Assembly: GCA_016717265.1 (NCBI GenBank)
Contig: JADKFX010000001.1
Location: 1,590,387-1,654,386, forward strand
DNA: 64,000 nt
Origin: Saprospiraceae bacterium
GTDB lineage: Bacteria > Bacteroidota > Bacteroidia > Chitinophagales > Saprospiraceae
Direction of reading: 5' to 3'
Part shown: piece after piece, positions 1 to 64,000 of the stretch
How the letters are laid out: the number at the start of each line of letters is the position of its first letter
How positions within the stretch are numbered: the stretch's first letter is position 1
Notes under the pieces: generated by a model
The model's database searches: none
What the model was told of the DNA's origin: nothing
What the model saw: only the letters and a program-made list of their open reading frames with translations
Made by a program: the position numbers and the translations under genes

Positions 1-1
1 T

Positions 2-694
2 AAGGAAAGTACCGGGCATGGATCTCCAATGCCGATGCTTGTGCATGGTGGCCCTGGAAGGGCTGGAGGTGGTGAAGAAATGGGCGGACTTCGAGGGGTA
101 AAACATTATTTACAGCGAGTTGCTATTCAAGGTTCACCGGAAATGATAAGTTCTATTTCACAAGTATATCAGCAAGGTGCAAAATCCAATGAAAGTGAAA
201 TTCATTTGTTTCGAAAATATTTTGAAGAGCTTTTTATAGGGGATCGTATCACTACAGCAGGCCATACTGTTAGTGAAACAGACATTACAAATTTTGCAAA
301 TGTAAGTGGTGATAATTTTTATGCCCATATGGATGCCACTTCTTTAGAAGGAACCTTATTTAAAAGTCGGGTTGCTCATGGTTACTTTATTTTATCCAAA
401 GCAGCTGGATTATTTGTGGATGCAAAGAAAGGTCCTGTGCTATTAAATTACGGAATTGATGAATGCAGATTTACCAAACCGGTTTATCCTGGCATGACAA
501 TTTTTGTAAAATTAACTGTAAAAGAAAAAATGGATCAAGAAAGTTCCATTAAAATTCCAAACAAGGAGCATCCGGAAATTATAGATCATGAAGTGCCTTG
601 TGGAATTGTGAGATGGTTGGTAGAAGTTTTTGACCAAGACAATGATATCGTGGCAATTGCAACCATTTTGACAATGGTGAAAAAGAAAATTTAA
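2..694 (+). CDS. paaZ: C-terminal part of bifunctional PaaZ (aldehyde dehydrogenase end plus MaoC-like hot-dog hydratase domain), 5'-truncated by the window edge
   Basis: The frame is open from nt 2. '[32 protein letters not shown]' matches the end of the PaaZ dehydrogenase domain as I recall it. '[15 protein letters not shown]...[17 protein letters not shown]' is the MaoC/hot-dog signature. Confidence 0.85.
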
Positions 695-714
695 ATATTA
701 ATTAAAACATAGAA

Positions 715-1410
715 CTATTCAAAATATCCTTTGCTTTCTACTTTATTTGAAAAAAAGTTTAAAAAGATCACCACAAACAATAAAAATAGAATTGCTTGAA
801 TGCAAACTAATAATTTACCAAAAGGTGTAACTGGATGAAAATCTCCTAAGCCCATGGAGGATGCAGTCGTAAAGCTAAAATAAACAGAATCATACCAATT
901 ATCTAATGGTTTATTGAGATGATCACCGGATGCATAAAAGACAGCAAATGCCAGAATAATTTCTATGTAATTTAGAAATACCAATAACATAGATCTTCTG
1001 TAGGATCTTGTTCGAGTCATTGTATCTGATGCAAAAATTAAGGTTGGTATATATAAAATGGTCTCTAAAACTAACCATATTTGAAACCAGAAAAAGAAAC
1101 TATTGTGTTCTAATTGAAATTTTAAAATAAATATAGGAAAACAAACTTTTGTCAATACAAGTGCGTCAACAGCTAAATCTTTATAATGAATCCCTTTTTT
1201 TTCAAAATAATGCTTTATATAACTTCCCGGAAATAGAAACTGAGAACTTGCTAACAGCAAGCGTACAATTTTTTCAAGTCCGATATCATTATGATGTTCA
1301 TTTTCCCAAATAGATTTAACATTTCGTTTTCTGCGGTCAATTACTTTAGGAGTCGATTTTTGCTCAAGATTTGGTTTACCGAGGATTAGTTTTTTAAAAA
1401 ACGCCTTCAT
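715..1410 (-). CDS. Small ion-channel protein (two-TM potassium-channel-like, Ion_trans_2 type)
   Basis: Several hydrophobic helices are followed by a pore-loop-like 'FSFTTASSMGLGDF' (TxxxxGxGD). The filter deviates from the canonical TVGYGD. Confidence 0.55.
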   Translation of the reverse strand: MKAFFKKLILGKPNLEQKSTPKVIDRRKRNVKSIWENEHHNDIGLEKIVRLLLASSQFLFPGSYIKHYFEKKGIHYKDLAVDALVLTKVCFPIFILKFQLEHNSFFFWFQIWLVLETILYIPTLIFASDTMTRTRSYRRSMLLVFLNYIEIILAFAVFYASGDHLNKPLDNWYDSVYFSFTTASSMGLGDFHPVTPFGKLLVCIQAILFLLFVVIFLNFFSNKVESKGYFE

Positions 1411-1417
1411 AATCTAG

Positions 1418-2299
1418 TTATATAAATTTATTTGAAGTTAATTTTTTAGGTGTCATTCCAAATTGTTTTTTAAAGGCTTCTATAAAATGACTTGTATTGC
1501 TATAACCAATTTCGTAAGCTGCTTCTTGAACCTGGTAATCACCACTTAACAATAATTGTTTAGCAATTTCTAATTTATGGGCCATTAAAAAATGGTAGGG
1601 TGCAATTCCATAAATTTCTTTAAAACCTGATTTAAGTTGAAATTCATTTAATTGAACTGCTTTGGAAAGTTCTGGAATCGTTGGTGGATTTTTATATTCA
1701 CTTATCAAAATATCTTTTGCATTTTTAATTTTTCTAACAGTTGCTTCATTTTTCAAAAATGGACAATGTTCAACTTGTTGTGGTTTTTCCAGATATAATA
1801 GGCTAATGATTTCAAGAATTTTGGCATTGTAAAATAATCGGTTTAAGTCTGGATTATTACTTTTTTGTGTCAGCTGATTTAAAACCAAAAGTAGTTCTGA
1901 TTCAATTTCGATTTCTTCATAAGTTTTTAATTGTGAATCAAAGAGCTTAAAAACAGAAGCAGATTGGTGTCCAGGCACAAATAATTGATGTAATTTTTGT
2001 AGGCTTAAAGAAATATGAATAATATGTCCAGGATCGCTGGATTCCAAAATTGTTGATAAATCGGCTTCAGGATTATAGATTATAAAGGCTTTACCCGCAG
2101 CAAGTAACCTTGAATATACCGGACCAAAACGGAACAGTACACCGGTTTGAAGACAAAATAAAATATGGACTTTTGATTTTCCAAAAATATAAGTCCCCCT
2201 TTGAAGGATATGTTCTGGCTTAATTATTTCTAAAAAAAGTTCGGCGTCTTCAAAGCAGTTAATCGAATTTCCGTTTTGGGTATTTTTCCTACTCAGCAT
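1418..2299 (-). CDS. AraC family transcriptional regulator
   Basis: C-terminal AraC HTH: 'LSKAVQLNEFQLKSGFKEIYGIAPYHFLMAHKLEIAKQLL...IGYSNTSHFIEAFKKQFGMTPKK'. It is divergent from the TonB-dependent receptor gene. Confidence 0.85.
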   Translation of the reverse strand: MLSRKNTQNGNSINCFEDAELFLEIIKPEHILQRGTYIFGKSKVHILFCLQTGVLFRFGPVYSRLLAAGKAFIIYNPEADLSTILESSDPGHIIHISLSLQKLHQLFVPGHQSASVFKLFDSQLKTYEEIEIESELLLVLNQLTQKSNNPDLNRLFYNAKILEIISLLYLEKPQQVEHCPFLKNEATVRKIKNAKDILISEYKNPPTIPELSKAVQLNEFQLKSGFKEIYGIAPYHFLMAHKLEIAKQLLLSGDYQVQEAAYEIGYSNTSHFIEAFKKQFGMTPKKLTSNKFI

Positions 2300-2461
2300 G
2301 TTGGGAGTTAATAGCGTGTGAATACATATTTAATAGGTTTTAACATATAAGCATTGATTTCATAAATTGATTTCAATCTCTAAAGATATGACCTTTTGGG
2401 TTATGGATTATGCTGAATGGGTTATTTTTCTATATTTTAAGCAGCCAATTTTGTGGTCCAA

Positions 2462-4585
2462 ATGAAATCTATTTTATTTATAGTTGCTATTTTTAGTTGC
2501 TTACAAGCTTCGACTCAAAGTGACTCAATTAACTTGAATGAAGTAGTTATAACGGCTACGAAGACTGAGCGCAGCTTGATTAGTGTCCCAATGCCGGTTT
2601 CAATAATCAAGGCTAAGATTATTAGTATGAGTGGATCCAGTAGATTGCAGGATATCCTGAGCGAACAAAACGGTCTGTCCATCGTGCCTCAAATTAACGG
2701 TTTTGGCAATGGTCTTCAACTTCAAGGTTTAAATCCAGATTATACCATGATTTTAATTGATGGGGAACCCTTAATTGGAAGACTTACAGGAAACTTAGAA
2801 CTGAATCGGATTACGGTAGCAAATATTAAGCGAATTGAAATTGTAAAAGGCCCCAGCTCTAGTTTGTATGGTTCAGAAGCCTTGGGTGGAGTGATCAATA
2901 TTATCACCCATTCACCTGAAGTAAGTAAGCTAAATCTTGGATTAAAATATGCCAGCAACAATACCTTAGATGCTTCGTTGCAAACGAATCTTATCAAGAA
3001 TGATTTAAGTATTAGTGTTTTTGGCAATCATTTTAGGACTGCTGGTTTTGATTTATCGCCGAATATTTATGGGCAGACAGTATCGCCTTATTATAATTCG
3101 ACATTGCAATTGAAATTGAAAAAGGATTTTAGAGAACGGCACATTTTTTCATTAAGTGGAAAATCTTATTTTGAAACACAAGAAAATGAATATCAAGTTG
3201 TCAATGGTTTAGATTCAATTCGGGTATTCGGACACGCTTATGTAAAAGATTTTAGTTTAAATCCGCAGTATAAGTTAAAGCTTGCAAATCATACTTTTAT
3301 AAATACATCCGTTTATGGAAGTTTTTATGAAACCAATACACAATTATTTAAAAATGACAGCCGGGAGGTTTATTATACAGATAGTTTCCAGCAACTATTT
3401 ATCAGACCTGAAATTCAGGCGAGTTGTTATTTTCAGGATTTTCAAAAGTGGACAGCAGGTATTGGAAGTGCATTTGAATCCGTGAAAACTTCGCGATATG
3501 CTGATTCAGAACAACGAAATCAGCAAACAAATTTTGTTTATATACAACATGAATGGACAATCAAAAATCGCTTTGAAATTGTCAGTGGAATTCGCTATGA
3601 TCTCAACACAATTTATGGATCACAATGGAGTCCGAAATTTGCAGCACAATGGTCTGTTGGAAAACGTTGGAAGCTAAAAAGTTCATTTGGAACAGGGTTT
3701 AAAGCACCTGATTTTAGATATTTGTATTTGAATTTCAAGAATGCAGCTGCCGGATATTTTGTATTTGGTACCAATGAATTGAAATATCAAATTGAAAAGT
3801 TAAAAAATAATGGCGAAATTCAACAGCTCTTCTATGATGTCAATTTAATCGGAAAATTAGATCCTGAGAAGTCAATGGCGATTAATGCTGGATTTCAATT
3901 TTATTATAATGCTAATGGTCATGTTGATGTTAATTTTTTCAGAAATGATTTGGAAGGATTGATTGAGTCACAACCTATTGCTTTGACTATTGATCAAAAA
4001 ACAATTTATTCCTATTCGAATATAAAAAGAGCTTTTACACAAGGTTTAGAATTTAGTGTGATTCATAAATTAAATTTCGGCTTACACATTGAAATGTCGT
4101 CACAAATTTTATTTGCAATGGATAAGGAGATCTTGGATCAAATTAATCAAGGTCAAGTTTTTGGAAGAGATCCGATTTCAAAAGAAACCTATCGAATCAA
4201 AAAATCTGATTATTTCGGATTATATAATCGTTCCAGACATACCGAATCTTTAAAACTTTTTTACGAAAACAAGAAACATCATTGGGATGCCAGTATTCGA
4301 TTGATTTATAAAGGGAAGTTCGGAATTTCGAATACGGCGGGCAGTGTTCAAGGTAATATTCGTCCAGCTTCAGATATTAATGGCAATTCAATTTTAGATC
4401 AATATGATCAATTTGTTGATGGGTATATTTTGTGTAATGTGTCAATTTCAAAGAATTTATTAGATAAATTTAGAATCCAATTGGGGGCTGATAATCTTTT
4501 TAATTATATAGACTCGGATCATATCCCAAGTTTATTTGGGCGAAATTTATATTTAAATGTCAATTATAAACTTTATAAAAAATGA
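2462..4585 (+). CDS. TonB-dependent outer-membrane receptor
   Basis: It has a signal peptide and a plug region ('NEVVITATKTERSLISVPMPVSII', 'IEIVKGPSSSLYGSEALGGVINIIT'). A long beta-barrel ends in an aromatic-rich tail ('NLYLNVNYKLYKK'). The ATG at 2462 is preferred over the GTG at 2453. Confidence 0.9.
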   Translation: MKSILFIVAIFSCLQASTQSDSINLNEVVITATKTERSLISVPMPVSIIKAKIISMSGSSRLQDILSEQNGLSIVPQINGFGNGLQLQGLNPDYTMILIDGEPLIGRLTGNLELNRITVANIKRIEIVKGPSSSLYGSEALGGVINIITHSPEVSKLNLGLKYASNNTLDASLQTNLIKNDLSISVFGNHFRTAGFDLSPNIYGQTVSPYYNSTLQLKLKKDFRERHIFSLSGKSYFETQENEYQVVNGLDSIRVFGHAYVKDFSLNPQYKLKLANHTFINTSVYGSFYETNTQLFKNDSREVYYTDSFQQLFIRPEIQASCYFQDFQKWTAGIGSAFESVKTSRYADSEQRNQQTNFVYIQHEWTIKNRFEIVSGIRYDLNTIYGSQWSPKFAAQWSVGKRWKLKSSFGTGFKAPDFRYLYLNFKNAAAGYFVFGTNELKYQIEKLKNNGEIQQLFYDVNLIGKLDPEKSMAINAGFQFYYNANGHVDVNFFRNDLEGLIESQPIALTIDQKTIYSYSNIKRAFTQGLEFSVIHKLNFGLHIEMSSQILFAMDKEILDQINQGQVFGRDPISKETYRIKKSDYFGLYNRSRHTESLKLFYENKKHHWDASIRLIYKGKFGISNTAGSVQGNIRPASDINGNSILDQYDQFVDGYILCNVSISKNLLDKFRIQLGADNLFNYIDSDHIPSLFGRNLYLNVNYKLYKK

Positions 4586-5205
4586 TTATGAAAATCAATT
4601 ATTATTTATTTTTACTAAGTATTTTATTTTCTTTTTATTCTTGCAGTGACGATCCTGTAACAATCAATGGAGTACGTTCAGTGAAAATTGTGAATTTACC
4701 AGCTGATCCAGCAACTAGTTATGATCCAACAAATGGTACCCCTATAGGGACTAAAAACTTATTTACTTTTTTTAGGTTTAGTGATAGTACAATTGTACCC
4801 AATACAGATAGTGCAACTGCAAAATGGGATATTGCATTTAAGGCAAGTACTATATTAATCAACAGCGGAACAAGTGGTCCAGGATTAGGTGCTGCTTTTG
4901 TTGAAACTGGTTTGTTTTCAGACATTAAGGAAGTTCCCGTATCTGGTATTTTTAAAACAGATTCAACCTTGGCAAATCTGGCCATTGGAAAATCTTGGTA
5001 TACATATGATGCTGCTGCGATGGTTTTTAATCCAACACCAGGAAAAATATTCGTGATTAAAACTGCGGATAATAAATTTGTAAAAATGGAAATATTAAGC
5101 TATTATAAAGATTCACCAATAGCTCCGAATAGTAGAGCAGATGCTCCGCGTTATTATACATTTCGTTATGTATATCAGCCAAGTGGAAGTACTAAATTTG
5201 AATAA
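4582..5205 (+). CDS. HmuY-like lipoprotein (putative ligand-binding partner of the upstream TonB-dependent receptor)
   Basis: The lipoprotein signal ends in 'FYSC'. The ATGA overlap with the receptor stop suggests translational coupling. 'FTFFRFSDSTIV...KWDIAF...SGTSGPGLGAAF' and 'KIFVIKTADNKFVKMEILSYY...YYTFRYVYQ' parallel the P. gingivalis HmuY layout as I recall it. The protein has no His residues. Confidence 0.5.
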   Translation: MIMKINYYLFLLSILFSFYSCSDDPVTINGVRSVKIVNLPADPATSYDPTNGTPIGTKNLFTFFRFSDSTIVPNTDSATAKWDIAFKASTILINSGTSGPGLGAAFVETGLFSDIKEVPVSGIFKTDSTLANLAIGKSWYTYDAAAMVFNPTPGKIFVIKTADNKFVKMEILSYYKDSPIAPNSRADAPRYYTFRYVYQPSGSTKFE

Positions 5206-5227
5206 TCATTCGATTTCATGAGAAATA

Positions 5228-5268
5228 GAAAAGCCCATCGAAATAAATCCATGGGCTTTTCTTTTTTT
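5228..5268 (+). terminator. Rho-independent terminator between convergent genes
   Basis: A perfect 11-bp stem (gaaaagcccat at 5228-5238, atgggcttttc at 5251-5261) has a 12-nt loop and is followed by TTTTTTT. Confidence 0.75.
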
Positions 5269-5285
5269 ATGTAATTAAGCTTTGC

Positions 5286-5810
5286 CTAAAATGCATATCC
5301 AATTGCAAAAACAAAACGAGGAAGGATTCCTTCAAAATCTACCGTAGTATCTAGATTGTCATCTTTACCCGCAAAAATACTGTATTGAGGTCCCATTCCG
5401 AGTTCTAAAGTAAAGCCACTATCCCAAACCCATTGATACCCTAAGGTAGCCCCAATCCCAAATAAATTAAAAGAAGCACTATTATCGGTACCATCTTCTT
5501 TCGTTTTATTAATATCAAAACCAATATTTGGGCCTATGTAGAAACCTTCTGGTGCTGGCTTTTTTCGATTTGTAATATAAAAACGAAATTCAGCATCAAT
5601 TCCAAATCCAGTCGTTTTTATATCACCAAATTTTCTGGAATAAAAGTTTCCTCCAAATTGAAATGAAGTTTTTTGATTTATTGCTTTTTCATAGCGCAAA
5701 TTAATATTTCCAAATGCAAAGGCAAGTGGATTCGTTTTAATAATCTGGTTTTGACTATAAACCTGAATCATAAGAAACGATAAAATAAAGGAGAAGAAAA
5801 TCTTTTTCAT
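5286..5810 (-). CDS. Small outer-membrane beta-barrel protein (DUF3575-like), paralog 1
   Basis: It has a signal peptide ('FLMIQVYSQ'), an alternating beta-strand pattern and a C-terminal aromatic residue ('AIGYAF'). It shares 'YRFYIT..K.P.P.GFY.GPN' and 'LGYQWVW.SG..L.LG.GPQYS' with the next gene. Confidence 0.5.
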   Translation of the reverse strand: MKKIFFSFILSFLMIQVYSQNQIIKTNPLAFAFGNINLRYEKAINQKTSFQFGGNFYSRKFGDIKTTGFGIDAEFRFYITNRKKPAPEGFYIGPNIGFDINKTKEDGTDNSASFNLFGIGATLGYQWVWDSGFTLELGMGPQYSIFAGKDDNLDTTVDFEGILPRFVFAIGYAF

Positions 5811-5849
5811 TTGTTTGTTTATTTAGTTAATTAAATTATTTTAAAAGGA

Positions 5850-6308
5850 CTACCAATGATAGCCCATTGCAAACACTCCATATGGTAAAACACCATTCCC
5901 AAAAGTATCACCAACCAATGAATATTGTGGACCTAGTCCTAAATCAAGGGATACACCACTTTTCCAAACCCATTGATATCCTATTAAGGCGCCTATTGAA
6001 GTTTCAACATCGTCATCAATATTTAGTAACAAAATATTTGGACCTGCATAAAATCCAGCTGGGCTCGGACGATTTTTATGGGTAATATAAAATCTATACT
6101 CGCTCGTTGCTGCAAATCCACCATCGTTTCCAGCATAAAATCCCATACCTAAGGATAATGAGGATTTTGAGTTTAGAGCATGCTCATAAGTAGCGTGAAA
6201 GAAACCAGCAGCAAAAAAAATTGGATTTACTTTAATAATATTTGTTTGAGAAAATCCATTTCTGGACATTAAAAAACAGATACATATAAGCAGGAATATC
6301 TTTTGCAT
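5850..6308 (-). CDS. Small outer-membrane beta-barrel protein (DUF3575-like), paralog 2
   Basis: It has the same motifs as 5286-5810 and ends in 'AMGYHW'. The ATG at 6308 (MQKIFLL...) is preferred over the TTG at 6320. Confidence 0.5.
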   Translation of the reverse strand: MQKIFLLICICFLMSRNGFSQTNIIKVNPIFFAAGFFHATYEHALNSKSSLSLGMGFYAGNDGGFAATSEYRFYITHKNRPSPAGFYAGPNILLLNIDDDVETSIGALIGYQWVWKSGVSLDLGLGPQYSLVGDTFGNGVLPYGVFAMGYHW

Positions 6309-6464
6309 AAGTTCAAGCAATCAAAACATAAACATACTGAAATCCTTAATACGTTGTAAATAGTTTAATATTAACAATTAATGTATGTATAAAAAATACA
6401 ATAACAAGAAAATATAAATATTAAATAAATATATGTGTTTAATTATTTAACTATTTCCAGTTTT

Positions 6465-7628
6465 TTATTCCAAAACTTGATACCTGTCTGAATTCGGATG
6501 AAACGTTTTCCAACTGTGCCAAAATTCCTGATAGGCATTGATATGTTTCAATTTTGGATGCTCTACAGATGTAAAATTCAATGATTCACCAGTAAAACGA
6601 TAGTAAATCGAATTCATAAATAAGCTATCATTTCTAAATATAAATTTAGATTCCGGTGTAGGTCTTTCAAATGCAAAGAAACTTTTTTTGTCAGAAGAAA
6701 GTAATAATACAATAAAAGTATTTCCAATTTGATCAAGAATCATCTGATCTTTAATTAATTGATTCCAATCATAGGCTCGGCTATCATTTCCAATTTGAAT
6801 TCCTATAATCCAGGATTTATCACTCCATGAACTACTATCTTTTTTGGTTAATTTACCTTTCGATTTACCAGCTTCATATAAGGCTAAGCTATCATACTTT
6901 ATTTTATAAACAGGATCTTCCTGCATAATTTGAGTATTTGGATGTAAATCAATCCAGGTTTTTAAAGAAGTTTGCTGGGATGGAAATTCAGCTAAGAAGC
7001 TGCCCTTCAAAGGTCCAACCACACATTCTCCAGTTGATTGTCGCCACCAACTTTTGGTCGAATGATCCTCCAACAGGGCATTAAAATGATCCATTCCGAC
7101 TAACCTAAAATTTTCTAACTTATGGTTTACAAGAGCTTCATAACATCTGCCCGTTCGGCAAACTGTGCAATAGGTTATTAAGATTGATTTGTCTCCAATT
7201 TTATCTGCTACTTGGTGATGGTAACCAATTAAATATATTGGATATGCTTTAAATTCACCATTCATTGAAAGGCCTAAGACCAGGCGATCAGGATCAATTT
7301 CATTTGAATCTATGGGTTTTAAAATTAAATTTTTTGGAGCATAAAACATTTTATCAGCTGGAAATTCAAAATTAAATTGATAAATCACAAAAAGTACAAA
7401 AAGGAAAACCAAGGTACTTAACCACTTCGATTTTTGAAAAGCAACAAGAAAGCCTGATATCATTGCAAGTCCAAGAAGGCATCGAATATACCATCTCCAG
7501 GAATAAAGTGAATATGCAAATTCCAATGAATTTATTTTTTGACTTCCCGGTAAAGGCATAATAAAATATACATTGGCAAATTCAAAAAGTATCCATAAAA
7601 TCGATGCTGTATAAAATAAATATTTCAT
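6465..7628 (-). CDS. DUF3179-like protein with N-terminal membrane anchor
   Basis: About four N-terminal hydrophobic helices precede 'PIYLIGYHHQVADKIGDKSILITYCTVCRTG', which resembles the DUF3179 'tyCplC.t' core. Confidence 0.6.
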   Translation of the reverse strand: MKYLFYTASILWILFEFANVYFIMPLPGSQKINSLEFAYSLYSWRWYIRCLLGLAMISGFLVAFQKSKWLSTLVFLFVLFVIYQFNFEFPADKMFYAPKNLILKPIDSNEIDPDRLVLGLSMNGEFKAYPIYLIGYHHQVADKIGDKSILITYCTVCRTGRCYEALVNHKLENFRLVGMDHFNALLEDHSTKSWWRQSTGECVVGPLKGSFLAEFPSQQTSLKTWIDLHPNTQIMQEDPVYKIKYDSLALYEAGKSKGKLTKKDSSSWSDKSWIIGIQIGNDSRAYDWNQLIKDQMILDQIGNTFIVLLLSSDKKSFFAFERPTPESKFIFRNDSLFMNSIYYRFTGESLNFTSVEHPKLKHINAYQEFWHSWKTFHPNSDRYQVLE

Positions 7629-7643
7629 ATTCTCTAACTTAAA

Positions 7644-8363
7644 TTATGGTTCAAAGACAAATAAATTATTTTCGATATCAAACGCAATCAAGCCTTGATT
7701 TGAATAATACACTTTTAACTGGTCTTCATTTTCATAATTGCTATAAACATTTGCAAATTGATACTTACCTAATTTTATAGTGTTTAAAAATGCATACGTG
7801 CCAAGAAGTGCATCTTGAAAGCCCCTATCTAAAATAGGAATTTGTAAAACAAGAATTCGCTTAGGATCAAGTGGCGGATTTTTTAATTGAATATAAATTT
7901 GTAGAACATCCGCCATTTGAATATCATCTAAATTACTTTTTATTTCATCAACAACAACATCCAGAGAAAATTCTATTGCCAAGAGTTTGGAAAGTTTTGT
8001 CGAAGTCGTAAGTTTTGAAAAGAGGACTCTTGTGGAATAATTCACCACACTCATTTGGAGTGAATCCTCAGGACATAGAATTTTAAACTGAAGCGAATTT
8101 CCATCAACAGTTTCAAACAAATGAGTTACCGTGAGCATCATGGTATCATTAAATTGATTAATATATTTCAATTCTTGTAACTTAGAGAAGTTCACCCAAT
8201 CCCTGCTGCGGGATGCAACTTGTAACGTCTCTGTATTATAAACCTTTGAACAAGGATTATAAGGGGTATCCTCTAGCGAACAAGAGAAAACTATTGATAT
8301 TGGTAACAAGTATAAATAATATCGTTTCACCACACGCAATGGTTTATTAAAGATTAATTTCAT
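7644..8363 (-). CDS. Hypothetical lipoprotein
   Basis: It has a signal/lipobox-like 'ISIVFSCS' and no motif I recognise. It lies 15 nt upstream of the DUF3179 gene on the same strand. Confidence 0.45.
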   Translation of the reverse strand: MKLIFNKPLRVVKRYYLYLLPISIVFSCSLEDTPYNPCSKVYNTETLQVASRSRDWVNFSKLQELKYINQFNDTMMLTVTHLFETVDGNSLQFKILCPEDSLQMSVVNYSTRVLFSKLTTSTKLSKLLAIEFSLDVVVDEIKSNLDDIQMADVLQIYIQLKNPPLDPKRILVLQIPILDRGFQDALLGTYAFLNTIKLGKYQFANVYSNYENEDQLKVYYSNQGLIAFDIENNLFVFEP

Positions 8364-8528
8364 TCTTTTACAAATCTAAGTTAAGGCATTTGTTTATAAT
8401 TTGCATTAAGCCAATTCTAATTTCAACGAACTAACTTTATAAGATTGCCGGGATTAAATTGTTAATGTCTCTCAAAGAGTCTATTAAACAGTTAAATTCT
8501 TTGGAATTTTGTAGAATAATATATCAAA

Positions 8529-9596
8529 ATGATCAAATTTAGAAAAGAATTAATAATCTCTGTGTTTATTGGAATTTTATTCGTGTGTTCGTGTAAATCG
8601 GATTCTAAGTCGAATGCAGAGAGTCAGGCAGCAGCCCAAGCTTTACCTGAAGAATCTCAAACAGGGCAAACTTATGCAGTTACACTAGATGGAAAGAGAC
8701 TTTTAGAATTGCCGGAACCAGATTCCATAAAAGAGAGAAATAAGAAAAATTTAGATGACTCCAGAATGTTTTATCTCGGCCATTTAACAGAAGTCAAATC
8801 ATTTATTGCCTATGGTTATCAATGCATTGAGTCTGGGTTGGTTGAAAATGCTATCCAGGTTTTGAGCAAAGGAATTGAACAATTTCAGAATACAGCGGAT
8901 TTGTATTTATATCGTGGAATTGCCTCTGTTCAAGGTAGGCAATTTGCTTCTGCGGTGAATGATTTTTGGAAGGCAGGTAAAGCAGTGGAGGGCCAAAAAG
9001 ACATCAAAGGTCTATTAGAAAAGTCAGAAACAGATAAGAAAATTAATGCTAGTTTGCATTATGAGATTTATAAATGGATGGGATTAGCTTTTCAATGTCA
9101 GGGTGATTTTTCGAATGCTGAAAAAATGTATGAAGTTTGTGGAGATTTTTCAAATAATTCTGATTTGTATTGTATGGCGTATTATTGGCAATATCAGTCT
9201 TATATGAGAGCAAACAGGCAAAAGGATGCTGAAGGAATTTTAACTACTATTGAACCAAAAATGTTTATTACGCCGGTAACAAAGCCTTATCTGGATGCAC
9301 TTTTATATTACAAGGGAAGTATAAAGGAAGTGGATCTTGTAAATTTAGAAGAAAAGCCAAAGTCCTCCGCTGAAGCAAGAGATTGGAGTATAAAAGCTTA
9401 TGCAATAGCAGTGAAGGCAATCATTGATAATAAACAGGCTAGACAAATCCAAGTTTTGGAAAAAATTCTGGAAAGTCCATTCTGGAATCAAATGCCATAC
9501 ATAGCTGCAGAAGCCGACTATCATGCTGTGAAAGGATTTAAGTATCAGGAAATGCAAACAAAAGAAATTAATTCAAATAGCAAAAAGTCAAAATAG
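8529..9596 (+). CDS. TPR-like helical-repeat lipoprotein (hypothetical)
   Basis: It has the lipobox 'LFVCSC'. Helical-repeat-like segments include 'AIQVLSKGIEQFQNTADLYLYRGIA' and 'YKWMGLAFQCQGDFSNAEKMYE'. Confidence 0.45.
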   Translation: MIKFRKELIISVFIGILFVCSCKSDSKSNAESQAAAQALPEESQTGQTYAVTLDGKRLLELPEPDSIKERNKKNLDDSRMFYLGHLTEVKSFIAYGYQCIESGLVENAIQVLSKGIEQFQNTADLYLYRGIASVQGRQFASAVNDFWKAGKAVEGQKDIKGLLEKSETDKKINASLHYEIYKWMGLAFQCQGDFSNAEKMYEVCGDFSNNSDLYCMAYYWQYQSYMRANRQKDAEGILTTIEPKMFITPVTKPYLDALLYYKGSIKEVDLVNLEEKPKSSAEARDWSIKAYAIAVKAIIDNKQARQIQVLEKILESPFWNQMPYIAAEADYHAVKGFKYQEMQTKEINSNSKKSK

Positions 9597-9690
9597 TAAC
9601 TGCTTTCATCGTTGATTTTTAAAGTATTGTCGATGAAACTTGGTTTTGGATTTTCCTTGTAATACATTTGAATTCTAAATCTTTAAATGT

Positions 9691-10521
9691 ATGAATGAGA
9701 AACTTTTCAAGCCATATTCTGGTTGGATTTTCCTGGTGTTAATTTTTGTTTTTATTGGAGGCATTCTATTGTTGGAGCCAATTCCATTAAAGATCGTTTG
9801 CGCCATTATCATGTTGTTGATTACACCAGGCTTTATCATCGTGAATCCAAATGGTTCCAAAGTAATGACTCTATTTGGTAAATATGTTGGTTCTGTAAAG
9901 CAAGATGGTTTTTTTTGGGCCAATCCATTTTTCAATAAACGAAATATGTCATTGCGGGCTAGAAATTTTGAAAGTGAGCGATTAAAAGTCAATGATAAAA
10001 GAGGAAATCCAATTCAGATAGGTGTAATCCTGGTATGGAAGGTAAAAGACACATTTAAAGCTCAATTTGAAGTAGAAGATTATATGCAATTTGTTAAAGT
10101 ACAAACAGATGCTGCAGTTAGAAAACTTGCAGGCAGCTTTGCTTATGACCATGTGGATGATCACAATGAAATTACCCTTAGATCTGAAGAAAGCGAGGTG
10201 AACAGGTTATTGGAAAAAGAACTACAGGAACGATTATTAATTACAGGAATAGAAGTGCTGGAAGCACGAATTGGGTATTTGGCATATGCACCAGAAATTG
10301 CTGCTGCGATGTTAAAACGTCAACAAGCTGAAGCCATTGTATCTGCTCGTTTCAAAATTGTGGATGGCGCGATTGGAATGGTAGATGGCGCTCTTAAACA
10401 ATTGGCAGAGAAGAATATTGTAAGTTTAGATGCTCATGAGAAAGTTAGATTAGTAAGTAATTTAATGGTTGTTCTTTGTTCAGATAAGGAAACCACCCCA
10501 ATTATTGAAACGAGTGCATAA
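9691..10521 (+). CDS. SPFH/band-7 domain membrane protein
   Basis: Two N-terminal TM helices are followed by a prohibitin-like core ('NDKRGNPIQIGVILVWKV') and a coiled-coil region ('AAAMLKRQQAEAIVSAR'). Confidence 0.8.
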   Translation: MNEKLFKPYSGWIFLVLIFVFIGGILLLEPIPLKIVCAIIMLLITPGFIIVNPNGSKVMTLFGKYVGSVKQDGFFWANPFFNKRNMSLRARNFESERLKVNDKRGNPIQIGVILVWKVKDTFKAQFEVEDYMQFVKVQTDAAVRKLAGSFAYDHVDDHNEITLRSEESEVNRLLEKELQERLLITGIEVLEARIGYLAYAPEIAAAMLKRQQAEAIVSARFKIVDGAIGMVDGALKQLAEKNIVSLDAHEKVRLVSNLMVVLCSDKETTPIIETSA

Positions 10522-10589
10522 AAATTCTTAAATTAGTTTAAAGAACGTAGCTATAGCAAAGCCTCTGCTTTTGTTTTATTTTTGCAAGA

Positions 10590-12419
10590 ATGACGCTGGA
10601 TGATTTTAAGCTATTATTGGAGGGCGGTATCCCAAAAGATCCGGGAGTGTATCGGTTCTTAGGGATCAACGAAGAAATTTTATATGTTGGAAAAGCCAAA
10701 AATCTTAAGAATCGCTTAAACTCTTATTTCGGCGATAAAAAGTATATTTTAGCAAAAACCAAAGCACTCGTTCGAAATGCTAAAAGTATTGAGTTTACGA
10801 TAACGAATTCAGAGCAGGATGCCTTATTACTCGAAAATTCTCTTATTAAAACACACCAACCTAAGTATAATGTTATGCTTAAGGATGGTAAAACTTATGC
10901 GTATATCTGTATAAAGAAAGAGGATTTTCCCCGCGTTTTTTTTACTAGAAAGTTAATTAAAGATGGATCTACTTATTTTGGACCTTATGCGTCAAAATAT
11001 AAAGCAGAAATTATTTTGCAATTAATTAAAACATTATTTCCATTACGTACCTGTAATCTTAATTTGTCTCCTACAGCATTATCTAAAAATAGTTATAAAG
11101 TTTGTCTGGAGTATCATATTAAAAATTGCAATGGTCCCTGTCAACATTTTGAATCCGTAGATGCTTACAAAAATAAGCTTGAACAAATTAAAAATATGTT
11201 AAAGGGACATCTTAAAAAGGTTCGGGAGTTTCTGCTTGATCAAATGAGATATCATGCTGAAAATATGGAATTTGAAAAGGCACAAGAGTGTAAAATTAAG
11301 CTGAGTGCATTTGAAGATTATCAAGGAAAATCAACAGTAGTAAGTACCTCCATTAAGGATGTTGATGTGTTTTCAATCGCATGGGATGACAACGATGCTT
11401 ATATTCATTTTTTAAAAGTTATAGATGGGGCAATTATACATACCTACACCTTAGAGGCAAGTAAAAATTGTGATGATGATCCTGCCCAGATCCTTTCTCT
11501 TGCAGTACCCATGTTAAGGGAAAAATTTGATAGTATTGCGCCTGAAATCATCGTACCGCTTTTAGTATGTATCCCTGATAAAGAAGTAGAAATTACGATT
11601 CCAAAAGTTGGTGACAAGAAAAAACTTTTGGACCTTTCGATAAGTAATATTCAGTATTATCAAATGCAGAAGCGAAGGGAACAGATGAATAAAGGGAGTA
11701 AATTATCTCCAACAGAGCGAATACTTAAAACCTTGCAAAATGATTTGCATTTGAAAGAAGTTCCCTTTCACATAGAATGTTTTGACAATTCAAATATTCA
11801 AGGTACAGACCCTGTTGCTGCTTGTGTAGTATTTAGAAATGCAAAGCCATTAAAAAAAGATTATCGCCATTTTAATATAAAAACCGTAGAGGGTCCAAAT
11901 GATTTTGCATCTATGGAAGAAGTGGTATACAGAAGATATAAACGCCTGATTGATGAAGGTCAAACCTTACCTCAGTTGGTCATCATTGATGGTGGTAAAG
12001 GTCAATTGTCATCTGCTATGAAAGCATTGCATGTTTTGGATTTGCACTCAAAAATGACAGTAGTTGGTATTGCAAAAAAATTGGAAGAAATCTATTTTCC
12101 GAATGATCCAATTCCGTTACATATAAATAAAAAGTCAGAATCTTTACGCCTTATTCAACAATTAAGAAATGAAGCGCATCGTTTTGGTTTAACATTTCAT
12201 AGAAACCAGCGATCTAAAAATTTTATTAAAACGGAGTTAATTAATATTCAAGGAATCGGGGTAAAAACGGCACAAAAACTTTTAACAAGATTCGGTTCAG
12301 TTCACGGGATTAAAAATGCCCATCTTGATGAAATTGAAAAATCTGTTGGTAAGGAATTGGCAAAGAAATTAATTGCACATTTTGATTTGCATCATGTAGA
12401 AATTAAAGACGATCATTAA
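10590..12419 (+). CDS. uvrC: Excinuclease ABC subunit C
   Basis: It has a GIY-YIG module ('PGVYRFLG..EILYVGKAKNLKNRLNSYF'), a UVR domain, an endonuclease V-like core ('IECFDNSNIQGTDPVA') and a C-terminal HhH ('IQGIGVKTAQKLLTRFGS'). Confidence 0.95.
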   Translation: MTLDDFKLLLEGGIPKDPGVYRFLGINEEILYVGKAKNLKNRLNSYFGDKKYILAKTKALVRNAKSIEFTITNSEQDALLLENSLIKTHQPKYNVMLKDGKTYAYICIKKEDFPRVFFTRKLIKDGSTYFGPYASKYKAEIILQLIKTLFPLRTCNLNLSPTALSKNSYKVCLEYHIKNCNGPCQHFESVDAYKNKLEQIKNMLKGHLKKVREFLLDQMRYHAENMEFEKAQECKIKLSAFEDYQGKSTVVSTSIKDVDVFSIAWDDNDAYIHFLKVIDGAIIHTYTLEASKNCDDDPAQILSLAVPMLREKFDSIAPEIIVPLLVCIPDKEVEITIPKVGDKKKLLDLSISNIQYYQMQKRREQMNKGSKLSPTERILKTLQNDLHLKEVPFHIECFDNSNIQGTDPVAACVVFRNAKPLKKDYRHFNIKTVEGPNDFASMEEVVYRRYKRLIDEGQTLPQLVIIDGGKGQLSSAMKALHVLDLHSKMTVVGIAKKLEEIYFPNDPIPLHINKKSESLRLIQQLRNEAHRFGLTFHRNQRSKNFIKTELINIQGIGVKTAQKLLTRFGSVHGIKNAHLDEIEKSVGKELAKKLIAHFDLHHVEIKDDH

Positions 12420-12429
12420 ATTGAAATCA

Positions 12430-13440
12430 ATGAAGGTAATAGTAACAGGAGGATGTGGTTATATTGGAAGTCATACCATGGTAGATTTAATTCAAAATGG
12501 CTTTGAAGTGATTTCTGTAGATTCATTGATTAATTCTAATGAAGATGTATTAGTCGGTATTGAAAAAATTACAGGTCAAAAGGTTAAAAATTATCAAATT
12601 GATTTATCTAAAGCGGATAGTTGGAGGCTTATAGAAAAGAATGAATCGGGAATCATTGGAATCATACATTTTGCAGCATTGAAAGCAGTTGGAGAATCTG
12701 TTAAAAAACCATTGGCCTATTATGAAAATAATGTAGGTGCATTGATGCAAGTACTTGAATGGATGAATTATTCAAATATTCCAAATTTGATTTTTTCATC
12801 TTCATGCACAGTTTATGGAGAATCATCTGATTTACCTGTTGTTGAGTCCGCAGAATTCAGACCGACAGCATCTCCATATGGTCGAACAAAACAAATTTGT
12901 GAGTGGTTGATCCAGGATTTCTTTAAGACATCCGGTAAAAAGGCTATCTCCCTCCGGTATTTCAATCCGGCAGGAGCACATGACTCAATCCTTATTGGTG
13001 AAGCTGCATCTAATATAGCCTTAAATTTAGTGCCTGTAATTACAGAAACTGCTATAGGTAAACGAAAGTCAATGACAGTCTATGGCTCGGATTATAATAC
13101 AAAAGATGGTACTTGTATACGCGATTATATTCATGTTATGGATTTAGCGGAGGCGCATACTTCGGCACTCCAATATTTGCTTAGTACTAAGCAAGAACTG
13201 CCGGATGATGCGTTCAATCTTGGCATGGGAAAAGGATTGAGTGTATTGGAAATTATTAAAGCCTTTGAAAAGGTAAGTGGTTTGAAATTTAATTATGAAC
13301 TTGGCCCCAGACGACCCGGAGATATCCCGGCCATTTTTGCAGATTCAACAAAAGCAAAGAGACTTTTAAATTGGGCGCCTAATCGAACTGTTGATGATAT
13401 ACTGAGAACAGCGTGGGAATGGGAAAACGTAAGAAATTAA
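12430..13440 (+). CDS. galE: UDP-glucose 4-epimerase
   Basis: It has a Rossmann motif ('VTGGCGYIGSHT') and the catalytic 'SPYGRTK'. 'LRYFNPAGAH' and 'GTCIRDYIHVMDLAEAH' are also present. The ATG at 12430 is preferred over the TTG at 12421. Confidence 0.9.
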   Translation: MKVIVTGGCGYIGSHTMVDLIQNGFEVISVDSLINSNEDVLVGIEKITGQKVKNYQIDLSKADSWRLIEKNESGIIGIIHFAALKAVGESVKKPLAYYENNVGALMQVLEWMNYSNIPNLIFSSSCTVYGESSDLPVVESAEFRPTASPYGRTKQICEWLIQDFFKTSGKKAISLRYFNPAGAHDSILIGEAASNIALNLVPVITETAIGKRKSMTVYGSDYNTKDGTCIRDYIHVMDLAEAHTSALQYLLSTKQELPDDAFNLGMGKGLSVLEIIKAFEKVSGLKFNYELGPRRPGDIPAIFADSTKAKRLLNWAPNRTVDDILRTAWEWENVRN

Positions 13441-13600
13441 AAAATCTTTTTTCTATTGCGATTTTACATGTCATTTGAATAAGATCATTCGAATCAATAA
13501 ATCAACTGAAATTTTATCATTGCAGGATCTTTTAAATGTTATAATAGATTTGGTAATAAGTAAACTGATTGAATATAAAACATAATAACTTTACTGCGAA

Positions 13601-13993
13601 ATGCCTTCTATTCTTAGGAAACTTGCACGAAATCCAAAAACCTTATTTCTGGTAGATGGCTTAGGAGCTTTGCTCACTGCTTTTTTATTGTTTGTAATTT
13701 TGATGCCATTCAACAAGTATTTTGGAATGCCATTGGAAGTATTAAAATTCCTTGCGATTTTGGCAGGAATGTTTTGTATTTATTCGTTTGCATGCTTTTT
13801 CTTTTTATCCGACAATTGGCATGCATTCCTATTTGCAATCAGCATTGCTAATTTGCTATATTGTTGTTTGACAATAAGCCTTGTAATTTATTATTACCAA
13901 AGGCTCACCATTTTAAGTTTGACTTACTTTTTAGTAGAAGTCATTTTAGTTAGTGGACTTATCTGGCTTGAAATAAAAGTATTACGCAAGTAA
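13601..13993 (+). CDS. Hypothetical integral membrane protein (4 predicted TM helices)
   Basis: The call rests only on the hydrophobic helix pattern. No family was recognised. Confidence 0.45.
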   Translation: MPSILRKLARNPKTLFLVDGLGALLTAFLLFVILMPFNKYFGMPLEVLKFLAILAGMFCIYSFACFFFLSDNWHAFLFAISIANLLYCCLTISLVIYYYQRLTILSLTYFLVEVILVSGLIWLEIKVLRK

Positions 13994-14286
13994 ATACAAA
14001 TGTCAAAGGTTTTGTATTTTAAATATCATTATAAAATTATTCAAACCACTATTTTCACATAGGTAAAATAACGATTCAGATTCTTGCTAGGAATATTTAT
14101 GCAAGTGTTTATATTGCTGCATCGAATGAACCACAATCTAAGGGGTCGACTACTTTGAAAAGCTAAAATTCAATTTAATATTGCTAAGATTGTCCACGAT
14201 ATTCAGAAGAGTAGAAAAATTTGTTGGTTTAATATGATTTCAATATAAATTTTTATAAAAATTTCAATAGTTTATAAGTAATTGCT

Positions 14287-14838
14287 TTAGCTTGATTGTT
14301 GTAGAATATATTTTCTCCAAAAATAACCTCCAATTAATACAAAAAATGAAATCAACCCAATAAATTGTAATTCTGCTTTTAAAATATACCATCCATATTC
14401 AGTGAAGAAAGCTTGTAAGTTTAATGGTGAAACAGGTATGGGTCTAATAGAGAAAAAATATCGATCCGCCAAAAAGGGAGTAAAAAATCCTACTCCCAAA
14501 CCTCCAGTTGTCATGGCATCAAAAAGTCCATGGCTTATGGTGCACAAAAAATAATACCAACAAATGTTTAAAAATTTGATTTTATCTTTTCTAAACTCTT
14601 TAAAAAAGAGGGCAGTAATGATGATACTAAGTATGAATGCAAATACAATGGAATGGCTTAATCCGCGGTGTCCGAATATAGAATCATAGGGGATGCCATA
14701 TTCAAATCCCAGGACATCCAAATCAGGAATTATTGCACAACTAACAGACAAAAGTATTGTTGGTAACAATTTTGCTTTATAAGGTCTGAAGGGTGTCAGA
14801 CTAAGAGCAAAAAGGGCATGGCCAAAAGCAGATGGCAT
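14287..14838 (-). CDS. Membrane-bound metal-dependent hydrolase (YdjM/DUF457-like)
   Basis: 'FGHALFALS', 'IPDLDVLG' and 'GHRGLSHSI' motifs occur in a polytopic membrane protein. Confidence 0.7.
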   Translation of the reverse strand: MPSAFGHALFALSLTPFRPYKAKLLPTILLSVSCAIIPDLDVLGFEYGIPYDSIFGHRGLSHSIVFAFILSIIITALFFKEFRKDKIKFLNICWYYFLCTISHGLFDAMTTGGLGVGFFTPFLADRYFFSIRPIPVSPLNLQAFFTEYGWYILKAELQFIGLISFFVLIGGYFWRKYILQQSS

Positions 14839-14861
14839 AATTAGGTAGTATTCATTAAGAA

Positions 14862-16040
14862 TTATAAACCTACGAATAAATTTACACTAATTTGATCTGC
14901 AATGTATTTGCCTTTGCGGGTTAGACAATATTTTTCATTTATAATTGTCATATTTCCAATTTCGATTTGTTTTAGTACTTGAGATTTTATGTAGCTGAAG
15001 AATTCACCGAAATGATGCTCAATATATACAAGGTCGAGGCCTTCAATCCGTCTCAATTGTAACATGAGATATTCATTACAATGGTTTTTCTTACTTAAGA
15101 CTTCGGTTTCGAAATAAATTAGATTGTTTTCAATAGCTTGAATATATAAATTATTATTGGCAATATTCCATCTACGGATGTCCCCTAAGTAAGAATGTGC
15201 AGCAGGACCAAATCCGAAATACGGCACGCCTTCCCAATATGCACTATTATGTTTTGCCCGAAAGGATTTCTTAGAGAAATTTGAAATTTCATAAGCTTCA
15301 TAGGAATGAGCATCACAAAAATCTAATAAGCAATCCATTTGCGTGAGATTAGAGAATTCTTCTGGAAGCTGAATTGTATTTAATTGTACTTTTTTATACA
15401 AATCAGTCTTTTCTTCCAAGGTGAGAGCATATGCTGAGAAATGAGGAGCTTGGTAGCCTAAAACATATTCTAAATTTTTTAACCAACTTTGATAATTCTG
15501 TCCTGGAAGTCCATACATTAGATCTATACTAAAATTTGAAAATCCAGCCTGGATTGTAAATTCGATAGCATCATGTGATTGTTTTACATTGTGCGCTCTA
15601 TTCATCCAACGCAAATCAGGTTCATGAAAAGATTGGACGCCAATACTTAGCCGGTTAATTCCAAGCTGAAGTAATTGATCCAAATAGCCTGGATTTAAAT
15701 CGTCTGGGTTAGCTTCTAATGTAATTTCAGGATTTTTTGTTAATTTATAATTTGTGCGAATTGTATTTAATAATTTGTTAAGCTCAGATTCGTTTAGTAA
15801 TGATGGGGTGCCACCACCAAAATAAATAGATTGAATTATGAAACTATCTCCTTCTGCAGATCGCGTTTCAATTTCAAATATTAAGGCATTAAATAATAGG
15901 TTTTTTGTACGTAAATTCGTTGAGAAATGAAAATTGCAATAGCTACATTTGCGCTTACAATAAGGAATATGTATGTATAAACCAGCAGGCTTGTATAACT
16001 CCTTTTCAACGATCTCCGTTTTTTCTGGTATTATCAGCAT
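14862..16040 (-). CDS. hemW: Radical SAM heme chaperone HemW (oxygen-independent coproporphyrinogen oxidase-like)
   Basis: It has 'LYIHIPYCKRKCSYCNF' (CxxxCxxC), 'YFGGGTPS' and a HemN_C-like tail. Confidence 0.9.
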   Translation of the reverse strand: MLIIPEKTEIVEKELYKPAGLYIHIPYCKRKCSYCNFHFSTNLRTKNLLFNALIFEIETRSAEGDSFIIQSIYFGGGTPSLLNESELNKLLNTIRTNYKLTKNPEITLEANPDDLNPGYLDQLLQLGINRLSIGVQSFHEPDLRWMNRAHNVKQSHDAIEFTIQAGFSNFSIDLMYGLPGQNYQSWLKNLEYVLGYQAPHFSAYALTLEEKTDLYKKVQLNTIQLPEEFSNLTQMDCLLDFCDAHSYEAYEISNFSKKSFRAKHNSAYWEGVPYFGFGPAAHSYLGDIRRWNIANNNLYIQAIENNLIYFETEVLSKKNHCNEYLMLQLRRIEGLDLVYIEHHFGEFFSYIKSQVLKQIEIGNMTIINEKYCLTRKGKYIADQISVNLFVGL

Positions 16041-17769
16041 ATTATTTTTTTCATTTTTACAGAAAAATTACGCACAATCAGGTTTCAAGTATGAAGTATT
16101 TGTAGATCAAGACCAAAGCCACCACGAATTTTCCAAAATACAAGATAGTTTGCAATTGATTGCAAAGATACAAGATTGGATTTCTGATGAAAGGCAAAAT
16201 GGTTATTTGTTAGCTGGAATAGATTCCATTATTTCAAAGAGTTTAGTATCCGTTTACCTAAATAAGGGTCAGCAATTTAAATATGTTCGTTTGATTGAAA
16301 TTCAAGGTTCAGATGTCGACTGGAAAATGGATTCAAAGATTCAAGAATCTAAACATAATTCTTCGCCTGAATTCTGGGCATTATTATTTGATGAATGGAT
16401 TCAGAAGAAAGCCAGTTTTGGTTATCCTTTTGCAAGAATTGATTTTTTGCAAGTAATGCAGTCAGAAGATACTCTTGTTGCATATGTTAGTTTGAATCCT
16501 GGTCCTGAAATTGTTTTTAAGCAAACGGATCAAAGAAACAAAATAATATTTAAGGAGTTTGTTTTAAATAAAGTCACTGGTGTTTTTCCGGGTAGAATTT
16601 ATAATCAATTGCTTGTCGATCGAATGCTTCCAAGTTTATCCAAATTGTCATATCTTAATATAAAGTCGGCTCCGCGTGTACTTTTTTTGGGAAATGAAGG
16701 AATTGTCTGGCTTTATCTTGAAAAAGCAAAAGCAAATAAATTTGAAATTTTATTGGGATTAAGTTCTGAAACCGGACTTGCAGCAAAGAAGTATAGATTA
16801 ACTGGGGAGGCAGGGTTTGACATTCAAAATACAATGAAATATGGCGAACGAATCTTTATGAGATATGAAAATCTTAGTGAAAATTCTCCGCGTCTTAAAT
16901 TAGGTTTTGATTTTCCATATATTCGGATATTGCCTTTAGGGTTTTCAGCCGATTTTAATTTGTTTAAATTTGGTGAACAATATTTGGATATTAGTTCCCA
17001 ATTATTTATTTCGTATCCCTGGTCGAGAAATCAAAAAACTGCAATTTCATTTGGTTACCATGGATCATCGATATTAAGCCCAGATACCTTGAGTTTGATT
17101 CGAGCAAAGAGACTCCCAAGTCAATTGGATTATCGTTTTCTAACGGCTGGTTTAAATTATAAATTTAACAATTTAGAGTATCCAGTAAATCCTAGAAAAG
17201 GAATTCTAATGCTTCTGGATTTAAAAGTAGGGAGAAAAGAATTTCTTGCGAATAATGTATTACTATCCTATGAATCAAACGATCTTCATATTCAATCTCA
17301 GTTTGATAGTTTGAATCAAAATCAAGAACAGGCTGTTTATAATTTAGAAGGTTCTTTATTTGTTCCACTTGCTCAAAGGCATATACTCCTTTTTAAATTT
17401 TCAACTACGGGTATTTTAAGTGCTGGGAAAATTTTGGAAAATGAATTGATTCGAGTGGGAGGCTATAAAAATCTAAGAGGTTTTGATGAAGATTTTTATA
17501 GGTGTTCTAATGCATTTATACAAACAGTTGAATATCGATTTTTATTAGATCGGAATAGTTTTGTAAATATATTTTCTGATTTTGCATATTTAAAACAACC
17601 GAAGGATGAACTGTTTGAATGGAATTGGTATGAAGGAATTGGTATCGGTATTCAGTTTCAAACAAAAGTGGGTGCCTTTTCGTTGCAATATGCAATCGGA
17701 GCAAACAAATCAGAAGCTTTTAATTTTGGAAACGGTAAAGTACATTTTGGGTATTCTAGCCTTTTTTAA
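15973..17769 (+). CDS. Omp85/BamA-family outer-membrane protein
   Basis: It has a signal-like 'ISVFSGIISILFFSFLQKNYAQS'. The C-terminal barrel carries 'RVGGYKNLRGFDED' and a terminal 'HFGYSSLF'. The start is uncertain (ATG 15973 or TTG 15991). Either start overlaps the hemW 5' end. Confidence 0.65.
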   Translation: MYKPAGLYNSFSTISVFSGIISILFFSFLQKNYAQSGFKYEVFVDQDQSHHEFSKIQDSLQLIAKIQDWISDERQNGYLLAGIDSIISKSLVSVYLNKGQQFKYVRLIEIQGSDVDWKMDSKIQESKHNSSPEFWALLFDEWIQKKASFGYPFARIDFLQVMQSEDTLVAYVSLNPGPEIVFKQTDQRNKIIFKEFVLNKVTGVFPGRIYNQLLVDRMLPSLSKLSYLNIKSAPRVLFLGNEGIVWLYLEKAKANKFEILLGLSSETGLAAKKYRLTGEAGFDIQNTMKYGERIFMRYENLSENSPRLKLGFDFPYIRILPLGFSADFNLFKFGEQYLDISSQLFISYPWSRNQKTAISFGYHGSSILSPDTLSLIRAKRLPSQLDYRFLTAGLNYKFNNLEYPVNPRKGILMLLDLKVGRKEFLANNVLLSYESNDLHIQSQFDSLNQNQEQAVYNLEGSLFVPLAQRHILLFKFSTTGILSAGKILENELIRVGGYKNLRGFDEDFYRCSNAFIQTVEYRFLLDRNSFVNIFSDFAYLKQPKDELFEWNWYEGIGIGIQFQTKVGAFSLQYAIGANKSEAFNFGNGKVHFGYSSLF

Positions 17770-18682
17770 AACGGATTAGTTTTTTGACAAAATGCAATAT
17801 TTTGCAACCGAAATGAGATTCCCATTTATAAACAAAATAGGGCTCATTTATAGACCCAAATCCTTGCATAAAATAGGCAATTCCCGGTATCATACTTCCT
17901 TCAAAATCTAATATTGCATTTTGATTACTATAGGTTTTAATTACGTGATTAAGAATTGCATGCATTGCAAAGTCTTTTTTGCCAGCTTGAGTAGAACATG
18001 AAATTAAATAGACTATCCGATTATTATATTTTGTAAAAAATGCCTGCGCAAGGATCTCTTTATTTTTATTCGTTGCATTTAAAATGAATCCATAATTTCT
18101 CATAAGACACTGATTTATGAGCTTGTTGATTAGATTTTTATTTTTATATTTAGAAATTATAGATTGATTACTATATTTATTGTAAAAGCTGGAGAACGAA
18201 TCGGGATCTATTGAGTTTTGGATTTCGATACCCATCCGATCACAATGCTTTAGATTTAATTTATGGCCATTTCTAAATTTTTTATATAATTGATCATAGG
18301 GTTGATTCAAGGGTAATATATAATTGTTTCTAATTTGTTCATGAATATTATTTGGAATATAAGTTAATTTATTGGATATACTTAATAGTCCACATTTGAT
18401 ATGGCTTAGTATAAAAGTTAAAGTATTTGCATCTATTTCTAGATTGTTTTGTAAAGGTATCGGGTCAATTCTTTGAATATAAGGAGGAATAAATGCTTGG
18501 TTTATAAAAAGTATATTTTTTGATGGTATAAACCAAATCAATTGATCACTTACAATTTTGTAAGCTTCTTTACATGCAAGTTCTAGATACCATTGTTCTT
18601 GTGTAATACTATGAATATATGGATTTGAATTTTTGGTTTCAAATTTTGAAATTGGGAGTTTAGTTATTGAAATAGGTTTCAT
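17756..18682 (-). CDS. Hypothetical protein, possibly FemAB/BioF2-like GNAT-fold acyltransferase
   Basis: There is only a weak resemblance ('ILAQAFFTKYNNRIVYLISCSTQAGKKDFAMHAILNHVI...LDFEGS'). It has an ATGA overlap with the upstream methyltransferase gene. Confidence 0.35.
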   Translation of the reverse strand: MKPISITKLPISKFETKNSNPYIHSITQEQWYLELACKEAYKIVSDQLIWFIPSKNILFINQAFIPPYIQRIDPIPLQNNLEIDANTLTFILSHIKCGLLSISNKLTYIPNNIHEQIRNNYILPLNQPYDQLYKKFRNGHKLNLKHCDRMGIEIQNSIDPDSFSSFYNKYSNQSIISKYKNKNLINKLINQCLMRNYGFILNATNKNKEILAQAFFTKYNNRIVYLISCSTQAGKKDFAMHAILNHVIKTYSNQNAILDFEGSMIPGIAYFMQGFGSINEPYFVYKWESHFGCKILHFVKKLIRFKKG

Positions 18683-19323
18683 GAATCCACGCGAATAGAA
18701 ATACTAAGTCCATCTCGGAGCGGTAAAATCTGGGTATTCCATTTTTTTGATGCAGCTAAAGTTCTATTGAATAGATCGAGTATTTTAGTCTCTTCATCTT
18801 TTTGAGTTTGGATTACTTTTCCATACCAAAGTACATTATCGGCAATCAGGATACTTCCAGGTTTCATTTTTGCTTCTAGAATTGTAAGCAATTCAAGATA
18901 TTTATTTTTTGCAGCATCTAAAAATACAAGGTCATATGCAATATTAAATGTGGGAATTAACTCTAAAGCATCTCCCTTATACCATTTGATTTTAGGATAA
19001 ACTTTAGACTTAGAAGCATACGCTTGTATTAAATGATCATACGTATCCACAATTTCAATTGTATGTAATTGACCATCAGAGGAAAGTCCTTCTGCAAGAC
19101 ACAATGCACTATAGCCAGTAAACGTACCAATTTCAAGAATATACTTTGGTTGTTTTAAACGGGAAATTAAGCTTAAAAAGCGACCTTGCATTTTGCCTGA
19201 AACCATTTGTGGTGCGATCGTTTGAAGATAGGTTTGTCGTTCCAATTCCAGAAGTACCGCATCTTCTGCGTGGCTCAATAATTCACAATAGTCCGATAAT
19301 GTAATTAAATCTTTAGAATGCAT
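18679..19323 (-). CDS. Class I SAM-dependent O-methyltransferase (caffeoyl-CoA OMT/YrrM family)
   Basis: It has 'ILEIGTFTGYSALCLAEGL', 'DLVFLDAAKNKY' and 'PGSILIADNVLWYGKV'. The ATG at 19323 is preferred over the TTG at 19326. Confidence 0.85.
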   Translation of the reverse strand: MHSKDLITLSDYCELLSHAEDAVLLELERQTYLQTIAPQMVSGKMQGRFLSLISRLKQPKYILEIGTFTGYSALCLAEGLSSDGQLHTIEIVDTYDHLIQAYASKSKVYPKIKWYKGDALELIPTFNIAYDLVFLDAAKNKYLELLTILEAKMKPGSILIADNVLWYGKVIQTQKDEETKILDLFNRTLAASKKWNTQILPLRDGLSISIRVDS

Positions 19324-19329
19324 CAAGAA

Positions 19330-22300
19330 TTATTGCAATAAAGTTATATCTCCAGAATATGTTTTGATTTCACCCTGATCAGAAATTTCTGTTAAGTAAA
19401 TATACACTCCAGGATTCACTTTATCTTGATTAGAACTCAATCCTCCCCAACCATCTTTTTCAATTCCCGGAACCCCATTTATTTTTTGAAAGACTAAATT
19501 TCCCCATCTATCATAAATGTTTAGGTAATTAATTTTTGCATTCGGGCTTAATCCAATAGGATAAAAAAAGTCATTAATATTATCACCATTTGGGGAAAAC
19601 ACATTCGGAAAATATACTTTCGATTCTTTTTTGACTATTAATTGTATTGTTGCTGATGCAGTACAGCCATTTATGTCGGTTACAATGACTGTGATTAAAT
19701 CATCATGGTCTGCTGTTATTAAGGGTTCCATACAATCATTACAACTAAGTTGGTCAGCAGGACTCCATAAAATAGTTGAAATATCATTTGGATTCGATAA
19801 AATGTTAAGTTTAATTGTAGTATTTGATCCTGAATTTAATTCAATTTGTGGTGCTAAATTTATTTTAACAGACTCATTCTCCAGAATATTAACACTTGAT
19901 GTAAATCGACAACCATTTGAATCTTCTACAATTACGGAATATATCCCAGCTGCTAAGTTTAAGTTATTAAGATTAGGAAAAAAAGTGATTCCGTTATCGA
20001 TGGAGTATTTATAGGGTGCGTTACCACCAAGAATATTTAAAATTTCTATTTTGCCATCGTTTTTATTGCAACTTGAATTAATTCCCTGAACCATTAAATC
20101 CCGAATTCTTGAGGTATCTTCAATCACATCAACAAACGTACTGGTGCTACAACCGCTTCTAGGGTTAGTAATTGTACAAAAATACCGACCAGGTACTTTT
20201 GTTGAAAATTGTGGAAGCGTATAATTAAATCCATTTGGCCCTGTCCATTTCATAGTAAAACCTTGAAGACTTGAGCTTGCTTTTATGGGAGCAATATTCC
20301 GGGTACAGGTTATGGTATCAGCAGATAAAAATAGATCTGGCTTGCTTGTGTCTGATTTGATATTTAAAGTTTTAATTAAAGTACAAGCCGCGGAATTTGT
20401 AACCGTAATTGTATAATTTCCTCCATTTGTAATTCTAGGATTTTGCAGTGTACTACTAAAGTTACCTGGGCCTGACCAATTAAATACCAAATCCGTTTCT
20501 CCAGTGTTTAATTGTAAAGTTACATTTGTTCTTATACAATTTATGCTATCATCCAAAACATTAAAAATGGGTAATTTTCTTAAATCCTGTATCGTTATAC
20601 TGTCGAGACTAATACATCCAAAACCAGTTGAAAAGATTACAAGATATTTACCGGGTTCATTTATTGTGATTTGTTGAGCATTAGAATTATAACCATTTGG
20701 ACCTAACCATCGTATGCTTTGAGCTGGCAAATTGGCATTAATACTTAGCTGGATAACACTGTCTTTACAGGTAATTTTATCGTTTGATTTAATAAGATTC
20801 AAGATGGCTTGTTCTGAAAATTTTGAAATGTGTATTTGCTTCGTTGATTCACATCCATTTGCATCTATAACTTTTAAAATATAGATTCCGGAATCCTGAA
20901 TTTCTGGTCTAGCCAAAGTTGAAATAAAACCATTTGGTCCGGTCCATTCAAAACGAACGCCCTGAGTTGCGGATCCTCCAAATAAAAATAATTTTTGTTG
21001 AATGCAACTTAAGGTATCATCTTTTGCAAATACATCGGGCAATTGATCTTTTTGAAATACAAAAACAGAATCCATAAATATACATCCATTTAAACCTGTA
21101 AGTTGCAAAATATAAAATCCGCTTTGTGTAATTGTAGGATTAGGTAAATTAGAATTGAAATTATTAGGACCTTGCCATTGAATCATAGCACCTGGGCTAA
21201 TATTTAATGCCCGAATGCTGGCAGTACTTTTACATTGGATGGTATCCGCTTCTAAAGATGCATTTGGCAGATTTGTATCTTCAATAATTTCAAGAATTTG
21301 TGAATTTAGACATCCATTGATACCTTGCACTGTCACCGTGTATATACCCCCTTTTGTAATAGGTGGTGCTTTGAATATACTATTAAAATTATTTGGACCA
21401 ATCCAATTGAATCCAACGGTGTTAGAATCCACAAGGATGAAAGGAACTATTTGAGATTGCTTGCAATTTATGGTATCTGCAGATAATTGAAGAAATGGGA
21501 CTGCTTTATCTTCATCAATTTGTAATTGAATATCAGATGTACAACCATTTACTCCAGTGACCACTAAATTGTAGTTTCCTTTAAGCCTAATGATAGGCGA
21601 TGCAACATTGCTATTAAAATTATTCGGTCCTGTCCATATATAGCTTCGAACAATTCCGGCAGTTATATTTAAATGTACACTGTCTTTAATACAGTTCAGG
21701 GTATCATTCATACCGGTAATAGATGGTTTATCAATATCTTTTGAAATAGTAATACTTTTTGTAAGGATACATCCATTAACGCCTGTAACTTGAAGCAGAT
21801 AAATTCCGGAATCAACGGCTTGTATTTGATTTTGATTTTTTACTATACCTGTTGGAGTTTGCCATTCAAATTGCGCCCCCGGTGTATTGGTGCCACCCGT
21901 AATAGTGATCATTTTTTTATCGCAGGTAATAGTATCTTCATTCGATATAAATAAATCTGGTAGATCTGCAGATTTTTCTATAAAAATGGAGTCACTTCCT
22001 ATACAACCATCCTTCGTTTTTACATCCACAAAATACCAACCTGATTCTGTTACAATAGGCTCTAAAATATTGGATATAAAACCATTCGGTCCTTTCCAAT
22101 TAATAGTTGCTGTAGTATCTGTAATTAATTTTATAGCAAGCGATTTCTTTGAGCATGTTAGCGTATCACCAAATATTTTTAAAGCAATGTTATTTTGTAA
22201 ATCTTTTACATAGAAGGAGTCTAATTCACTACATCCAAAACTATCAATTGTTGTAAGATAATACCAACCGGTATCTTTAGTAACCATTTTAATACTGGAA

Positions 22301-23757
22301 TCTTTTTTGAAGCCCTTTGGTCCATTCCAAAAATAATTTGGCTTTTTGCCAATAGAACTTGAAATTAGAACCGCTGAATCTTTGGCGCAGGTAATACTAT
22401 CCCCAGTAATTTCAGCCTCAATAAGACTTCGATTGTCTTTAATTTCAACTTTGGATGTACTTTCACATCCATACGAATCAGTTACTTTAACGGTGTATTC
22501 TCCAGGTTCTTTTATATTGTTATTGGTAGCCCGTGGGCTATAAAAACCATTTGGACCATTCCACTCAAATTGAGGGGAATTTGATTTACTACTTGCTTCA
22601 ATACTACCGGTTGCATTTTTACAATCAATATCTGTAGACTTTATTTTTATATCTGGTTTTGTTACGCTTCCATTTACGGTTATAATTAATTCTTTTTCAC
22701 ACCCATATAATCCAGTTATTTTTAATGTATAGATTCCAGGTGTATCTACAACGGGCATTAAGGTTTTTTCGTTTCTAACAATCCGTCCATTTTTTGTAGT
22801 CCAATTATAGCTAATCCCATTGCCTTGAGATGAACCTGAGGCATCAATTGTAATGGGTCTGTTTAAACAATTTATGTCATCCACAGGAGCTGCTTCTGCT
22901 ATTAAATCATAAACTACTACAGTGACCACATCTTTTTCAACGCAGCATTCTTTAATCGTGATATCATCAATAGCGCACATACTTGCAGGTCCTGTACCTC
23001 CGAAATTTTCAAAGCAAAATGTTCCAGTATTTGCAGCACCTGAATTCCACATAAAACTCCCTATAGCTTCAAGACATAAACCACTTGGTGCATCTACACT
23101 CCCAATTAAAGTTCCATTTACTTTTAAACCAATAGTTGGTGGAGAACCAAATATGTAGGGAATCCCGAAAACTTTATATTCGATTTTATAATCTGTATTT
23201 GGTGTTACATTTATAGTTTGACACCATATGTTAGTACCTGAACCCGTTGGAGTAATTACCATTGTAAATGCACCGATATTTGGATTACAACCAAATGCAC
23301 TGGCGATTTGTGGTACACTCATGATCATATATCCTCCAGTAGATGTAATCAGATTATTTACATTTGTGTATTGTGTATATTGAGAGGTGGCAGGTGCTAT
23401 ATTTCCGGTTTCAAAATTACCGTTCATGATCAGGTTGTTTGAAATTCCATGTGCCGTTAAAGTATAGGTAGTGGTCATGCTTGGATTTGCAACCGGATTT
23501 AATATATTTGGATTACTTAATCCGTCTATAGGTTCCCATTCGTATTGATTCGATCCATTTACATTGCCACTAAGATTTTTTCCTTGGCCAGCACAAATGG
23601 TGATGTCCGGTCCAGCATTTACTGTAATGCCACATCCATTTTGCAAAAAGAGATGCTGCGATAATTTAGTTGGACTTATATTTTGTTGAGCTTCGATATC
23701 CCAGGGACTCAGAAATAGATAAGAGAAAAAAATCGTCAATGCAAATTTAAAACTCAT
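19330..23757 (-). CDS. Giant T9SS type-B cargo, adhesin-like: CBM-like N-domain, about 12 Ig-like repeats, SprB-type repeat and gliding-motility C-terminal domain
   Basis: It has a signal peptide from the ATG at 23757 ('MSFKFALTIFFSYLFLS') and an N-domain with 'NLIMNGNFETGN'. About 78-aa repeats each carry 'W.GPNGF.S......G.Y...V....GC'. The SprB-like repeat is 'CNKNDGKIEILNILGGNAPYKYSID...GIYSVIVEDSNGC'. The CTD is 'YFPNVFSPNGDNINDFF...IYDRWGNLVF...NPGVYIY...GDITLLQ'. Confidence 0.85.
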   Translation of the reverse strand: MSFKFALTIFFSYLFLSPWDIEAQQNISPTKLSQHLFLQNGCGITVNAGPDITICAGQGKNLSGNVNGSNQYEWEPIDGLSNPNILNPVANPSMTTTYTLTAHGISNNLIMNGNFETGNIAPATSQYTQYTNVNNLITSTGGYMIMSVPQIASAFGCNPNIGAFTMVITPTGSGTNIWCQTINVTPNTDYKIEYKVFGIPYIFGSPPTIGLKVNGTLIGSVDAPSGLCLEAIGSFMWNSGAANTGTFCFENFGGTGPASMCAIDDITIKECCVEKDVVTVVVYDLIAEAAPVDDINCLNRPITIDASGSSQGNGISYNWTTKNGRIVRNEKTLMPVVDTPGIYTLKITGLYGCEKELIITVNGSVTKPDIKIKSTDIDCKNATGSIEASSKSNSPQFEWNGPNGFYSPRATNNNIKEPGEYTVKVTDSYGCESTSKVEIKDNRSLIEAEITGDSITCAKDSAVLISSSIGKKPNYFWNGPKGFKKDSSIKMVTKDTGWYYLTTIDSFGCSELDSFYVKDLQNNIALKIFGDTLTCSKKSLAIKLITDTTATINWKGPNGFISNILEPIVTESGWYFVDVKTKDGCIGSDSIFIEKSADLPDLFISNEDTITCDKKMITITGGTNTPGAQFEWQTPTGIVKNQNQIQAVDSGIYLLQVTGVNGCILTKSITISKDIDKPSITGMNDTLNCIKDSVHLNITAGIVRSYIWTGPNNFNSNVASPIIRLKGNYNLVVTGVNGCTSDIQLQIDEDKAVPFLQLSADTINCKQSQIVPFILVDSNTVGFNWIGPNNFNSIFKAPPITKGGIYTVTVQGINGCLNSQILEIIEDTNLPNASLEADTIQCKSTASIRALNISPGAMIQWQGPNNFNSNLPNPTITQSGFYILQLTGLNGCIFMDSVFVFQKDQLPDVFAKDDTLSCIQQKLFLFGGSATQGVRFEWTGPNGFISTLARPEIQDSGIYILKVIDANGCESTKQIHISKFSEQAILNLIKSNDKITCKDSVIQLSINANLPAQSIRWLGPNGYNSNAQQITINEPGKYLVIFSTGFGCISLDSITIQDLRKLPIFNVLDDSINCIRTNVTLQLNTGETDLVFNWSGPGNFSSTLQNPRITNGGNYTITVTNSAACTLIKTLNIKSDTSKPDLFLSADTITCTRNIAPIKASSSLQGFTMKWTGPNGFNYTLPQFSTKVPGRYFCTITNPRSGCSTSTFVDVIEDTSRIRDLMVQGINSSCNKNDGKIEILNILGGNAPYKYSIDNGITFFPNLNNLNLAAGIYSVIVEDSNGCRFTSSVNILENESVKINLAPQIELNSGSNTTIKLNILSNPNDISTILWSPADQLSCNDCMEPLITADHDDLITVIVTDINGCTASATIQLIVKKESKVYFPNVFSPNGDNINDFFYPIGLSPNAKINYLNIYDRWGNLVFQKINGVPGIEKDGWGGLSSNQDKVNPGVYIYLTEISDQGEIKTYSGDITLLQ

Positions 23758-26700
23758 CTTATTAAAGTTATATCGCCTTTTATAATCCATTTTTGTCCAT
23801 TTATTAATTCAACTTCAGCCCAATAAATATAAACTCCAGGGTTACATTTTTGGTCCTTAAAAGTTCCATTCCAAGCTTTTGATTGATCATTCGGTTGGAA
23901 ATTCCTGGTTTCAAATACACGATTTCCCCAACGATCAAATATTTGAAAATTATGGATGCGCGTAACATCCTCTTTGGAACCATGTATCCAAAGAATATCA
24001 TTGATATTGTCGCCATTCGGACTAAAAACATTTGGTACCCAAACTTTTGGTGTTTCTACAACTATTCGAATTCTTTTAGTGGATATACAACCGTTCGTAT
24101 CAATAACAGTCACATTATAGATTGCTGTTTCTGGAGGATTTGCAAATGGATCTTCACACTGATTACAACTAAGATTTAATATAGGATTCCATTGAATTGA
24201 TTTTATAAGATTTCGATTTGGTAATATTGTTAAATCTAAGCGGATAGAGTCTCCTAAACCAATTGCAATTTCTGGTGCTAAATCGGTGTCAATAAATGGC
24301 AGGTCAACGATTTCAAAATCCTTTTGAAATTCGCATTTATTTTCATCTATAACATATAAAGTATATAATCCAGATAATAGTGGATTAAAATTTGGATTCT
24401 TTGTATAATTTCTTTTTTGGTCAATTGAAAATTGAATATTTTGATGTCCACCAATAATTTCTAATACAGATGCGGAACCCGTTTTGGCTCCACATTTTGG
24501 ATGTATTGTTTCTATTAAAACATCTTTAATAATTAAACTATCTTCCGATACAATTTGATTCTTTCTTGAAATACATCCATTTGAAGGATTTAGAATTTCA
24601 ATAAAATATGCTCCCCCTTTTTTTGTTTTTAATAAAGCGTTTGTTGATAGTATTTGATTTTGATTATTTGTCCATCTAAAAATTCCGTTAGTGATATTTG
24701 TTGTGGCCAATAAGGTAGCCTCTGAATGAATACAGTCAATACTATCTGAAGCTGTTAATATAGATGGCTTTAATGTATCTATAAAGACAATGGATTGCTT
24801 TTGATTAATACAACCATTTGAAGCAATAATAGAAATTGTATAAGTTCCCGGAATCAATGTAAGTAAATTTGACTGGGTCGAAGTAATAGTTCCTGGACCT
24901 TTCCATTGATATTGGACTCCAGGTGTATTTGATTTTGCAGAGAGATTAACGGATGGAAAATTGCAATTTATAGTATCGTTATTTGATGTAAGATCAGGAG
25001 TCAAGGTATCTACTGGCACAAAAAATGAAATTGAATTTGCACAAAAATTCGAATTAATAACATCAAATGTAAACGTTCCTCCTGCTTTTGTTAGAATGCT
25101 GTTTGATTTGTATTTTTGTTGATTATTTAAAGTCCATTCGCCGATAAGGTTTGCTGGAACTATGGTCGCCTTAAGTTCTACTTCTCTATCAAAACAGTTA
25201 ATACTATCGAAGGTATATTGCACTAATGGTTTTATGGTATCTTGTAAAATATCAACAACAAAGACATCAGAACAAGTATTCGGTGAGACCACGATTATAT
25301 TATATTTTCCACCTTGTGTAATCGTTGGGAATTTTTGATTTGATGAAAAATTTGAGGGACCTGTCCATTTGTATGAAACCAGTGAATCAGAAGTTGTAAA
25401 ATTCAAATTTGTTTGAGTTTTCAAACAGTTTAATGTATCTATGATTAAATTAAGTACAGGTTTCAAGGTATCTTCTAACACTTCGACATTCAGAATGCTG
25501 TAGCAATTTTCAAAAGTACTTATTCTAATAGTATAAATCCCAGCTGTATTGACAGAAATATTTTGGTTATTAGATTGAAAACCTGCGGGTCCAGTCCAAT
25601 CAAATAATAGGCTATCTCTGGAAGAAATTGCAAATAAATTTGCTGTCCGCTTTGTACAATTTAAGGTATCATTATTTGAAATCAAATCGGGCTTTCCAAT
25701 ATCTTGAAAAATAGTAACTGTTAAAGAATCACTGCAACCATTTGGGTTTGTAACTACAAGATTATAGTTTCCAGGATTTGATGTATAGGGATTTAATAGT
25801 ATTGAATTAAATCCATTGGGACCCTTCCATTGAATAGCGGCATTTGCATTGTCATTTGTTGCCTTTAATTGAATGCTATCTTTTTTACACGTTAAGGTGT
25901 CGTTTGTAGTGCTTAAAATTGGCAACATGACATCTAAATAAATATTCAGGATTTGAGTTGTTGAACAGCCATTAGGAAGCGAAGCAGTTACTGTATAATT
26001 ACCATCTTTTGAAACGAATGGATTTTTTTGACTGCTTGAAAAATTATTAGGCCCACTCCAACTATAAATGGATGTTAAGCTGTCTGAAAGTTTTAAAACG
26101 GTAGATTTTTTTATGCAATTTAAAGTGTCATCTAAGAGTTTAATGTCGGGTTTCAAGGTATCAACAAAGAGCTCAATCTGAACAGTATCTGAGCAACCAT
26201 TTTTTGCTAATCCGATTACCTGGTATTTGCCGGCTTGATTTGAATAAACGGAGTCTTTAAGTTCCACAAAACCATTTGGTCCATACCAACGAATATTAAC
26301 CGTTGGATCGAGGTTTGATGAATTTAATGGAATGGAAGTTTTTAAACAGCTTATGGTATCATTGGAAGCTGTTAAATTTGGGTGAATAGTATCTGCAAGA
26401 ACTGGAATATTTAATAGCGTTATACATCCATTGTCTGCTTCTACTTTCAATTCATAAACACCCGCTGAGCCGGTTTTAATAGATAAGGTATCTAATGAAT
26501 AAAACCAACTAGAACTTTGCCATTGTGCATTTACTATTTTTCTGTTAGTTGTTACTATGATAGTTGACGAATCCTGTAGACAGGTAATTGTATCTAGCTG
26601 ATAATTTACAATTGGAAGGTTTTGATCTTTTTTTAAAAGTACCGTATCATATTTAATGCAACCTGAAGGAGAAGTTACTTTTAAAATATAAATTCCTGTA

Positions 26701-28151
26701 TCCACCACATTCCATTCCGACTTTGAAAAATTAGTATTGTTAGGGCCTGACCATTCAAATTTTGAACCAGCAACGGATGAAGAACCAATTAATCTAGCGG
26801 TATCAACTTTACAGTTTATGGGATTTGACTGGATACTAATTTTGGGATTATCTATAATTTCGAAGACATTGACAGAATCAATTGTTTTACAATTATATTC
26901 ATCTGTAATAGTTAGAATATATTTACCTGCTTCAAGCACAACAACAAGTGGATCATTCGAATTAAAACCATTCGGCCCACTCCATTGATACGTTAATGGG
27001 GAAACTAAACTTCTTGATAAAATGGTAGCACTTAAATTATTGCAACCTAAAGTATCTTTTGAAATCAGCAATAGATCCGGGGGTATGATATTCCCTTGCA
27101 CTTCAATGCTTTTTGTTAAACAACAGTTCGGCAACGGTGAACAGACTGTAAGATAATAAGTACCTGGACCTTTTATTGTTGGTTCCAAACTATTTGCCCC
27201 TGAAATAATTTTTCCATTTGAAGTGGTCCATTGATAAGTCCAACCGGTACCTTTTGATGAAGCTTTGGCATTTAATTTTATCATTGGATTATCGCAAGTA
27301 ATTAATTCAGGTTCTTCAATTTCAACAATAATTTCTTCAACCTCAATTTTCATAGTATCTTTTACTTCACATATTTTTTTGAAGCCTAAATCATCAATTG
27401 CAAAATCATTTCCACCAGTTTGAGTATTTTCATTTAGAATACAAATTTGTGCCACCGTATTTCCCCCAGAATTCCATGTCACTTCATATTTTTCCCATAA
27501 ACAAGTGGAGCCACTTGAGTTAAAATTTGGTCCAATTGGATTACCATTTATTGAAAATTGTAAAACAGCTGGAGAAGCGGATACAACAGAAGTGACCCAA
27601 GCTGTGAAAACATAATCCATATCTGGTATTACAGTTACATCTTGGCACCAAACATTTTGAAAAGCGGCTGAACCATTTAACACCATCATAAGTCCTCCAC
27701 CTGAAGTATGGTCGCCGCAGGGTGCAAATCCTGCATGTCCAAATTGAGGATTCGTGATGACACCGTACGTTCCTTCGCAATCTAAATATCCTAATCCATA
27801 ACATGAATTAGTTCCTAACACATAATCGGTAGTAAAACCAGTATTTCCGGCTTCAAAATTTCCATTTACAATTAAATTTTGAGAGCTTAATCCTCGGGCT
27901 GTTAAAATGTATTCTTGTGGGCCAAAAACAGTTGCTTTAGTTATGGGAGATTTAGGATTACTTAAACCTGTCGCGGGATCCCAAAAAATTTCTGTTACAG
28001 CACCTGTAACTTTTCCATTGATTGTAATTATATCACCGATATTACAAACTTTTAGATCCGGTCCGGCATTTACAGAAATATTGCATTGCCCGTTTAGGAC
28101 TTCTCCAATAAAGCAAAGAATAAGTACTATTTGAAAGAATGCTTTAATCAT
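23754..28151 (-). CDS. Giant T9SS type-B cargo, paralog of 19330-23757
   Basis: It has the same architecture: signal 'MIKAFFQIVLILCFIGEVLNGQ', 'NLIVNGNFEAGN', about 12 'W.GPN.F' repeats, an SprB-like 'CGAKTGSASVLEIIGGH...GLYTLYVIDENKC', and the CTD 'VWVPNVFSPNGDNINDIL...IFDRWGNRVF...NPGVYIYW...GDITLIR'. Confidence 0.85.
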   Translation of the reverse strand: MIKAFFQIVLILCFIGEVLNGQCNISVNAGPDLKVCNIGDIITINGKVTGAVTEIFWDPATGLSNPKSPITKATVFGPQEYILTARGLSSQNLIVNGNFEAGNTGFTTDYVLGTNSCYGLGYLDCEGTYGVITNPQFGHAGFAPCGDHTSGGGLMMVLNGSAAFQNVWCQDVTVIPDMDYVFTAWVTSVVSASPAVLQFSINGNPIGPNFNSSGSTCLWEKYEVTWNSGGNTVAQICILNENTQTGGNDFAIDDLGFKKICEVKDTMKIEVEEIIVEIEEPELITCDNPMIKLNAKASSKGTGWTYQWTTSNGKIISGANSLEPTIKGPGTYYLTVCSPLPNCCLTKSIEVQGNIIPPDLLLISKDTLGCNNLSATILSRSLVSPLTYQWSGPNGFNSNDPLVVVLEAGKYILTITDEYNCKTIDSVNVFEIIDNPKISIQSNPINCKVDTARLIGSSSVAGSKFEWSGPNNTNFSKSEWNVVDTGIYILKVTSPSGCIKYDTVLLKKDQNLPIVNYQLDTITCLQDSSTIIVTTNRKIVNAQWQSSSWFYSLDTLSIKTGSAGVYELKVEADNGCITLLNIPVLADTIHPNLTASNDTISCLKTSIPLNSSNLDPTVNIRWYGPNGFVELKDSVYSNQAGKYQVIGLAKNGCSDTVQIELFVDTLKPDIKLLDDTLNCIKKSTVLKLSDSLTSIYSWSGPNNFSSSQKNPFVSKDGNYTVTASLPNGCSTTQILNIYLDVMLPILSTTNDTLTCKKDSIQLKATNDNANAAIQWKGPNGFNSILLNPYTSNPGNYNLVVTNPNGCSDSLTVTIFQDIGKPDLISNNDTLNCTKRTANLFAISSRDSLLFDWTGPAGFQSNNQNISVNTAGIYTIRISTFENCYSILNVEVLEDTLKPVLNLIIDTLNCLKTQTNLNFTTSDSLVSYKWTGPSNFSSNQKFPTITQGGKYNIIVVSPNTCSDVFVVDILQDTIKPLVQYTFDSINCFDREVELKATIVPANLIGEWTLNNQQKYKSNSILTKAGGTFTFDVINSNFCANSISFFVPVDTLTPDLTSNNDTINCNFPSVNLSAKSNTPGVQYQWKGPGTITSTQSNLLTLIPGTYTISIIASNGCINQKQSIVFIDTLKPSILTASDSIDCIHSEATLLATTNITNGIFRWTNNQNQILSTNALLKTKKGGAYFIEILNPSNGCISRKNQIVSEDSLIIKDVLIETIHPKCGAKTGSASVLEIIGGHQNIQFSIDQKRNYTKNPNFNPLLSGLYTLYVIDENKCEFQKDFEIVDLPFIDTDLAPEIAIGLGDSIRLDLTILPNRNLIKSIQWNPILNLSCNQCEDPFANPPETAIYNVTVIDTNGCISTKRIRIVVETPKVWVPNVFSPNGDNINDILWIHGSKEDVTRIHNFQIFDRWGNRVFETRNFQPNDQSKAWNGTFKDQKCNPGVYIYWAEVELINGQKWIIKGDITLIR

Positions 28152-28167
28152 AAAGTATCTTAAGGAC

Positions 28168-28175
28168 CAAATTTA
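28168..28175 (-). promoter_or_regulatory. Candidate Bacteroidota -7 promoter box (TAAATTTG) for the giant-adhesin operon
   Basis: The minus-strand sequence TAAATTTG matches TAnnTTTG and ends 16 nt upstream of the ATG at 28151. This is a motif match only. Confidence 0.3.
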
Positions 28176-28374
28176 CTAATTTTGAAGATGAAATTCAAAT
28201 ATTTTCGGAAGCATATGGTTTAAAATGATATATATATATTATTTAATTACATATGATAAGAATGAATCAATATTCTAAGTAATATTTCTAAAACTAGAAT
28301 CTTGTTAAATAAAAAAGTAACAATTTCGTAGGAGGTTTTTAGAATCTTGCCTAATTTGCAAAAAAACAAGTAAA

Positions 28375-29670
28375 ATGCAACGTAGATCAGCGCTTCAATT
28401 AGTTGGTGCTTTGTCAGCAGCAATTGTGACAAAACCTTCTGATATGTTGAAGGTTTTGGAAACTAAATATCAAGAATCATTATCTACTTTGACATCTTTG
28501 TCGAAAGTAAATGAAACGGTAGTTGTTGATGAAACATTTTGGACTCAAATCAGACAAGCATATTCAGTTTCTCAAACTTTAATAAATTTAAATAATGGAG
28601 GGGTGTCTCCACAACCAAAGCTTGTGCAAGAGGCTGTTGAATATTTTAATAGACTCAGTAACGAGGCTCCATCATTTTATATGTGGAGAATTTTAGATCA
28701 GGGCAGGGAACCACTTCGGGAAAGATTAGCAAATATAGCAGGATGTAGTGCAAGTGAAATTGCAATCAATCGAAATAGTTCTGAAGCATTAGAAACTGTG
28801 ATTTTTGGTCTTCGGTTGAAAGCCGGAGATGAAGTGGTGCTAACGAAGCAAGATTATCCAAATATGATAAATGCCTGGAAGCAAAGGGAACATCGAGATG
28901 GTATAAAATTAAAGTGGGTTAATTTTGATTTTCCAATAAATAATGAGCAAAAAATTGTGGATGGTTTTGTTAGTGCATTTGGACCAAAAACTAAAATTGT
29001 TCAAATTACACATATGATTAATTGGAATGGCCAATTATTGCCGGCAAAAAAAATTGCGGATGCTGCACATGAGCGAGGGATTGAAGTGATGATTGATGGA
29101 GCACATACCTTTGGGCATATTCCATTTTCTATTCCAGATTTAGGTGCAGATTATTTTGGAAGTTCTCTCCATAAATGGTTAAGTGCCCCATTTGGTAGCG
29201 GTTTGTTATATGTTAAGAAAGATAAAATTAAAAACTTGTATCCACTTTTAGCAGCGGCTAATCCAGAGTCAGAAGAGATTACTAAGTTTGAAAATTTAGG
29301 TACGCGTTCTTTTGCTATTGAACAAGCAATTTCACATGCTATTGATTTTTATGAAATGATAGGTGCTGAACGCAAATTCCAACGTTTATTTGAATTGCAG
29401 CAATATTGGACAAAAAAAGTTGAACAACATTCAAAAATAAAAATAAACCATCCACAGGATATTAGCAATAGTGGTGCTATCGGTAATGTTGCAATAGTTG
29501 ATAAAAAACCTGAAGACCTTTCTAATTTCTTATATGATAATTATAAAATTCATACGGTTGCTATCAATTGGGAGAACATAAATGGAGTGAGAATTACGCC
29601 GAATATATATACAACAAAAAAGGAATTAGATAAATTAGTCAAAGGAATCCTTGCATTTGCAAATTCCTAA
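28375..29670 (+). CDS. Aminotransferase class V-fold PLP-dependent enzyme (isopenicillin-N-epimerase/cysteine-desulfurase-like) with Tat-type signal
   Basis: The N-terminus 'MQRRSALQLVGALSAAIV' is twin-arginine-like. The fold-type I motifs 'IDGAHTFGHIP' and 'FGSSLHKWLSAPFGSG' (PLP-Lys in 'SLHK') are present. Confidence 0.8.
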   Translation: MQRRSALQLVGALSAAIVTKPSDMLKVLETKYQESLSTLTSLSKVNETVVVDETFWTQIRQAYSVSQTLINLNNGGVSPQPKLVQEAVEYFNRLSNEAPSFYMWRILDQGREPLRERLANIAGCSASEIAINRNSSEALETVIFGLRLKAGDEVVLTKQDYPNMINAWKQREHRDGIKLKWVNFDFPINNEQKIVDGFVSAFGPKTKIVQITHMINWNGQLLPAKKIADAAHERGIEVMIDGAHTFGHIPFSIPDLGADYFGSSLHKWLSAPFGSGLLYVKKDKIKNLYPLLAAANPESEEITKFENLGTRSFAIEQAISHAIDFYEMIGAERKFQRLFELQQYWTKKVEQHSKIKINHPQDISNSGAIGNVAIVDKKPEDLSNFLYDNYKIHTVAINWENINGVRITPNIYTTKKELDKLVKGILAFANS

Positions 29671-29798
29671 TATGCTTAAAAAGGATGAATACAATTCGGC
29701 AAGTTTTATAAAATTTTTAGAATGAGATTCTCCTATTTGAAGTTTATTAGTTTTCACACTATAAACTTATAGAATATTTAAATAGGTCTTAATATAAG

Positions 29799-29883
29799 TG
29801 CCGAAAGTGGGACTCGAACCCACACGACTTTTAGGGTCACTGGATTTTGAGTCCAGCGCGTCTACCAGTTCCGCCATTTCGGC
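29799..29883 (-). tRNA. tRNA-Leu (anticodon CAA), class II with long variable arm; CCA not encoded
   Basis: The reverse complement reads GCCGAAATGGCGGAACTGGTAGACGCGCTGGACTCAAAATCCAGTGACCCTAAAAGTCGTGTGGGTTCGAGTCCCACTTTCGGCA. The acceptor stem is GCCGAAA/TTTCGGC. The anticodon stem is CTGGA/TCCAG with loop CTCAAAA. The T-arm is GTGGG-TTCGAGT-CCCAC. Confidence 0.92.
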
Positions 29884-30050
29884 ATTCTTAATTAAGGATT
29901 GCAAAGCTATAAACGATTCTCAAAACAGCTTAAATTATTTTATAATTATTCAAATAAAGCTATATTGAATTTATATATTAAAATAATATTTAATATGAAA
30001 TGAATTGATTGTGTTGATATTTAGCTTCAATTTTAAAGTTGAAATTCAAT

Positions 30051-31478
30051 TTAGATGAATGCTTTTATATTTTTAACTTTTTCCTCTGTTTTTCCATTAG
30101 AAATCCAGGCCCTGCAATTTGGACTTCCACAAGTACATACAAATGCCTCCATTTGTTCATCTAGAAAACTAGCATAATCTAATGTTAGCTCTTCAAACTT
30201 TTCAATGTCTTTACAAGCAATTACATTTAGACCATGATAAATTGTATTTGGACTACAGGAATGGTTTTGAGGTGCCCATTCTTCAGGTTTGGTGTCCCAT
30301 AATATATAGACATCGTTACCGATGGGATAAGCATATTTGCGAAAAACTTCTTTGTCAGCAGCATTCCAGTTTTTATCTACAAAAGCTTTTGTTACAATTC
30401 GTTGACTTCTTTCTTCACCTTTGAAAATGATTTCTCCTTTACGAATTTTATTTAAAGCATAAATGCCATATCCAGCTATTGCGTTTTTCTTGACTATATA
30501 TTTTTTTTGTTTACGTCGATGTCTTTGAATTCCTTCCTGTATTATTTGATTCAAAAAGCCAGCTTGTCCAATGCCATCACATAATAAGATATGATCCGCG
30601 GATCCTTCATAACCTTGTGAATAGAAAACAGAACAGGTGAAATTAATTTCAAGAAAGTAAATTTTACCTTTTGTATTCATTCTAAAATCCATTCTTGCAT
30701 ATCCTTTGCCACCAAATTCTTTAAATATTCCGCAAGCAGCTCTTCTTAACTTTCGATCTAAATTTTCTTCTTTACAAGGAACATTACTTTCTGGATGCAA
30801 TTCTGAAGTTTTTAATTTATACGTTTTGAAAGAAAAGCCCTCTGGAAATAAATATTCAACGGGTTTAAAGGCTATACATTTTTTCTCATCTTTTGAATCC
30901 GCTGCTACTAAAACCGTAAATTCACGACCTTCAATGTATTCTTCAACTAAGACTTCTCCAAATTCATTTAATAAATTTCGAACTTTTAGTAACAAGTTTT
31001 TTTCATCTTGAACAAATGACTTGTCATCGACGCCTAGACTGTCGCCTGCTTTTGATGGCTTTACAAACAGTGGAAACTTTAATTGGGTACTTAAGTCATT
31101 TAAGTCTTCAAGATTTTTAACAATTCTATAATTCGGAACTTCAATGCCTGAAATATAGGCAACATACTTCATGAGCTCTTTTGGAGGATCATAAAGGTCA
31201 ACGGTTGGGCCAGTATAAGGTAAATTTAATAAATCTAATGAATAAATAACATCTATCGAAGGTACTTCCCATTCAAGATAGGATTCACAGAGGTTTACAA
31301 AAATATCATAACCTTGTGTTGATAACTGTTTTAATTGTTTGTAAGTGGTTAATTTATTTATAAAAACATGATCCACATGATGGTCTGGTAACAAAGAACT
31401 CAAATCTCTTGGTGGGTCATAATTTTTATAATCTACATTAGAAGTACTATAATCTGGTTGAAGAACACAAACTTTCAT
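30051..31478 (-). CDS. ATP-grasp (D-Ala-D-Ala-ligase-like) / SET-domain methyltransferase fusion protein
   Basis: The N-terminal ATP-grasp motifs are 'FPLFVKPSKAGDSLGVD', 'VLVEEYIEGREFTVLV' and 'GKGYARMDFRMNTKGKIYFLEINFTCS'. The C-terminal SET motifs are 'GYGIYALNKIRKGEII', 'QNHSCSPN' and 'EELTLDY', with a post-SET 'CTCGSPNC'. Confidence 0.8.
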   Translation of the reverse strand: MKVCVLQPDYSTSNVDYKNYDPPRDLSSLLPDHHVDHVFINKLTTYKQLKQLSTQGYDIFVNLCESYLEWEVPSIDVIYSLDLLNLPYTGPTVDLYDPPKELMKYVAYISGIEVPNYRIVKNLEDLNDLSTQLKFPLFVKPSKAGDSLGVDDKSFVQDEKNLLLKVRNLLNEFGEVLVEEYIEGREFTVLVAADSKDEKKCIAFKPVEYLFPEGFSFKTYKLKTSELHPESNVPCKEENLDRKLRRAACGIFKEFGGKGYARMDFRMNTKGKIYFLEINFTCSVFYSQGYEGSADHILLCDGIGQAGFLNQIIQEGIQRHRRKQKKYIVKKNAIAGYGIYALNKIRKGEIIFKGEERSQRIVTKAFVDKNWNAADKEVFRKYAYPIGNDVYILWDTKPEEWAPQNHSCSPNTIYHGLNVIACKDIEKFEELTLDYASFLDEQMEAFVCTCGSPNCRAWISNGKTEEKVKNIKAFI

Positions 31479-31709
31479 GGAATTAGATGGGTTTCATTAT
31501 TCTATTCAAAGCACTAAATTAAATATTATACTAATAGCTTATATATTTTATTTAATAATTCAATAACTCTTCAGAATCCAGATTCTTAGAGAGCTATCCA
31601 ATTCCTATTTTATAGGTATATCACTAATTTCAAATAACTAATAAACCTCAATATTAAGTATTAATTTGAATTTATTAAAATCTATATAATGGCTTACGGA
31701 ATGCTTATA

Positions 31710-32825
31710 CTATAATTTTATTTTTGATTGATGTCTTATAAAAGCGTCTATCAGAATTTCAATGATTAAATCTTTAAAATGACTACCAGATATTCGCAAA
31801 ATAGCGCCTATTGAAGTAAAGTTTTCATCTTTTGATAGTCCGCATTGTGCATTTACCTCTAATACAAGGATCTTACCAGTTTTTTCATTCCTCCTCAAAT
31901 CAATTCTTCCATATCCTGTCCCATGCATTGCTTTATATGCTTGCCAACTTATATTTTTGATTTCATCAATTAAGTGATCTGGTGGTTTTTCATAATTCCA
32001 TAAAGGTTTATCATCAGACAATGGGCTTTCATTTTCATAGATTTCCCATAATCGGTCAAACGATAAAAATTGTTCAGTACTTGGAATTGAATTCTCAAAA
32101 ACACGTTCAACAGGTGTATATATTTTGCATTCATTGTAATTTTGGGAAGGCCCAACAATAAGTGTGGTATATTCCTGACCTTCTATAAATTCTTCGACAA
32201 ACAAGCCGCCCGAACTTAAATCCCAACCTTTATAGCCTGATTGCAAAACTTTAAGATAGTTTGATAATTCAAGTTCTGATTTTACAACCGATTGAAGACC
32301 TAATCCCAAACTTCCGGCAGAAATTGCAGGTTTTACAATTAAAGGCTGTTTTAAATTCTTAAATAATGCATTCGAATTATAAGTATCTGGATCCAACACC
32401 ATCCATGGAGAATTCGGCACATTCGCTTTGTCAAATAATTCCTTCATTGGAATTTTTGATGTGGTTATATCGTAAAAGTACCGATCTGCTCCTGTGTATA
32501 TAAGTTGGTAATATTCTAATGCATCTATTACAGAAATTCCAGGTACACCATTGGCCTCATCGCCGTCACATAAATTAATTACAATAGGGGTTTTTGGGTA
32601 GGATTCAAGTTTGATTGCAGCAATTATGCTCTTGAAATTCTGAATTTCAACAGATTGCCATTTCCAAGCTAAATTTAGTTCGGAAAATACATTCTGATAT
32701 TCTTGTACGCTTTGACTAAAGTCGTAATAATATTGGAGATTGGGATCATTAGTTTTTAGAAATGGTGCAAGGATCCAAACGAGCCAATCCTCTGCTTTCA
32801 AAAAATCATCAGACCTCAAAGACAT
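31710..32825 (-). CDS. Stand-alone ATP-grasp ligase (D-Ala-D-Ala-ligase-like), paralog of the N-terminal half of 30051-31478
   Basis: It has 'PLIVKPAISAGSLGLG', 'LFVEEFIEGQEYTTLIVG' and 'GTGYGRIDLRRNEKTGKILVLEVNAQCGLS'. It overlaps the upstream SET gene by 17 nt. Confidence 0.8.
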   Translation of the reverse strand: MSLRSDDFLKAEDWLVWILAPFLKTNDPNLQYYYDFSQSVQEYQNVFSELNLAWKWQSVEIQNFKSIIAAIKLESYPKTPIVINLCDGDEANGVPGISVIDALEYYQLIYTGADRYFYDITTSKIPMKELFDKANVPNSPWMVLDPDTYNSNALFKNLKQPLIVKPAISAGSLGLGLQSVVKSELELSNYLKVLQSGYKGWDLSSGGLFVEEFIEGQEYTTLIVGPSQNYNECKIYTPVERVFENSIPSTEQFLSFDRLWEIYENESPLSDDKPLWNYEKPPDHLIDEIKNISWQAYKAMHGTGYGRIDLRRNEKTGKILVLEVNAQCGLSKDENFTSIGAILRISGSHFKDLIIEILIDAFIRHQSKIKL

Positions 32826-33369
32826 GTTTTTTTGTCTTCTTCAATTTGTTTGTAATATATTGAGTGAATTGATAATTGGATACCATTTCTTTAGTTAGGT
32901 ATTTGGCTCCTTTTATTTCACCTAAACATTTTAAACTAAGGCATTGACAATCAAAACTTTCTTCCATGTCCCATTCAGTAGATGGATAGAAAAAGGTAAA
33001 TTCTTCGCCTCTTTTAATATCACTTAAGCAAATAAATTTAAATTCCGATGTGTCAAAAAAGCAATTTGGTTCACAACTATGATTCACATATTCCAAATAT
33101 AAAGGGGAAAGTATAATATGTTTATTTTCTCCAGTTTGAACAGTATATCGATTCGGTTTATCACAAATATCTGCATAACTAAAATGGCAAATTACAGACC
33201 CTTTTTTGAAGTCTTTTAATGAAATTAGCCTGTTTTGTTGGAGTTTATTATCAAAATCAATCTTCGCGAAACTTGATTTTGTTTGCAAGCTAGGGATTAT
33301 TTCCATCAGGATTGGTTCTTGTTTATAAAAGTGCTGCAATGTAATAAGTTTATTGAATTCAACTTTCAA
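32809..33369 (-). CDS. Stand-alone SET-domain (lysine) methyltransferase
   Basis: It has 'LISLKDFKKGSVI', 'YVNHSCEPNC' and 'GEEFTFFY', with a post-SET-like 'CQCLSLKC'. Confidence 0.8.
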   Translation of the reverse strand: MKVEFNKLITLQHFYKQEPILMEIIPSLQTKSSFAKIDFDNKLQQNRLISLKDFKKGSVICHFSYADICDKPNRYTVQTGENKHIILSPLYLEYVNHSCEPNCFFDTSEFKFICLSDIKRGEEFTFFYPSTEWDMEESFDCQCLSLKCLGEIKGAKYLTKEMVSNYQFTQYITNKLKKTKKHVFEV

Positions 33370-33434
33370 TGAAGCAAATATTTTGGAATTATTTTTTTCA
33401 ACGGGTTTAATTAATGTGGAAAACTCTAAGCTTA

Positions 33435-34076
33435 TTAACGTATTCCAAGTAATTTATGGGTTTGGATACTGAGTCTCCAGGTTGGATGTTGTAAACAAAA
33501 ATCTAAGGATTGTTGGATGTGCTCTTGGATATTGGCACCATCCATTGGTTGTATATAAAAATACTGAAAATCAAAATGTTGAAAATCTTCAGGGTTAAAA
33601 TTTAATTGTGGATAGATAAATTTTAATTCATTTCCAGAACGAATTTTAATAATAGTATTAGGTTTAGGACTTAAACAGATCCAATCAATTCCTTTTGGAG
33701 CTTCAATTGTACCATTTGTTTCTAAACCTATTTCAAAACCTATGTCATGAAGTGAATCTATCAAGGGGTCATCAACCTGCAATAAGGGTTCTCCACCAGT
33801 AAAAATAACATATGGTTTAATTTTATGACCCACGTTCATTTTTGGCCAAAGGCTTTGAATGCATGCTGCCAAATCATTTGCGGATGGATATTTTCCGCCA
33901 TAAGTTCCATTAATACCAACAAAATCAGTATCGCAAAAACTACAAATTGCCTGCTGTCTATCTTCTTCTCGGCCATTCCATAAGTTACATCCAGCAAATC
34001 GTAAAAAAACTGCCGGCCGCCCTGTTTGGGCACCTTCACCTTGTAAACTATAGAAAATTTCTTTGACCAAATACAT
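33435..34076 (-). CDS. queE: 7-carboxy-7-deazaguanine synthase (radical SAM)
   Basis: 'EIFYSLQGEGAQTGRPAVFLRFAGCNLWNGREEDR..AICSFCDTDF' and 'WRLSIQTHKLLGI' closely track the short Burkholderia-type QueE as I recall it. Confidence 0.9.
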   Translation of the reverse strand: MYLVKEIFYSLQGEGAQTGRPAVFLRFAGCNLWNGREEDRQQAICSFCDTDFVGINGTYGGKYPSANDLAACIQSLWPKMNVGHKIKPYVIFTGGEPLLQVDDPLIDSLHDIGFEIGLETNGTIEAPKGIDWICLSPKPNTIIKIRSGNELKFIYPQLNFNPEDFQHFDFQYFYIQPMDGANIQEHIQQSLDFCLQHPTWRLSIQTHKLLGIR

Positions 34077-34133
34077 GTAACAAAAAATACTAAATTATAA
34101 ATTACAAAAAATTAATTATTTGAATTTAGAATT

Positions 34134-34691
34134 CTACACCAAAGGTAAGATGTTCAACCGGAACTCCTCAAGTTGATGAATTAAATATCTAGGTTTGACA
34201 CTCCAATTATCTATGTTTTTGTTTGAATCCAGGAAAGCCACAGGGGTAATTCCAGCTTGCATGGCAGCACTCATATCTGTATCTGTATCACCAATAAAGT
34301 AACAATTCTGAGGTATTATTTCAGAAAACTCTTGAAATGCCTTTAGAATCATACCTGGCTTAGGTTTTCTGCAATCACAGTTGGACTCTTTTAAATGCGG
34401 ACAAAAATAAATTTTTGTTATTTTACCTCCGGATTTCTGAATTTCTGAAAGCATCCATTGATGAATGCTTTCAAGATCTTCTATACTCATCAATCCTTTT
34501 CCTATTCCTTGCTGGTTGGTTATGATAAAAATATTTTTGAAAATCTTACTTAATTTAGAAATTTCTGGAAGTACTCCAGCTTTAAATTTAAAAGAGTCCA
34601 CGGATCTCACATATTCTCCAGGTAATAATTCATTAATTACACCATCCCGGTCAAGAAAAAGGGAATCATTCGCTTTATTAGATTTGATCAT
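34134..34691 (-). CDS. gmhB: D-glycero-D-manno-heptose 1,7-bisphosphate phosphatase (HAD-IIIA)
   Basis: It has 'LFLDRDGVIN' and 'ITNQQGIGKG'. The Zn motif is 'YFCPHLKESNCDCRKPKPGM', and 'IGDTDTDM' is also present. Confidence 0.8.
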   Translation of the reverse strand: MIKSNKANDSLFLDRDGVINELLPGEYVRSVDSFKFKAGVLPEISKLSKIFKNIFIITNQQGIGKGLMSIEDLESIHQWMLSEIQKSGGKITKIYFCPHLKESNCDCRKPKPGMILKAFQEFSEIIPQNCYFIGDTDTDMSAAMQAGITPVAFLDSNKNIDNWSVKPRYLIHQLEEFRLNILPLV

Positions 34692-34916
34692 ATACGCAGC
34701 AATCTAGATTTATATATGTAAATCATTATTTAATAAAATACAAATAAGATTCATGTTCATATCAAAAGGATGCTTAAAACTGCTAAAATTATGGTTCTAA
34801 AATTAGTATACTATTCATAACATATTTCAAGATTCAATTATTAACTTTAATTTGAACTTGATATTGTTTATTATTTTGACATAGGCTGTTAAAAAAATTG
34901 CCAATATATATTTTTA

Positions 34917-35489
34917 TTAAAATATTTTTTCTTCAATCAATTGACAAATGATATGCCCAATTAGAATATGACACTCCTGTATTCTTGGCGTATCGTTAGA
35001 AGGTACACCGATCCAAAATTGACTCAATGCTTTCAATTGGCCTCCATCTGCACCGGTGAAACCTACAGTCAACATTTTTTTATGGATAGCTTCATCAAAT
35101 GCTAAAAGTATATTTTTTGAATTTCCAGAGGTGCTTAATCCAATTAATACATCTCCTTCCATTCCAATTCCTTTAATTAATCTTTGATATATCGAATCAA
35201 AACTATAATCATTTGCCACTGCAGTTAAATAGGAAGTATTGCAATGCAATGCTTCTGCAGGTAATGCATCTCGATCTTTGTAAAACCGACCCGTTAATTC
35301 TGCAGCCAAATGTTGAGCATCAGCCGCACTGCCACCATTGCCACAAAAATATATGCGTTTTTTATTCTGAAGTGCATTCACCATCTTTTCCACAACCATT
35401 TCAATAGTCGTTATTAAAACGTCATCCAAAAGAATACTTCTTTTGGTTTCAATGGATGTTTTAATAATATTTAAAATAGTGTTTTTCAT
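34917..35489 (-). CDS. gmhA: Phosphoheptose isomerase (SIS domain)
   Basis: It has 'IYFCGNGGSAADAQHLAAEL', 'LSTSGNSKNIL' and 'TPRIQECHILIGHIIC'. Confidence 0.85.
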   Translation of the reverse strand: MKNTILNIIKTSIETKRSILLDDVLITTIEMVVEKMVNALQNKKRIYFCGNGGSAADAQHLAAELTGRFYKDRDALPAEALHCNTSYLTAVANDYSFDSIYQRLIKGIGMEGDVLIGLSTSGNSKNILLAFDEAIHKKMLTVGFTGADGGQLKALSQFWIGVPSNDTPRIQECHILIGHIICQLIEEKIF

Positions 35490-35691
35490 ATTTCAAAAGT
35501 AATTTAAATTTTGGACAACTTTAATGTATGCAATGCTAATAGTTGTTATTGGTTTTACGAATTAAAATTTAATACCATTTTACACTTCATATCCAATTTT
35601 TAGAATACGCAAAAATAAGTATATTATTCTAAGTAATAGGATTTTGCAATTTTCACTTCTGGTAAAATGCTCATTTGTTATAAGTTATGTC

Positions 35692-36834
35692 TTAATTATT
35701 TTTTTGAATGCTATTCGCTAGTGATTTTATATGCGTAATCAATGTTGCCCAACTTAGTTTTTTCTTCATTACTTGTATTCCATTTTGAAAAATAGTTTCA
35801 TCCATATTAAAAAATTGGACTATCGTATTTGCAAGATCTTCAGAAGTTGGTTGACAAACCAAGCCGGCAATTTTATGCGGAACCAAGGATGCTAAACCTC
35901 CAACATCAGTAACTACCATAGGTTTGTCAAAATAATAGGCTAATGGTGTCACGCCACTCTGCGTTGCATGTCTATAGGGTTGTACTATTAAATCCGCGGC
36001 AGAAAAGTAGTTCTTAATTTCACTATCTGGAATATAATGGGTATGTAAGTAAATTTTATCTTGAATGCCAAATTTATCAATAAGGTCTAAATAGGGTTTT
36101 GATTCATCATAAAATTCACCTGCAATTAATAGTTTTATATTTTGAGTTTTTAAAATTGCATAATTAAAAGCTTCAATCAATAAATCTAATCCTTTATATT
36201 TTCGAATAAATCCAAAAAACATAATTATTTTTTCATCTTTTGGTAAGTTTAATATATTGCGCGCAACGTCTTTAGGAATGGATTTTCCAAAATTATCAAA
36301 AAGTGGGTGATCCGTAATTATTGATTTTGAGTTTGGTAAGAATTTTTTTAAATCCAGATCTACTTTCGCACTCATAGTAATAAATGCATCTGGTTTGTTA
36401 ATAAAATAGCGGGTAAAAAATGCATCTCCAATTCTTTTTTCATGTGGAACTACATTATCTGCGATGCAAATTATTTTGCATGTATTTATTTTTTTTACAA
36501 ATTTTAAAATCGTTCCTAAACAGGGTCCCATAAAAGGTATCCAATATCTAACAATAATCAAATCTGGAGAAGATTGTTTTAGTTTAAGACCAATGCGAAT
36601 CCAATTGAATGGATTCACAGAATTGATACAGACATTTATTTTTAAATCTGTTGGCTTTAGTTCATTTGAAAACTGGCTGGTGCCAGGAAAAAGTATCGTG
36701 GGGTACTGCAAAGAAAATGTATATATTTCAACATTCCATCCTTCTTGTTGGAAGGCTCGGGCTAAGCGTTCATTAAATGAGGCGATTCCACCTCGGAGAG
36801 GATATGCGGGCCCCATGATAATAACATTTGGCAT
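35692..36834 (-). CDS. Glycosyltransferase family 4 (GT-B fold)
   Basis: The C-terminal GT1/GT4 motif is 'FFGFIRKYKGLDLLIEA...LLIAGE.......ADLIVQPYRHATQSGV'. Confidence 0.8.
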   Translation of the reverse strand: MPNVIIMGPAYPLRGGIASFNERLARAFQQEGWNVEIYTFSLQYPTILFPGTSQFSNELKPTDLKINVCINSVNPFNWIRIGLKLKQSSPDLIIVRYWIPFMGPCLGTILKFVKKINTCKIICIADNVVPHEKRIGDAFFTRYFINKPDAFITMSAKVDLDLKKFLPNSKSIITDHPLFDNFGKSIPKDVARNILNLPKDEKIIMFFGFIRKYKGLDLLIEAFNYAILKTQNIKLLIAGEFYDESKPYLDLIDKFGIQDKIYLHTHYIPDSEIKNYFSAADLIVQPYRHATQSGVTPLAYYFDKPMVVTDVGGLASLVPHKIAGLVCQPTSEDLANTIVQFFNMDETIFQNGIQVMKKKLSWATLITHIKSLANSIQKNN

Positions 36835-36837
36835 ATC

Positions 36838-37776
36838 CTATTTTAAACTCTTATCAATAAGGTATACATTCCGGTCTGTTGCATTGCGGGTTACTAATTC
36901 TGCAAGAAAACCAGTGAAAAACATTTGTGAACCAATGATCATTGAAACCAAAGAGAGAAAAAATGCAGGCCTTTGGGTCATACCCATTTGGCCATAAGCA
37001 AGTTTTGTAAAACTGAGATACATAACAAAACAAAAACCTAAAAAGAAAAATACTAAGCCTAGTGCACCAAAAAAATGCATGGGTCTTTTTCCAAACCTGC
37101 CAATAAATAATATAGTAGACAAATCCAGAAACCCATTTATAAAGCGGCTCATCCCAAATTTTGATTTGCCATATTTACGTGCTTGGTGTTGTACTTCTTT
37201 TTCGCCAATATTTCTGAATCCAGACCATTTGGCAATTACGGGAATATATCGGTGCATCTCACCATATACTTCAATCGACTTTACAACATCTTTGCGATAC
37301 GCTTTCAAACCACAATTCATATCATGCAACTTTACACCACTCATCCAACCAGTAACAGAATTATATATTTTAGAAGGAATGTTTTTAGTAAATGCATTAT
37401 CATACCGCTTTTTTTTCCATCCAGATACTACATCAAACTTTTCCTCCTTAATCATACGATATAATTCTGGAATTTCTTCCGGACTATCTTGAAGATCTGC
37501 ATCCATGGTGATTACAACATCCGCATTACAAACATGAAATCCTGTATTTAAGGCGGCTGATTTCCCATAATTACGTCTAAATTTAATTCCTTTTATACTT
37601 GGATACAAATGATGTAAAGATTCAATGACTTCCCATGTTGAATCTGTACTCCCATCGTCAATAAACCAGACTTCATAAGTTAAATCTGTAGTTGTCATAA
37701 CCTTGCGGATCCAATCTACGAGTTCAATTAAAGACTCTTCTTCATTTAATGCCGGAATAATTAGAGCTACATCCAT
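36838..37776 (-). CDS. Glycosyltransferase family 2 (polyprenol-phosphate glycosyltransferase, GtrB/ArnC-like)
   Basis: It has 'IIPALNEEESL', 'FIDDGSTDST', 'NYGKSAAL' and 'ITMDADLQDSPEEIP', plus two C-terminal TM helices. Confidence 0.85.
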   Translation of the reverse strand: MDVALIIPALNEEESLIELVDWIRKVMTTTDLTYEVWFIDDGSTDSTWEVIESLHHLYPSIKGIKFRRNYGKSAALNTGFHVCNADVVITMDADLQDSPEEIPELYRMIKEEKFDVVSGWKKKRYDNAFTKNIPSKIYNSVTGWMSGVKLHDMNCGLKAYRKDVVKSIEVYGEMHRYIPVIAKWSGFRNIGEKEVQHQARKYGKSKFGMSRFINGFLDLSTILFIGRFGKRPMHFFGALGLVFFFLGFCFVMYLSFTKLAYGQMGMTQRPAFFLSLVSMIIGSQMFFTGFLAELVTRNATDRNVYLIDKSLK

Positions 37777-37853
37777 TCAAAGTATTAATTCTTTAAAAAT
37801 AAAACGATTCTTTCAATCCTTTAAGTATTCTTCGAAGTATATTCTACTTCTGA

Positions 37854-38378
37854 TCAAAATTTCGTAAAAATATCTTGTGCGTTTTTTTTCCGAATCACTA
37901 ATGCAATAATTGCGGCAATGATAAAGTAAATTATAAGGGACCAAAAAAATAGATACACATAATTGCTAAAGCTAGCGAAATCGTGACTTTCAAGTCTTTC
38001 AAGTTCTCCTTCAGCGGCAGAATCACCCATTAATGACCTCATTTTTTCTGTCATTTTAATCGCTTGTTCCCTTTGTTGCTCTTGAAGTCCTGGATCTATG
38101 AACCTAAATAAGATCCAGGTAAAAAGGGTTGTAAACAAACTTGAAACCACAGAAGTCAGCCAAATTGGTGTCAAAGCTTGTTTCCAACTGATGTATCCTC
38201 CTAATTCATCTCGCTTCTCTTTGCCAGACCGGTACATCATATAAATACCAAATACGAATATTAGGACACCAGCAAATGGATTTTCTAACATCCCGATTAA
38301 ATAGAGTAGCAGGGTAGTGGCTATTGCAATTCCACCCCATATAAGTCCAAGTTTAATTGCGTTTTTATGTTGATCCAT
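37854..38378 (-). CDS. DUF4199-like membrane protein
   Basis: The N-terminus 'AIKLGLIWGGIAIATTLLLYLIG' and the four-helix layout are typical of Bacteroidota DUF4199 proteins. Confidence 0.6.
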   Translation of the reverse strand: MDQHKNAIKLGLIWGGIAIATTLLLYLIGMLENPFAGVLIFVFGIYMMYRSGKEKRDELGGYISWKQALTPIWLTSVVSSLFTTLFTWILFRFIDPGLQEQQREQAIKMTEKMRSLMGDSAAEGELERLESHDFASFSNYVYLFFWSLIIYFIIAAIIALVIRKKNAQDIFTKF

Positions 38379-38458
38379 TGGATTTGGTTAATTTTAATAG
38401 AAATTAAGCAAGAATTGAAACACAAAGTTATCTTATTCGTTAAATATATAAAAGAGAA

Positions 38459-38779
38459 ATGAAAGTTTGGTTAATTGTCTTTGGAATTGTTTTAAATGGA
38501 TCTTGCAGTAAATCCGATCAACCCTTGATCCCTACTTGTATTTCTGAGCTAATACGCGTCCAAAAAGAGAGTATTAGTGAGGTTTATCAATATACTTTTC
38601 AAGGTAAAACGGTATTTGAATTTGTGCCTCAGGGTACCTGTTGTGATCTGGCAAATACAATTTACTCAGAAAACTGTATCATGCTTTGTTCCTTGTTTGG
38701 AATCACTGGAAATCAAATTTGTCAGTCAGATACATTTTATTTAAAAGCTACTGATAAAGTTCAGGTTTGGAAAAAATAA
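38459..38779 (+). CDS. Small Cys-rich lipoprotein (hypothetical)
   Basis: It has a signal plus 'LNGSCS' lipobox and several further Cys residues. No family was recognised. Confidence 0.4.
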   Translation: MKVWLIVFGIVLNGSCSKSDQPLIPTCISELIRVQKESISEVYQYTFQGKTVFEFVPQGTCCDLANTIYSENCIMLCSLFGITGNQICQSDTFYLKATDKVQVWKK

Positions 38780-38863
38780 AATGAGATAGCTTTTTAACAT
38801 TTTAAAAAATATTAATTATTTCCAAGCACTTGTTGGTTTATACTAAATAGGAGTTATACAATT

Positions 38864-40162
38864 TTAGGTTTCACTAAAATCGTTATATGCTCCTTTTGTC
38901 CAGGTTCCCAGTACTTTACCTTTTAATTTATTTCCAATGAATGGACTATTTTTTGAAATGGATAAAATGCGATCTTTTTCATACAACCACTCCATCGTGG
39001 GGTTAAAATAACTTAGATCTACATTCGATCCAACTTGAATAGTTTGTGCTTGCAAATTTAGAATTTTGCGAGGGTTAATGGCAACTTGTTCAATCCATTT
39101 TTCTACACTTAGATCCTCTGCAAGATAAGTACAAAAGGCAGCAAATGCAGTTTCTAAACTAATGGATCCAAACGCTGAAGTTTGAAATTCCAAATCTTTT
39201 TTTTCTGCATCCCAAGGAGTATGATCGCTGCATATGATGTCAATTGTCCCATCTTTAACTGCTTGAATAAGAGCTTTTCGATCAGTTTTAGAACGAATTG
39301 GAGGGTCTAATTTTAAATGAACATTGAAGTTTTCAAGCTGATCATCTTCAAATATTAAATTAAAAATTGAAACCGAACTAAATAGATTGGCAAGCTTAGA
39401 TTTCTCCGTTTTAATTATTAAAACAGATTCAACGGATGAAACTTTATGTATTAACATACGGGATTGTGTATATTTCAATATTGCAAGATCCCTTTGAATA
39501 TTTATAGTTTCAGCCAAGGTTGGAATTCCTTTCAATCCTAAAGATGTACTTGTTTTACCTTCGTGCATCTGGCCTGCACCAGCAATTCCTTTGTCCACAC
39601 AAGTATTAATAAGTAAAGTTGATGGAATCAACTTTAAATACTCCAGTGCACGCATTAAAAGTCCACTTTTTTGTATCGGTATCCGACCATCAGAAAATGC
39701 AATTGCACCCGCTTCAAACATTTGAAGAATTTCTGCCATTTCTTCACTTGCGCAATCCTTACTAATAGCACCGATCGGTAAAATAGTTACGGGAAGATTT
39801 TGAGATCTATTTTTGATAAAGGTCACTTCTGATTTTGAGTGAATGGTTGGTTTTGTATTGGGAAAACAACAAATCGTAGTATAGCCACCAGCAGCTGCAG
39901 AACTTGCAAGGGACTGTAATGTTTCTCTGTGCTCATAGCCAGGTTCTCCATTTGTACACCCAATATCTACCCAGCCTGGTGACAAACAGCTTTTATCAAA
40001 TGCAAATTCTTTAATTTTCTTAGTGCTGTTTATTTTTGATTTAATTTCTTGAATTTCTCCATTTTTTACCCAAACATCCCTCTTTTGCAAATGGTGTTTG
40101 CTATTAGGATCAATGATTTCTACATTTCTAAAAATACATTCCATAATTAGTCTGTCTTCCAA
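38864..40162 (-). CDS. Dihydroorotase-like amidohydrolase, probably non-catalytic (HxH metal motif absent)
   Basis: The overall DHOase layout is present ('AAAGGYTTICCFPNTKP', 'AFSDG', 'ICSDHTPW'). However, the position of 'DxHVHxREPG' reads 'VDIGCTNGEPG', and the 'H.ED' position reads 'TCVD'. Confidence 0.75.
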   Translation of the reverse strand: MEDRLIMECIFRNVEIIDPNSKHHLQKRDVWVKNGEIQEIKSKINSTKKIKEFAFDKSCLSPGWVDIGCTNGEPGYEHRETLQSLASSAAAGGYTTICCFPNTKPTIHSKSEVTFIKNRSQNLPVTILPIGAISKDCASEEMAEILQMFEAGAIAFSDGRIPIQKSGLLMRALEYLKLIPSTLLINTCVDKGIAGAGQMHEGKTSTSLGLKGIPTLAETINIQRDLAILKYTQSRMLIHKVSSVESVLIIKTEKSKLANLFSSVSIFNLIFEDDQLENFNVHLKLDPPIRSKTDRKALIQAVKDGTIDIICSDHTPWDAEKKDLEFQTSAFGSISLETAFAAFCTYLAEDLSVEKWIEQVAINPRKILNLQAQTIQVGSNVDLSYFNPTMEWLYEKDRILSISKNSPFIGNKLKGKVLGTWTKGAYNDFSET

Positions 40163-42177
40163 AGTCTGATAAGTAATGTTTCAAGAATTAAAAACACAAA
40201 TGCTACTATAAGCATCCACCACCATAAAGTCGGTCCTGCTTGTTCTGATTGAATAGCACTTGTAAAATCTTCATTCGCAGTATCTTCTAACACATTTGTA
40301 AAATTGCCATATTGTTCTTTCAGGATTTTAGGATTCCATACTTTTAAGTTCGATTCTTTTCGGCTATCATTAAATGCAATCGAACCAAGAATGTTATTTT
40401 GATTTTTTACATCATAAATTCCTGCTTTCTTAATTTGATCATACACTTCAATCAATAATTGATTATTTGCTAATTTAATAGAAGGAATCAGTTCATCAGG
40501 ACCACTTAATATAATATACAAATCCTGTTTGACTAAGGATTCTGTAATTTGCCATAAAATAACCGGGTTACTTGTTAAATCATACGACAATTGACGACTC
40601 AAATCTGAAGAAAAGGCTGTTTTAAATAATAGGGGTAGAAAAATTTCAGCATTTTTTGATAATTCATTGTACTTAATATCCAGCGGACTGGCAGATATAA
40701 AAACGGATCCTTTCCCAATTTTATATCTGTTTATCATAGCGGATCCATCCCGATATTCAATAATCTTTTCAGAAGGTAATCCTCCATAAAATTCATATTG
40801 TCCCATAGTACTTGGCAATTTTATGCTGGCTTTTGAATTTATATAAACATCATTAAAAATATCAGATTCAAAGTTTGCTTTTGTGGCTTCTTTTTTTGTT
40901 AAGTTAAAATCTCTTAATTCTGGCAAGCTTAATTTTACCGATAAGGGTCTGTAATTTGAAGCTCCAAGATCAGCAGCTGGAAAAATTAAAACATTCACAC
41001 CTTCTGATACAGCTTTCATTAATTCATTTGACATTCCACTGCTAATTTCCGTTAAATCAGAAAGTAAGATTAAATTATTATTTTTAAATTTACTATAATC
41101 TAATTTATTTTGTTGTTGTGTTTTTAATTGAAAATAAGGTATTGAGCTTATCATTTTAAGCACTTGTGCAGGAGGCTCCCGTTCATATAATAACAAGACA
41201 TTGATTTCCTCATCAGATTTGCAACTCATATAGTATGAGTCATCAAATTGAATTGGATAATCTTTTATTTTGACAATTAGTTTTTGCCAACCAAAAGATT
41301 GTATATTTATTTTTAATGAATCTATTACTGATTTACCGGATTTAATATTTAAGGAACTACCTGGATAATCCTGACCATTTAAAGTAAAACTGGATCGGAT
41401 ATCTTGAGCATCCGTTGATCCATAATTACTTACTTGATAAATCAAAGTATTTGTTTGACCTGGCAACAATACGGGGGATTCAAAATAAGCAGTATCCAGA
41501 CTTAAATTGTTTTCCTGAATGGTTTGGATTGGAAGAAGATATAATTGATAAAGACTGTCTGCTTTCAAGCTGTCTAAATCGCAAATAGAAGCTTGAAAAT
41601 CTGAAAGCATATATAAATCTCCGTGGTCTAATTTTGCATTTTGTAGACATTGCTTTTGTTTAAACAAGATTTTAGATAAGGTTTGGACGGAAGGTCCGCT
41701 CTGTATTTCCTCTAAAAGACTTATGGCATCTTCTTTTGAAACAAGTCGTTGATGTTTTCCATCTAAGTCATTTGTCAATATTTGAAATCTGTCGTTATCA
41801 GAATAAGCAGTGATTATTTCCTTAGCTCTTCGTTTTGCTTTTTGAACCAAACTACCATCTTCGGCATTTGCATTCATCGACCAGCTATTATCAATATATA
41901 TACTTACTGCCTGGGATTGTTTCTTTTTTTGTGAATCATTTGTGAAAAAGGGTTGCGCAAATGCGAAAATTAATCCAATAATAGCGGCAAGTCGACAAAG
42001 TAGAATTAAAATATTTTTAATTTTATTTTTTGTTGCTGTTTCTTCAACCAATTCTTTTAAAAAATGAACATTTGTGAAGTATACTTTTTTGTATCGACGA
42101 AAATAAAAAAGATGAATAAGAACTGGAATCGAAAGTAGAATCAGAGTCCAAAGAAAAGTAGGAAAAAGGAATTGCAT
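40147..42177 (-). CDS. BatA-like protein (aerotolerance-regulator N-terminal double-TM domain) with large extracytoplasmic region and C-terminal TM
   Basis: The N-terminus is 'MQFLFPTFLWTLILLSIPVLIHLFYFRR'. A vWA-like 'VSIYIDNSWSM' and a C-terminal TM 'LWWWMLIVAFVFLILETLLI' are also present. It overlaps the DHOase-like gene by 16 nt. Confidence 0.65.
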   Translation of the reverse strand: MQFLFPTFLWTLILLSIPVLIHLFYFRRYKKVYFTNVHFLKELVEETATKNKIKNILILLCRLAAIIGLIFAFAQPFFTNDSQKKKQSQAVSIYIDNSWSMNANAEDGSLVQKAKRRAKEIITAYSDNDRFQILTNDLDGKHQRLVSKEDAISLLEEIQSGPSVQTLSKILFKQKQCLQNAKLDHGDLYMLSDFQASICDLDSLKADSLYQLYLLPIQTIQENNLSLDTAYFESPVLLPGQTNTLIYQVSNYGSTDAQDIRSSFTLNGQDYPGSSLNIKSGKSVIDSLKINIQSFGWQKLIVKIKDYPIQFDDSYYMSCKSDEEINVLLLYEREPPAQVLKMISSIPYFQLKTQQQNKLDYSKFKNNNLILLSDLTEISSGMSNELMKAVSEGVNVLIFPAADLGASNYRPLSVKLSLPELRDFNLTKKEATKANFESDIFNDVYINSKASIKLPSTMGQYEFYGGLPSEKIIEYRDGSAMINRYKIGKGSVFISASPLDIKYNELSKNAEIFLPLLFKTAFSSDLSRQLSYDLTSNPVILWQITESLVKQDLYIILSGPDELIPSIKLANNQLLIEVYDQIKKAGIYDVKNQNNILGSIAFNDSRKESNLKVWNPKILKEQYGNFTNVLEDTANEDFTSAIQSEQAGPTLWWWMLIVAFVFLILETLLIRLWKTD

Positions 42178-42249
42178 ATTTCTTAGGTGGTACTGGTAGC
42201 AAAGTTAAGGAATATTAGGCAATAATTTAAGTTTCTCAACAAATTATCC

Positions 42250-43767
42250 TTATTTAACATAAAGTCGTTCTATGTAATTACCAGATTCATTAAAAGCTAA
42301 GATGGTGTAATACCCTGTACGGAATTTACTAAAATCAATTTCATACGAACTATCACCTGAAATTCTAGGAGTTTTATGAGCCAAAATGTTTCCTTGTAAA
42401 TCAAACACCCGGACTGTAAATTCTAAAAATTGTTCATTCCAAATAGTGTACATTTTTTGATCTTTTGTATATAAGCTAATCCATTTCGTTTTAATGCCTT
42501 TTGTTCCTGGGCCTAATCGTAATTTTTTCAAGGAGGGTAAAAGGCGATTCGTAAATTCCATAGCACCGATGTCTACATGTAAATCCAGCTTGCGAATATT
42601 TCCTTCAAAATCTGTATCCGACAACAAACTGTCTAAACCCTTATTTATTGCAGGACTACTCCCTTTTAATTTAAAATTAAATAAGCCTTCTTTGATTCGT
42701 ATGTTCTCAAAATCAGGATTCGCATGGATGTTATTTATGCCTGGAATAAAGCTTGTAGTGTTATAATATAAATTGTTTTTTGCATTGATATTACTAGTTC
42801 CAAAAGCCTGACTGCCAGGTTTCAAATCAGAGCTATAGAAGATATTATTAAACAGATCAATGAATTTACTGCCAATCAATACTACTTCAGCATTTTGACA
42901 GATTTTATTTTCACTATTCTTATAAAATGTATTATTCACAAGTTGTAATCCATGCACATTATTTGCAATGAATCCGCCTCCATGATTAGTATAGAGAATA
43001 TTATTATGAATTAGAGTTTTGGCAGATTCCCGAAACACTTGATTTGTCTCCAGATTCATATAAATAGCTGGTATGCAGCTTGATTTTAGAATTGTATCAG
43101 ACATACCATTTTTTTCAAAAGTATTCCCTTGGATAAAATTATGATAATTGGTATTGCTTTCCGTGTAGATTCCATTTAGGAGGGCCAAAGTGCCTTTGGA
43201 TTCAGGATTTCTGGTGTTATTATAAAATTTATTGAAGCTAATGGTGAGCTTGTCAAAATAGTTTGCAAGAATTGCTTCTGCACTTACATTTTGAATAAAG
43301 TTATTGTAAATTTTTACTGAGTTTAATGGGGCATTATAAGAACCTTCAAGAAAAATGCCAATTGTTTGAAATTTTGATACCGGATAATTTGATCCAATTT
43401 TCATTTCAGCATTAATTTCAAGGCCTTCAATGCTAATATACTGAACAGATTTTAAGTGAATACCATATTTATTGCGAATATGAAGTACCGGTTTGTGATT
43501 TCTATAATTTTTAAAGACGATCCAGGAATTTTCAAGTCCACTTTTAGTTATTTCTAATACAGCTTCATCATCAGAATAATAATCACCTTTTAAAATATAA
43601 ACAGTATCTCCTGGTAAAACGGAGGTGGCCGCTTTAAGCAAAGTTTTAAAAGGTGTAAACCAGTGATTGCCTTTATTTAAATCACTGCCAGATGGGGACA
43701 CATAATATCCTTTAGCTGATAATTTTAAAAAAGCAAATAGACAAATTACCAGTAGTAAAAAGCGCAT
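42250..43767 (-). CDS. Right-handed parallel beta-helix protein with T9SS type-A C-terminal sorting domain
   Basis: It has a signal peptide and a DUF1565-like 'YYVSPSGSDLNKGNHWFTPFKTL'. Repeated 'N.F..N' beta-helix rungs follow. The C-terminal tail is 'VRVFDLQGNIL.......FRTGYYTILAFNESGNYIERLYVK'. Confidence 0.75.
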   Translation of the reverse strand: MRFLLLVICLFAFLKLSAKGYYVSPSGSDLNKGNHWFTPFKTLLKAATSVLPGDTVYILKGDYYSDDEAVLEITKSGLENSWIVFKNYRNHKPVLHIRNKYGIHLKSVQYISIEGLEINAEMKIGSNYPVSKFQTIGIFLEGSYNAPLNSVKIYNNFIQNVSAEAILANYFDKLTISFNKFYNNTRNPESKGTLALLNGIYTESNTNYHNFIQGNTFEKNGMSDTILKSSCIPAIYMNLETNQVFRESAKTLIHNNILYTNHGGGFIANNVHGLQLVNNTFYKNSENKICQNAEVVLIGSKFIDLFNNIFYSSDLKPGSQAFGTSNINAKNNLYYNTTSFIPGINNIHANPDFENIRIKEGLFNFKLKGSSPAINKGLDSLLSDTDFEGNIRKLDLHVDIGAMEFTNRLLPSLKKLRLGPGTKGIKTKWISLYTKDQKMYTIWNEQFLEFTVRVFDLQGNILAHKTPRISGDSSYEIDFSKFRTGYYTILAFNESGNYIERLYVK

Positions 43768-43925
43768 AATTTATAATGTTAAACGTAAAATTACCTTTTA
43801 GAAGCTTAAACAAGCAAGAACGCTGCCTGGTTTAACAAAATAACTCCGTAAAAAGCATTTCTTTTAATTAAGAATTCGAAATTTTGCTTACTTTAAATTT
43901 TAAATAGGGTTTGGTTAGAAGGGCA

Positions 43926-46900
43926 TTATATTGCAATATTTAGTTCAAAACAACATGAAATCAATTTATTATATATTATTGAATTATTTAATATATTAGG
44001 ATTTCCAATGATAATAATTTGTTCTTTGGCACGTGTCAATGCAACGTTTAATTTCCGATCAATACCATCTTTATTTAGGGAGCTAATTTGGAGCACTTGA
44101 GATTCATCAGAGATTACGGTGGATAGGATTATAATATCTCTTGCACCACCTTGGTATCGCTCCGCAGTATCAATCGTTAAGAAATTTGAGTCAAAGCCTT
44201 CTTGAAGGATCTGATTTTTAATTTGTGAAATTTGTGCTCTGAAAGGAGTAATTACACCGAGTCTTTGAGCGTTCCATTCAATTTGATTGTTATTATAAAG
44301 TTTAAAAATCTGTTGAACAATAAACGATACCATTCGAGCTTCCTGTAGATTTATTTTGCTTTGAAAAACTGGATTTGGATCGATGACTGGAATAAAAATC
44401 ACTCTATTACTAGCTAATAAGGGTTGTTTGATTCCAATTAAATTTGGAAAGTATTGTGCATATGAAATAGATTGTCTGTTTTCAATTTCGGAGGGTAGAA
44501 TTTTAAGTTTGTTTTCATAAAAACTTTGAGCTGGAAAATTCATAAGATCCTGATGCATTCGTCCCTGATATTCGAGCATTTCAAATGCATGATTCCATTT
44601 TTTGTCTATACAATTTTGTAACATTCGTTCAAAATAGGAAGTACTTAAATGCTGAAACCCATTTTGTTTAAGTTGTTCTGATTTAATTTGTGACTCTTCT
44701 TCTGTTTGCGCTGTAACTGCTGGGAGTTGCATGTGATCTCCAATTAATATAAATCTTTTAAATTTAGTAAGTAAACCAGTAAGTTGCGATTCAAGAATCT
44801 GACTTGCTTCATCTATGATTACGGTATCAAATTGTTTTAATAGGAGTAATTCTTTTTTGCCTTGGATGGAAGCAAGTGTTGCCGTAAATATTCGTATTTC
44901 TTTAAAAGTCTGATGCACTTGCTTGCGCGTTTTAAGATGGCTAATTTTTTCTTCTAATAAATTTTTTCTAAACTGCGGTTGCACTGCAAATCTAGAGCCG
45001 ATACGGATATATTCTATATTACAAGCTGTTTGAATGGATTCAAGTGCTTCACAAATTTCATCTACTGCACGATTTGTATATGCTAGTAGTAAAATATTTT
45101 CATTCGATTCACAAATTAGCAATTCAACTAAGTGTTTAATTACCAAGCTAGTTTTTCCAGAACCAGGAGGTCCCCATAAAAGAAAATAATCTTTAGATGC
45201 TACTATTTTTTTTAAAACATCTTGAATGATTTCCGGAATTTTATGGTTACCTATAGAAAGACTATGATTCAAATCATGAGGTTTCTTGATACCCAGGATT
45301 AAATCTCTTTTATCAGAATCTGCCATTGCAAAATCAATCATCCCCTGGTATTGATTTACAAAAGAACGGTCCATGGAGTCCTGTTCAAGGTTCCATGTTT
45401 TTAATGTTGCATCTTCTATTTTTGGAAACTGCCTGCATCTTAAGCGGACATAAAATGTATTTGGTTCCAGATCTATCAAGGTGCATTTATAAATTTGAGT
45501 TTGAAGTGCACTAGGATATTCATAAAGCACGAGTGTATCGCCAATTCGAAATTTTGAAATCAACTCCATGTCGCTGCTATTTTTAAGTACTAAAATTGGG
45601 TAGTCATCCTTTGATGACAAAATTTGATGCAATACCAATTTTGGCAAGAGCATAAACAATTTTAACTTTTCCTGTTCATTGAGAAGCCAAAGGGACGCTA
45701 ATCCTTCTGTAAATTGAAGGTTCGATCGGCCCATTTTTGAAATAAATTGTTCCCGGGCAATAAACCCTGTAAATTCTTTAAAATAATCTTTTTCTAATGG
45801 ATTTAAGCTACTATAAACCTTTAATAATATACCCGCATCCCGTTTTGTATAGGACTCTGTGGATTGAAAATGTTTTTCATTTAGAATATCAAATAGGGAA
45901 GGGTCAGATTCATTTCTAAATGCTAAATGTAAATGCAATATGATAATTGCATTTCGTAAATATATTAATTCTTGTTTTATATCATCCAGTATCGGTGCGT
46001 ATCTTAGTGCATTTTCTAGTTGTGCCGAATACAGCACGTGGCTTTTAACATCATAATTTCTACCAAATACGGATTGAATCAGTAAATAATATAACATAAT
46101 TTGAGCATGATGGTCAGCATTGATGCCAAATTTATTAGGTAGGTATGGTTTTCCGCTTTTCAATTCAATGATCCATTTTTTGGAATTTATTTTGTCTTCA
46201 TGAAACACATCCAATCTGCCCTGGATTCCATATTCAACGGAATAAAAACTCGGTTCCAGAATGCAATCTTCAAGTTGAAGGTTAGGATGCTCAAATTTAT
46301 TTTCTATTAATGTTTTAATGTTTGAAAAATGGATCTTTATGGTTTCAAAGTATTTTATAATTGTTGAATCATCCAAAAGGGAAAAAGCAATGGGATTGTG
46401 CTGAAATAAATTTTGGCTTAGATCTTCAAATTGAAGGGAAGGGTTTAAAATAAGTTCATCTAAAAATTGGTTTACGGTAGTTCCCAATAAGGTTGAATAT
46501 CCCGAAGGACTGTAATAAAATAAATGAATTAAATGTTTTAAGGGATTTGATCCTGTTGTGTTAAAGCAGGAAGCAATAGCGGTCACATCAATTAAATAAT
46601 CCGGCAGGATAATGAATTCTTTGGCTGTCCAATTTGGATTTGATTTTGATAGCTTGTGGACAAATACATCATATGGAAATTTCAAATATTTAGATGCCTG
46701 CGTAAAGAGCTTAACTATTTTTTCAGTTGCAGTATCTAGTGAAAGTATTTGTATGTCAGCGATTTTATTTTCAAAAACAAATTCTAAGTTTTTTCCAATT
46801 TCATCAAATTTTAAAATGCTAATCCGACTGGATTCAATAAACGTTGCTTGGCTATCCTCCAACAATAAAAACTGATCATCAAATTGAAGGGTTGTAAATT

Positions 46901-47231
46901 CTTGCGGAATTTCTGTTTTCGTTTGGATAGCAATACATTGTATCCAACAGGCCAATATAGATTGAAAATAGGTATTATCAATAGATTTTTGATCGAATCC
47001 CTGGATCCTTAATGATGAAATTTGGCGAAATAATATTTTATCAATTTTGCCTATGGAAAATAAATATTGCAGCCTGCTTTGCGTGGAATTAAAAATTTGA
47101 TTACTGTCAAGAGCAATAAGCTGTATTTCATTTTCGAGTGCATCTAATGCAATTGGTATTGACTTTTCAAAATTAAATTCGCTATGTAATAATAGGCGAA
47201 TAGCCTGATATGGATTTAGAAGTGTTCCCAT
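43926..47231 (-). CDS. PD-(D/E)xK nuclease plus Upf1/Dna2-like SF1 helicase fusion (AAA domain protein)
   Basis: The nuclease motifs are 'GRLDVFHE...WIIELKSGK' and 'HHAQIMLYYLL' (D...ExK...QxxxY). The helicase motifs are I 'LLWGPPGSGKTS', Ia 'LLLAYTNRAVDEI', II 'VIIDEASQ', III 'ILIGDHMQLPAV', V 'GVITPFRAQ' and VI 'YQGGARDIIILS...LNVALTRAK'. Confidence 0.8.
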   Translation of the reverse strand: MGTLLNPYQAIRLLLHSEFNFEKSIPIALDALENEIQLIALDSNQIFNSTQSRLQYLFSIGKIDKILFRQISSLRIQGFDQKSIDNTYFQSILACWIQCIAIQTKTEIPQEFTTLQFDDQFLLLEDSQATFIESSRISILKFDEIGKNLEFVFENKIADIQILSLDTATEKIVKLFTQASKYLKFPYDVFVHKLSKSNPNWTAKEFIILPDYLIDVTAIASCFNTTGSNPLKHLIHLFYYSPSGYSTLLGTTVNQFLDELILNPSLQFEDLSQNLFQHNPIAFSLLDDSTIIKYFETIKIHFSNIKTLIENKFEHPNLQLEDCILEPSFYSVEYGIQGRLDVFHEDKINSKKWIIELKSGKPYLPNKFGINADHHAQIMLYYLLIQSVFGRNYDVKSHVLYSAQLENALRYAPILDDIKQELIYLRNAIIILHLHLAFRNESDPSLFDILNEKHFQSTESYTKRDAGILLKVYSSLNPLEKDYFKEFTGFIAREQFISKMGRSNLQFTEGLASLWLLNEQEKLKLFMLLPKLVLHQILSSKDDYPILVLKNSSDMELISKFRIGDTLVLYEYPSALQTQIYKCTLIDLEPNTFYVRLRCRQFPKIEDATLKTWNLEQDSMDRSFVNQYQGMIDFAMADSDKRDLILGIKKPHDLNHSLSIGNHKIPEIIQDVLKKIVASKDYFLLWGPPGSGKTSLVIKHLVELLICESNENILLLAYTNRAVDEICEALESIQTACNIEYIRIGSRFAVQPQFRKNLLEEKISHLKTRKQVHQTFKEIRIFTATLASIQGKKELLLLKQFDTVIIDEASQILESQLTGLLTKFKRFILIGDHMQLPAVTAQTEEESQIKSEQLKQNGFQHLSTSYFERMLQNCIDKKWNHAFEMLEYQGRMHQDLMNFPAQSFYENKLKILPSEIENRQSISYAQYFPNLIGIKQPLLASNRVIFIPVIDPNPVFQSKINLQEARMVSFIVQQIFKLYNNNQIEWNAQRLGVITPFRAQISQIKNQILQEGFDSNFLTIDTAERYQGGARDIIILSTVISDESQVLQISSLNKDGIDRKLNVALTRAKEQIIIIGNPNILNNSIIYNKLISCCFELNIAI

Positions 47232-47617
47232 TTTAAGGAAAAATAGTGATGTTCGATGTCAAATATACAAAAAGTTCACCTGGATTTATGAATCTAAAAA
47301 TAGTGGATTTTAAGAAAGCATTTTAAGTTTTAACTTCACAAGTTTATTTTTAAATCGTTCTTTAATAATATGAGCCCTAAGCTTCCTAAATGAATAGTAT
47401 ATATATTACAATTTTTATTAATATATTTGCAAAACCAAAAACAATTCAAGATATTGACGAATTAATTACTGTTTTATTTAATTATACATAGTTTATATTT
47501 TAAGAAATTGTTAATTATATGCCTTAAAGGAAACATTATTCTGTTTGATACGTTAATCAATATATGAAATCCAGTCTAAAACCAATCCGTATGATTAATC
47601 ACCGACAGGAGTTAGTG

Positions 47618-48262
47618 ATGAAGTTTGGATTTATTCAAATACTTCTTGCCCTCCTTGCACTCCTTTTTATGCAATGCCGAAATACGGAGAAGTCTGTTAA
47701 TCCAAATCAACAAGAAGCCGCTATAAATACAGAAAGTGGCACTTCAGATTCAGCCAGCCAAAAAACATTTTTGGTGGATACAGATTATGTGCATATTGCA
47801 TCTCATCATAGCGAAGACATCAAAAGTAAGCTGCGCGAACTTGAAAAACAAGAGTTCAGTAAGGGTTCCATTGCAGACCAAGTAAGGGACTTCTTAAAAC
47901 GAGGTGAGAATGATTTTGGAGAAGAATTCAAATTTATAGAACTCCGATTTGTTAAGCGTACAGCTGTAATTGATCCGAAATTTGGCAAGGAGGTTAAAGA
48001 TTTAGCAGTTGTTATGAACGAATTTTTAAATCTTAAAATTAAACTCATGTCATATACTGATAATATAGGTGATGAAAAATTAAATGAAAAGTTATCACAA
48101 GACAGGGCGGAATCAATTTTAAAAGGCTTGTTGGATGCTGGGATTTCAAAAGAGCGTGTAATTATCAAATCATATGGTGAAAAATACCCAGTTGCGAATA
48201 ATAAAACATTTGATGGTCAGCTTCTCAATAATAGAATAGAAATGATGATCCTACATAAATAA
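47618..48262 (+). CDS. OmpA-family lipoprotein (peptidoglycan-associated C-terminal domain)
   Basis: A lipoprotein signal 'ILLALLALLFMQC' follows the ATG at 47618. The OmpA_C-like region is 'LMSYTDNIGDEKLNEKLSQDRAESI...GEKYPVANNKT.DGQLLNNRIEMMI'. Confidence 0.8.
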   Translation: MKFGFIQILLALLALLFMQCRNTEKSVNPNQQEAAINTESGTSDSASQKTFLVDTDYVHIASHHSEDIKSKLRELEKQEFSKGSIADQVRDFLKRGENDFGEEFKFIELRFVKRTAVIDPKFGKEVKDLAVVMNEFLNLKIKLMSYTDNIGDEKLNEKLSQDRAESILKGLLDAGISKERVIIKSYGEKYPVANNKTFDGQLLNNRIEMMILHK

Positions 48263-48302
48263 AATTTCTTTTATACACATATAAGAATTTTACCTACTAC
48301 TT

Positions 48303-48340
48303 AAAACCAATGACTAAATGTAATCATTGGTTTTTTTTTT
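48303..48340 (+). terminator. Rho-independent terminator after the OmpA-family gene (convergent with the permease)
   Basis: A perfect 11-bp stem (aaaaccaatga at 48303-48313, tcattggtttt at 48324-48334) has a 10-nt loop. The 3' arm runs into a run of ten T (48331-48340). Confidence 0.75.
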
Positions 48341-50018
48341 ATTCTTTATGTTCTTTATTAAGTTTACTATGTTTAGACCCATAGAAAAAATAGAGTACCA
48401 AACCGACTAATAGCCAGGATGCAAACCAAGCCCAATTATTGGCCGTCATCCCAGTAAGTAAATAAGAACAACTAGCAACGCCTAATAAAGGAATTAACGA
48501 AAGTTCATTTTTATAAGTAATAACAGATAACACGATTAATAAAATCCAGAAAAGAGTACTTGATATTTTGAATGTTTCGTTTTCACCATTAAAATTTAAA
48601 AGATTTTTAAAATAATCAGGAAAAATTAGTGAAATTAAAAAGAAACTAATGATCACCATTAATGGAAAAATAAATTTTCCGTTTATATAAATCAAATGAA
48701 ATCTTCCTACGATTTTTTCTTTTCGGGGAATTAATAAAATGCCGCCACAAACAAGTACAAAGGCAAAAAGTGTAGCAATACTTGTAAAATCCAAAACAAA
48801 GGTTTTATCTGTAAAGAGAATCGGTACACCCACTACGAGTCCGGTAACGATTGTGGCAAATGAAGGGGTTAAATACTTTGGATGTATTTTTTGAAATTCT
48901 TTTGGTAACAAACCGTCGCGACTCATACTCATCCAGATACGAGGTTGACCCATTTGAAAAACTAAAAGCACACTTGTCATAGCTACCACCGCAATAAAAG
49001 ATACAATCAACTGCATCCAGGCATTTTGCTTTACTTCAAAAATATATGCGAGTGGATCTCCAATACCATCAAATTGGCGATAATCTAATACACCGGTTAA
49101 TATTAATGCTAATAATATATAAATAAAAGTGCATATCACCAGGCTATAAATCATCCCTCTTGGTAAATCTTTTTGTGGGTTCTTACTTTCTTCTGCAAAT
49201 ACACTAATAGCATCAAAGCCAATGTATGCAAAAAAAACTCCACTGACAGCACTCATAACTCCTGTAAAACCATTCGGCATAAAAGATGCATTGCCTTCTG
49301 GATTTATTGGAAACCAATTCCCTGTATTAATATATAATGCGCCAATAGCAATTACTAAAAATACTACGAACAACTTTAATAAAACCATGATGTTGCTTAG
49401 ATTTTTAGATTCTTTTACGCCAATATAGACGAGGATGGTTATAAGTATATTAATAATTATGGCTGGAAGATCAAAAATAATTTTCAAACCTGCCAATTCT
49501 GGAGCCAGAGTCCATGCCTTGATTAATTCCTGATTTACGGATTGATTATGAAATGCTTTTTTTGCTTCCATATAACTGCAGCTAAGGTATTCCGGGATGT
49601 GTATATTCAATCTTTGGAGCATAGACGTAAAATAATCACTCCAAGAAAAAGCAACATAAATGTTACCAATTGAATATTCCATTAATAATGCCCATCCAAT
49701 GATCCAGGCTGCGAGTTCTCCAAAAGAAACATAAGCATAGGTGTAAGCGGATCCAGCTACTGGAATCCGGCTCGCGAATTCTGCATAACATAGAGCCGTA
49801 AATCCACAGGCAATTCCGGTTATTATAAAGAGGATCACTACTCCAGGCCCCCCTTTGAAGCAGGCTTCTCCTAAACTACTAAAACTTCCGGCCCCAATAA
49901 TAGCTGCAATGCCCAAGGCAGTAAGGTCTCTTACAGTTAAAATCTGGTGTAATTTTCCATGATGTATTTGATCAGAGAAGGAACTTAGTGATTTTTTTCG
50001 AAACAAGGACTTCAACAT
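48339..50018 (-). CDS. APC-superfamily amino acid permease (cationic amino acid transporter-like, about 14 TM)
   Basis: It has 'LTALGIAAIIGAGSFSSLGEA', 'YAEFASRIPVAGSAYTYAYVSFGE' and 'FAYIGFDAISVFAEESKNPQKDLPRG'. Confidence 0.85.
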   Translation of the reverse strand: MLKSLFRKKSLSSFSDQIHHGKLHQILTVRDLTALGIAAIIGAGSFSSLGEACFKGGPGVVILFIITGIACGFTALCYAEFASRIPVAGSAYTYAYVSFGELAAWIIGWALLMEYSIGNIYVAFSWSDYFTSMLQRLNIHIPEYLSCSYMEAKKAFHNQSVNQELIKAWTLAPELAGLKIIFDLPAIIINILITILVYIGVKESKNLSNIMVLLKLFVVFLVIAIGALYINTGNWFPINPEGNASFMPNGFTGVMSAVSGVFFAYIGFDAISVFAEESKNPQKDLPRGMIYSLVICTFIYILLALILTGVLDYRQFDGIGDPLAYIFEVKQNAWMQLIVSFIAVVAMTSVLLVFQMGQPRIWMSMSRDGLLPKEFQKIHPKYLTPSFATIVTGLVVGVPILFTDKTFVLDFTSIATLFAFVLVCGGILLIPRKEKIVGRFHLIYINGKFIFPLMVIISFFLISLIFPDYFKNLLNFNGENETFKISSTLFWILLIVLSVITYKNELSLIPLLGVASCSYLLTGMTANNWAWFASWLLVGLVLYFFYGSKHSKLNKEHKE

Positions 50019-50206
50019 ATTTAATAAATATTTAATATGATTTTAAGGATTGCTTGGTAAACATAGCTATTTTTTTATTCCTAAGGGAACTAGAATATGC
50101 TTTCTGTCCAAGTCAAGGTCTTGTAAATGATTTGTTATTGCCAGCGTTTCACAATTACTTTAGAGCAACCCTCAATTTTAGCTCCGTTCATTCATTCATT
50201 TTCCAA

Positions 50207-50214
50207 TATATTTG
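50207..50214 (+). promoter_or_regulatory. Candidate Bacteroidota -7 promoter box (TATATTTG) upstream of the decarboxylase gene
   Basis: It matches TAnnTTTG 30 nt upstream of the ATG at 50244. No clean -33 TTTG was seen. This is a motif match only. Confidence 0.3.
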
Positions 50215-50243
50215 TCCTCTTAATTTTTAAAGCAATTGCTTAG

Positions 50244-51644
50244 ATGGTAAATAAATATTTTGACCTCATTGATCAAACCTACTTTTTTCCTCAAGAAGGA
50301 TTTGACCTTGAAAAAGATGAATTGATTTTTAACGGTATTCCTGTTATGAATTTAATAGAAAAGTATGGAACACCTTTTAAGATGACCTATTTGCCAAGGA
50401 TTGGTGATCAAATTAAAAAAGCAAAAAACCTATTTAATAAATCCATAAAATCCTTGGATTATGATGGCAAATATTATTACTGTTATTGTACTAAATGTTG
50501 CCATTTTTCATATGTATTAAAAGAAGTTTTACAACATGATGTGCATTTGGAAACATCTTCTGCATTTGATATAGATTTAATTCTGAATCTTTATAAAAAT
50601 GGTCAAATTGATAAAGACCAAATTATTGTAAATAACGGTTATAAACCAAAACAATATTTGCAGAATATTGCAAATTTAATTAATTCTGGTTTTAAAAATG
50701 TAATCCCTGTCTGTGATAATATTTATGAGTTGGATCGCTTTAATGAACTCATACATAAAAAATGCAAAATGGGTATCCGGGTTGCAACAGAAGAAGAACC
50801 TAGCTTTGAATTTTATACCAGCCGACTTGGAATTCGTTCATCAGAAGTAGTTCAGTTTGCAAAAGAAAAATTCAAAAAAAATAAGAAATTTGAATTATAC
50901 ATGGTTCACTTTTTTGTAGATACTGGAATTAAAGATACAGCGTACTATTGGGGTGAATTAAAAAAAGGAATTAATGCCTATATCGAACTTAAAAAGCATT
51001 TTCCTTCAATTAAAGCAATCAATATAGGAGGTGGCTTGCCAATTAGAAATTCATTGGGGTTTGAATATGATCATAAGTATATGATTCATCAAATTGTAAA
51101 AATGATAAAAGATTCCTGCGAAGAAGCAGGTGTAGAGGATCCAGATATTTTTACAGAATTTGGAAAGTATACGGTCGGTGAAAGTGGAGCAACTATTTTT
51201 TCAGTATTAGAACAAAAGCAACAGAATGATTCTGAGATTTGGTATATGATCGATAATTCTTTAATGAACACATTGCCCGATAGTTGGGGTATTGCAGAGC
51301 GATTCATATTATTACCAATCAATAAATGGCATAATGATTATTGCCGTATTAATATCGGAGGTTTAAGTTGTGATAATTCTGATTATTATAATACGGAGGC
51401 TCAAAATCAACAATTATATTTACCAAGATATAGCAGAGATGATAAGGAAGCTTTATTTTTAGGATTCTTCCATACCGGTGCTTATCAAGATGCGTTATCT
51501 GGTTATGGTGGAATTAAACATTGTTTGATTCCATCTCCAAAACATATTTTAGTGGATCGTGATGAAAATGGAAATATTGTAGATTGGATTTATAGCGAAG
51601 AGCAAACATCTAAAGATATGCTCAAAATATTAGGATATAATTAA
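50244..51644 (+). CDS. speA: Alanine-racemase-fold (type III PLP) basic amino acid decarboxylase, probably arginine decarboxylase
   Basis: The PLP-Lys region is 'YYCYCTKCCHF' and the phosphate-binding loop is 'NIGGGLPI'. 'TEFGKYTVGESG', 'GGLSCDNSDYY' and 'FFHTGAYQDALSGYGG' are also present. Arginine specificity is inferred from the adjacent agmatinase gene. Confidence 0.7.
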   Translation: MVNKYFDLIDQTYFFPQEGFDLEKDELIFNGIPVMNLIEKYGTPFKMTYLPRIGDQIKKAKNLFNKSIKSLDYDGKYYYCYCTKCCHFSYVLKEVLQHDVHLETSSAFDIDLILNLYKNGQIDKDQIIVNNGYKPKQYLQNIANLINSGFKNVIPVCDNIYELDRFNELIHKKCKMGIRVATEEEPSFEFYTSRLGIRSSEVVQFAKEKFKKNKKFELYMVHFFVDTGIKDTAYYWGELKKGINAYIELKKHFPSIKAINIGGGLPIRNSLGFEYDHKYMIHQIVKMIKDSCEEAGVEDPDIFTEFGKYTVGESGATIFSVLEQKQQNDSEIWYMIDNSLMNTLPDSWGIAERFILLPINKWHNDYCRINIGGLSCDNSDYYNTEAQNQQLYLPRYSRDDKEALFLGFFHTGAYQDALSGYGGIKHCLIPSPKHILVDRDENGNIVDWIYSEEQTSKDMLKILGYN

Positions 51645-51787
51645 TACGTTTTGAACTAATTTTTTAATTTTTTCGTTAGAAGTTAATTCCTTCATTCAAG
51701 TATTTTTTTTATTCAATATACCCGAAATAAGAATGGAATTAAGTTTCCTGAAAATTTATTTTTATAGATTAATTGAAAACAAATATT

Positions 51788-52666
51788 ATGAAAGAGAGTG
51801 CAAAAACATATGCAGGTATTCCGGAGAAATATGCAAACTTTGATTTTGCTCAGGTCCTCTTAACGTCTATTCCATATGATGGCACCAGTACTTGGGGAAA
51901 AGGTGCAGATGAAGGTTTTAAAGCATTTATGAATGCTTCAGAGAATATGGAATTGTTTGATATTGAAACGATGTCTGAACCTTATAAAAAGGGTGTTTAT
52001 TTAGAAAAGCCATTAAAAGTTAAAAAACGAAGTCCAGAAGAAATGGTGGAGTTGGTTTATCAATATGCTTTGCAACAATTAAAGTCTGGTAAACTTCCGA
52101 CTTATTTTGGAGGAGAGCATAGCATTAGTATTGGATTGATTCGAGCTTTTGCAAAGAAATACAAAAACCTTACAGTGGTCCAATTAGACGCGCATACAGA
52201 CCTGAGACAAGAATATATGGGCACAAAATTTAATCATGCTTGTGCTTTAGCTGAAGCTCAGAAATATACAAATCTTCTTCAGGTGGGTATTCGCAGTATG
52301 GATATCAGTGAGAAAAAATTTTTAGAAAAGGACAAAGTATATTTTGCCCATAATATTATGGACAATGATTATTGGATGGAGGAATCCATTAAAAAGATGT
52401 CGGACAAAGTTTATATTACCTTGGATTTAGATGTATTTGATTCATCTTTAATGCCAAGTACGGGCACTCCAGAACCAGGTGGTATGGAATGGTATCAGGT
52501 TCTTCAATATCTTCGAATGATTTTTTTAAGGAAGCATGTAGTTGGTTTTGATATTGTTGAGCTGGCTCCAAATCCACATAACCAGGCGCCTGATTTTTTA
52601 GCCGCTAAATTGTACTATAAAATGTTGGCATATTATTTTGAAAGGAACAATCGGACAATCTCTTAA
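51788..52666 (+). CDS. speB: Agmatinase (ureohydrolase family)
   Basis: The Mn-binding motifs are 'FGGEHSIS', 'VQLDAHTDLR', 'ITLDLDVFD' and 'GFDIVELAP'. The ATG at 51788 is preferred over the TTG at 51773. Confidence 0.85.
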   Translation: MKESAKTYAGIPEKYANFDFAQVLLTSIPYDGTSTWGKGADEGFKAFMNASENMELFDIETMSEPYKKGVYLEKPLKVKKRSPEEMVELVYQYALQQLKSGKLPTYFGGEHSISIGLIRAFAKKYKNLTVVQLDAHTDLRQEYMGTKFNHACALAEAQKYTNLLQVGIRSMDISEKKFLEKDKVYFAHNIMDNDYWMEESIKKMSDKVYITLDLDVFDSSLMPSTGTPEPGGMEWYQVLQYLRMIFLRKHVVGFDIVELAPNPHNQAPDFLAAKLYYKMLAYYFERNNRTIS

Positions 52667-52740
52667 TTTTAAATTTGCGTAAATAATTTTAGCATAGCAT
52701 ATTAAATATATTGATAAACTTTAAATTCGTGTTAAAATTT

Positions 52741-52908
52741 AACTATTAACTATTAACTATTAACTATTAACTATTAACTATTAACTATTAACTATTAACT
52801 ATTAACTATTAACTATTGACTCTTAACTATTGACTCTTAACTATTGCCTCTTAACTATTGCCTCTTAACTATTGACTATTAACTCTTAACTCTTAATTAT
52901 TAATTACA
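52741..52908. repeat. Heptanucleotide tandem repeat: 24 units in all, comprising 11 perfect AACTATT units followed by 13 further units (six AACTATT interspersed with seven variant units)
   Basis: This was read directly from the sequence. (AACTATT)x11 spans 52741-52817. Then come (GACTCTT AACTATT)x2, (GCCTCTT AACTATT)x2, GACTATT, AACTCTT x2, AATTATT and AATTACA. The array ends 11 nt before the ATG at 52920. Confidence 0.97.
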
Positions 52909-52919
52909 AGTTCTAAACC

Positions 52920-53894
52920 ATGAATAAAGGTCCAGTTTCTCAATTTATTGAACATCATTATAGACATTTTAATGCAGCATCCCTTGTAGATGCGGCGAAA
53001 GGTTATGAGCTTCATTTAACAGAAGGAGGAAAAATGATGGTAACCTTGGCAGGAGCGATGAGTACTGCAGAATTAGGTGTATCTCTTGCAGAAATGATCC
53101 GTCAAGGCAAAGTTGATATTATATCTTGCACAGGTGCAAATCTTGAAGAAGATTTGATGAATCTAGTAGCACATTCTCATTATAAAAGAATACCAAATTA
53201 CAGAGATCTGACTCCCCAGCAGGAATGGGAATTGTTAGAGCAAGGATTAAATCGGGTTACAGACACGTGTATACCTGAAGAGGAGGCGTTTCGTCGATTG
53301 CAGAAACATATCTATGATTTATGGAAAAATGCAGATTCCAATGGAGATCGATATTTTCCACATCAATATATGTATCAAATGTTATTAAGCGGAGTATTAA
53401 AGCCCTATTACGAAATTGATCCAAAGGATTCCTGGATGATCGCGGCAGCAGAACGCAATTTGCCCATAGTGTGCCCGGGATGGGAAGATAGTACCATGGG
53501 AAATATATTTGCTTCGTATATTATAAAAGGAGCACTTAAAGCAAGTACCATGAAAAGTGGCATTGAATACATGGTTTATTTATCTGAATGGTATAGGGAA
53601 AATTCAGGAGGGAAAGGAGTTGGTTTTTTTCAAATTGGAGGAGGCATAGCGGGGGATTTTCCGATTTGTGTTGTCCCTATGATGTACCAGGATTTAGAAT
53701 GGCACGATGTTCCATTTTGGTCTTACTTCTGTCAAATATCAGATTCTACAACTTCTTATGGATCTTATTCTGGAGCAGTTCCTAATGAAAAAATAACCTG
53801 GGGCAAATTAGATATAGACACCCCTAAATATATTATTGAAAGTGATGCTACAATTGTAGCACCTTTAATATTTGCCTGGATCCTTGGCTGGTAA
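52920..53894 (+). CDS. Deoxyhypusine synthase-like protein (candidate homospermidine synthase)
   Basis: The length and layout fit the bacterial DHS family ('MVTLAGAMSTAELG', 'IISCTGANLEEDL', 'GGGIAGDFPI', 'IESDATIVAPLIFAW'). It sits in a cluster with arginine decarboxylase and agmatinase. Confidence 0.75.
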   Translation: MNKGPVSQFIEHHYRHFNAASLVDAAKGYELHLTEGGKMMVTLAGAMSTAELGVSLAEMIRQGKVDIISCTGANLEEDLMNLVAHSHYKRIPNYRDLTPQQEWELLEQGLNRVTDTCIPEEEAFRRLQKHIYDLWKNADSNGDRYFPHQYMYQMLLSGVLKPYYEIDPKDSWMIAAAERNLPIVCPGWEDSTMGNIFASYIIKGALKASTMKSGIEYMVYLSEWYRENSGGKGVGFFQIGGGIAGDFPICVVPMMYQDLEWHDVPFWSYFCQISDSTTSYGSYSGAVPNEKITWGKLDIDTPKYIIESDATIVAPLIFAWILGW

Positions 53895-53904
53895 AACGAA
53901 GGAT

Positions 53905-54345
53905 TTAATCTAAAGGTGGATTATCTTCTTCATCCTCGTACATAGGAGCCTCATTTCTTTGTTCTGCAGTTGGAGCAGAAGGATGTTCGCTTTCTTTAGC
54001 TTTTACACTTTTTGTAGCATGTGGAACCAACAATAAACGTTGTTTTTCAATTAATTCACCGGAAACAAGGCAAATTCCATAAGTTTTATTCTTGATTCTG
54101 ATCAAAGCCATTTCCAGATTTTGGATAAACTGCTTTTGTCGTTCAGCCATCTTTGTAAGAAACTCAATTTCAGTGTGTATGGAACTGTCATCAAACCAAT
54201 CACCACCTTGTTCGTCAGCCATATTATCTCGCAACTCCATCATTTGTTGCTCAATATCATCTAGCTCGCGTTTGGTGCTCTCAAGTTTGTCATCAATGAC
54301 TTTCTTAAATTCCATCAATTCTTCATCGGAATATCTGGTTTTCAT
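53905..54345 (-). CDS. TraR/DksA-family regulator (Cys-less Bacteroidota type)
   Basis: A coiled-coil N-half is followed by 'IRIKNKTYGICLVSGELIEKQRLLLVPHATKSV', typical of DksA-like proteins that lack the C4 zinc finger. The ATG at 54345 is preferred over the TTG at 54366. Confidence 0.7.
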   Translation of the reverse strand: MKTRYSDEELMEFKKVIDDKLESTKRELDDIEQQMMELRDNMADEQGGDWFDDSSIHTEIEFLTKMAERQKQFIQNLEMALIRIKNKTYGICLVSGELIEKQRLLLVPHATKSVKAKESEHPSAPTAEQRNEAPMYEDEEDNPPLD

Positions 54346-55196
54346 GTTTATATAATTTTGCGCCAAAATTAGATATATATCTATTTCCTAATTGTAAAAT
54401 TTTCATAATAAAAATAATATAATTATAATATATTAATAATCAAATATATACATATATTATAAATATTATATAAGTGTATAATTATCGCAATATTTGGATA
54501 TCTTATAAAGGTTTTAAGGCTTATGATCTAATTTAGAATCAATTTTTGGAGTCCATACAACAAATAATTTAAGGGTTTTCAGTCAATTCATAGAATTCAC
54601 TTTTCGAATCCTTAGTTTTCATAAAGGATGCAAGAAGAAGTGATTGCAAATTAATTCTTTAAAAATTTAACGTTTTTTATATTGAATTATCAAAATATTA
54701 CTGCAAATTTGCACTAGAATGTTAACCGATTGATTTTTAACACAACATTCACCTTTCAACTTCAAACAACGAAAATCTTATTAGGAACTTTTTTGTTTCT
54801 TTAGTAAGCTTATTATTTAGTTTATAAAGTAAACAAGAAATTTGGCTTGATGTAATTATTTAATTGCTCAAAATGGAATGGAGAATTTTTTCCATTTCTA
54901 TTAACTTGATTCCGATCACAAGGAAACATTCGTTAAATTTTTGATAACAATTGGTAATACACATATAGATTTTTTATATTTGTAAGATATTTAGTCCATG
55001 AACATATTAATCCATTTATTCCATGAAAAATCTGTTTAAAAAACGGTCTTCAAAAACAGAAGACAAAACAGAAGAAAAAAGAAACTTTTTTAAAGGACGG
55101 AAAGAAAATCCGGAATCTGATCAAGTAATTGAAACTAAACCCAAAGGCGATTTCCTAGAAACCGATGAGGATCTAGGTTATTGTTAAGTTTTATTT

Positions 55197-56240
55197 CTAG
55201 AATAATTTCTTCTTTTTTAGGAATGCAATCATTCCTATGACTACAATGGTTATACCGATCCACCAGGTTAAGTAACCGTATTTCCATTTAAGCTCTGGCA
55301 TGTTCTCAAAATTCATACCATATACTCCCGTGAAAAATAAGATAGGAATTGAAATGGTGGATACAACAGTTAACCATTTCATATCTTTATTCATGTTCAG
55401 ATTCGCTTTACTTAAGATCAATTCCCGCAATCCATTTAAAAGTTCTCTTTGGTTATCCAAAGATTCAATTAAATGTTGAATATTATCTTGAAGATCTCTA
55501 AGGAAGATAAAAGTGGCTTCATCTATTAAATTAGATTCTAATTTTTTAATTTTACTAACCTCTTCCCGCAATGGGAAAATATATCGCTTTAAACTTATGA
55601 TGTGATTTCTTAATACATGAAGTTCATCCAACTTTAAATCTAAATCTTCTCTTAAAACGCGATCTTCCAGGATCTCTATTTCATCGTGAAACGCTTCTAC
55701 CACTAAATAGTATTTGTCTACCACATAATCTATGATAGCATAAAATAGATAATCACTATTCCTGTTTCTTATACGGGATAAATCCATATGCATCCGATCT
55801 CTGATTATAGCAAACGTATCATCTGGATTTTCTTGAAAGCTAATAAGTAAATGTTTTGTACAGTATATTGCAATTTGTTCTTTTATGAATTCCTTATTTA
55901 TCTTGTTATATTCAACATGATGGATAATTGCAAATATGGCGGAATCATAATCTTCGATTTTTACTCTTTGGCCTGGATCCAAAATATCTTCAAGAATCAA
56001 GCGATGAATTCCAAATCGTTCTCCGATATTTGCAATCAGGTTGACATCATGAATTCCTTTTAAATCTAACCAATAGTGAAATCCATTTTCAAAATTTATA
56101 TGCAGACATTGATTTTGGTGGATCTCCAATAATTGCTGTGAATTATACTTTAAACCACTTAAAACGGGTGTTTCTTTTTTTGCTTCTCCTGTATAAATAA
56201 GACTTCCGGGGGATAAACCAACTTTTTTCTTACGACTCAT
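55197..56240 (-). CDS. corA: Magnesium/cobalt transporter CorA
   Basis: It has 'YGMNFENMPEL' (GMN motif) between two C-terminal TM helices and ends in a basic tail. Confidence 0.9.
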   Translation of the reverse strand: MSRKKKVGLSPGSLIYTGEAKKETPVLSGLKYNSQQLLEIHQNQCLHINFENGFHYWLDLKGIHDVNLIANIGERFGIHRLILEDILDPGQRVKIEDYDSAIFAIIHHVEYNKINKEFIKEQIAIYCTKHLLISFQENPDDTFAIIRDRMHMDLSRIRNRNSDYLFYAIIDYVVDKYYLVVEAFHDEIEILEDRVLREDLDLKLDELHVLRNHIISLKRYIFPLREEVSKIKKLESNLIDEATFIFLRDLQDNIQHLIESLDNQRELLNGLRELILSKANLNMNKDMKWLTVVSTISIPILFFTGVYGMNFENMPELKWKYGYLTWWIGITIVVIGMIAFLKKKKLF

Positions 56241-57564
56241 TTCTTGAATTGTTATTGTAACATTTAAAATACTTCACTAAAGTTTCTAATTTGCCATCCC
56301 AGGTTTTCCATTCAAATTTAAAATCAAAGGAGCTATTATGCCAAACTAAATGAAAGTGCCCATGATATTTCATGCAACTATCAAAGAGCTGTTTAATATC
56401 ATTCATGGCTTCATCCGAAGTTAATTTTGTATAATTTAAATAGGTTCGATCCATCGCATTTAAAGGATAAATTATAAGCGAAGTTTCATATTCAATTTCA
56501 ACATCATACCAATTAAATGATTTGCAAGTACCTGCTCTGAATCCTGATTGATCAGCATATCCAAGGCTGAAATCAAAAGTAATTTGATTTTTTATTAAAT
56601 TTTGGTATGTTTCTGGAAAAAGAATTTTGAGAAAATGCTGACGAGATTTATTTATTTCACCACCAAGAATTTTAGTTAGTAATGATTTTTCTTGTGCGAT
56701 AGTATCCGCTTTTATATTGGAAAAATAGGAGGGGTGAATTCCAATTTGAGCAAAGGTTTTTATATGATCCACAATGGATTTGATTGCCTCTAATTCTATA
56801 GCTTGATTTTTATCATATGCTGAATTTCCGCCGGCTAATATGAAAAAATGGATTTGATTCTTTTCAATGTTCAGAGATTCAATCCAATGATAAGAGTCAA
56901 ATGGATCTTTTTGAATCCCGGTATAGGTTAACATACGTTGTTTAAATTCTAAAAAATTTCCTAAAATGAATGCCCTGAAAGTTCCAACTATTTTTTTAAA
57001 AATGGATTTGTATTTAAATTTATAAAATTGATCAATATCAATTCCAATTGACCAGGATGGATTAATTTGAGCTTTAAGAATTTTAATTTGAAATTTCAAT
57101 TCAAGCTTTTGAATAAATTGAAAGACCCAAATATCTATAATGGGAATATTCAAGGCTTCATTTTTAAATAAGATACTTTGAGTTGCAGGAAACCGTCCGT
57201 GTTTATCCTTTGGAAAAGGTAAATATTCTTCAATTCTTGCAATCAGGTAAAATAGCGCAGCAAACAAATCAAAGGAACGAGAATCTGTAGTCGGGAATAA
57301 TATAAAATCTACAGATTTATTTAATTTGGGTATCTGCTCATAATCTTTTAGCTTCTTATATAACCAGCCACTTTCAAACAAAAATACTTCGGATCCTTTT
57401 AAGGGAAATTGACTGTAATTTATAGAAGGGCCTTCAAAAGCCAGATATTCCTCTTTTGATTGCGTTCGTTGCAAATCCCAAGCATTGCTGTAAGCTTTAA
57501 TAAAACGGATCACATACTCCAGTCTTGGATGCTGCGTTTGAGAATAGAGTAGGACTTTAATCAA
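56230..57564 (-). CDS. Hypothetical protein, possibly polysaccharide-deacetylase-like
   Basis: There is only a weak resemblance ('SRQHFLKILFPETYQNL', 'GYADQSGFRAGTCKSFNWYD'). It overlaps the corA start by 11 nt. Confidence 0.35.
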   Translation of the reverse strand: MIKVLLYSQTQHPRLEYVIRFIKAYSNAWDLQRTQSKEEYLAFEGPSINYSQFPLKGSEVFLFESGWLYKKLKDYEQIPKLNKSVDFILFPTTDSRSFDLFAALFYLIARIEEYLPFPKDKHGRFPATQSILFKNEALNIPIIDIWVFQFIQKLELKFQIKILKAQINPSWSIGIDIDQFYKFKYKSIFKKIVGTFRAFILGNFLEFKQRMLTYTGIQKDPFDSYHWIESLNIEKNQIHFFILAGGNSAYDKNQAIELEAIKSIVDHIKTFAQIGIHPSYFSNIKADTIAQEKSLLTKILGGEINKSRQHFLKILFPETYQNLIKNQITFDFSLGYADQSGFRAGTCKSFNWYDVEIEYETSLIIYPLNAMDRTYLNYTKLTSDEAMNDIKQLFDSCMKYHGHFHLVWHNSSFDFKFEWKTWDGKLETLVKYFKCYNNNSRNES

Positions 57565-57614
57565 CTTATTTCAAAATTAATACCGACTTTTTAAAAAATT
57601 TGTACTTTTAGGAT

Positions 57615-58385
57615 GTGAAATTAATACAGATATTTGTTTGGATTTGTTTTTCGAGTATTGTTATCGCACAATCTAAAGCGATTATGGAGTCACCAAAGAC
57701 TGTCCGTAAAGGTATTATATATAAAAAAGAATGGTCTATCGATGCTGCAATTCATACAAATGGGTATTATTTGGGATTTAATAAGGCAAAAATAAAGAAT
57801 TTCCATACGACTACATTTTTTCATACGGATTTAGGATTTTTATATCATCCTAAAGAAACCCGGTCTTCCAGACCTAATAATGTGGGTCTAAAAAGTTTTA
57901 ATTCTTACAAGTTTGGTAAGCAAAATCAACTTCTGAGCGTGCGATTAGGCAGAGGGATTATCAAAACATTGAGTGAGAAAGCCAGAACAAAAGGTATTGC
58001 AATTGGTTATAGACTTGAAGGCGGCATAGATTTAGGGATTTTAAAACCTTATTATTTGAAAGTCCTAGACGAACGGGATGGAAGTTTTCGAATAAAGGAT
58101 ATCAAATATTCAGATAATCCTGAAGATTTTCTGGATCCAAATCACATATTAGGTTCTTCGGGATTTTTTAGAGGAATAACTGAACTAAGTGTAATTCCTG
58201 GAGTCTATGGAAGAGCTGCAGTCCGCTTTGATTTTGGAGCCTTCGAAAAAATGATTCGATGTTTAGAAGCAGGCGTTCAAATTGACCTCTATTCAAAAAG
58301 ACCTGCTATTATGATTAACTCGCTCAATCCACTGCAGTATATAAACTTTTATATAAATCTACAGTTAGGTAAAAGGCAGACTTAA
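57615..58385 (+). CDS. Hypothetical secreted or outer-membrane protein
   Basis: It has the signal peptide 'IFVWICFSSIVIAQS' and beta-rich composition. No family was recognised. Confidence 0.45.
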   Translation: MKLIQIFVWICFSSIVIAQSKAIMESPKTVRKGIIYKKEWSIDAAIHTNGYYLGFNKAKIKNFHTTTFFHTDLGFLYHPKETRSSRPNNVGLKSFNSYKFGKQNQLLSVRLGRGIIKTLSEKARTKGIAIGYRLEGGIDLGILKPYYLKVLDERDGSFRIKDIKYSDNPEDFLDPNHILGSSGFFRGITELSVIPGVYGRAAVRFDFGAFEKMIRCLEAGVQIDLYSKRPAIMINSLNPLQYINFYINLQLGKRQT

Positions 58386-58429
58386 GATGTAATTTTTTTA
58401 TTCTGCATATTTATAAAACACAATTCTAA

Positions 58430-59305
58430 ATGATTGAACTTGAGCTTATAGCTGCTTCAGAAGCCAAACCTAGAAGACCCGAATGGCTTAGAGTTCGATT
58501 GCCAATTGGAGAAGATTACCGAAGGGTTAGAGCACTCGTCGATGAGTATAAACTGCATACTATATGTCAAAGTGGTAATTGCCCAAATATGGGTGAATGC
58601 TGGGGTGCTGGTACAGCAACCTTTATGATTTTAGGAAATGTATGTACCCGATCGTGTAGTTTTTGTGCAGTCAAAACTGGAAGACCTACAGAATATGATA
58701 CCGATGAGCCGAGAAGGGTTGCAGAAGCAATTCGACTTATGAACGTTAAACATGCCGTTATTACATCTGTAAATCGGGATGAATTAGCAGATCGCGGTGC
58801 TGAAATTTGGTATCAGACCATTATAACTGTGAAAAAAGAATGCCCAGAAACAACAATTGAAACTTTAATACCTGATGTAAAAGCAAATTGGGATGCATTG
58901 GAACGGATGATTAGTGCTGGTCAGGAAGTGGTTTCTCATAATATGGAAACCGTTGAACGATTATATCGCATGGTTCGTCCCCAAGCTAAATATCAACGAA
59001 GCCTTGAACAAATTAGGCGAATTAAAGAATTTGGTAAAAGAACGAAAACAGGAATTATGCTTGGTTTAGGTGAAGAAAAAGCAGAAGTGTTAAAAGCTAT
59101 GGATGATTTGCTAATAAGTGGCTGTGATGTCTTAACTTTGGGCCAATATCTCCAACCAACCAAAATGCATCTGGAAGTTGCAAATTTTGTACATCCGGAT
59201 CAGTTTGCAGAATATAAGGAGATTGGCTTAACTAAAGGTTTTCGTTATGTGGAAAGTGGACCTATGGTGAGAAGTAGTTATCATGCAGAACGTCACTTGG
59301 CTTAA
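58430..59305 (+). CDS. lipA: Lipoyl synthase
   Basis: It has '[13 protein letters not shown]' and the radical-SAM motif '[10 protein letters not shown]'. '[10 protein letters not shown]', '[10 protein letters not shown]' and 'RSSYHAE' are also present. Confidence 0.95.
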
Positions 59306-59405
59306 TTCCCCATGAATGAAAGCTTTGGTATCATTTTCACAATATCAAATCAAGAATTCTTTTGTTTTTATTTTGACACGAAACGTGGAAAAGCTATTTA
59401 GAAAA

Positions 59406-62400
59406 ATGCTTATGAGATTTTGTTTATTATTTAGTTTAATACTCTGGAGTTCAATAGGATACTCCCAAAATTATATTGTTAATTCTGTAAATGATCTGGA
59501 TGACGGTGTTTGTGATGCTGTTCATTGTAGTTTTAGAGAAGCTGTAAAAGCAGCTGAAGCAGATGGAGTAGCAAGTATAATTACTTTTGGTATTTCAGGT
59601 CCTGGTCCTTTTTTAATTAGTCCCACGATGTCTTTTCCAAATATTTTGCAAACGGATTTGACAATTATTGGAGAGTCTCAACCAAGCCCACCGGGTTCTA
59701 TAATTATTGATTTTAATTTCCGTAATTTTATGGGCGTTCCTTTTTGGACGATTCAAGCTTCCAGATTTATTATTAGTGGTATAACTTTTAGAGAATTCTT
59801 ATATGAAAATTTAGGCGACCATATTTTTAAAATTGGGGACCTCGGTTTAACAGCAGATAATTGTACTCTTAGAAATTGTTCTTTCTATGATGATAATTCT
59901 TTGTTTCCACTTTTACCTAAGGAAATAATTCTGGTAAATGACGCAGATAATGTCGTTATTTCAAATAATAAATTTGCAACGGACGTGAATATTTCATCCA
60001 TCTTTAAACTAGATGGTTATTTAACAATTGATGCGAATATTGGCACAAGAAAAGTGAGCATAGATTCAAATATTTTTGCGAATAAAATTCAGATGATTGA
60101 AATATCAGGAGGGGATGTATCAATCAATAAAAATATTTTTGGAGCTTTAGATACCAATAAAGCAGTTAATTTTTTAGTACCTGATATTGGAATCCGATCT
60201 TTAAGTTCCGATAAACTAACCATCCATGATAATTTTTTCTTTGGGATTCAAAAGAATGCCATTTTACAAACGCAATCAAATCGGGATGTTGTGATTTCTA
60301 AAAATCGATTTTATAATAATATAGAGGATATTAACACGACTTCCAATCCGAATAGTAATGTATTATTAATTGATAACACCGCACGGGATGGAAGGCAATT
60401 TGTTACATCAAGTGGTAATCCTGAGATTTATTTTGAACGAAATAATATTAATAATTATGATTCTGTTTTTACAAATTTAAATGATCCACTCACGCGTAAA
60501 GTGAGACATATTGATAACCGGATGACCTGTATCAATGATAAGTTGATCATCCTGAATCCGGCATTATTTCCATCGCATCCGGTACCTGTTATTTCAAGTG
60601 TAAATCGCAATCAAATTACCGGAACAGGAAATCCAAATGATAGTATTGTTGTCTACTCTAATAACCGCCTACTTTGCCCAAATGCTATTTGTCAAGGAGG
60701 AAGTGAATTAGGTAGGACTCAAGCAGATGCTTCAGGTAATTGGATCTTAAATGCTACCTATCCAAATCGAACTTCAATTTCTGCATTTCAATTTATTAAT
60801 AATCCAAATACAAGACCAACTATCTATTCTGAGTTTTCTAATTGTTATCAATGCTCAGGTCAAGTTAAAATTAATTTTAACCCTTCAATATGTGCAGGTC
60901 AAATAATTAATTTTAGAGGCAAAAATTATTCGCAAGCAAATCCTAAAGATTCCATTTTTGTGAGGGGTGACGGAGTCAGTATCTGTGATTCTGTAATTCT
61001 TGTAAATGTTGGTATTAATAGCAATTTTCGTTCAAGTTTGAATGTTGCAATATGTTATCAAGATACCCTTAGATTTGGTACCGTAGAAATTCATAAAGAT
61101 CATCTTGTGGATTCTTTACTTCTAAAATCAACTGCGGGTTGCGATAGTATTATTACAATTACCGGAAGAGAAGTAGGGTTGGATAGTATTACCCAAACAA
61201 TTTGTGATAATGCTTCCATAACTATTTTTGGAACCCGTTTTGACAAAAATAATACGAGCGGTGTAGCGAGAGGAATTGGACAAGCAGTTTCTGGTTGTGA
61301 TAGTGTAGTGTTTGTAAGTTTGAAAATCAATAATTTTACAGAATTCTTTTTGAATGCTGTATTGTGTCCTGGAAAGGATACCTTAGTACAAGGTCAATTG
61401 TTTAATCAGGCAAGACCAAAAGGAGATGTTCCGTTGCCCGGCGGTTCTAGTACCGGTTGCGATAGTATAATCCATGTAGATTTGTTATATCCAAATAATA
61501 TCGGTTCGTTTTCAACGACCATATGTCCGGGAGATAGTGTATTGGTTGTAAATCGTTTTTTTAGTGATCAAAATCCAACTGGACAAATCATTATTCCTAA
61601 TGGATCTAGTTTTGGATGTGATACCATTATCAATGTTGCCATCACCGTTTTGCCAAATGCTATGGGCTTTTTTAATGCTGAAATTTGTAGAGGAGATACC
61701 TTGATATTAGGGAGCCAAAGAGAAATCTTTTTCTCTGGAAAACTTACCGGCACGTTAAGAGAAAACAATGGGGCTGCCAATGGTTGTGATAGTTTGGTTC
61801 GAGTTCAATTGAGTGAGATTCAGGATGCAATTGGAAAATTTGATACCGTTTTATGTGATCAACAAACAGTAACATATGAAGGTGAGACATTTTCAAAATC
61901 CAGACCTCGGGGCAGTTTTAAAATTCTAAATGCATCTTCGAGAATGTGTGACAGTTTTGTCAATGTCAATATTACGTTTATTCCACAAACAATTGGGTTT
62001 TTCAGTCCAATGATTTGTTCTAAAGATAGTATAAGAGTTGGAAATCAGTTTTTTTCAGCTAGGAATCCCACAGGTCAAATTCCTTTAATTTCAGCTGCTG
62101 GTTGCGATAGTATTTTAAATGTTTCAGTGCATATTAATCCAATTATTCAGGCTCAATTTGAACCAAAGGAATTAAAATGCAATGCAGCAAATACCGGAGA
62201 ACTTATTATCAATACTATAACTGGAGGTTCTGGCACATTTAAAGTTTCCATTGATAATGGCCCAACTTTAAATTTTACATCAGGACAAACAATTGGAAAT
62301 TTAGCTCAAGGGAATCATACCATTCGGATTATTGATCAACTTTCATGTGATACTAGTTTTACGTTTACAATAAATAATTCACAGAGTTTATTTTTACAAT

Positions 62401-62921
62401 TACCAAATGATACTACAATTAAATTGGGAAATGCTGTAAACATAAATGCATCGGCCAATTTTAATCCTTCAATAATCACCTGGGATCCAACTTTATTTTT
62501 AAGTTGTACTAATTGTTTGAACCCTCAGTCGAAACCAGATCAGACGGTGACTTATATGTTGACCTTAGAAGATGATAAAGGTTGTATCATTAAGGACAAT
62601 ATGACAATTACAGTATTGGTTGATGAAGCAGATATTTTTGTTCCAAATGTATTTTCACCAAATGGTGATAATATTAATGATTTTTTTAATCCTGTATTTA
62701 AATTTCCCGAAAAAACTTCCATCCTAGTATTTAGGATATTTGACAGATGGGGAAATATGGTATATGAGAAATTAAATGGGGCTATAGGGGACCCATTTCC
62801 CTGGGATGGAAAATTCCAGGCTGAAAAATTAAACCCGGGGGTTTATACTTATGCCATTCAATATGCAGGAGAAGATAAGGTTGGGAAGTGGAAAACGGGT
62901 GATTTGACTTTGCTTAGATAG
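59406..62921 (+). CDS. T9SS type-B cargo: CSLREA-type N-terminus, beta-helix, about eight Cys-containing 'GCDS' repeats, SprB-like repeat and gliding-motility C-terminal domain
   Basis: A signal 'MLMRFCLLFSLILWSSIGYSQ' follows the ATG at 59406, then 'DDGVCDAVHCSFREAV'. Beta-helix rungs include 'ISNNKF', 'IDSNIF', 'INKNIF', 'IHDNFF' and 'ISKNRF'. Repeated '(S/A/T)GCDS(I/V)' motifs follow. The CTD is 'IFVPNVFSPNGDNINDFF...IFDRWGNMVY...NPGVYTY...GDLTLLR'. Confidence 0.85.
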   Translation: MLMRFCLLFSLILWSSIGYSQNYIVNSVNDLDDGVCDAVHCSFREAVKAAEADGVASIITFGISGPGPFLISPTMSFPNILQTDLTIIGESQPSPPGSIIIDFNFRNFMGVPFWTIQASRFIISGITFREFLYENLGDHIFKIGDLGLTADNCTLRNCSFYDDNSLFPLLPKEIILVNDADNVVISNNKFATDVNISSIFKLDGYLTIDANIGTRKVSIDSNIFANKIQMIEISGGDVSINKNIFGALDTNKAVNFLVPDIGIRSLSSDKLTIHDNFFFGIQKNAILQTQSNRDVVISKNRFYNNIEDINTTSNPNSNVLLIDNTARDGRQFVTSSGNPEIYFERNNINNYDSVFTNLNDPLTRKVRHIDNRMTCINDKLIILNPALFPSHPVPVISSVNRNQITGTGNPNDSIVVYSNNRLLCPNAICQGGSELGRTQADASGNWILNATYPNRTSISAFQFINNPNTRPTIYSEFSNCYQCSGQVKINFNPSICAGQIINFRGKNYSQANPKDSIFVRGDGVSICDSVILVNVGINSNFRSSLNVAICYQDTLRFGTVEIHKDHLVDSLLLKSTAGCDSIITITGREVGLDSITQTICDNASITIFGTRFDKNNTSGVARGIGQAVSGCDSVVFVSLKINNFTEFFLNAVLCPGKDTLVQGQLFNQARPKGDVPLPGGSSTGCDSIIHVDLLYPNNIGSFSTTICPGDSVLVVNRFFSDQNPTGQIIIPNGSSFGCDTIINVAITVLPNAMGFFNAEICRGDTLILGSQREIFFSGKLTGTLRENNGAANGCDSLVRVQLSEIQDAIGKFDTVLCDQQTVTYEGETFSKSRPRGSFKILNASSRMCDSFVNVNITFIPQTIGFFSPMICSKDSIRVGNQFFSARNPTGQIPLISAAGCDSILNVSVHINPIIQAQFEPKELKCNAANTGELIINTITGGSGTFKVSIDNGPTLNFTSGQTIGNLAQGNHTIRIIDQLSCDTSFTFTINNSQSLFLQLPNDTTIKLGNAVNINASANFNPSIITWDPTLFLSCTNCLNPQSKPDQTVTYMLTLEDDKGCIIKDNMTITVLVDEADIFVPNVFSPNGDNINDFFNPVFKFPEKTSILVFRIFDRWGNMVYEKLNGAIGDPFPWDGKFQAEKLNPGVYTYAIQYAGEDKVGKWKTGDLTLLR

Positions 62922-63024
62922 ACCAAAAAAAAGTAGGGCAATTTCCTTTTTGAGCGGTCCAAATTTTACAGCTTTCAATCAATAGCTGCTGTATGAATTT
63001 AGCAGCATATTTGTATTTCAAATT

Positions 63025-64000
63025 TTATTTTGTGCTAAATAATAATTTATACATTTTTTTATAGATCTCCGTATTTTCATAAATTCCTGAGAATAATTCA
63101 GCCCCTGGTCCAAAAGCAAAAACAGGAATTAAATCAGCAGTATGATTTTTTGAAGTAAAAGAAGTCTTTAATTCTCCAAATTTTTTACCGGAATTTATTG
63201 AAAACCCACCGGTCTCATGGTCGGCTGTTATAATGACTAAAGTATTTTGATCAAGTTGCGCGAAATCAAGTGCATGTTTAATAGCCTGATCAAAATCTAA
63301 TACTTCGGTAATAATATAATTCGCATCATTTGCATGTCCACCCCAATCTATTTGAGAGCCTTCAACCATTAAAAAAAATCCTTTTTCAGATTTTAATTTT
63401 AAAAAATCAATTGCGTCTTTGGTTGCTTTAGGTAAATATTTCCTTCCATTTGAAACAGGCAATGGATCTCCATCTGCTGTAAAATAAACAATTTTATTAG
63501 CAACTGGGAACGTCCAATTATCAAAATCTTGCTCAAAATAATCAGTTACCAGATAATCATGATCTCTCAAATCAGTAATCAAATTCAAACTATCATTGTT
63601 TCTTCGATCAAAATATTTTTTGCCGCCACCAATTATTAAATCTATATCCGTTTTTAGTAAATCCAAAGCAATGTTTTCATATTCGTCACGGTCTGTTTGA
63701 TGTGAAAAGAACGCTGCAGGTGTGGCATGTACAATAGTGGAAGTAACGACCAAGCCGGTGGCGAAACCTTTTGATTCAGCTTCTTCCAAAATGGTCTGAT
63801 GTGATCTGTTTAAAGAATCTAAACCTAAATGTCCATTTTTAGTTTTCATTCCAATTGAAAAAGCATTTGCGCCTGCTGCGGAATCTGTTATTAAATTATC
63901 GGATGAATGCGCTTTGTGAAGTCCAATGTGAGAGCATCGCTCTAATTCTAATTTATTATTATTGGAATACATACCTGCGGTTATCTGACTTAAGCCCATA
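63025..64000 (-). CDS. Alkaline phosphatase (PhoA family), N-terminus outside the window
   Basis: The active-site region is 'ITDSAAGANAF', with metal ligands in 'QIDWGGHAND' and 'ITADHETGG'. The ORF runs off the right edge of the window. Confidence 0.85.
   Translation of the reverse strand, partial: MGLSQITAGMYSNNNKLELERCSHIGLHKAHSSDNLITDSAAGANAFSIGMKTKNGHLGLDSLNRSHQTILEEAESKGFATGLVVTSTIVHATPAAFFSHQTDRDEYENIALDLLKTDIDLIIGGGKKYFDRRNNDSLNLITDLRDHDYLVTDYFEQDFDNWTFPVANKIVYFTADGDPLPVSNGRKYLPKATKDAIDFLKLKSEKGFFLMVEGSQIDWGGHANDANYIITEVLDFDQAIKHALDFAQLDQNTLVIITADHETGGFSINSGKKFGELKTSFTSKNHTADLIPVFAFGPGAELFSGIYENTEIYKKMYKLLFSTK

Follow-up and report, generated by a model that had tools for sequence, protein, structure and literature searches.

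Three adjacent genes of a Saprospiraceae bacterium are best explained as one operon-like unit with four catalytic domains, i.e., two SET methyltransferase domains and two ATP-grasp ligase domains, and it is strongly supported that ligation and methylation are functions of a single system. The genes lie in a window of 64,000 nt, which is the whole stretch of DNA analysed here, and encode a small SET protein (SET_B), a stand-alone ATP-grasp protein (AG371), and a fusion of an ATP-grasp domain (AG_F) with a SET domain (SET_F). In our view there is about an even chance that the system is a cytoplasmic small-molecule pathway making a methylated amide, with the four domains acting on the same substrate.

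Organization of the locus

The three open reading frames given in the preliminary description, which had been made from the sequence without database searches, are present and all lie on the minus strand (Table 1). The 17-nt overlap between the SET_B stop and the AG371 start (32809..32825) was also confirmed and suggests translational coupling, and the gap of about 230 bp before the fusion gene measures 231 nt. No same-strand ORF of at least 20 aa is present in this spacer, in agreement with the earlier statement that it holds no precursor-peptide ORF, and no Rfam match was found within it. Spacers in other loci range from about 5 to 250 nt, and the only conservation is a TAnTTTAG-like stretch common to the two closest relatives. 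We rejected the spacer as a precursor peptide or an RNA element, because it has neither an ORF nor an Rfam match and no conserved block beyond this promoter-like stretch; an internal promoter may be located there. No riboswitch was found 5' of the operon in the window and in nine diverse loci.

Table 1. Coordinates of the genes, domains, and spacer within the window
Feature	Description	Positions	Strand	Basis
SET_B	Small stand-alone SET methyltransferase, BurB-like subfamily	32809..33369	-	Pfam SET and family profile
AG371	Stand-alone Ddl-like ATP-grasp ligase	31710..32825	-	Dala_Dala_lig_C
Spacer	231 nt, AT-rich, from AG371 to the fusion gene	31479..31709	-	
Fusion gene	475-aa ATP-grasp–SET fusion	30051..31478	-	Both domains by Pfam
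AG_F	Ddl-fold ligase domain of the fusion, about aa 1-322	30513..31478	-	Pfam and Foldseek
SET_F	SET domain of the fusion, about aa 323-475, plus stop codon	30051..30512	-	Pfam SET

The 186-aa ORF listed for SET_B begins at TTG. Because most of the 22 aligned homologues (about 165–170 aa) begin near Met22, translation may truly start at the ATG at 33306, for a protein of 165 aa; a comparable N-terminal extension is present in two homologues, including the closest relative (75% identity).

SET domains

SET_B matches Pfam SET (PF00856; E = 1.4e-10, 42.0 bits, cutoff 22.4), which upholds the assignment made earlier from the motifs NHSCEPN, EEFTFFY, and CQCLSLKC, all of which are present. Residues invariant among 23 homologues include N96, H97, C99, Y128, C141, C143, and C148; the NHSC SAM-binding motif, the Tyr at the catalytic position, and the post-SET Cys cluster are thus all invariant in the family. 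When the family profile was compared with a structural database, the best match was BurB (PDB 9l4t; E = 9.4e-22, 80 bits), and the next, which was the best histone methyltransferase, reached 41 bits. This difference makes unsafe the initial premise that these SET domains methylate protein lysines. The profile match, with 32–40% identity over about 110 aa, relates SET_B specifically to BurB across the whole domain.

BurB is a SET-domain methionine S-methyltransferase of Burkholderia thailandensis whose substrate is free methionine (PMC7496086, PMC12542666). At about 170 aa it is, like SET_B, a small bacterial protein in which the SET domain stands alone (PDB 9l4t/9l4v), and the two have in common the C-terminal signature NHSC.PN ... 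Y.STE ... F.C.CG..C...I.GAK.L; BurB acts on a free amino acid and not on a protein (PMC12542666). BurB differs in being housed in an NRPS-PKS virulence cluster together with a decarboxylase, a transaminase, and a dehydrogenase (PMC7496086), whereas the partners of SET_B are ATP-grasp ligases and a second SET domain, and these three enzymes of the BurB DMSP pathway were not conserved beside the trio in 83 loci. Because BurB contacts methionine via main-chain atoms, the sequence offers no substrate signature.

The motifs of SET_F (GxG, NHSC, the catalytic-position Tyr, and the post-SET Cys cluster) assign it to a separate and more canonical SET subfamily. Residues 336–435 of the fusion match Pfam SET (E = 1.2e-10, 42.2 bits, cutoff 22.4), and the invariant residues include G336, G338, H406, C408, Y435, C448, C450, and C455. 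The SET_F domain profile matches KMT2A over the full length (66 bits) and BurB over the C-terminal half only, i.e., about 60 aa (65 bits). NCBI names the fusion a protein-lysine N-methyltransferase, an activity that is putative and assigned by homology only; the nearest small relative, BurB, has free methionine as its substrate. Identity is 32% over 94 aa between SET_B and SET_F (E = 1e-8) and 29% over 291 aa between AG371 and AG_F (E = 1e-25), so the paralogues have a broader likeness than the bare motif skeletons first described.

ATP-grasp ligases

Both ligases pass the Pfam thresholds that support their earlier identification as ATP-grasp enzymes: against Dala_Dala_lig_C (cutoff 24), AG371 scores 59 bits (E = 5.4e-16) and residues 121–279 of the fusion score 79 bits (E = 3.5e-22). 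The N-terminal two thirds of an AlphaFold2 model of the fusion (pLDDT 77) match PDB structures of D-Ala-D-Ala ligase (Ddl) by Foldseek at E of about 1e-19 and a target-normalised TM of about 0.7, which supports a Ddl fold. Invariant residues of AG371 include K165, E211, R307, D309, E323, and N325, putative ATP/Mg2+ ligands by motif correspondence with Ddl. In AG_F the invariant residues are K140, K223, R262, D264, E277, and N279, which align with Ddl K144, K215, R255, D257, E270, and N272. With the fold, the ATP/Mg2+ residues, and the omega-loop lysine of Ddl kept, AG_F would be expected to carry out the same acyl-phosphate to amide chemistry.

The resemblance does not extend to membership of any of the known families that we compared, since Ddl proper, RimK, and TTL were all rejected on family cutoffs. 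Against the NCBIfam Ddl families, whose cutoffs are 243–246 bits, AG371 scores 74–77 bits and the fusion 90 bits at best. AG371 reaches 23.7 bits against rimK_fam (cutoff 143.4), which for the fusion is absent among the best 25 of the 43 NCBIfam matches, and neither protein has a Pfam TTL match at E ≤ 0.01. Both ligases therefore score far under the Ddl cutoffs, and they further differ from Ddl in being linked or fused to SET domains and in an N-domain with its own NLC(D/E)G motif. Family scores place them outside the cell-wall Ddl enzyme; they are nonetheless closest to Ddl, a small-molecule ligase, and not to RimK, LysX, or TTL. Catalytic and ligand-binding residues are invariant in the trio families down to 30% identity, and the three proteins are predicted from these intact residues to be active enzymes.

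Conservation and natural fusions

Relatives of the fusion are encoded in at least 579 stretches of one-genome-per-species contigs. In the 83 loci compared, AG371 is directly upstream of the fusion in every case (partly cut by contig ends in a few), and SET_B is upstream in 69. The order SET, ATP-grasp, ATP-grasp-SET recurs with unrelated flanks in Saprospiraceae, Chitinophagaceae, Sphingobacteriales, and Cytophagales, so that a survey of Bacteroidota extends the linkage well beyond one genome, and the ATP-grasp–SET core is also found in other bacteria and in protists. The fusion alone makes up 71 of 150 representative clusters and is in many bacteria a lone gene without pathway partners. The universal core is thus the ATP-grasp-SET fusion, and SET_B and AG371 are accessory; the locus had been seen earlier as two SET/ATP-grasp modules side by side, and as a picture of two equivalent modules this does not hold. 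The two SET domains also differ in subfamily.

Most pairwise combinations of the domains occur as natural fusions. For example, we found AG371 with AG_F and SET_F (P0022), AG_F with SET_F and SET_B (AG-SET-SET, the last BurB-like), a BurB-like SET followed by an ATP-grasp domain, and all four domains in one protein (AG-SET-SET-AG; P0156). The conserved order, the unrelated flanks, and these several fusion types strongly support the Rosetta-stone argument that had been made from this single locus.

Genomic neighbours

No neighbour family other than the trio itself is conserved beyond local synteny. QueE, GmhA/GmhB, glycosyltransferases, and a class-V aminotransferase were rejected as partners, because they co-occur only in the Saprospiraceae-syntenic loci L001 and L004–L007. 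The aminotransferase is convergently oriented and resembles PvdN, which is periplasmic. Recurrent neighbours in Chitinophagaceae (29–43 of 82 loci) are SSB, a PIF1-like helicase, a small Zn-ribbon-like protein, and a gene that we take from its sequence to be MnmG-like; we read them as synteny among relatives and not as pathway partners. In non-Bacteroidota, the commonest neighbour family occurs in only 12 of 83 loci. No linked candidate substrate protein was found in 160 loci. No precursor ORF, protease, or transporter was found, and none of the three proteins matched a PADLOC defence model.

In four distant lineages, the core adjoins S-adenosylmethionine or arginine decarboxylase genes. One operon (L085/L086) combines it with an AlaDh_PNT-like dehydrogenase, a BurB-like SET, a divergent AdoMet_dc, and DUF3326, and in L084/L087 a divergent AdoMet_dc is again beside the core; these paralogues, which adjoin the core in two lineages, score 52–58 bits, under the SAM-decarboxylase cutoff of 75.65. 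L171 has a bona fide SpeH-type SAM decarboxylase (139 bits, same cutoff) and L172 a speA fragment. No polyamine or decarboxylase gene was found nearby in the window, in 80 Bacteroidota loci, or in another 80 loci from metagenomes that belong to the AG-SET(-SET) clade, and for this reason the polyamine link is drawn from four lineages only.

Probable function and alternatives

In the small-molecule pathway, the core step would be carried out by a bifunctional ATP-grasp ligase-SET methyltransferase, with the BurB-like SET and the second ligase assisting in this genome. Each ATP-grasp domain would use ATP to turn a carboxylate into an acyl-phosphate, and the acyl group would then be joined by Ddl-type chemistry to the primary amine of an amino-acid- or polyamine-type cation. 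With S-adenosylmethionine, the SET domains would place methyl groups on one of the amines of that molecule or, in the way of BurB, possibly on a thioether. We lean to a small molecule because SET_B is related to BurB, the ligases are Ddl-like, no substrate protein is linked, and decarboxylase neighbours occur in four lineages; we infer the small-molecule nature of the substrate, its type, and the order of the steps with moderate confidence.

A tentative and less likely alternative is that the SET domains methylate lysines of a conserved cellular protein, which might for example be ribosomal, a translation factor, or part of the nucleoid. On this view the ATP-grasp domains would act as RimK or tubulin ligases do and attach amino acids, or a polyamine, to a carboxylate of that protein. 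The full-length match of SET_F to histone-type lysine methyltransferases, with which the NCBI name agrees, argues for such a role, and the frequent occurrence of the fusion as a lone gene is expected if the substrate is encoded elsewhere. The fusion family is also unusually conserved, with 73% mean column identity across families, and between the window and the L001 locus the identity of the fusion is 71%, above that of QueE (61%) and of GmhA (59%); because it is more conserved than these neighbouring housekeeping genes, its substrate could be a conserved macromolecule. The eukaryotic TTLL12 likewise has SET-like and ATP-grasp (TTL) domains (PMC3520985). However, the ligases resemble Ddl and not RimK, LysX, or TTL, the accessory SET is like an enzyme acting on a free amino acid, the 160 loci yielded no linked substrate candidate, and the decarboxylase and dehydrogenase neighbours in distant lineages resemble those of metabolite pathways. 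Of the two hypotheses offered initially, a methylated peptide or amino-acid conjugate fits the evidence better and modification of a ribosomal or nucleoid protein fits less, neither being proven.

Decidedly less probable is a sulfonium pathway, in which SET_B would make S-methylmethionine, and the ligases and SET_F would process it or its decarboxylated amine to a sulfonium metabolite that is conjugated or resembles DMSP. No other characterised protein comes nearly as close to SET_B as BurB does. AdoMet decarboxylases have a sulfonium amino acid as their substrate, so the sub-cutoff paralogues beside the core could plausibly use S-methylmethionine instead. Against this stand the modest identity between SET_B and BurB, the dispensability of SET_B in many lineages, and the genuine SAM decarboxylase at L171, which points to polyamines; moreover, the other BurB pathway enzymes (PMC7496086) are unlinked in Bacteroidota, and the sole nearby aminotransferase is the PvdN-like one confined to Saprospiraceae synteny. 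We give very little credence to an ordinary or decayed cell-wall Ddl lying beside SET genes with no functional link, or to a role of the genes in tailoring a natural product of ribosomal peptide origin. The fusion is often called 'D-alanine-D-alanine ligase' in databases, but scores are far under every Ddl equivalog cutoff, the linkage and fusions conserved across phyla contradict this reading, catalytic residues are intact, and no precursor ORF, protease, or transporter was found.

Comparison with known systems

Ligation followed by methylation has a precedent in the anserine pathway, in which the ATP-grasp enzyme carnosine synthase forms a dipeptide that carnosine N-methyltransferase then N-methylates. 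The two-step logic is the same by description, but the methyltransferase there is not a SET enzyme, and the two enzymes are neither fused nor clustered. The closest working analogy for the proposed methylated-amide pathway may be the phevamine (hsv) operon of Pseudomonas syringae, in which an amidinotransferase and two ATP-grasp ligases decorate spermidine (PMC6187163). By description it likewise has three genes, an amine modifier plus two ATP-grasp ligases, and yields a polyamine-amino acid amide; the amine modifier is, however, an amidinotransferase and not a SET methyltransferase, and the polyamine link of the trio is indirect, coming from neighbours in the four distant lineages and not from Bacteroidota. 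TTLL12 is the only published protein that we found with SET-like and ATP-grasp-superfamily domains, in the order SET then ligase as in our split pair, and it reportedly showed no methyltransferase or ligase activity (PMC3520985). Its ligase domain is of the TTL type, unlike the window ligases, and catalytic residues are conserved in the window families. We found no published characterisation of the present system in the searchable literature, in line with the earlier remark that no characterised system was known to pair the two activities; the amidoligase survey of Iyer et al. (2009) may mention such fusions.

Implications

The usual view of bacterial SET proteins makes them effectors on host chromatin or modifiers of the nucleoid, and to our knowledge almost all known SET enzymes modify chromatin. 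The SET subfamily described here is fused to an amide-forming ligase, with a BurB-like SET alongside, in hundreds of species and in several eukaryotes. We suggest, tentatively and with less assurance than for the pathway itself, that the family stands for widespread and unrecognised methylated (quaternary ammonium or sulfonium) polyamine or amino-acid amides, or for a composite methyl-plus-aminoacyl or -polyamine mark on a conserved protein. If either is true, there would be a large bacterial SET branch with a different chemistry, of which BurB was the first glimpsed member. In the first case the metabolite class would be present in abundant Bacteroidota of soil, freshwater, and wastewater, as well as in other bacteria and some protists. 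The question can be tested directly, since there are natural fusions and one carrier, Lacibacter cauensis, is in culture. Solving the family would name the product, whether metabolite or protein mark, of a large 'hypothetical' family, would test small-molecule methylation as a major ancestral role of SET domains, and might bring to light novel polyamine or sulfonium chemistry in Bacteroidota that abound in the environment.

Gene organization and domain assignment

Three adjacent genes of the window encode a stand-alone SET-domain protein (small SET), a 371-aa stand-alone ATP-grasp ligase resembling D-Ala-D-Ala ligase (Ddl; this protein is called AG371) and a fusion of ATP-grasp and SET domains, and the score of every domain in this trio exceeds the curated Pfam threshold. 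Seventeen nucleotides are common to the AG371 start and the small SET stop, and 231 nt separate AG371 from the fusion. The AlphaFold2 model of the fusion (pLDDT 77, pTM 0.69) matches Ddl structures over its N-terminal two thirds (Foldseek E about 1e-19, target-normalised TM about 0.7). ORF positions, Pfam and this structural match bear out the three SET/ATP-grasp ORFs of the preliminary description, which had been made from the sequence alone. The small SET gene is likewise retained, and its length of 186 aa is doubtful; because most homologues start near Met22, the true start may be 33306, giving 165 aa, and two homologues, including the closest relative (L004), have a similar N-terminal extension. 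The paralogous parts had been described as sharing only motif skeletons, and their likeness is in fact greater: 29% identity over 291 aa between the two ligases (E=1e-25) and 32% over 94 aa between the two SET domains (E=1e-8).

Features of the window and of related loci in other genomes and metagenomes (L numbers)
Location	Feature	Position	Strand	Remarks
Window	Small SET gene	32809-33369	-	Transcribed first; Pfam SET, E=1.4e-10
Window	AG371 gene	31710-32825	-	Transcribed second; Pfam Dala_Dala_lig_C, E=5.4e-16
Window	Fusion gene, 475 aa	30051-31478	-	Dala_Dala_lig_C, aa 121-279, E=3.5e-22; SET, aa 336-435, E=1.2e-10
Window	tRNA-Leu (anticodon CAA)	29798-29883	-	About 170 nt downstream of fusion, same strand
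Window	Class-V aminotransferase	28375-29670	+	Convergent with trio
Window	QueE, GmhB-like and GmhA-like heptose genes, two glycosyltransferases	33435-37776	-	Upstream of trio
Window	First giant ORF, 1,486 aa	19330-23790	-	In tandem with second; overlap 37 nt
Window	Second giant ORF, 1,465 aa	23754-28151	-
L002	Small basic Cys-rich protein, ~125 aa	9515-9910	-	Directly downstream of fusion, opposite strand, beside SSB gene
L085	Five-gene operon (also L086)	8001-12572
L087	AdoMet_dc, 266 aa	10048-10848	-
L084	AdoMet_dc, 266 aa	2229-3029	-
L088/L089	Relative of Vermamoeba protein	8001-9968
L115	Tandem ligase-SET(-SET) duplicates	1723-5427
L116	Tandem ligase-SET(-SET) duplicates	6611-10100

As for the surroundings, the 64-kb window contains no Rfam-level RNA gene other than tRNA-Leu. 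The N-terminus of the aminotransferase (MQRRSALQLVGALSAA...) resembles a twin-arginine export signal, and among named proteins the enzyme is closest to SufS-like enzymes and to PvdN, a periplasmic enzyme of pyoverdine tailoring. QueE is of the Cx14CxxC type and exceeds its cutoff with 327 bits, and no other queuosine genes stand beside it. The counterpart of the second giant ORF in locus L001 has a CHU_C domain, the C-terminal domain of type IX secretion type.

Catalytic residues and enzyme classes

Residues K140, K223, R262, D264, E277 and N279 of the ligase part and G336/G338, H406/C408, Y435 and the C448/C450/C455 cluster of the SET part are invariant in the fusion family, and most of them are invariant or nearly so even in relatives of 30-48% identity. 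The AG371 family retains K165, E211, R307, D309, E323 and N325, and the small SET family N96/H97/C99, Y128 and C141/C143/C148. Judged by these residues, the trio enzymes look active. Neither ligase is an ordinary Ddl, with 77 and 90 bits against NCBIfam cutoffs of 243-246; AG371 is not RimK (23.7 bits, cutoff 143), and neither AG371 nor the fusion ligase matches the tubulin-tyrosine-ligase family of Pfam.

By profile and pairwise comparison, the small SET and the fusion SET are different kinds. The small SET family profile matches BurB (PDB 9l4t) with 80 bits (E=9.4e-22), ahead of histone methyltransferase structures, which come next with at most 41 bits, whereas the fusion SET profile scores 66 bits with KMT2A over the full length and 65 bits with BurB over the C-terminal half only. 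In direct comparison, small SETs share 32-40% identity with BurB across the domain, whereas fusion SETs share 45-53%, over the last ~60 residues only. BurB is a SET-domain enzyme which S-methylates free methionine to S-methylmethionine en route to DMSP (PMC7496086; PMC12542666). Because the small SET is BurB-like, the earlier premise that the SET domains methylate protein lysines is unsafe as an assumption.

Conserved linkage and fused architectures

More than 4,200 of the scored candidates from the protein collection are fusion relatives, and the best 120 of them (62-82% identity) belong to Saprospiraceae, Chitinophagaceae and Sphingobacteriales. A scan with one genome per species gave at least 579 confirmed stretches with a fusion relative, and among the carriers are Ohtaekwangia, Cyclobacteriaceae, Lewinella and a cultured species, Lacibacter cauensis (strain CGMCC 1.7271, locus L074). 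AG371 lies directly upstream of the fusion in 83/83 loci, clipped by contig ends in a few, so that the adjacency, together with the fusions found elsewhere, is not confined to this genome. The small SET is upstream of AG371 in 69 of the 83 loci and downstream in one; six (L018, L026, L042, L044, L053 and L082) are without it in the available flank. The flanks of the trio vary by lineage: QueE, GmhA/GmhB, the glycosyltransferases and the convergent aminotransferase accompany it only in Saprospiraceae-syntenic loci, and no further conserved flanking family beyond local synteny was found among the 83 loci. The Cys-rich gene (MDMVNGNRYCRTCNKLLRGRTDKKYCDDQCRNSF...) of L002 occupies the same place in 33 other Chitinophagaceae loci (34 in all), which probably reflects synteny.

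When cluster representatives were searched exhaustively with HMMER, 235 clusters were found at E<=1e-30, many of which match the whole ligase-SET protein with 30-48% identity. When 150 representatives and P0022 were classified with domain HMMs built from our own alignments, 71 proved to be ligase-SET, nine ligase-SET-BurB-like SET and two (P0171 and P0240) BurB-like SET-ligase; P0022 is AG371-ligase-SET, P0153 is AG371-ligase, and P0156 carries all four domains on one chain. A further 80 metagenome loci, usually without conserved neighbours, comprise about 45 plain fusions (~490-520 aa) and about 25 triple fusions (~640 aa) having an additional C-terminal BurB-like SET. Two metagenome contigs each carry tandem duplicates of the ligase-SET(-SET) gene. 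Eukaryotic members also exist: Vermamoeba vermiformis holds a copy, and its relative on a eukaryote-like metagenome contig (L088/L089; neighbours BTB, Kelch, COPII and reticulon) has ligase and SET parts called as two genes ~580 bp apart, possibly owing to an intron. The Mesostigma viride member, of 1,415 aa, contains four repeats of the BurB-like SET, and a further protein reaches 6,220 aa.

Conserved linkage and fused architectures therefore strongly support the Rosetta-stone argument originally put forward for the ligase and the methyltransferase. Instead of the two equivalent modules then envisaged, the system is a bifunctional ligase-SET core with two optional helpers, the small SET and AG371.

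Decarboxylase neighbours of the core gene

In each of the four distant bacterial clades looked up, a polyamine-type decarboxylase lies beside the core gene. The operon of L085/L086 consists of ligase-SET, an AlaDh_PNT-like dehydrogenase, a BurB-like SET (136 aa), a divergent AdoMet_dc paralogue (121 aa) and DUF3326, and looks like a self-contained small-molecule pathway. In L084/L087 a tandem-duplicated divergent AdoMet_dc adjoins a ligase-SET-SET gene; of its two halves, only the second retains the Glu-Ser self-cleavage motif (AESHIALHF), and the first has AGGHLTIHT. These divergent copies score 52-58 bits, under the equivalog cutoff. In L171 the core gene is preceded on its own strand by a bona fide SpeH-type S-adenosylmethionine decarboxylase, which at 139 bits passes the cutoff of 75.65; in L172 a biosynthetic arginine decarboxylase fragment lies nearby, with a split AG371-like ligase upstream. 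No decarboxylase neighbour was found in 160 Bacteroidota and metagenome loci (two scans) or in the window. If such decarboxylases typically have about one gene per genome, as we assume, chance would hardly account for three or four adjacencies that arose independently.

Proposed pathway and alternatives

We consider it very probable that the four domains work in one pathway. In the cytoplasm, the ATP-grasp domains would turn a carboxylate into an acyl-phosphate and join the acyl group to a cation of amino-acid or polyamine type at a primary amine. Methylation by the SET domains would fall on an amine of that molecule or, in the BurB manner, on a thioether, and the product would be a methylated amide. 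In its aminobutyl or aminopropyl end, a polyamine may resemble, by analogy, the lysine side chain accepted by SET pockets. The published precedent for this logic of amine modifier plus ATP-grasp is the phevamine A pathway, in which spermidine is modified by an amidinotransferase, and valine and phenylalanine are attached by a pair of ATP-grasp enzymes (PMC6187163).

With little better than even confidence, we take the substrate to be a small molecule and not a protein; that it is of polyamine type is a tentative and rather doubtful proposal. The chief alternative is a system that modifies a protein, for which speak the likeness of the fusion SET to histone-type enzymes, the frequent occurrence of the fusion as a lone gene, and its 71% identity to the L001 counterpart, compared with 61% for QueE and 59% for GmhA; on the other side stand the BurB-like small SET and the decarboxylase neighbours. 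A more restricted alternative is a pathway to sulfonium compounds beginning at S-methylmethionine, the product of BurB. Coincidental adjacency is effectively excluded by the scores against the Ddl cutoffs, the conserved linkage and the natural fusions, and a ribosomal-peptide pathway is effectively excluded too.

The component superfamilies, and ATP-grasp pathways with tailoring enzymes, are well known. For the combination of SET with ATP-grasp or amidoligase, the full-text literature yielded only a paper on eukaryotic TTLL12 besides unrelated work; the preliminary description, too, knew of no characterised system of this kind. The ligase-SET system is widespread, uncharacterised and experimentally tractable.
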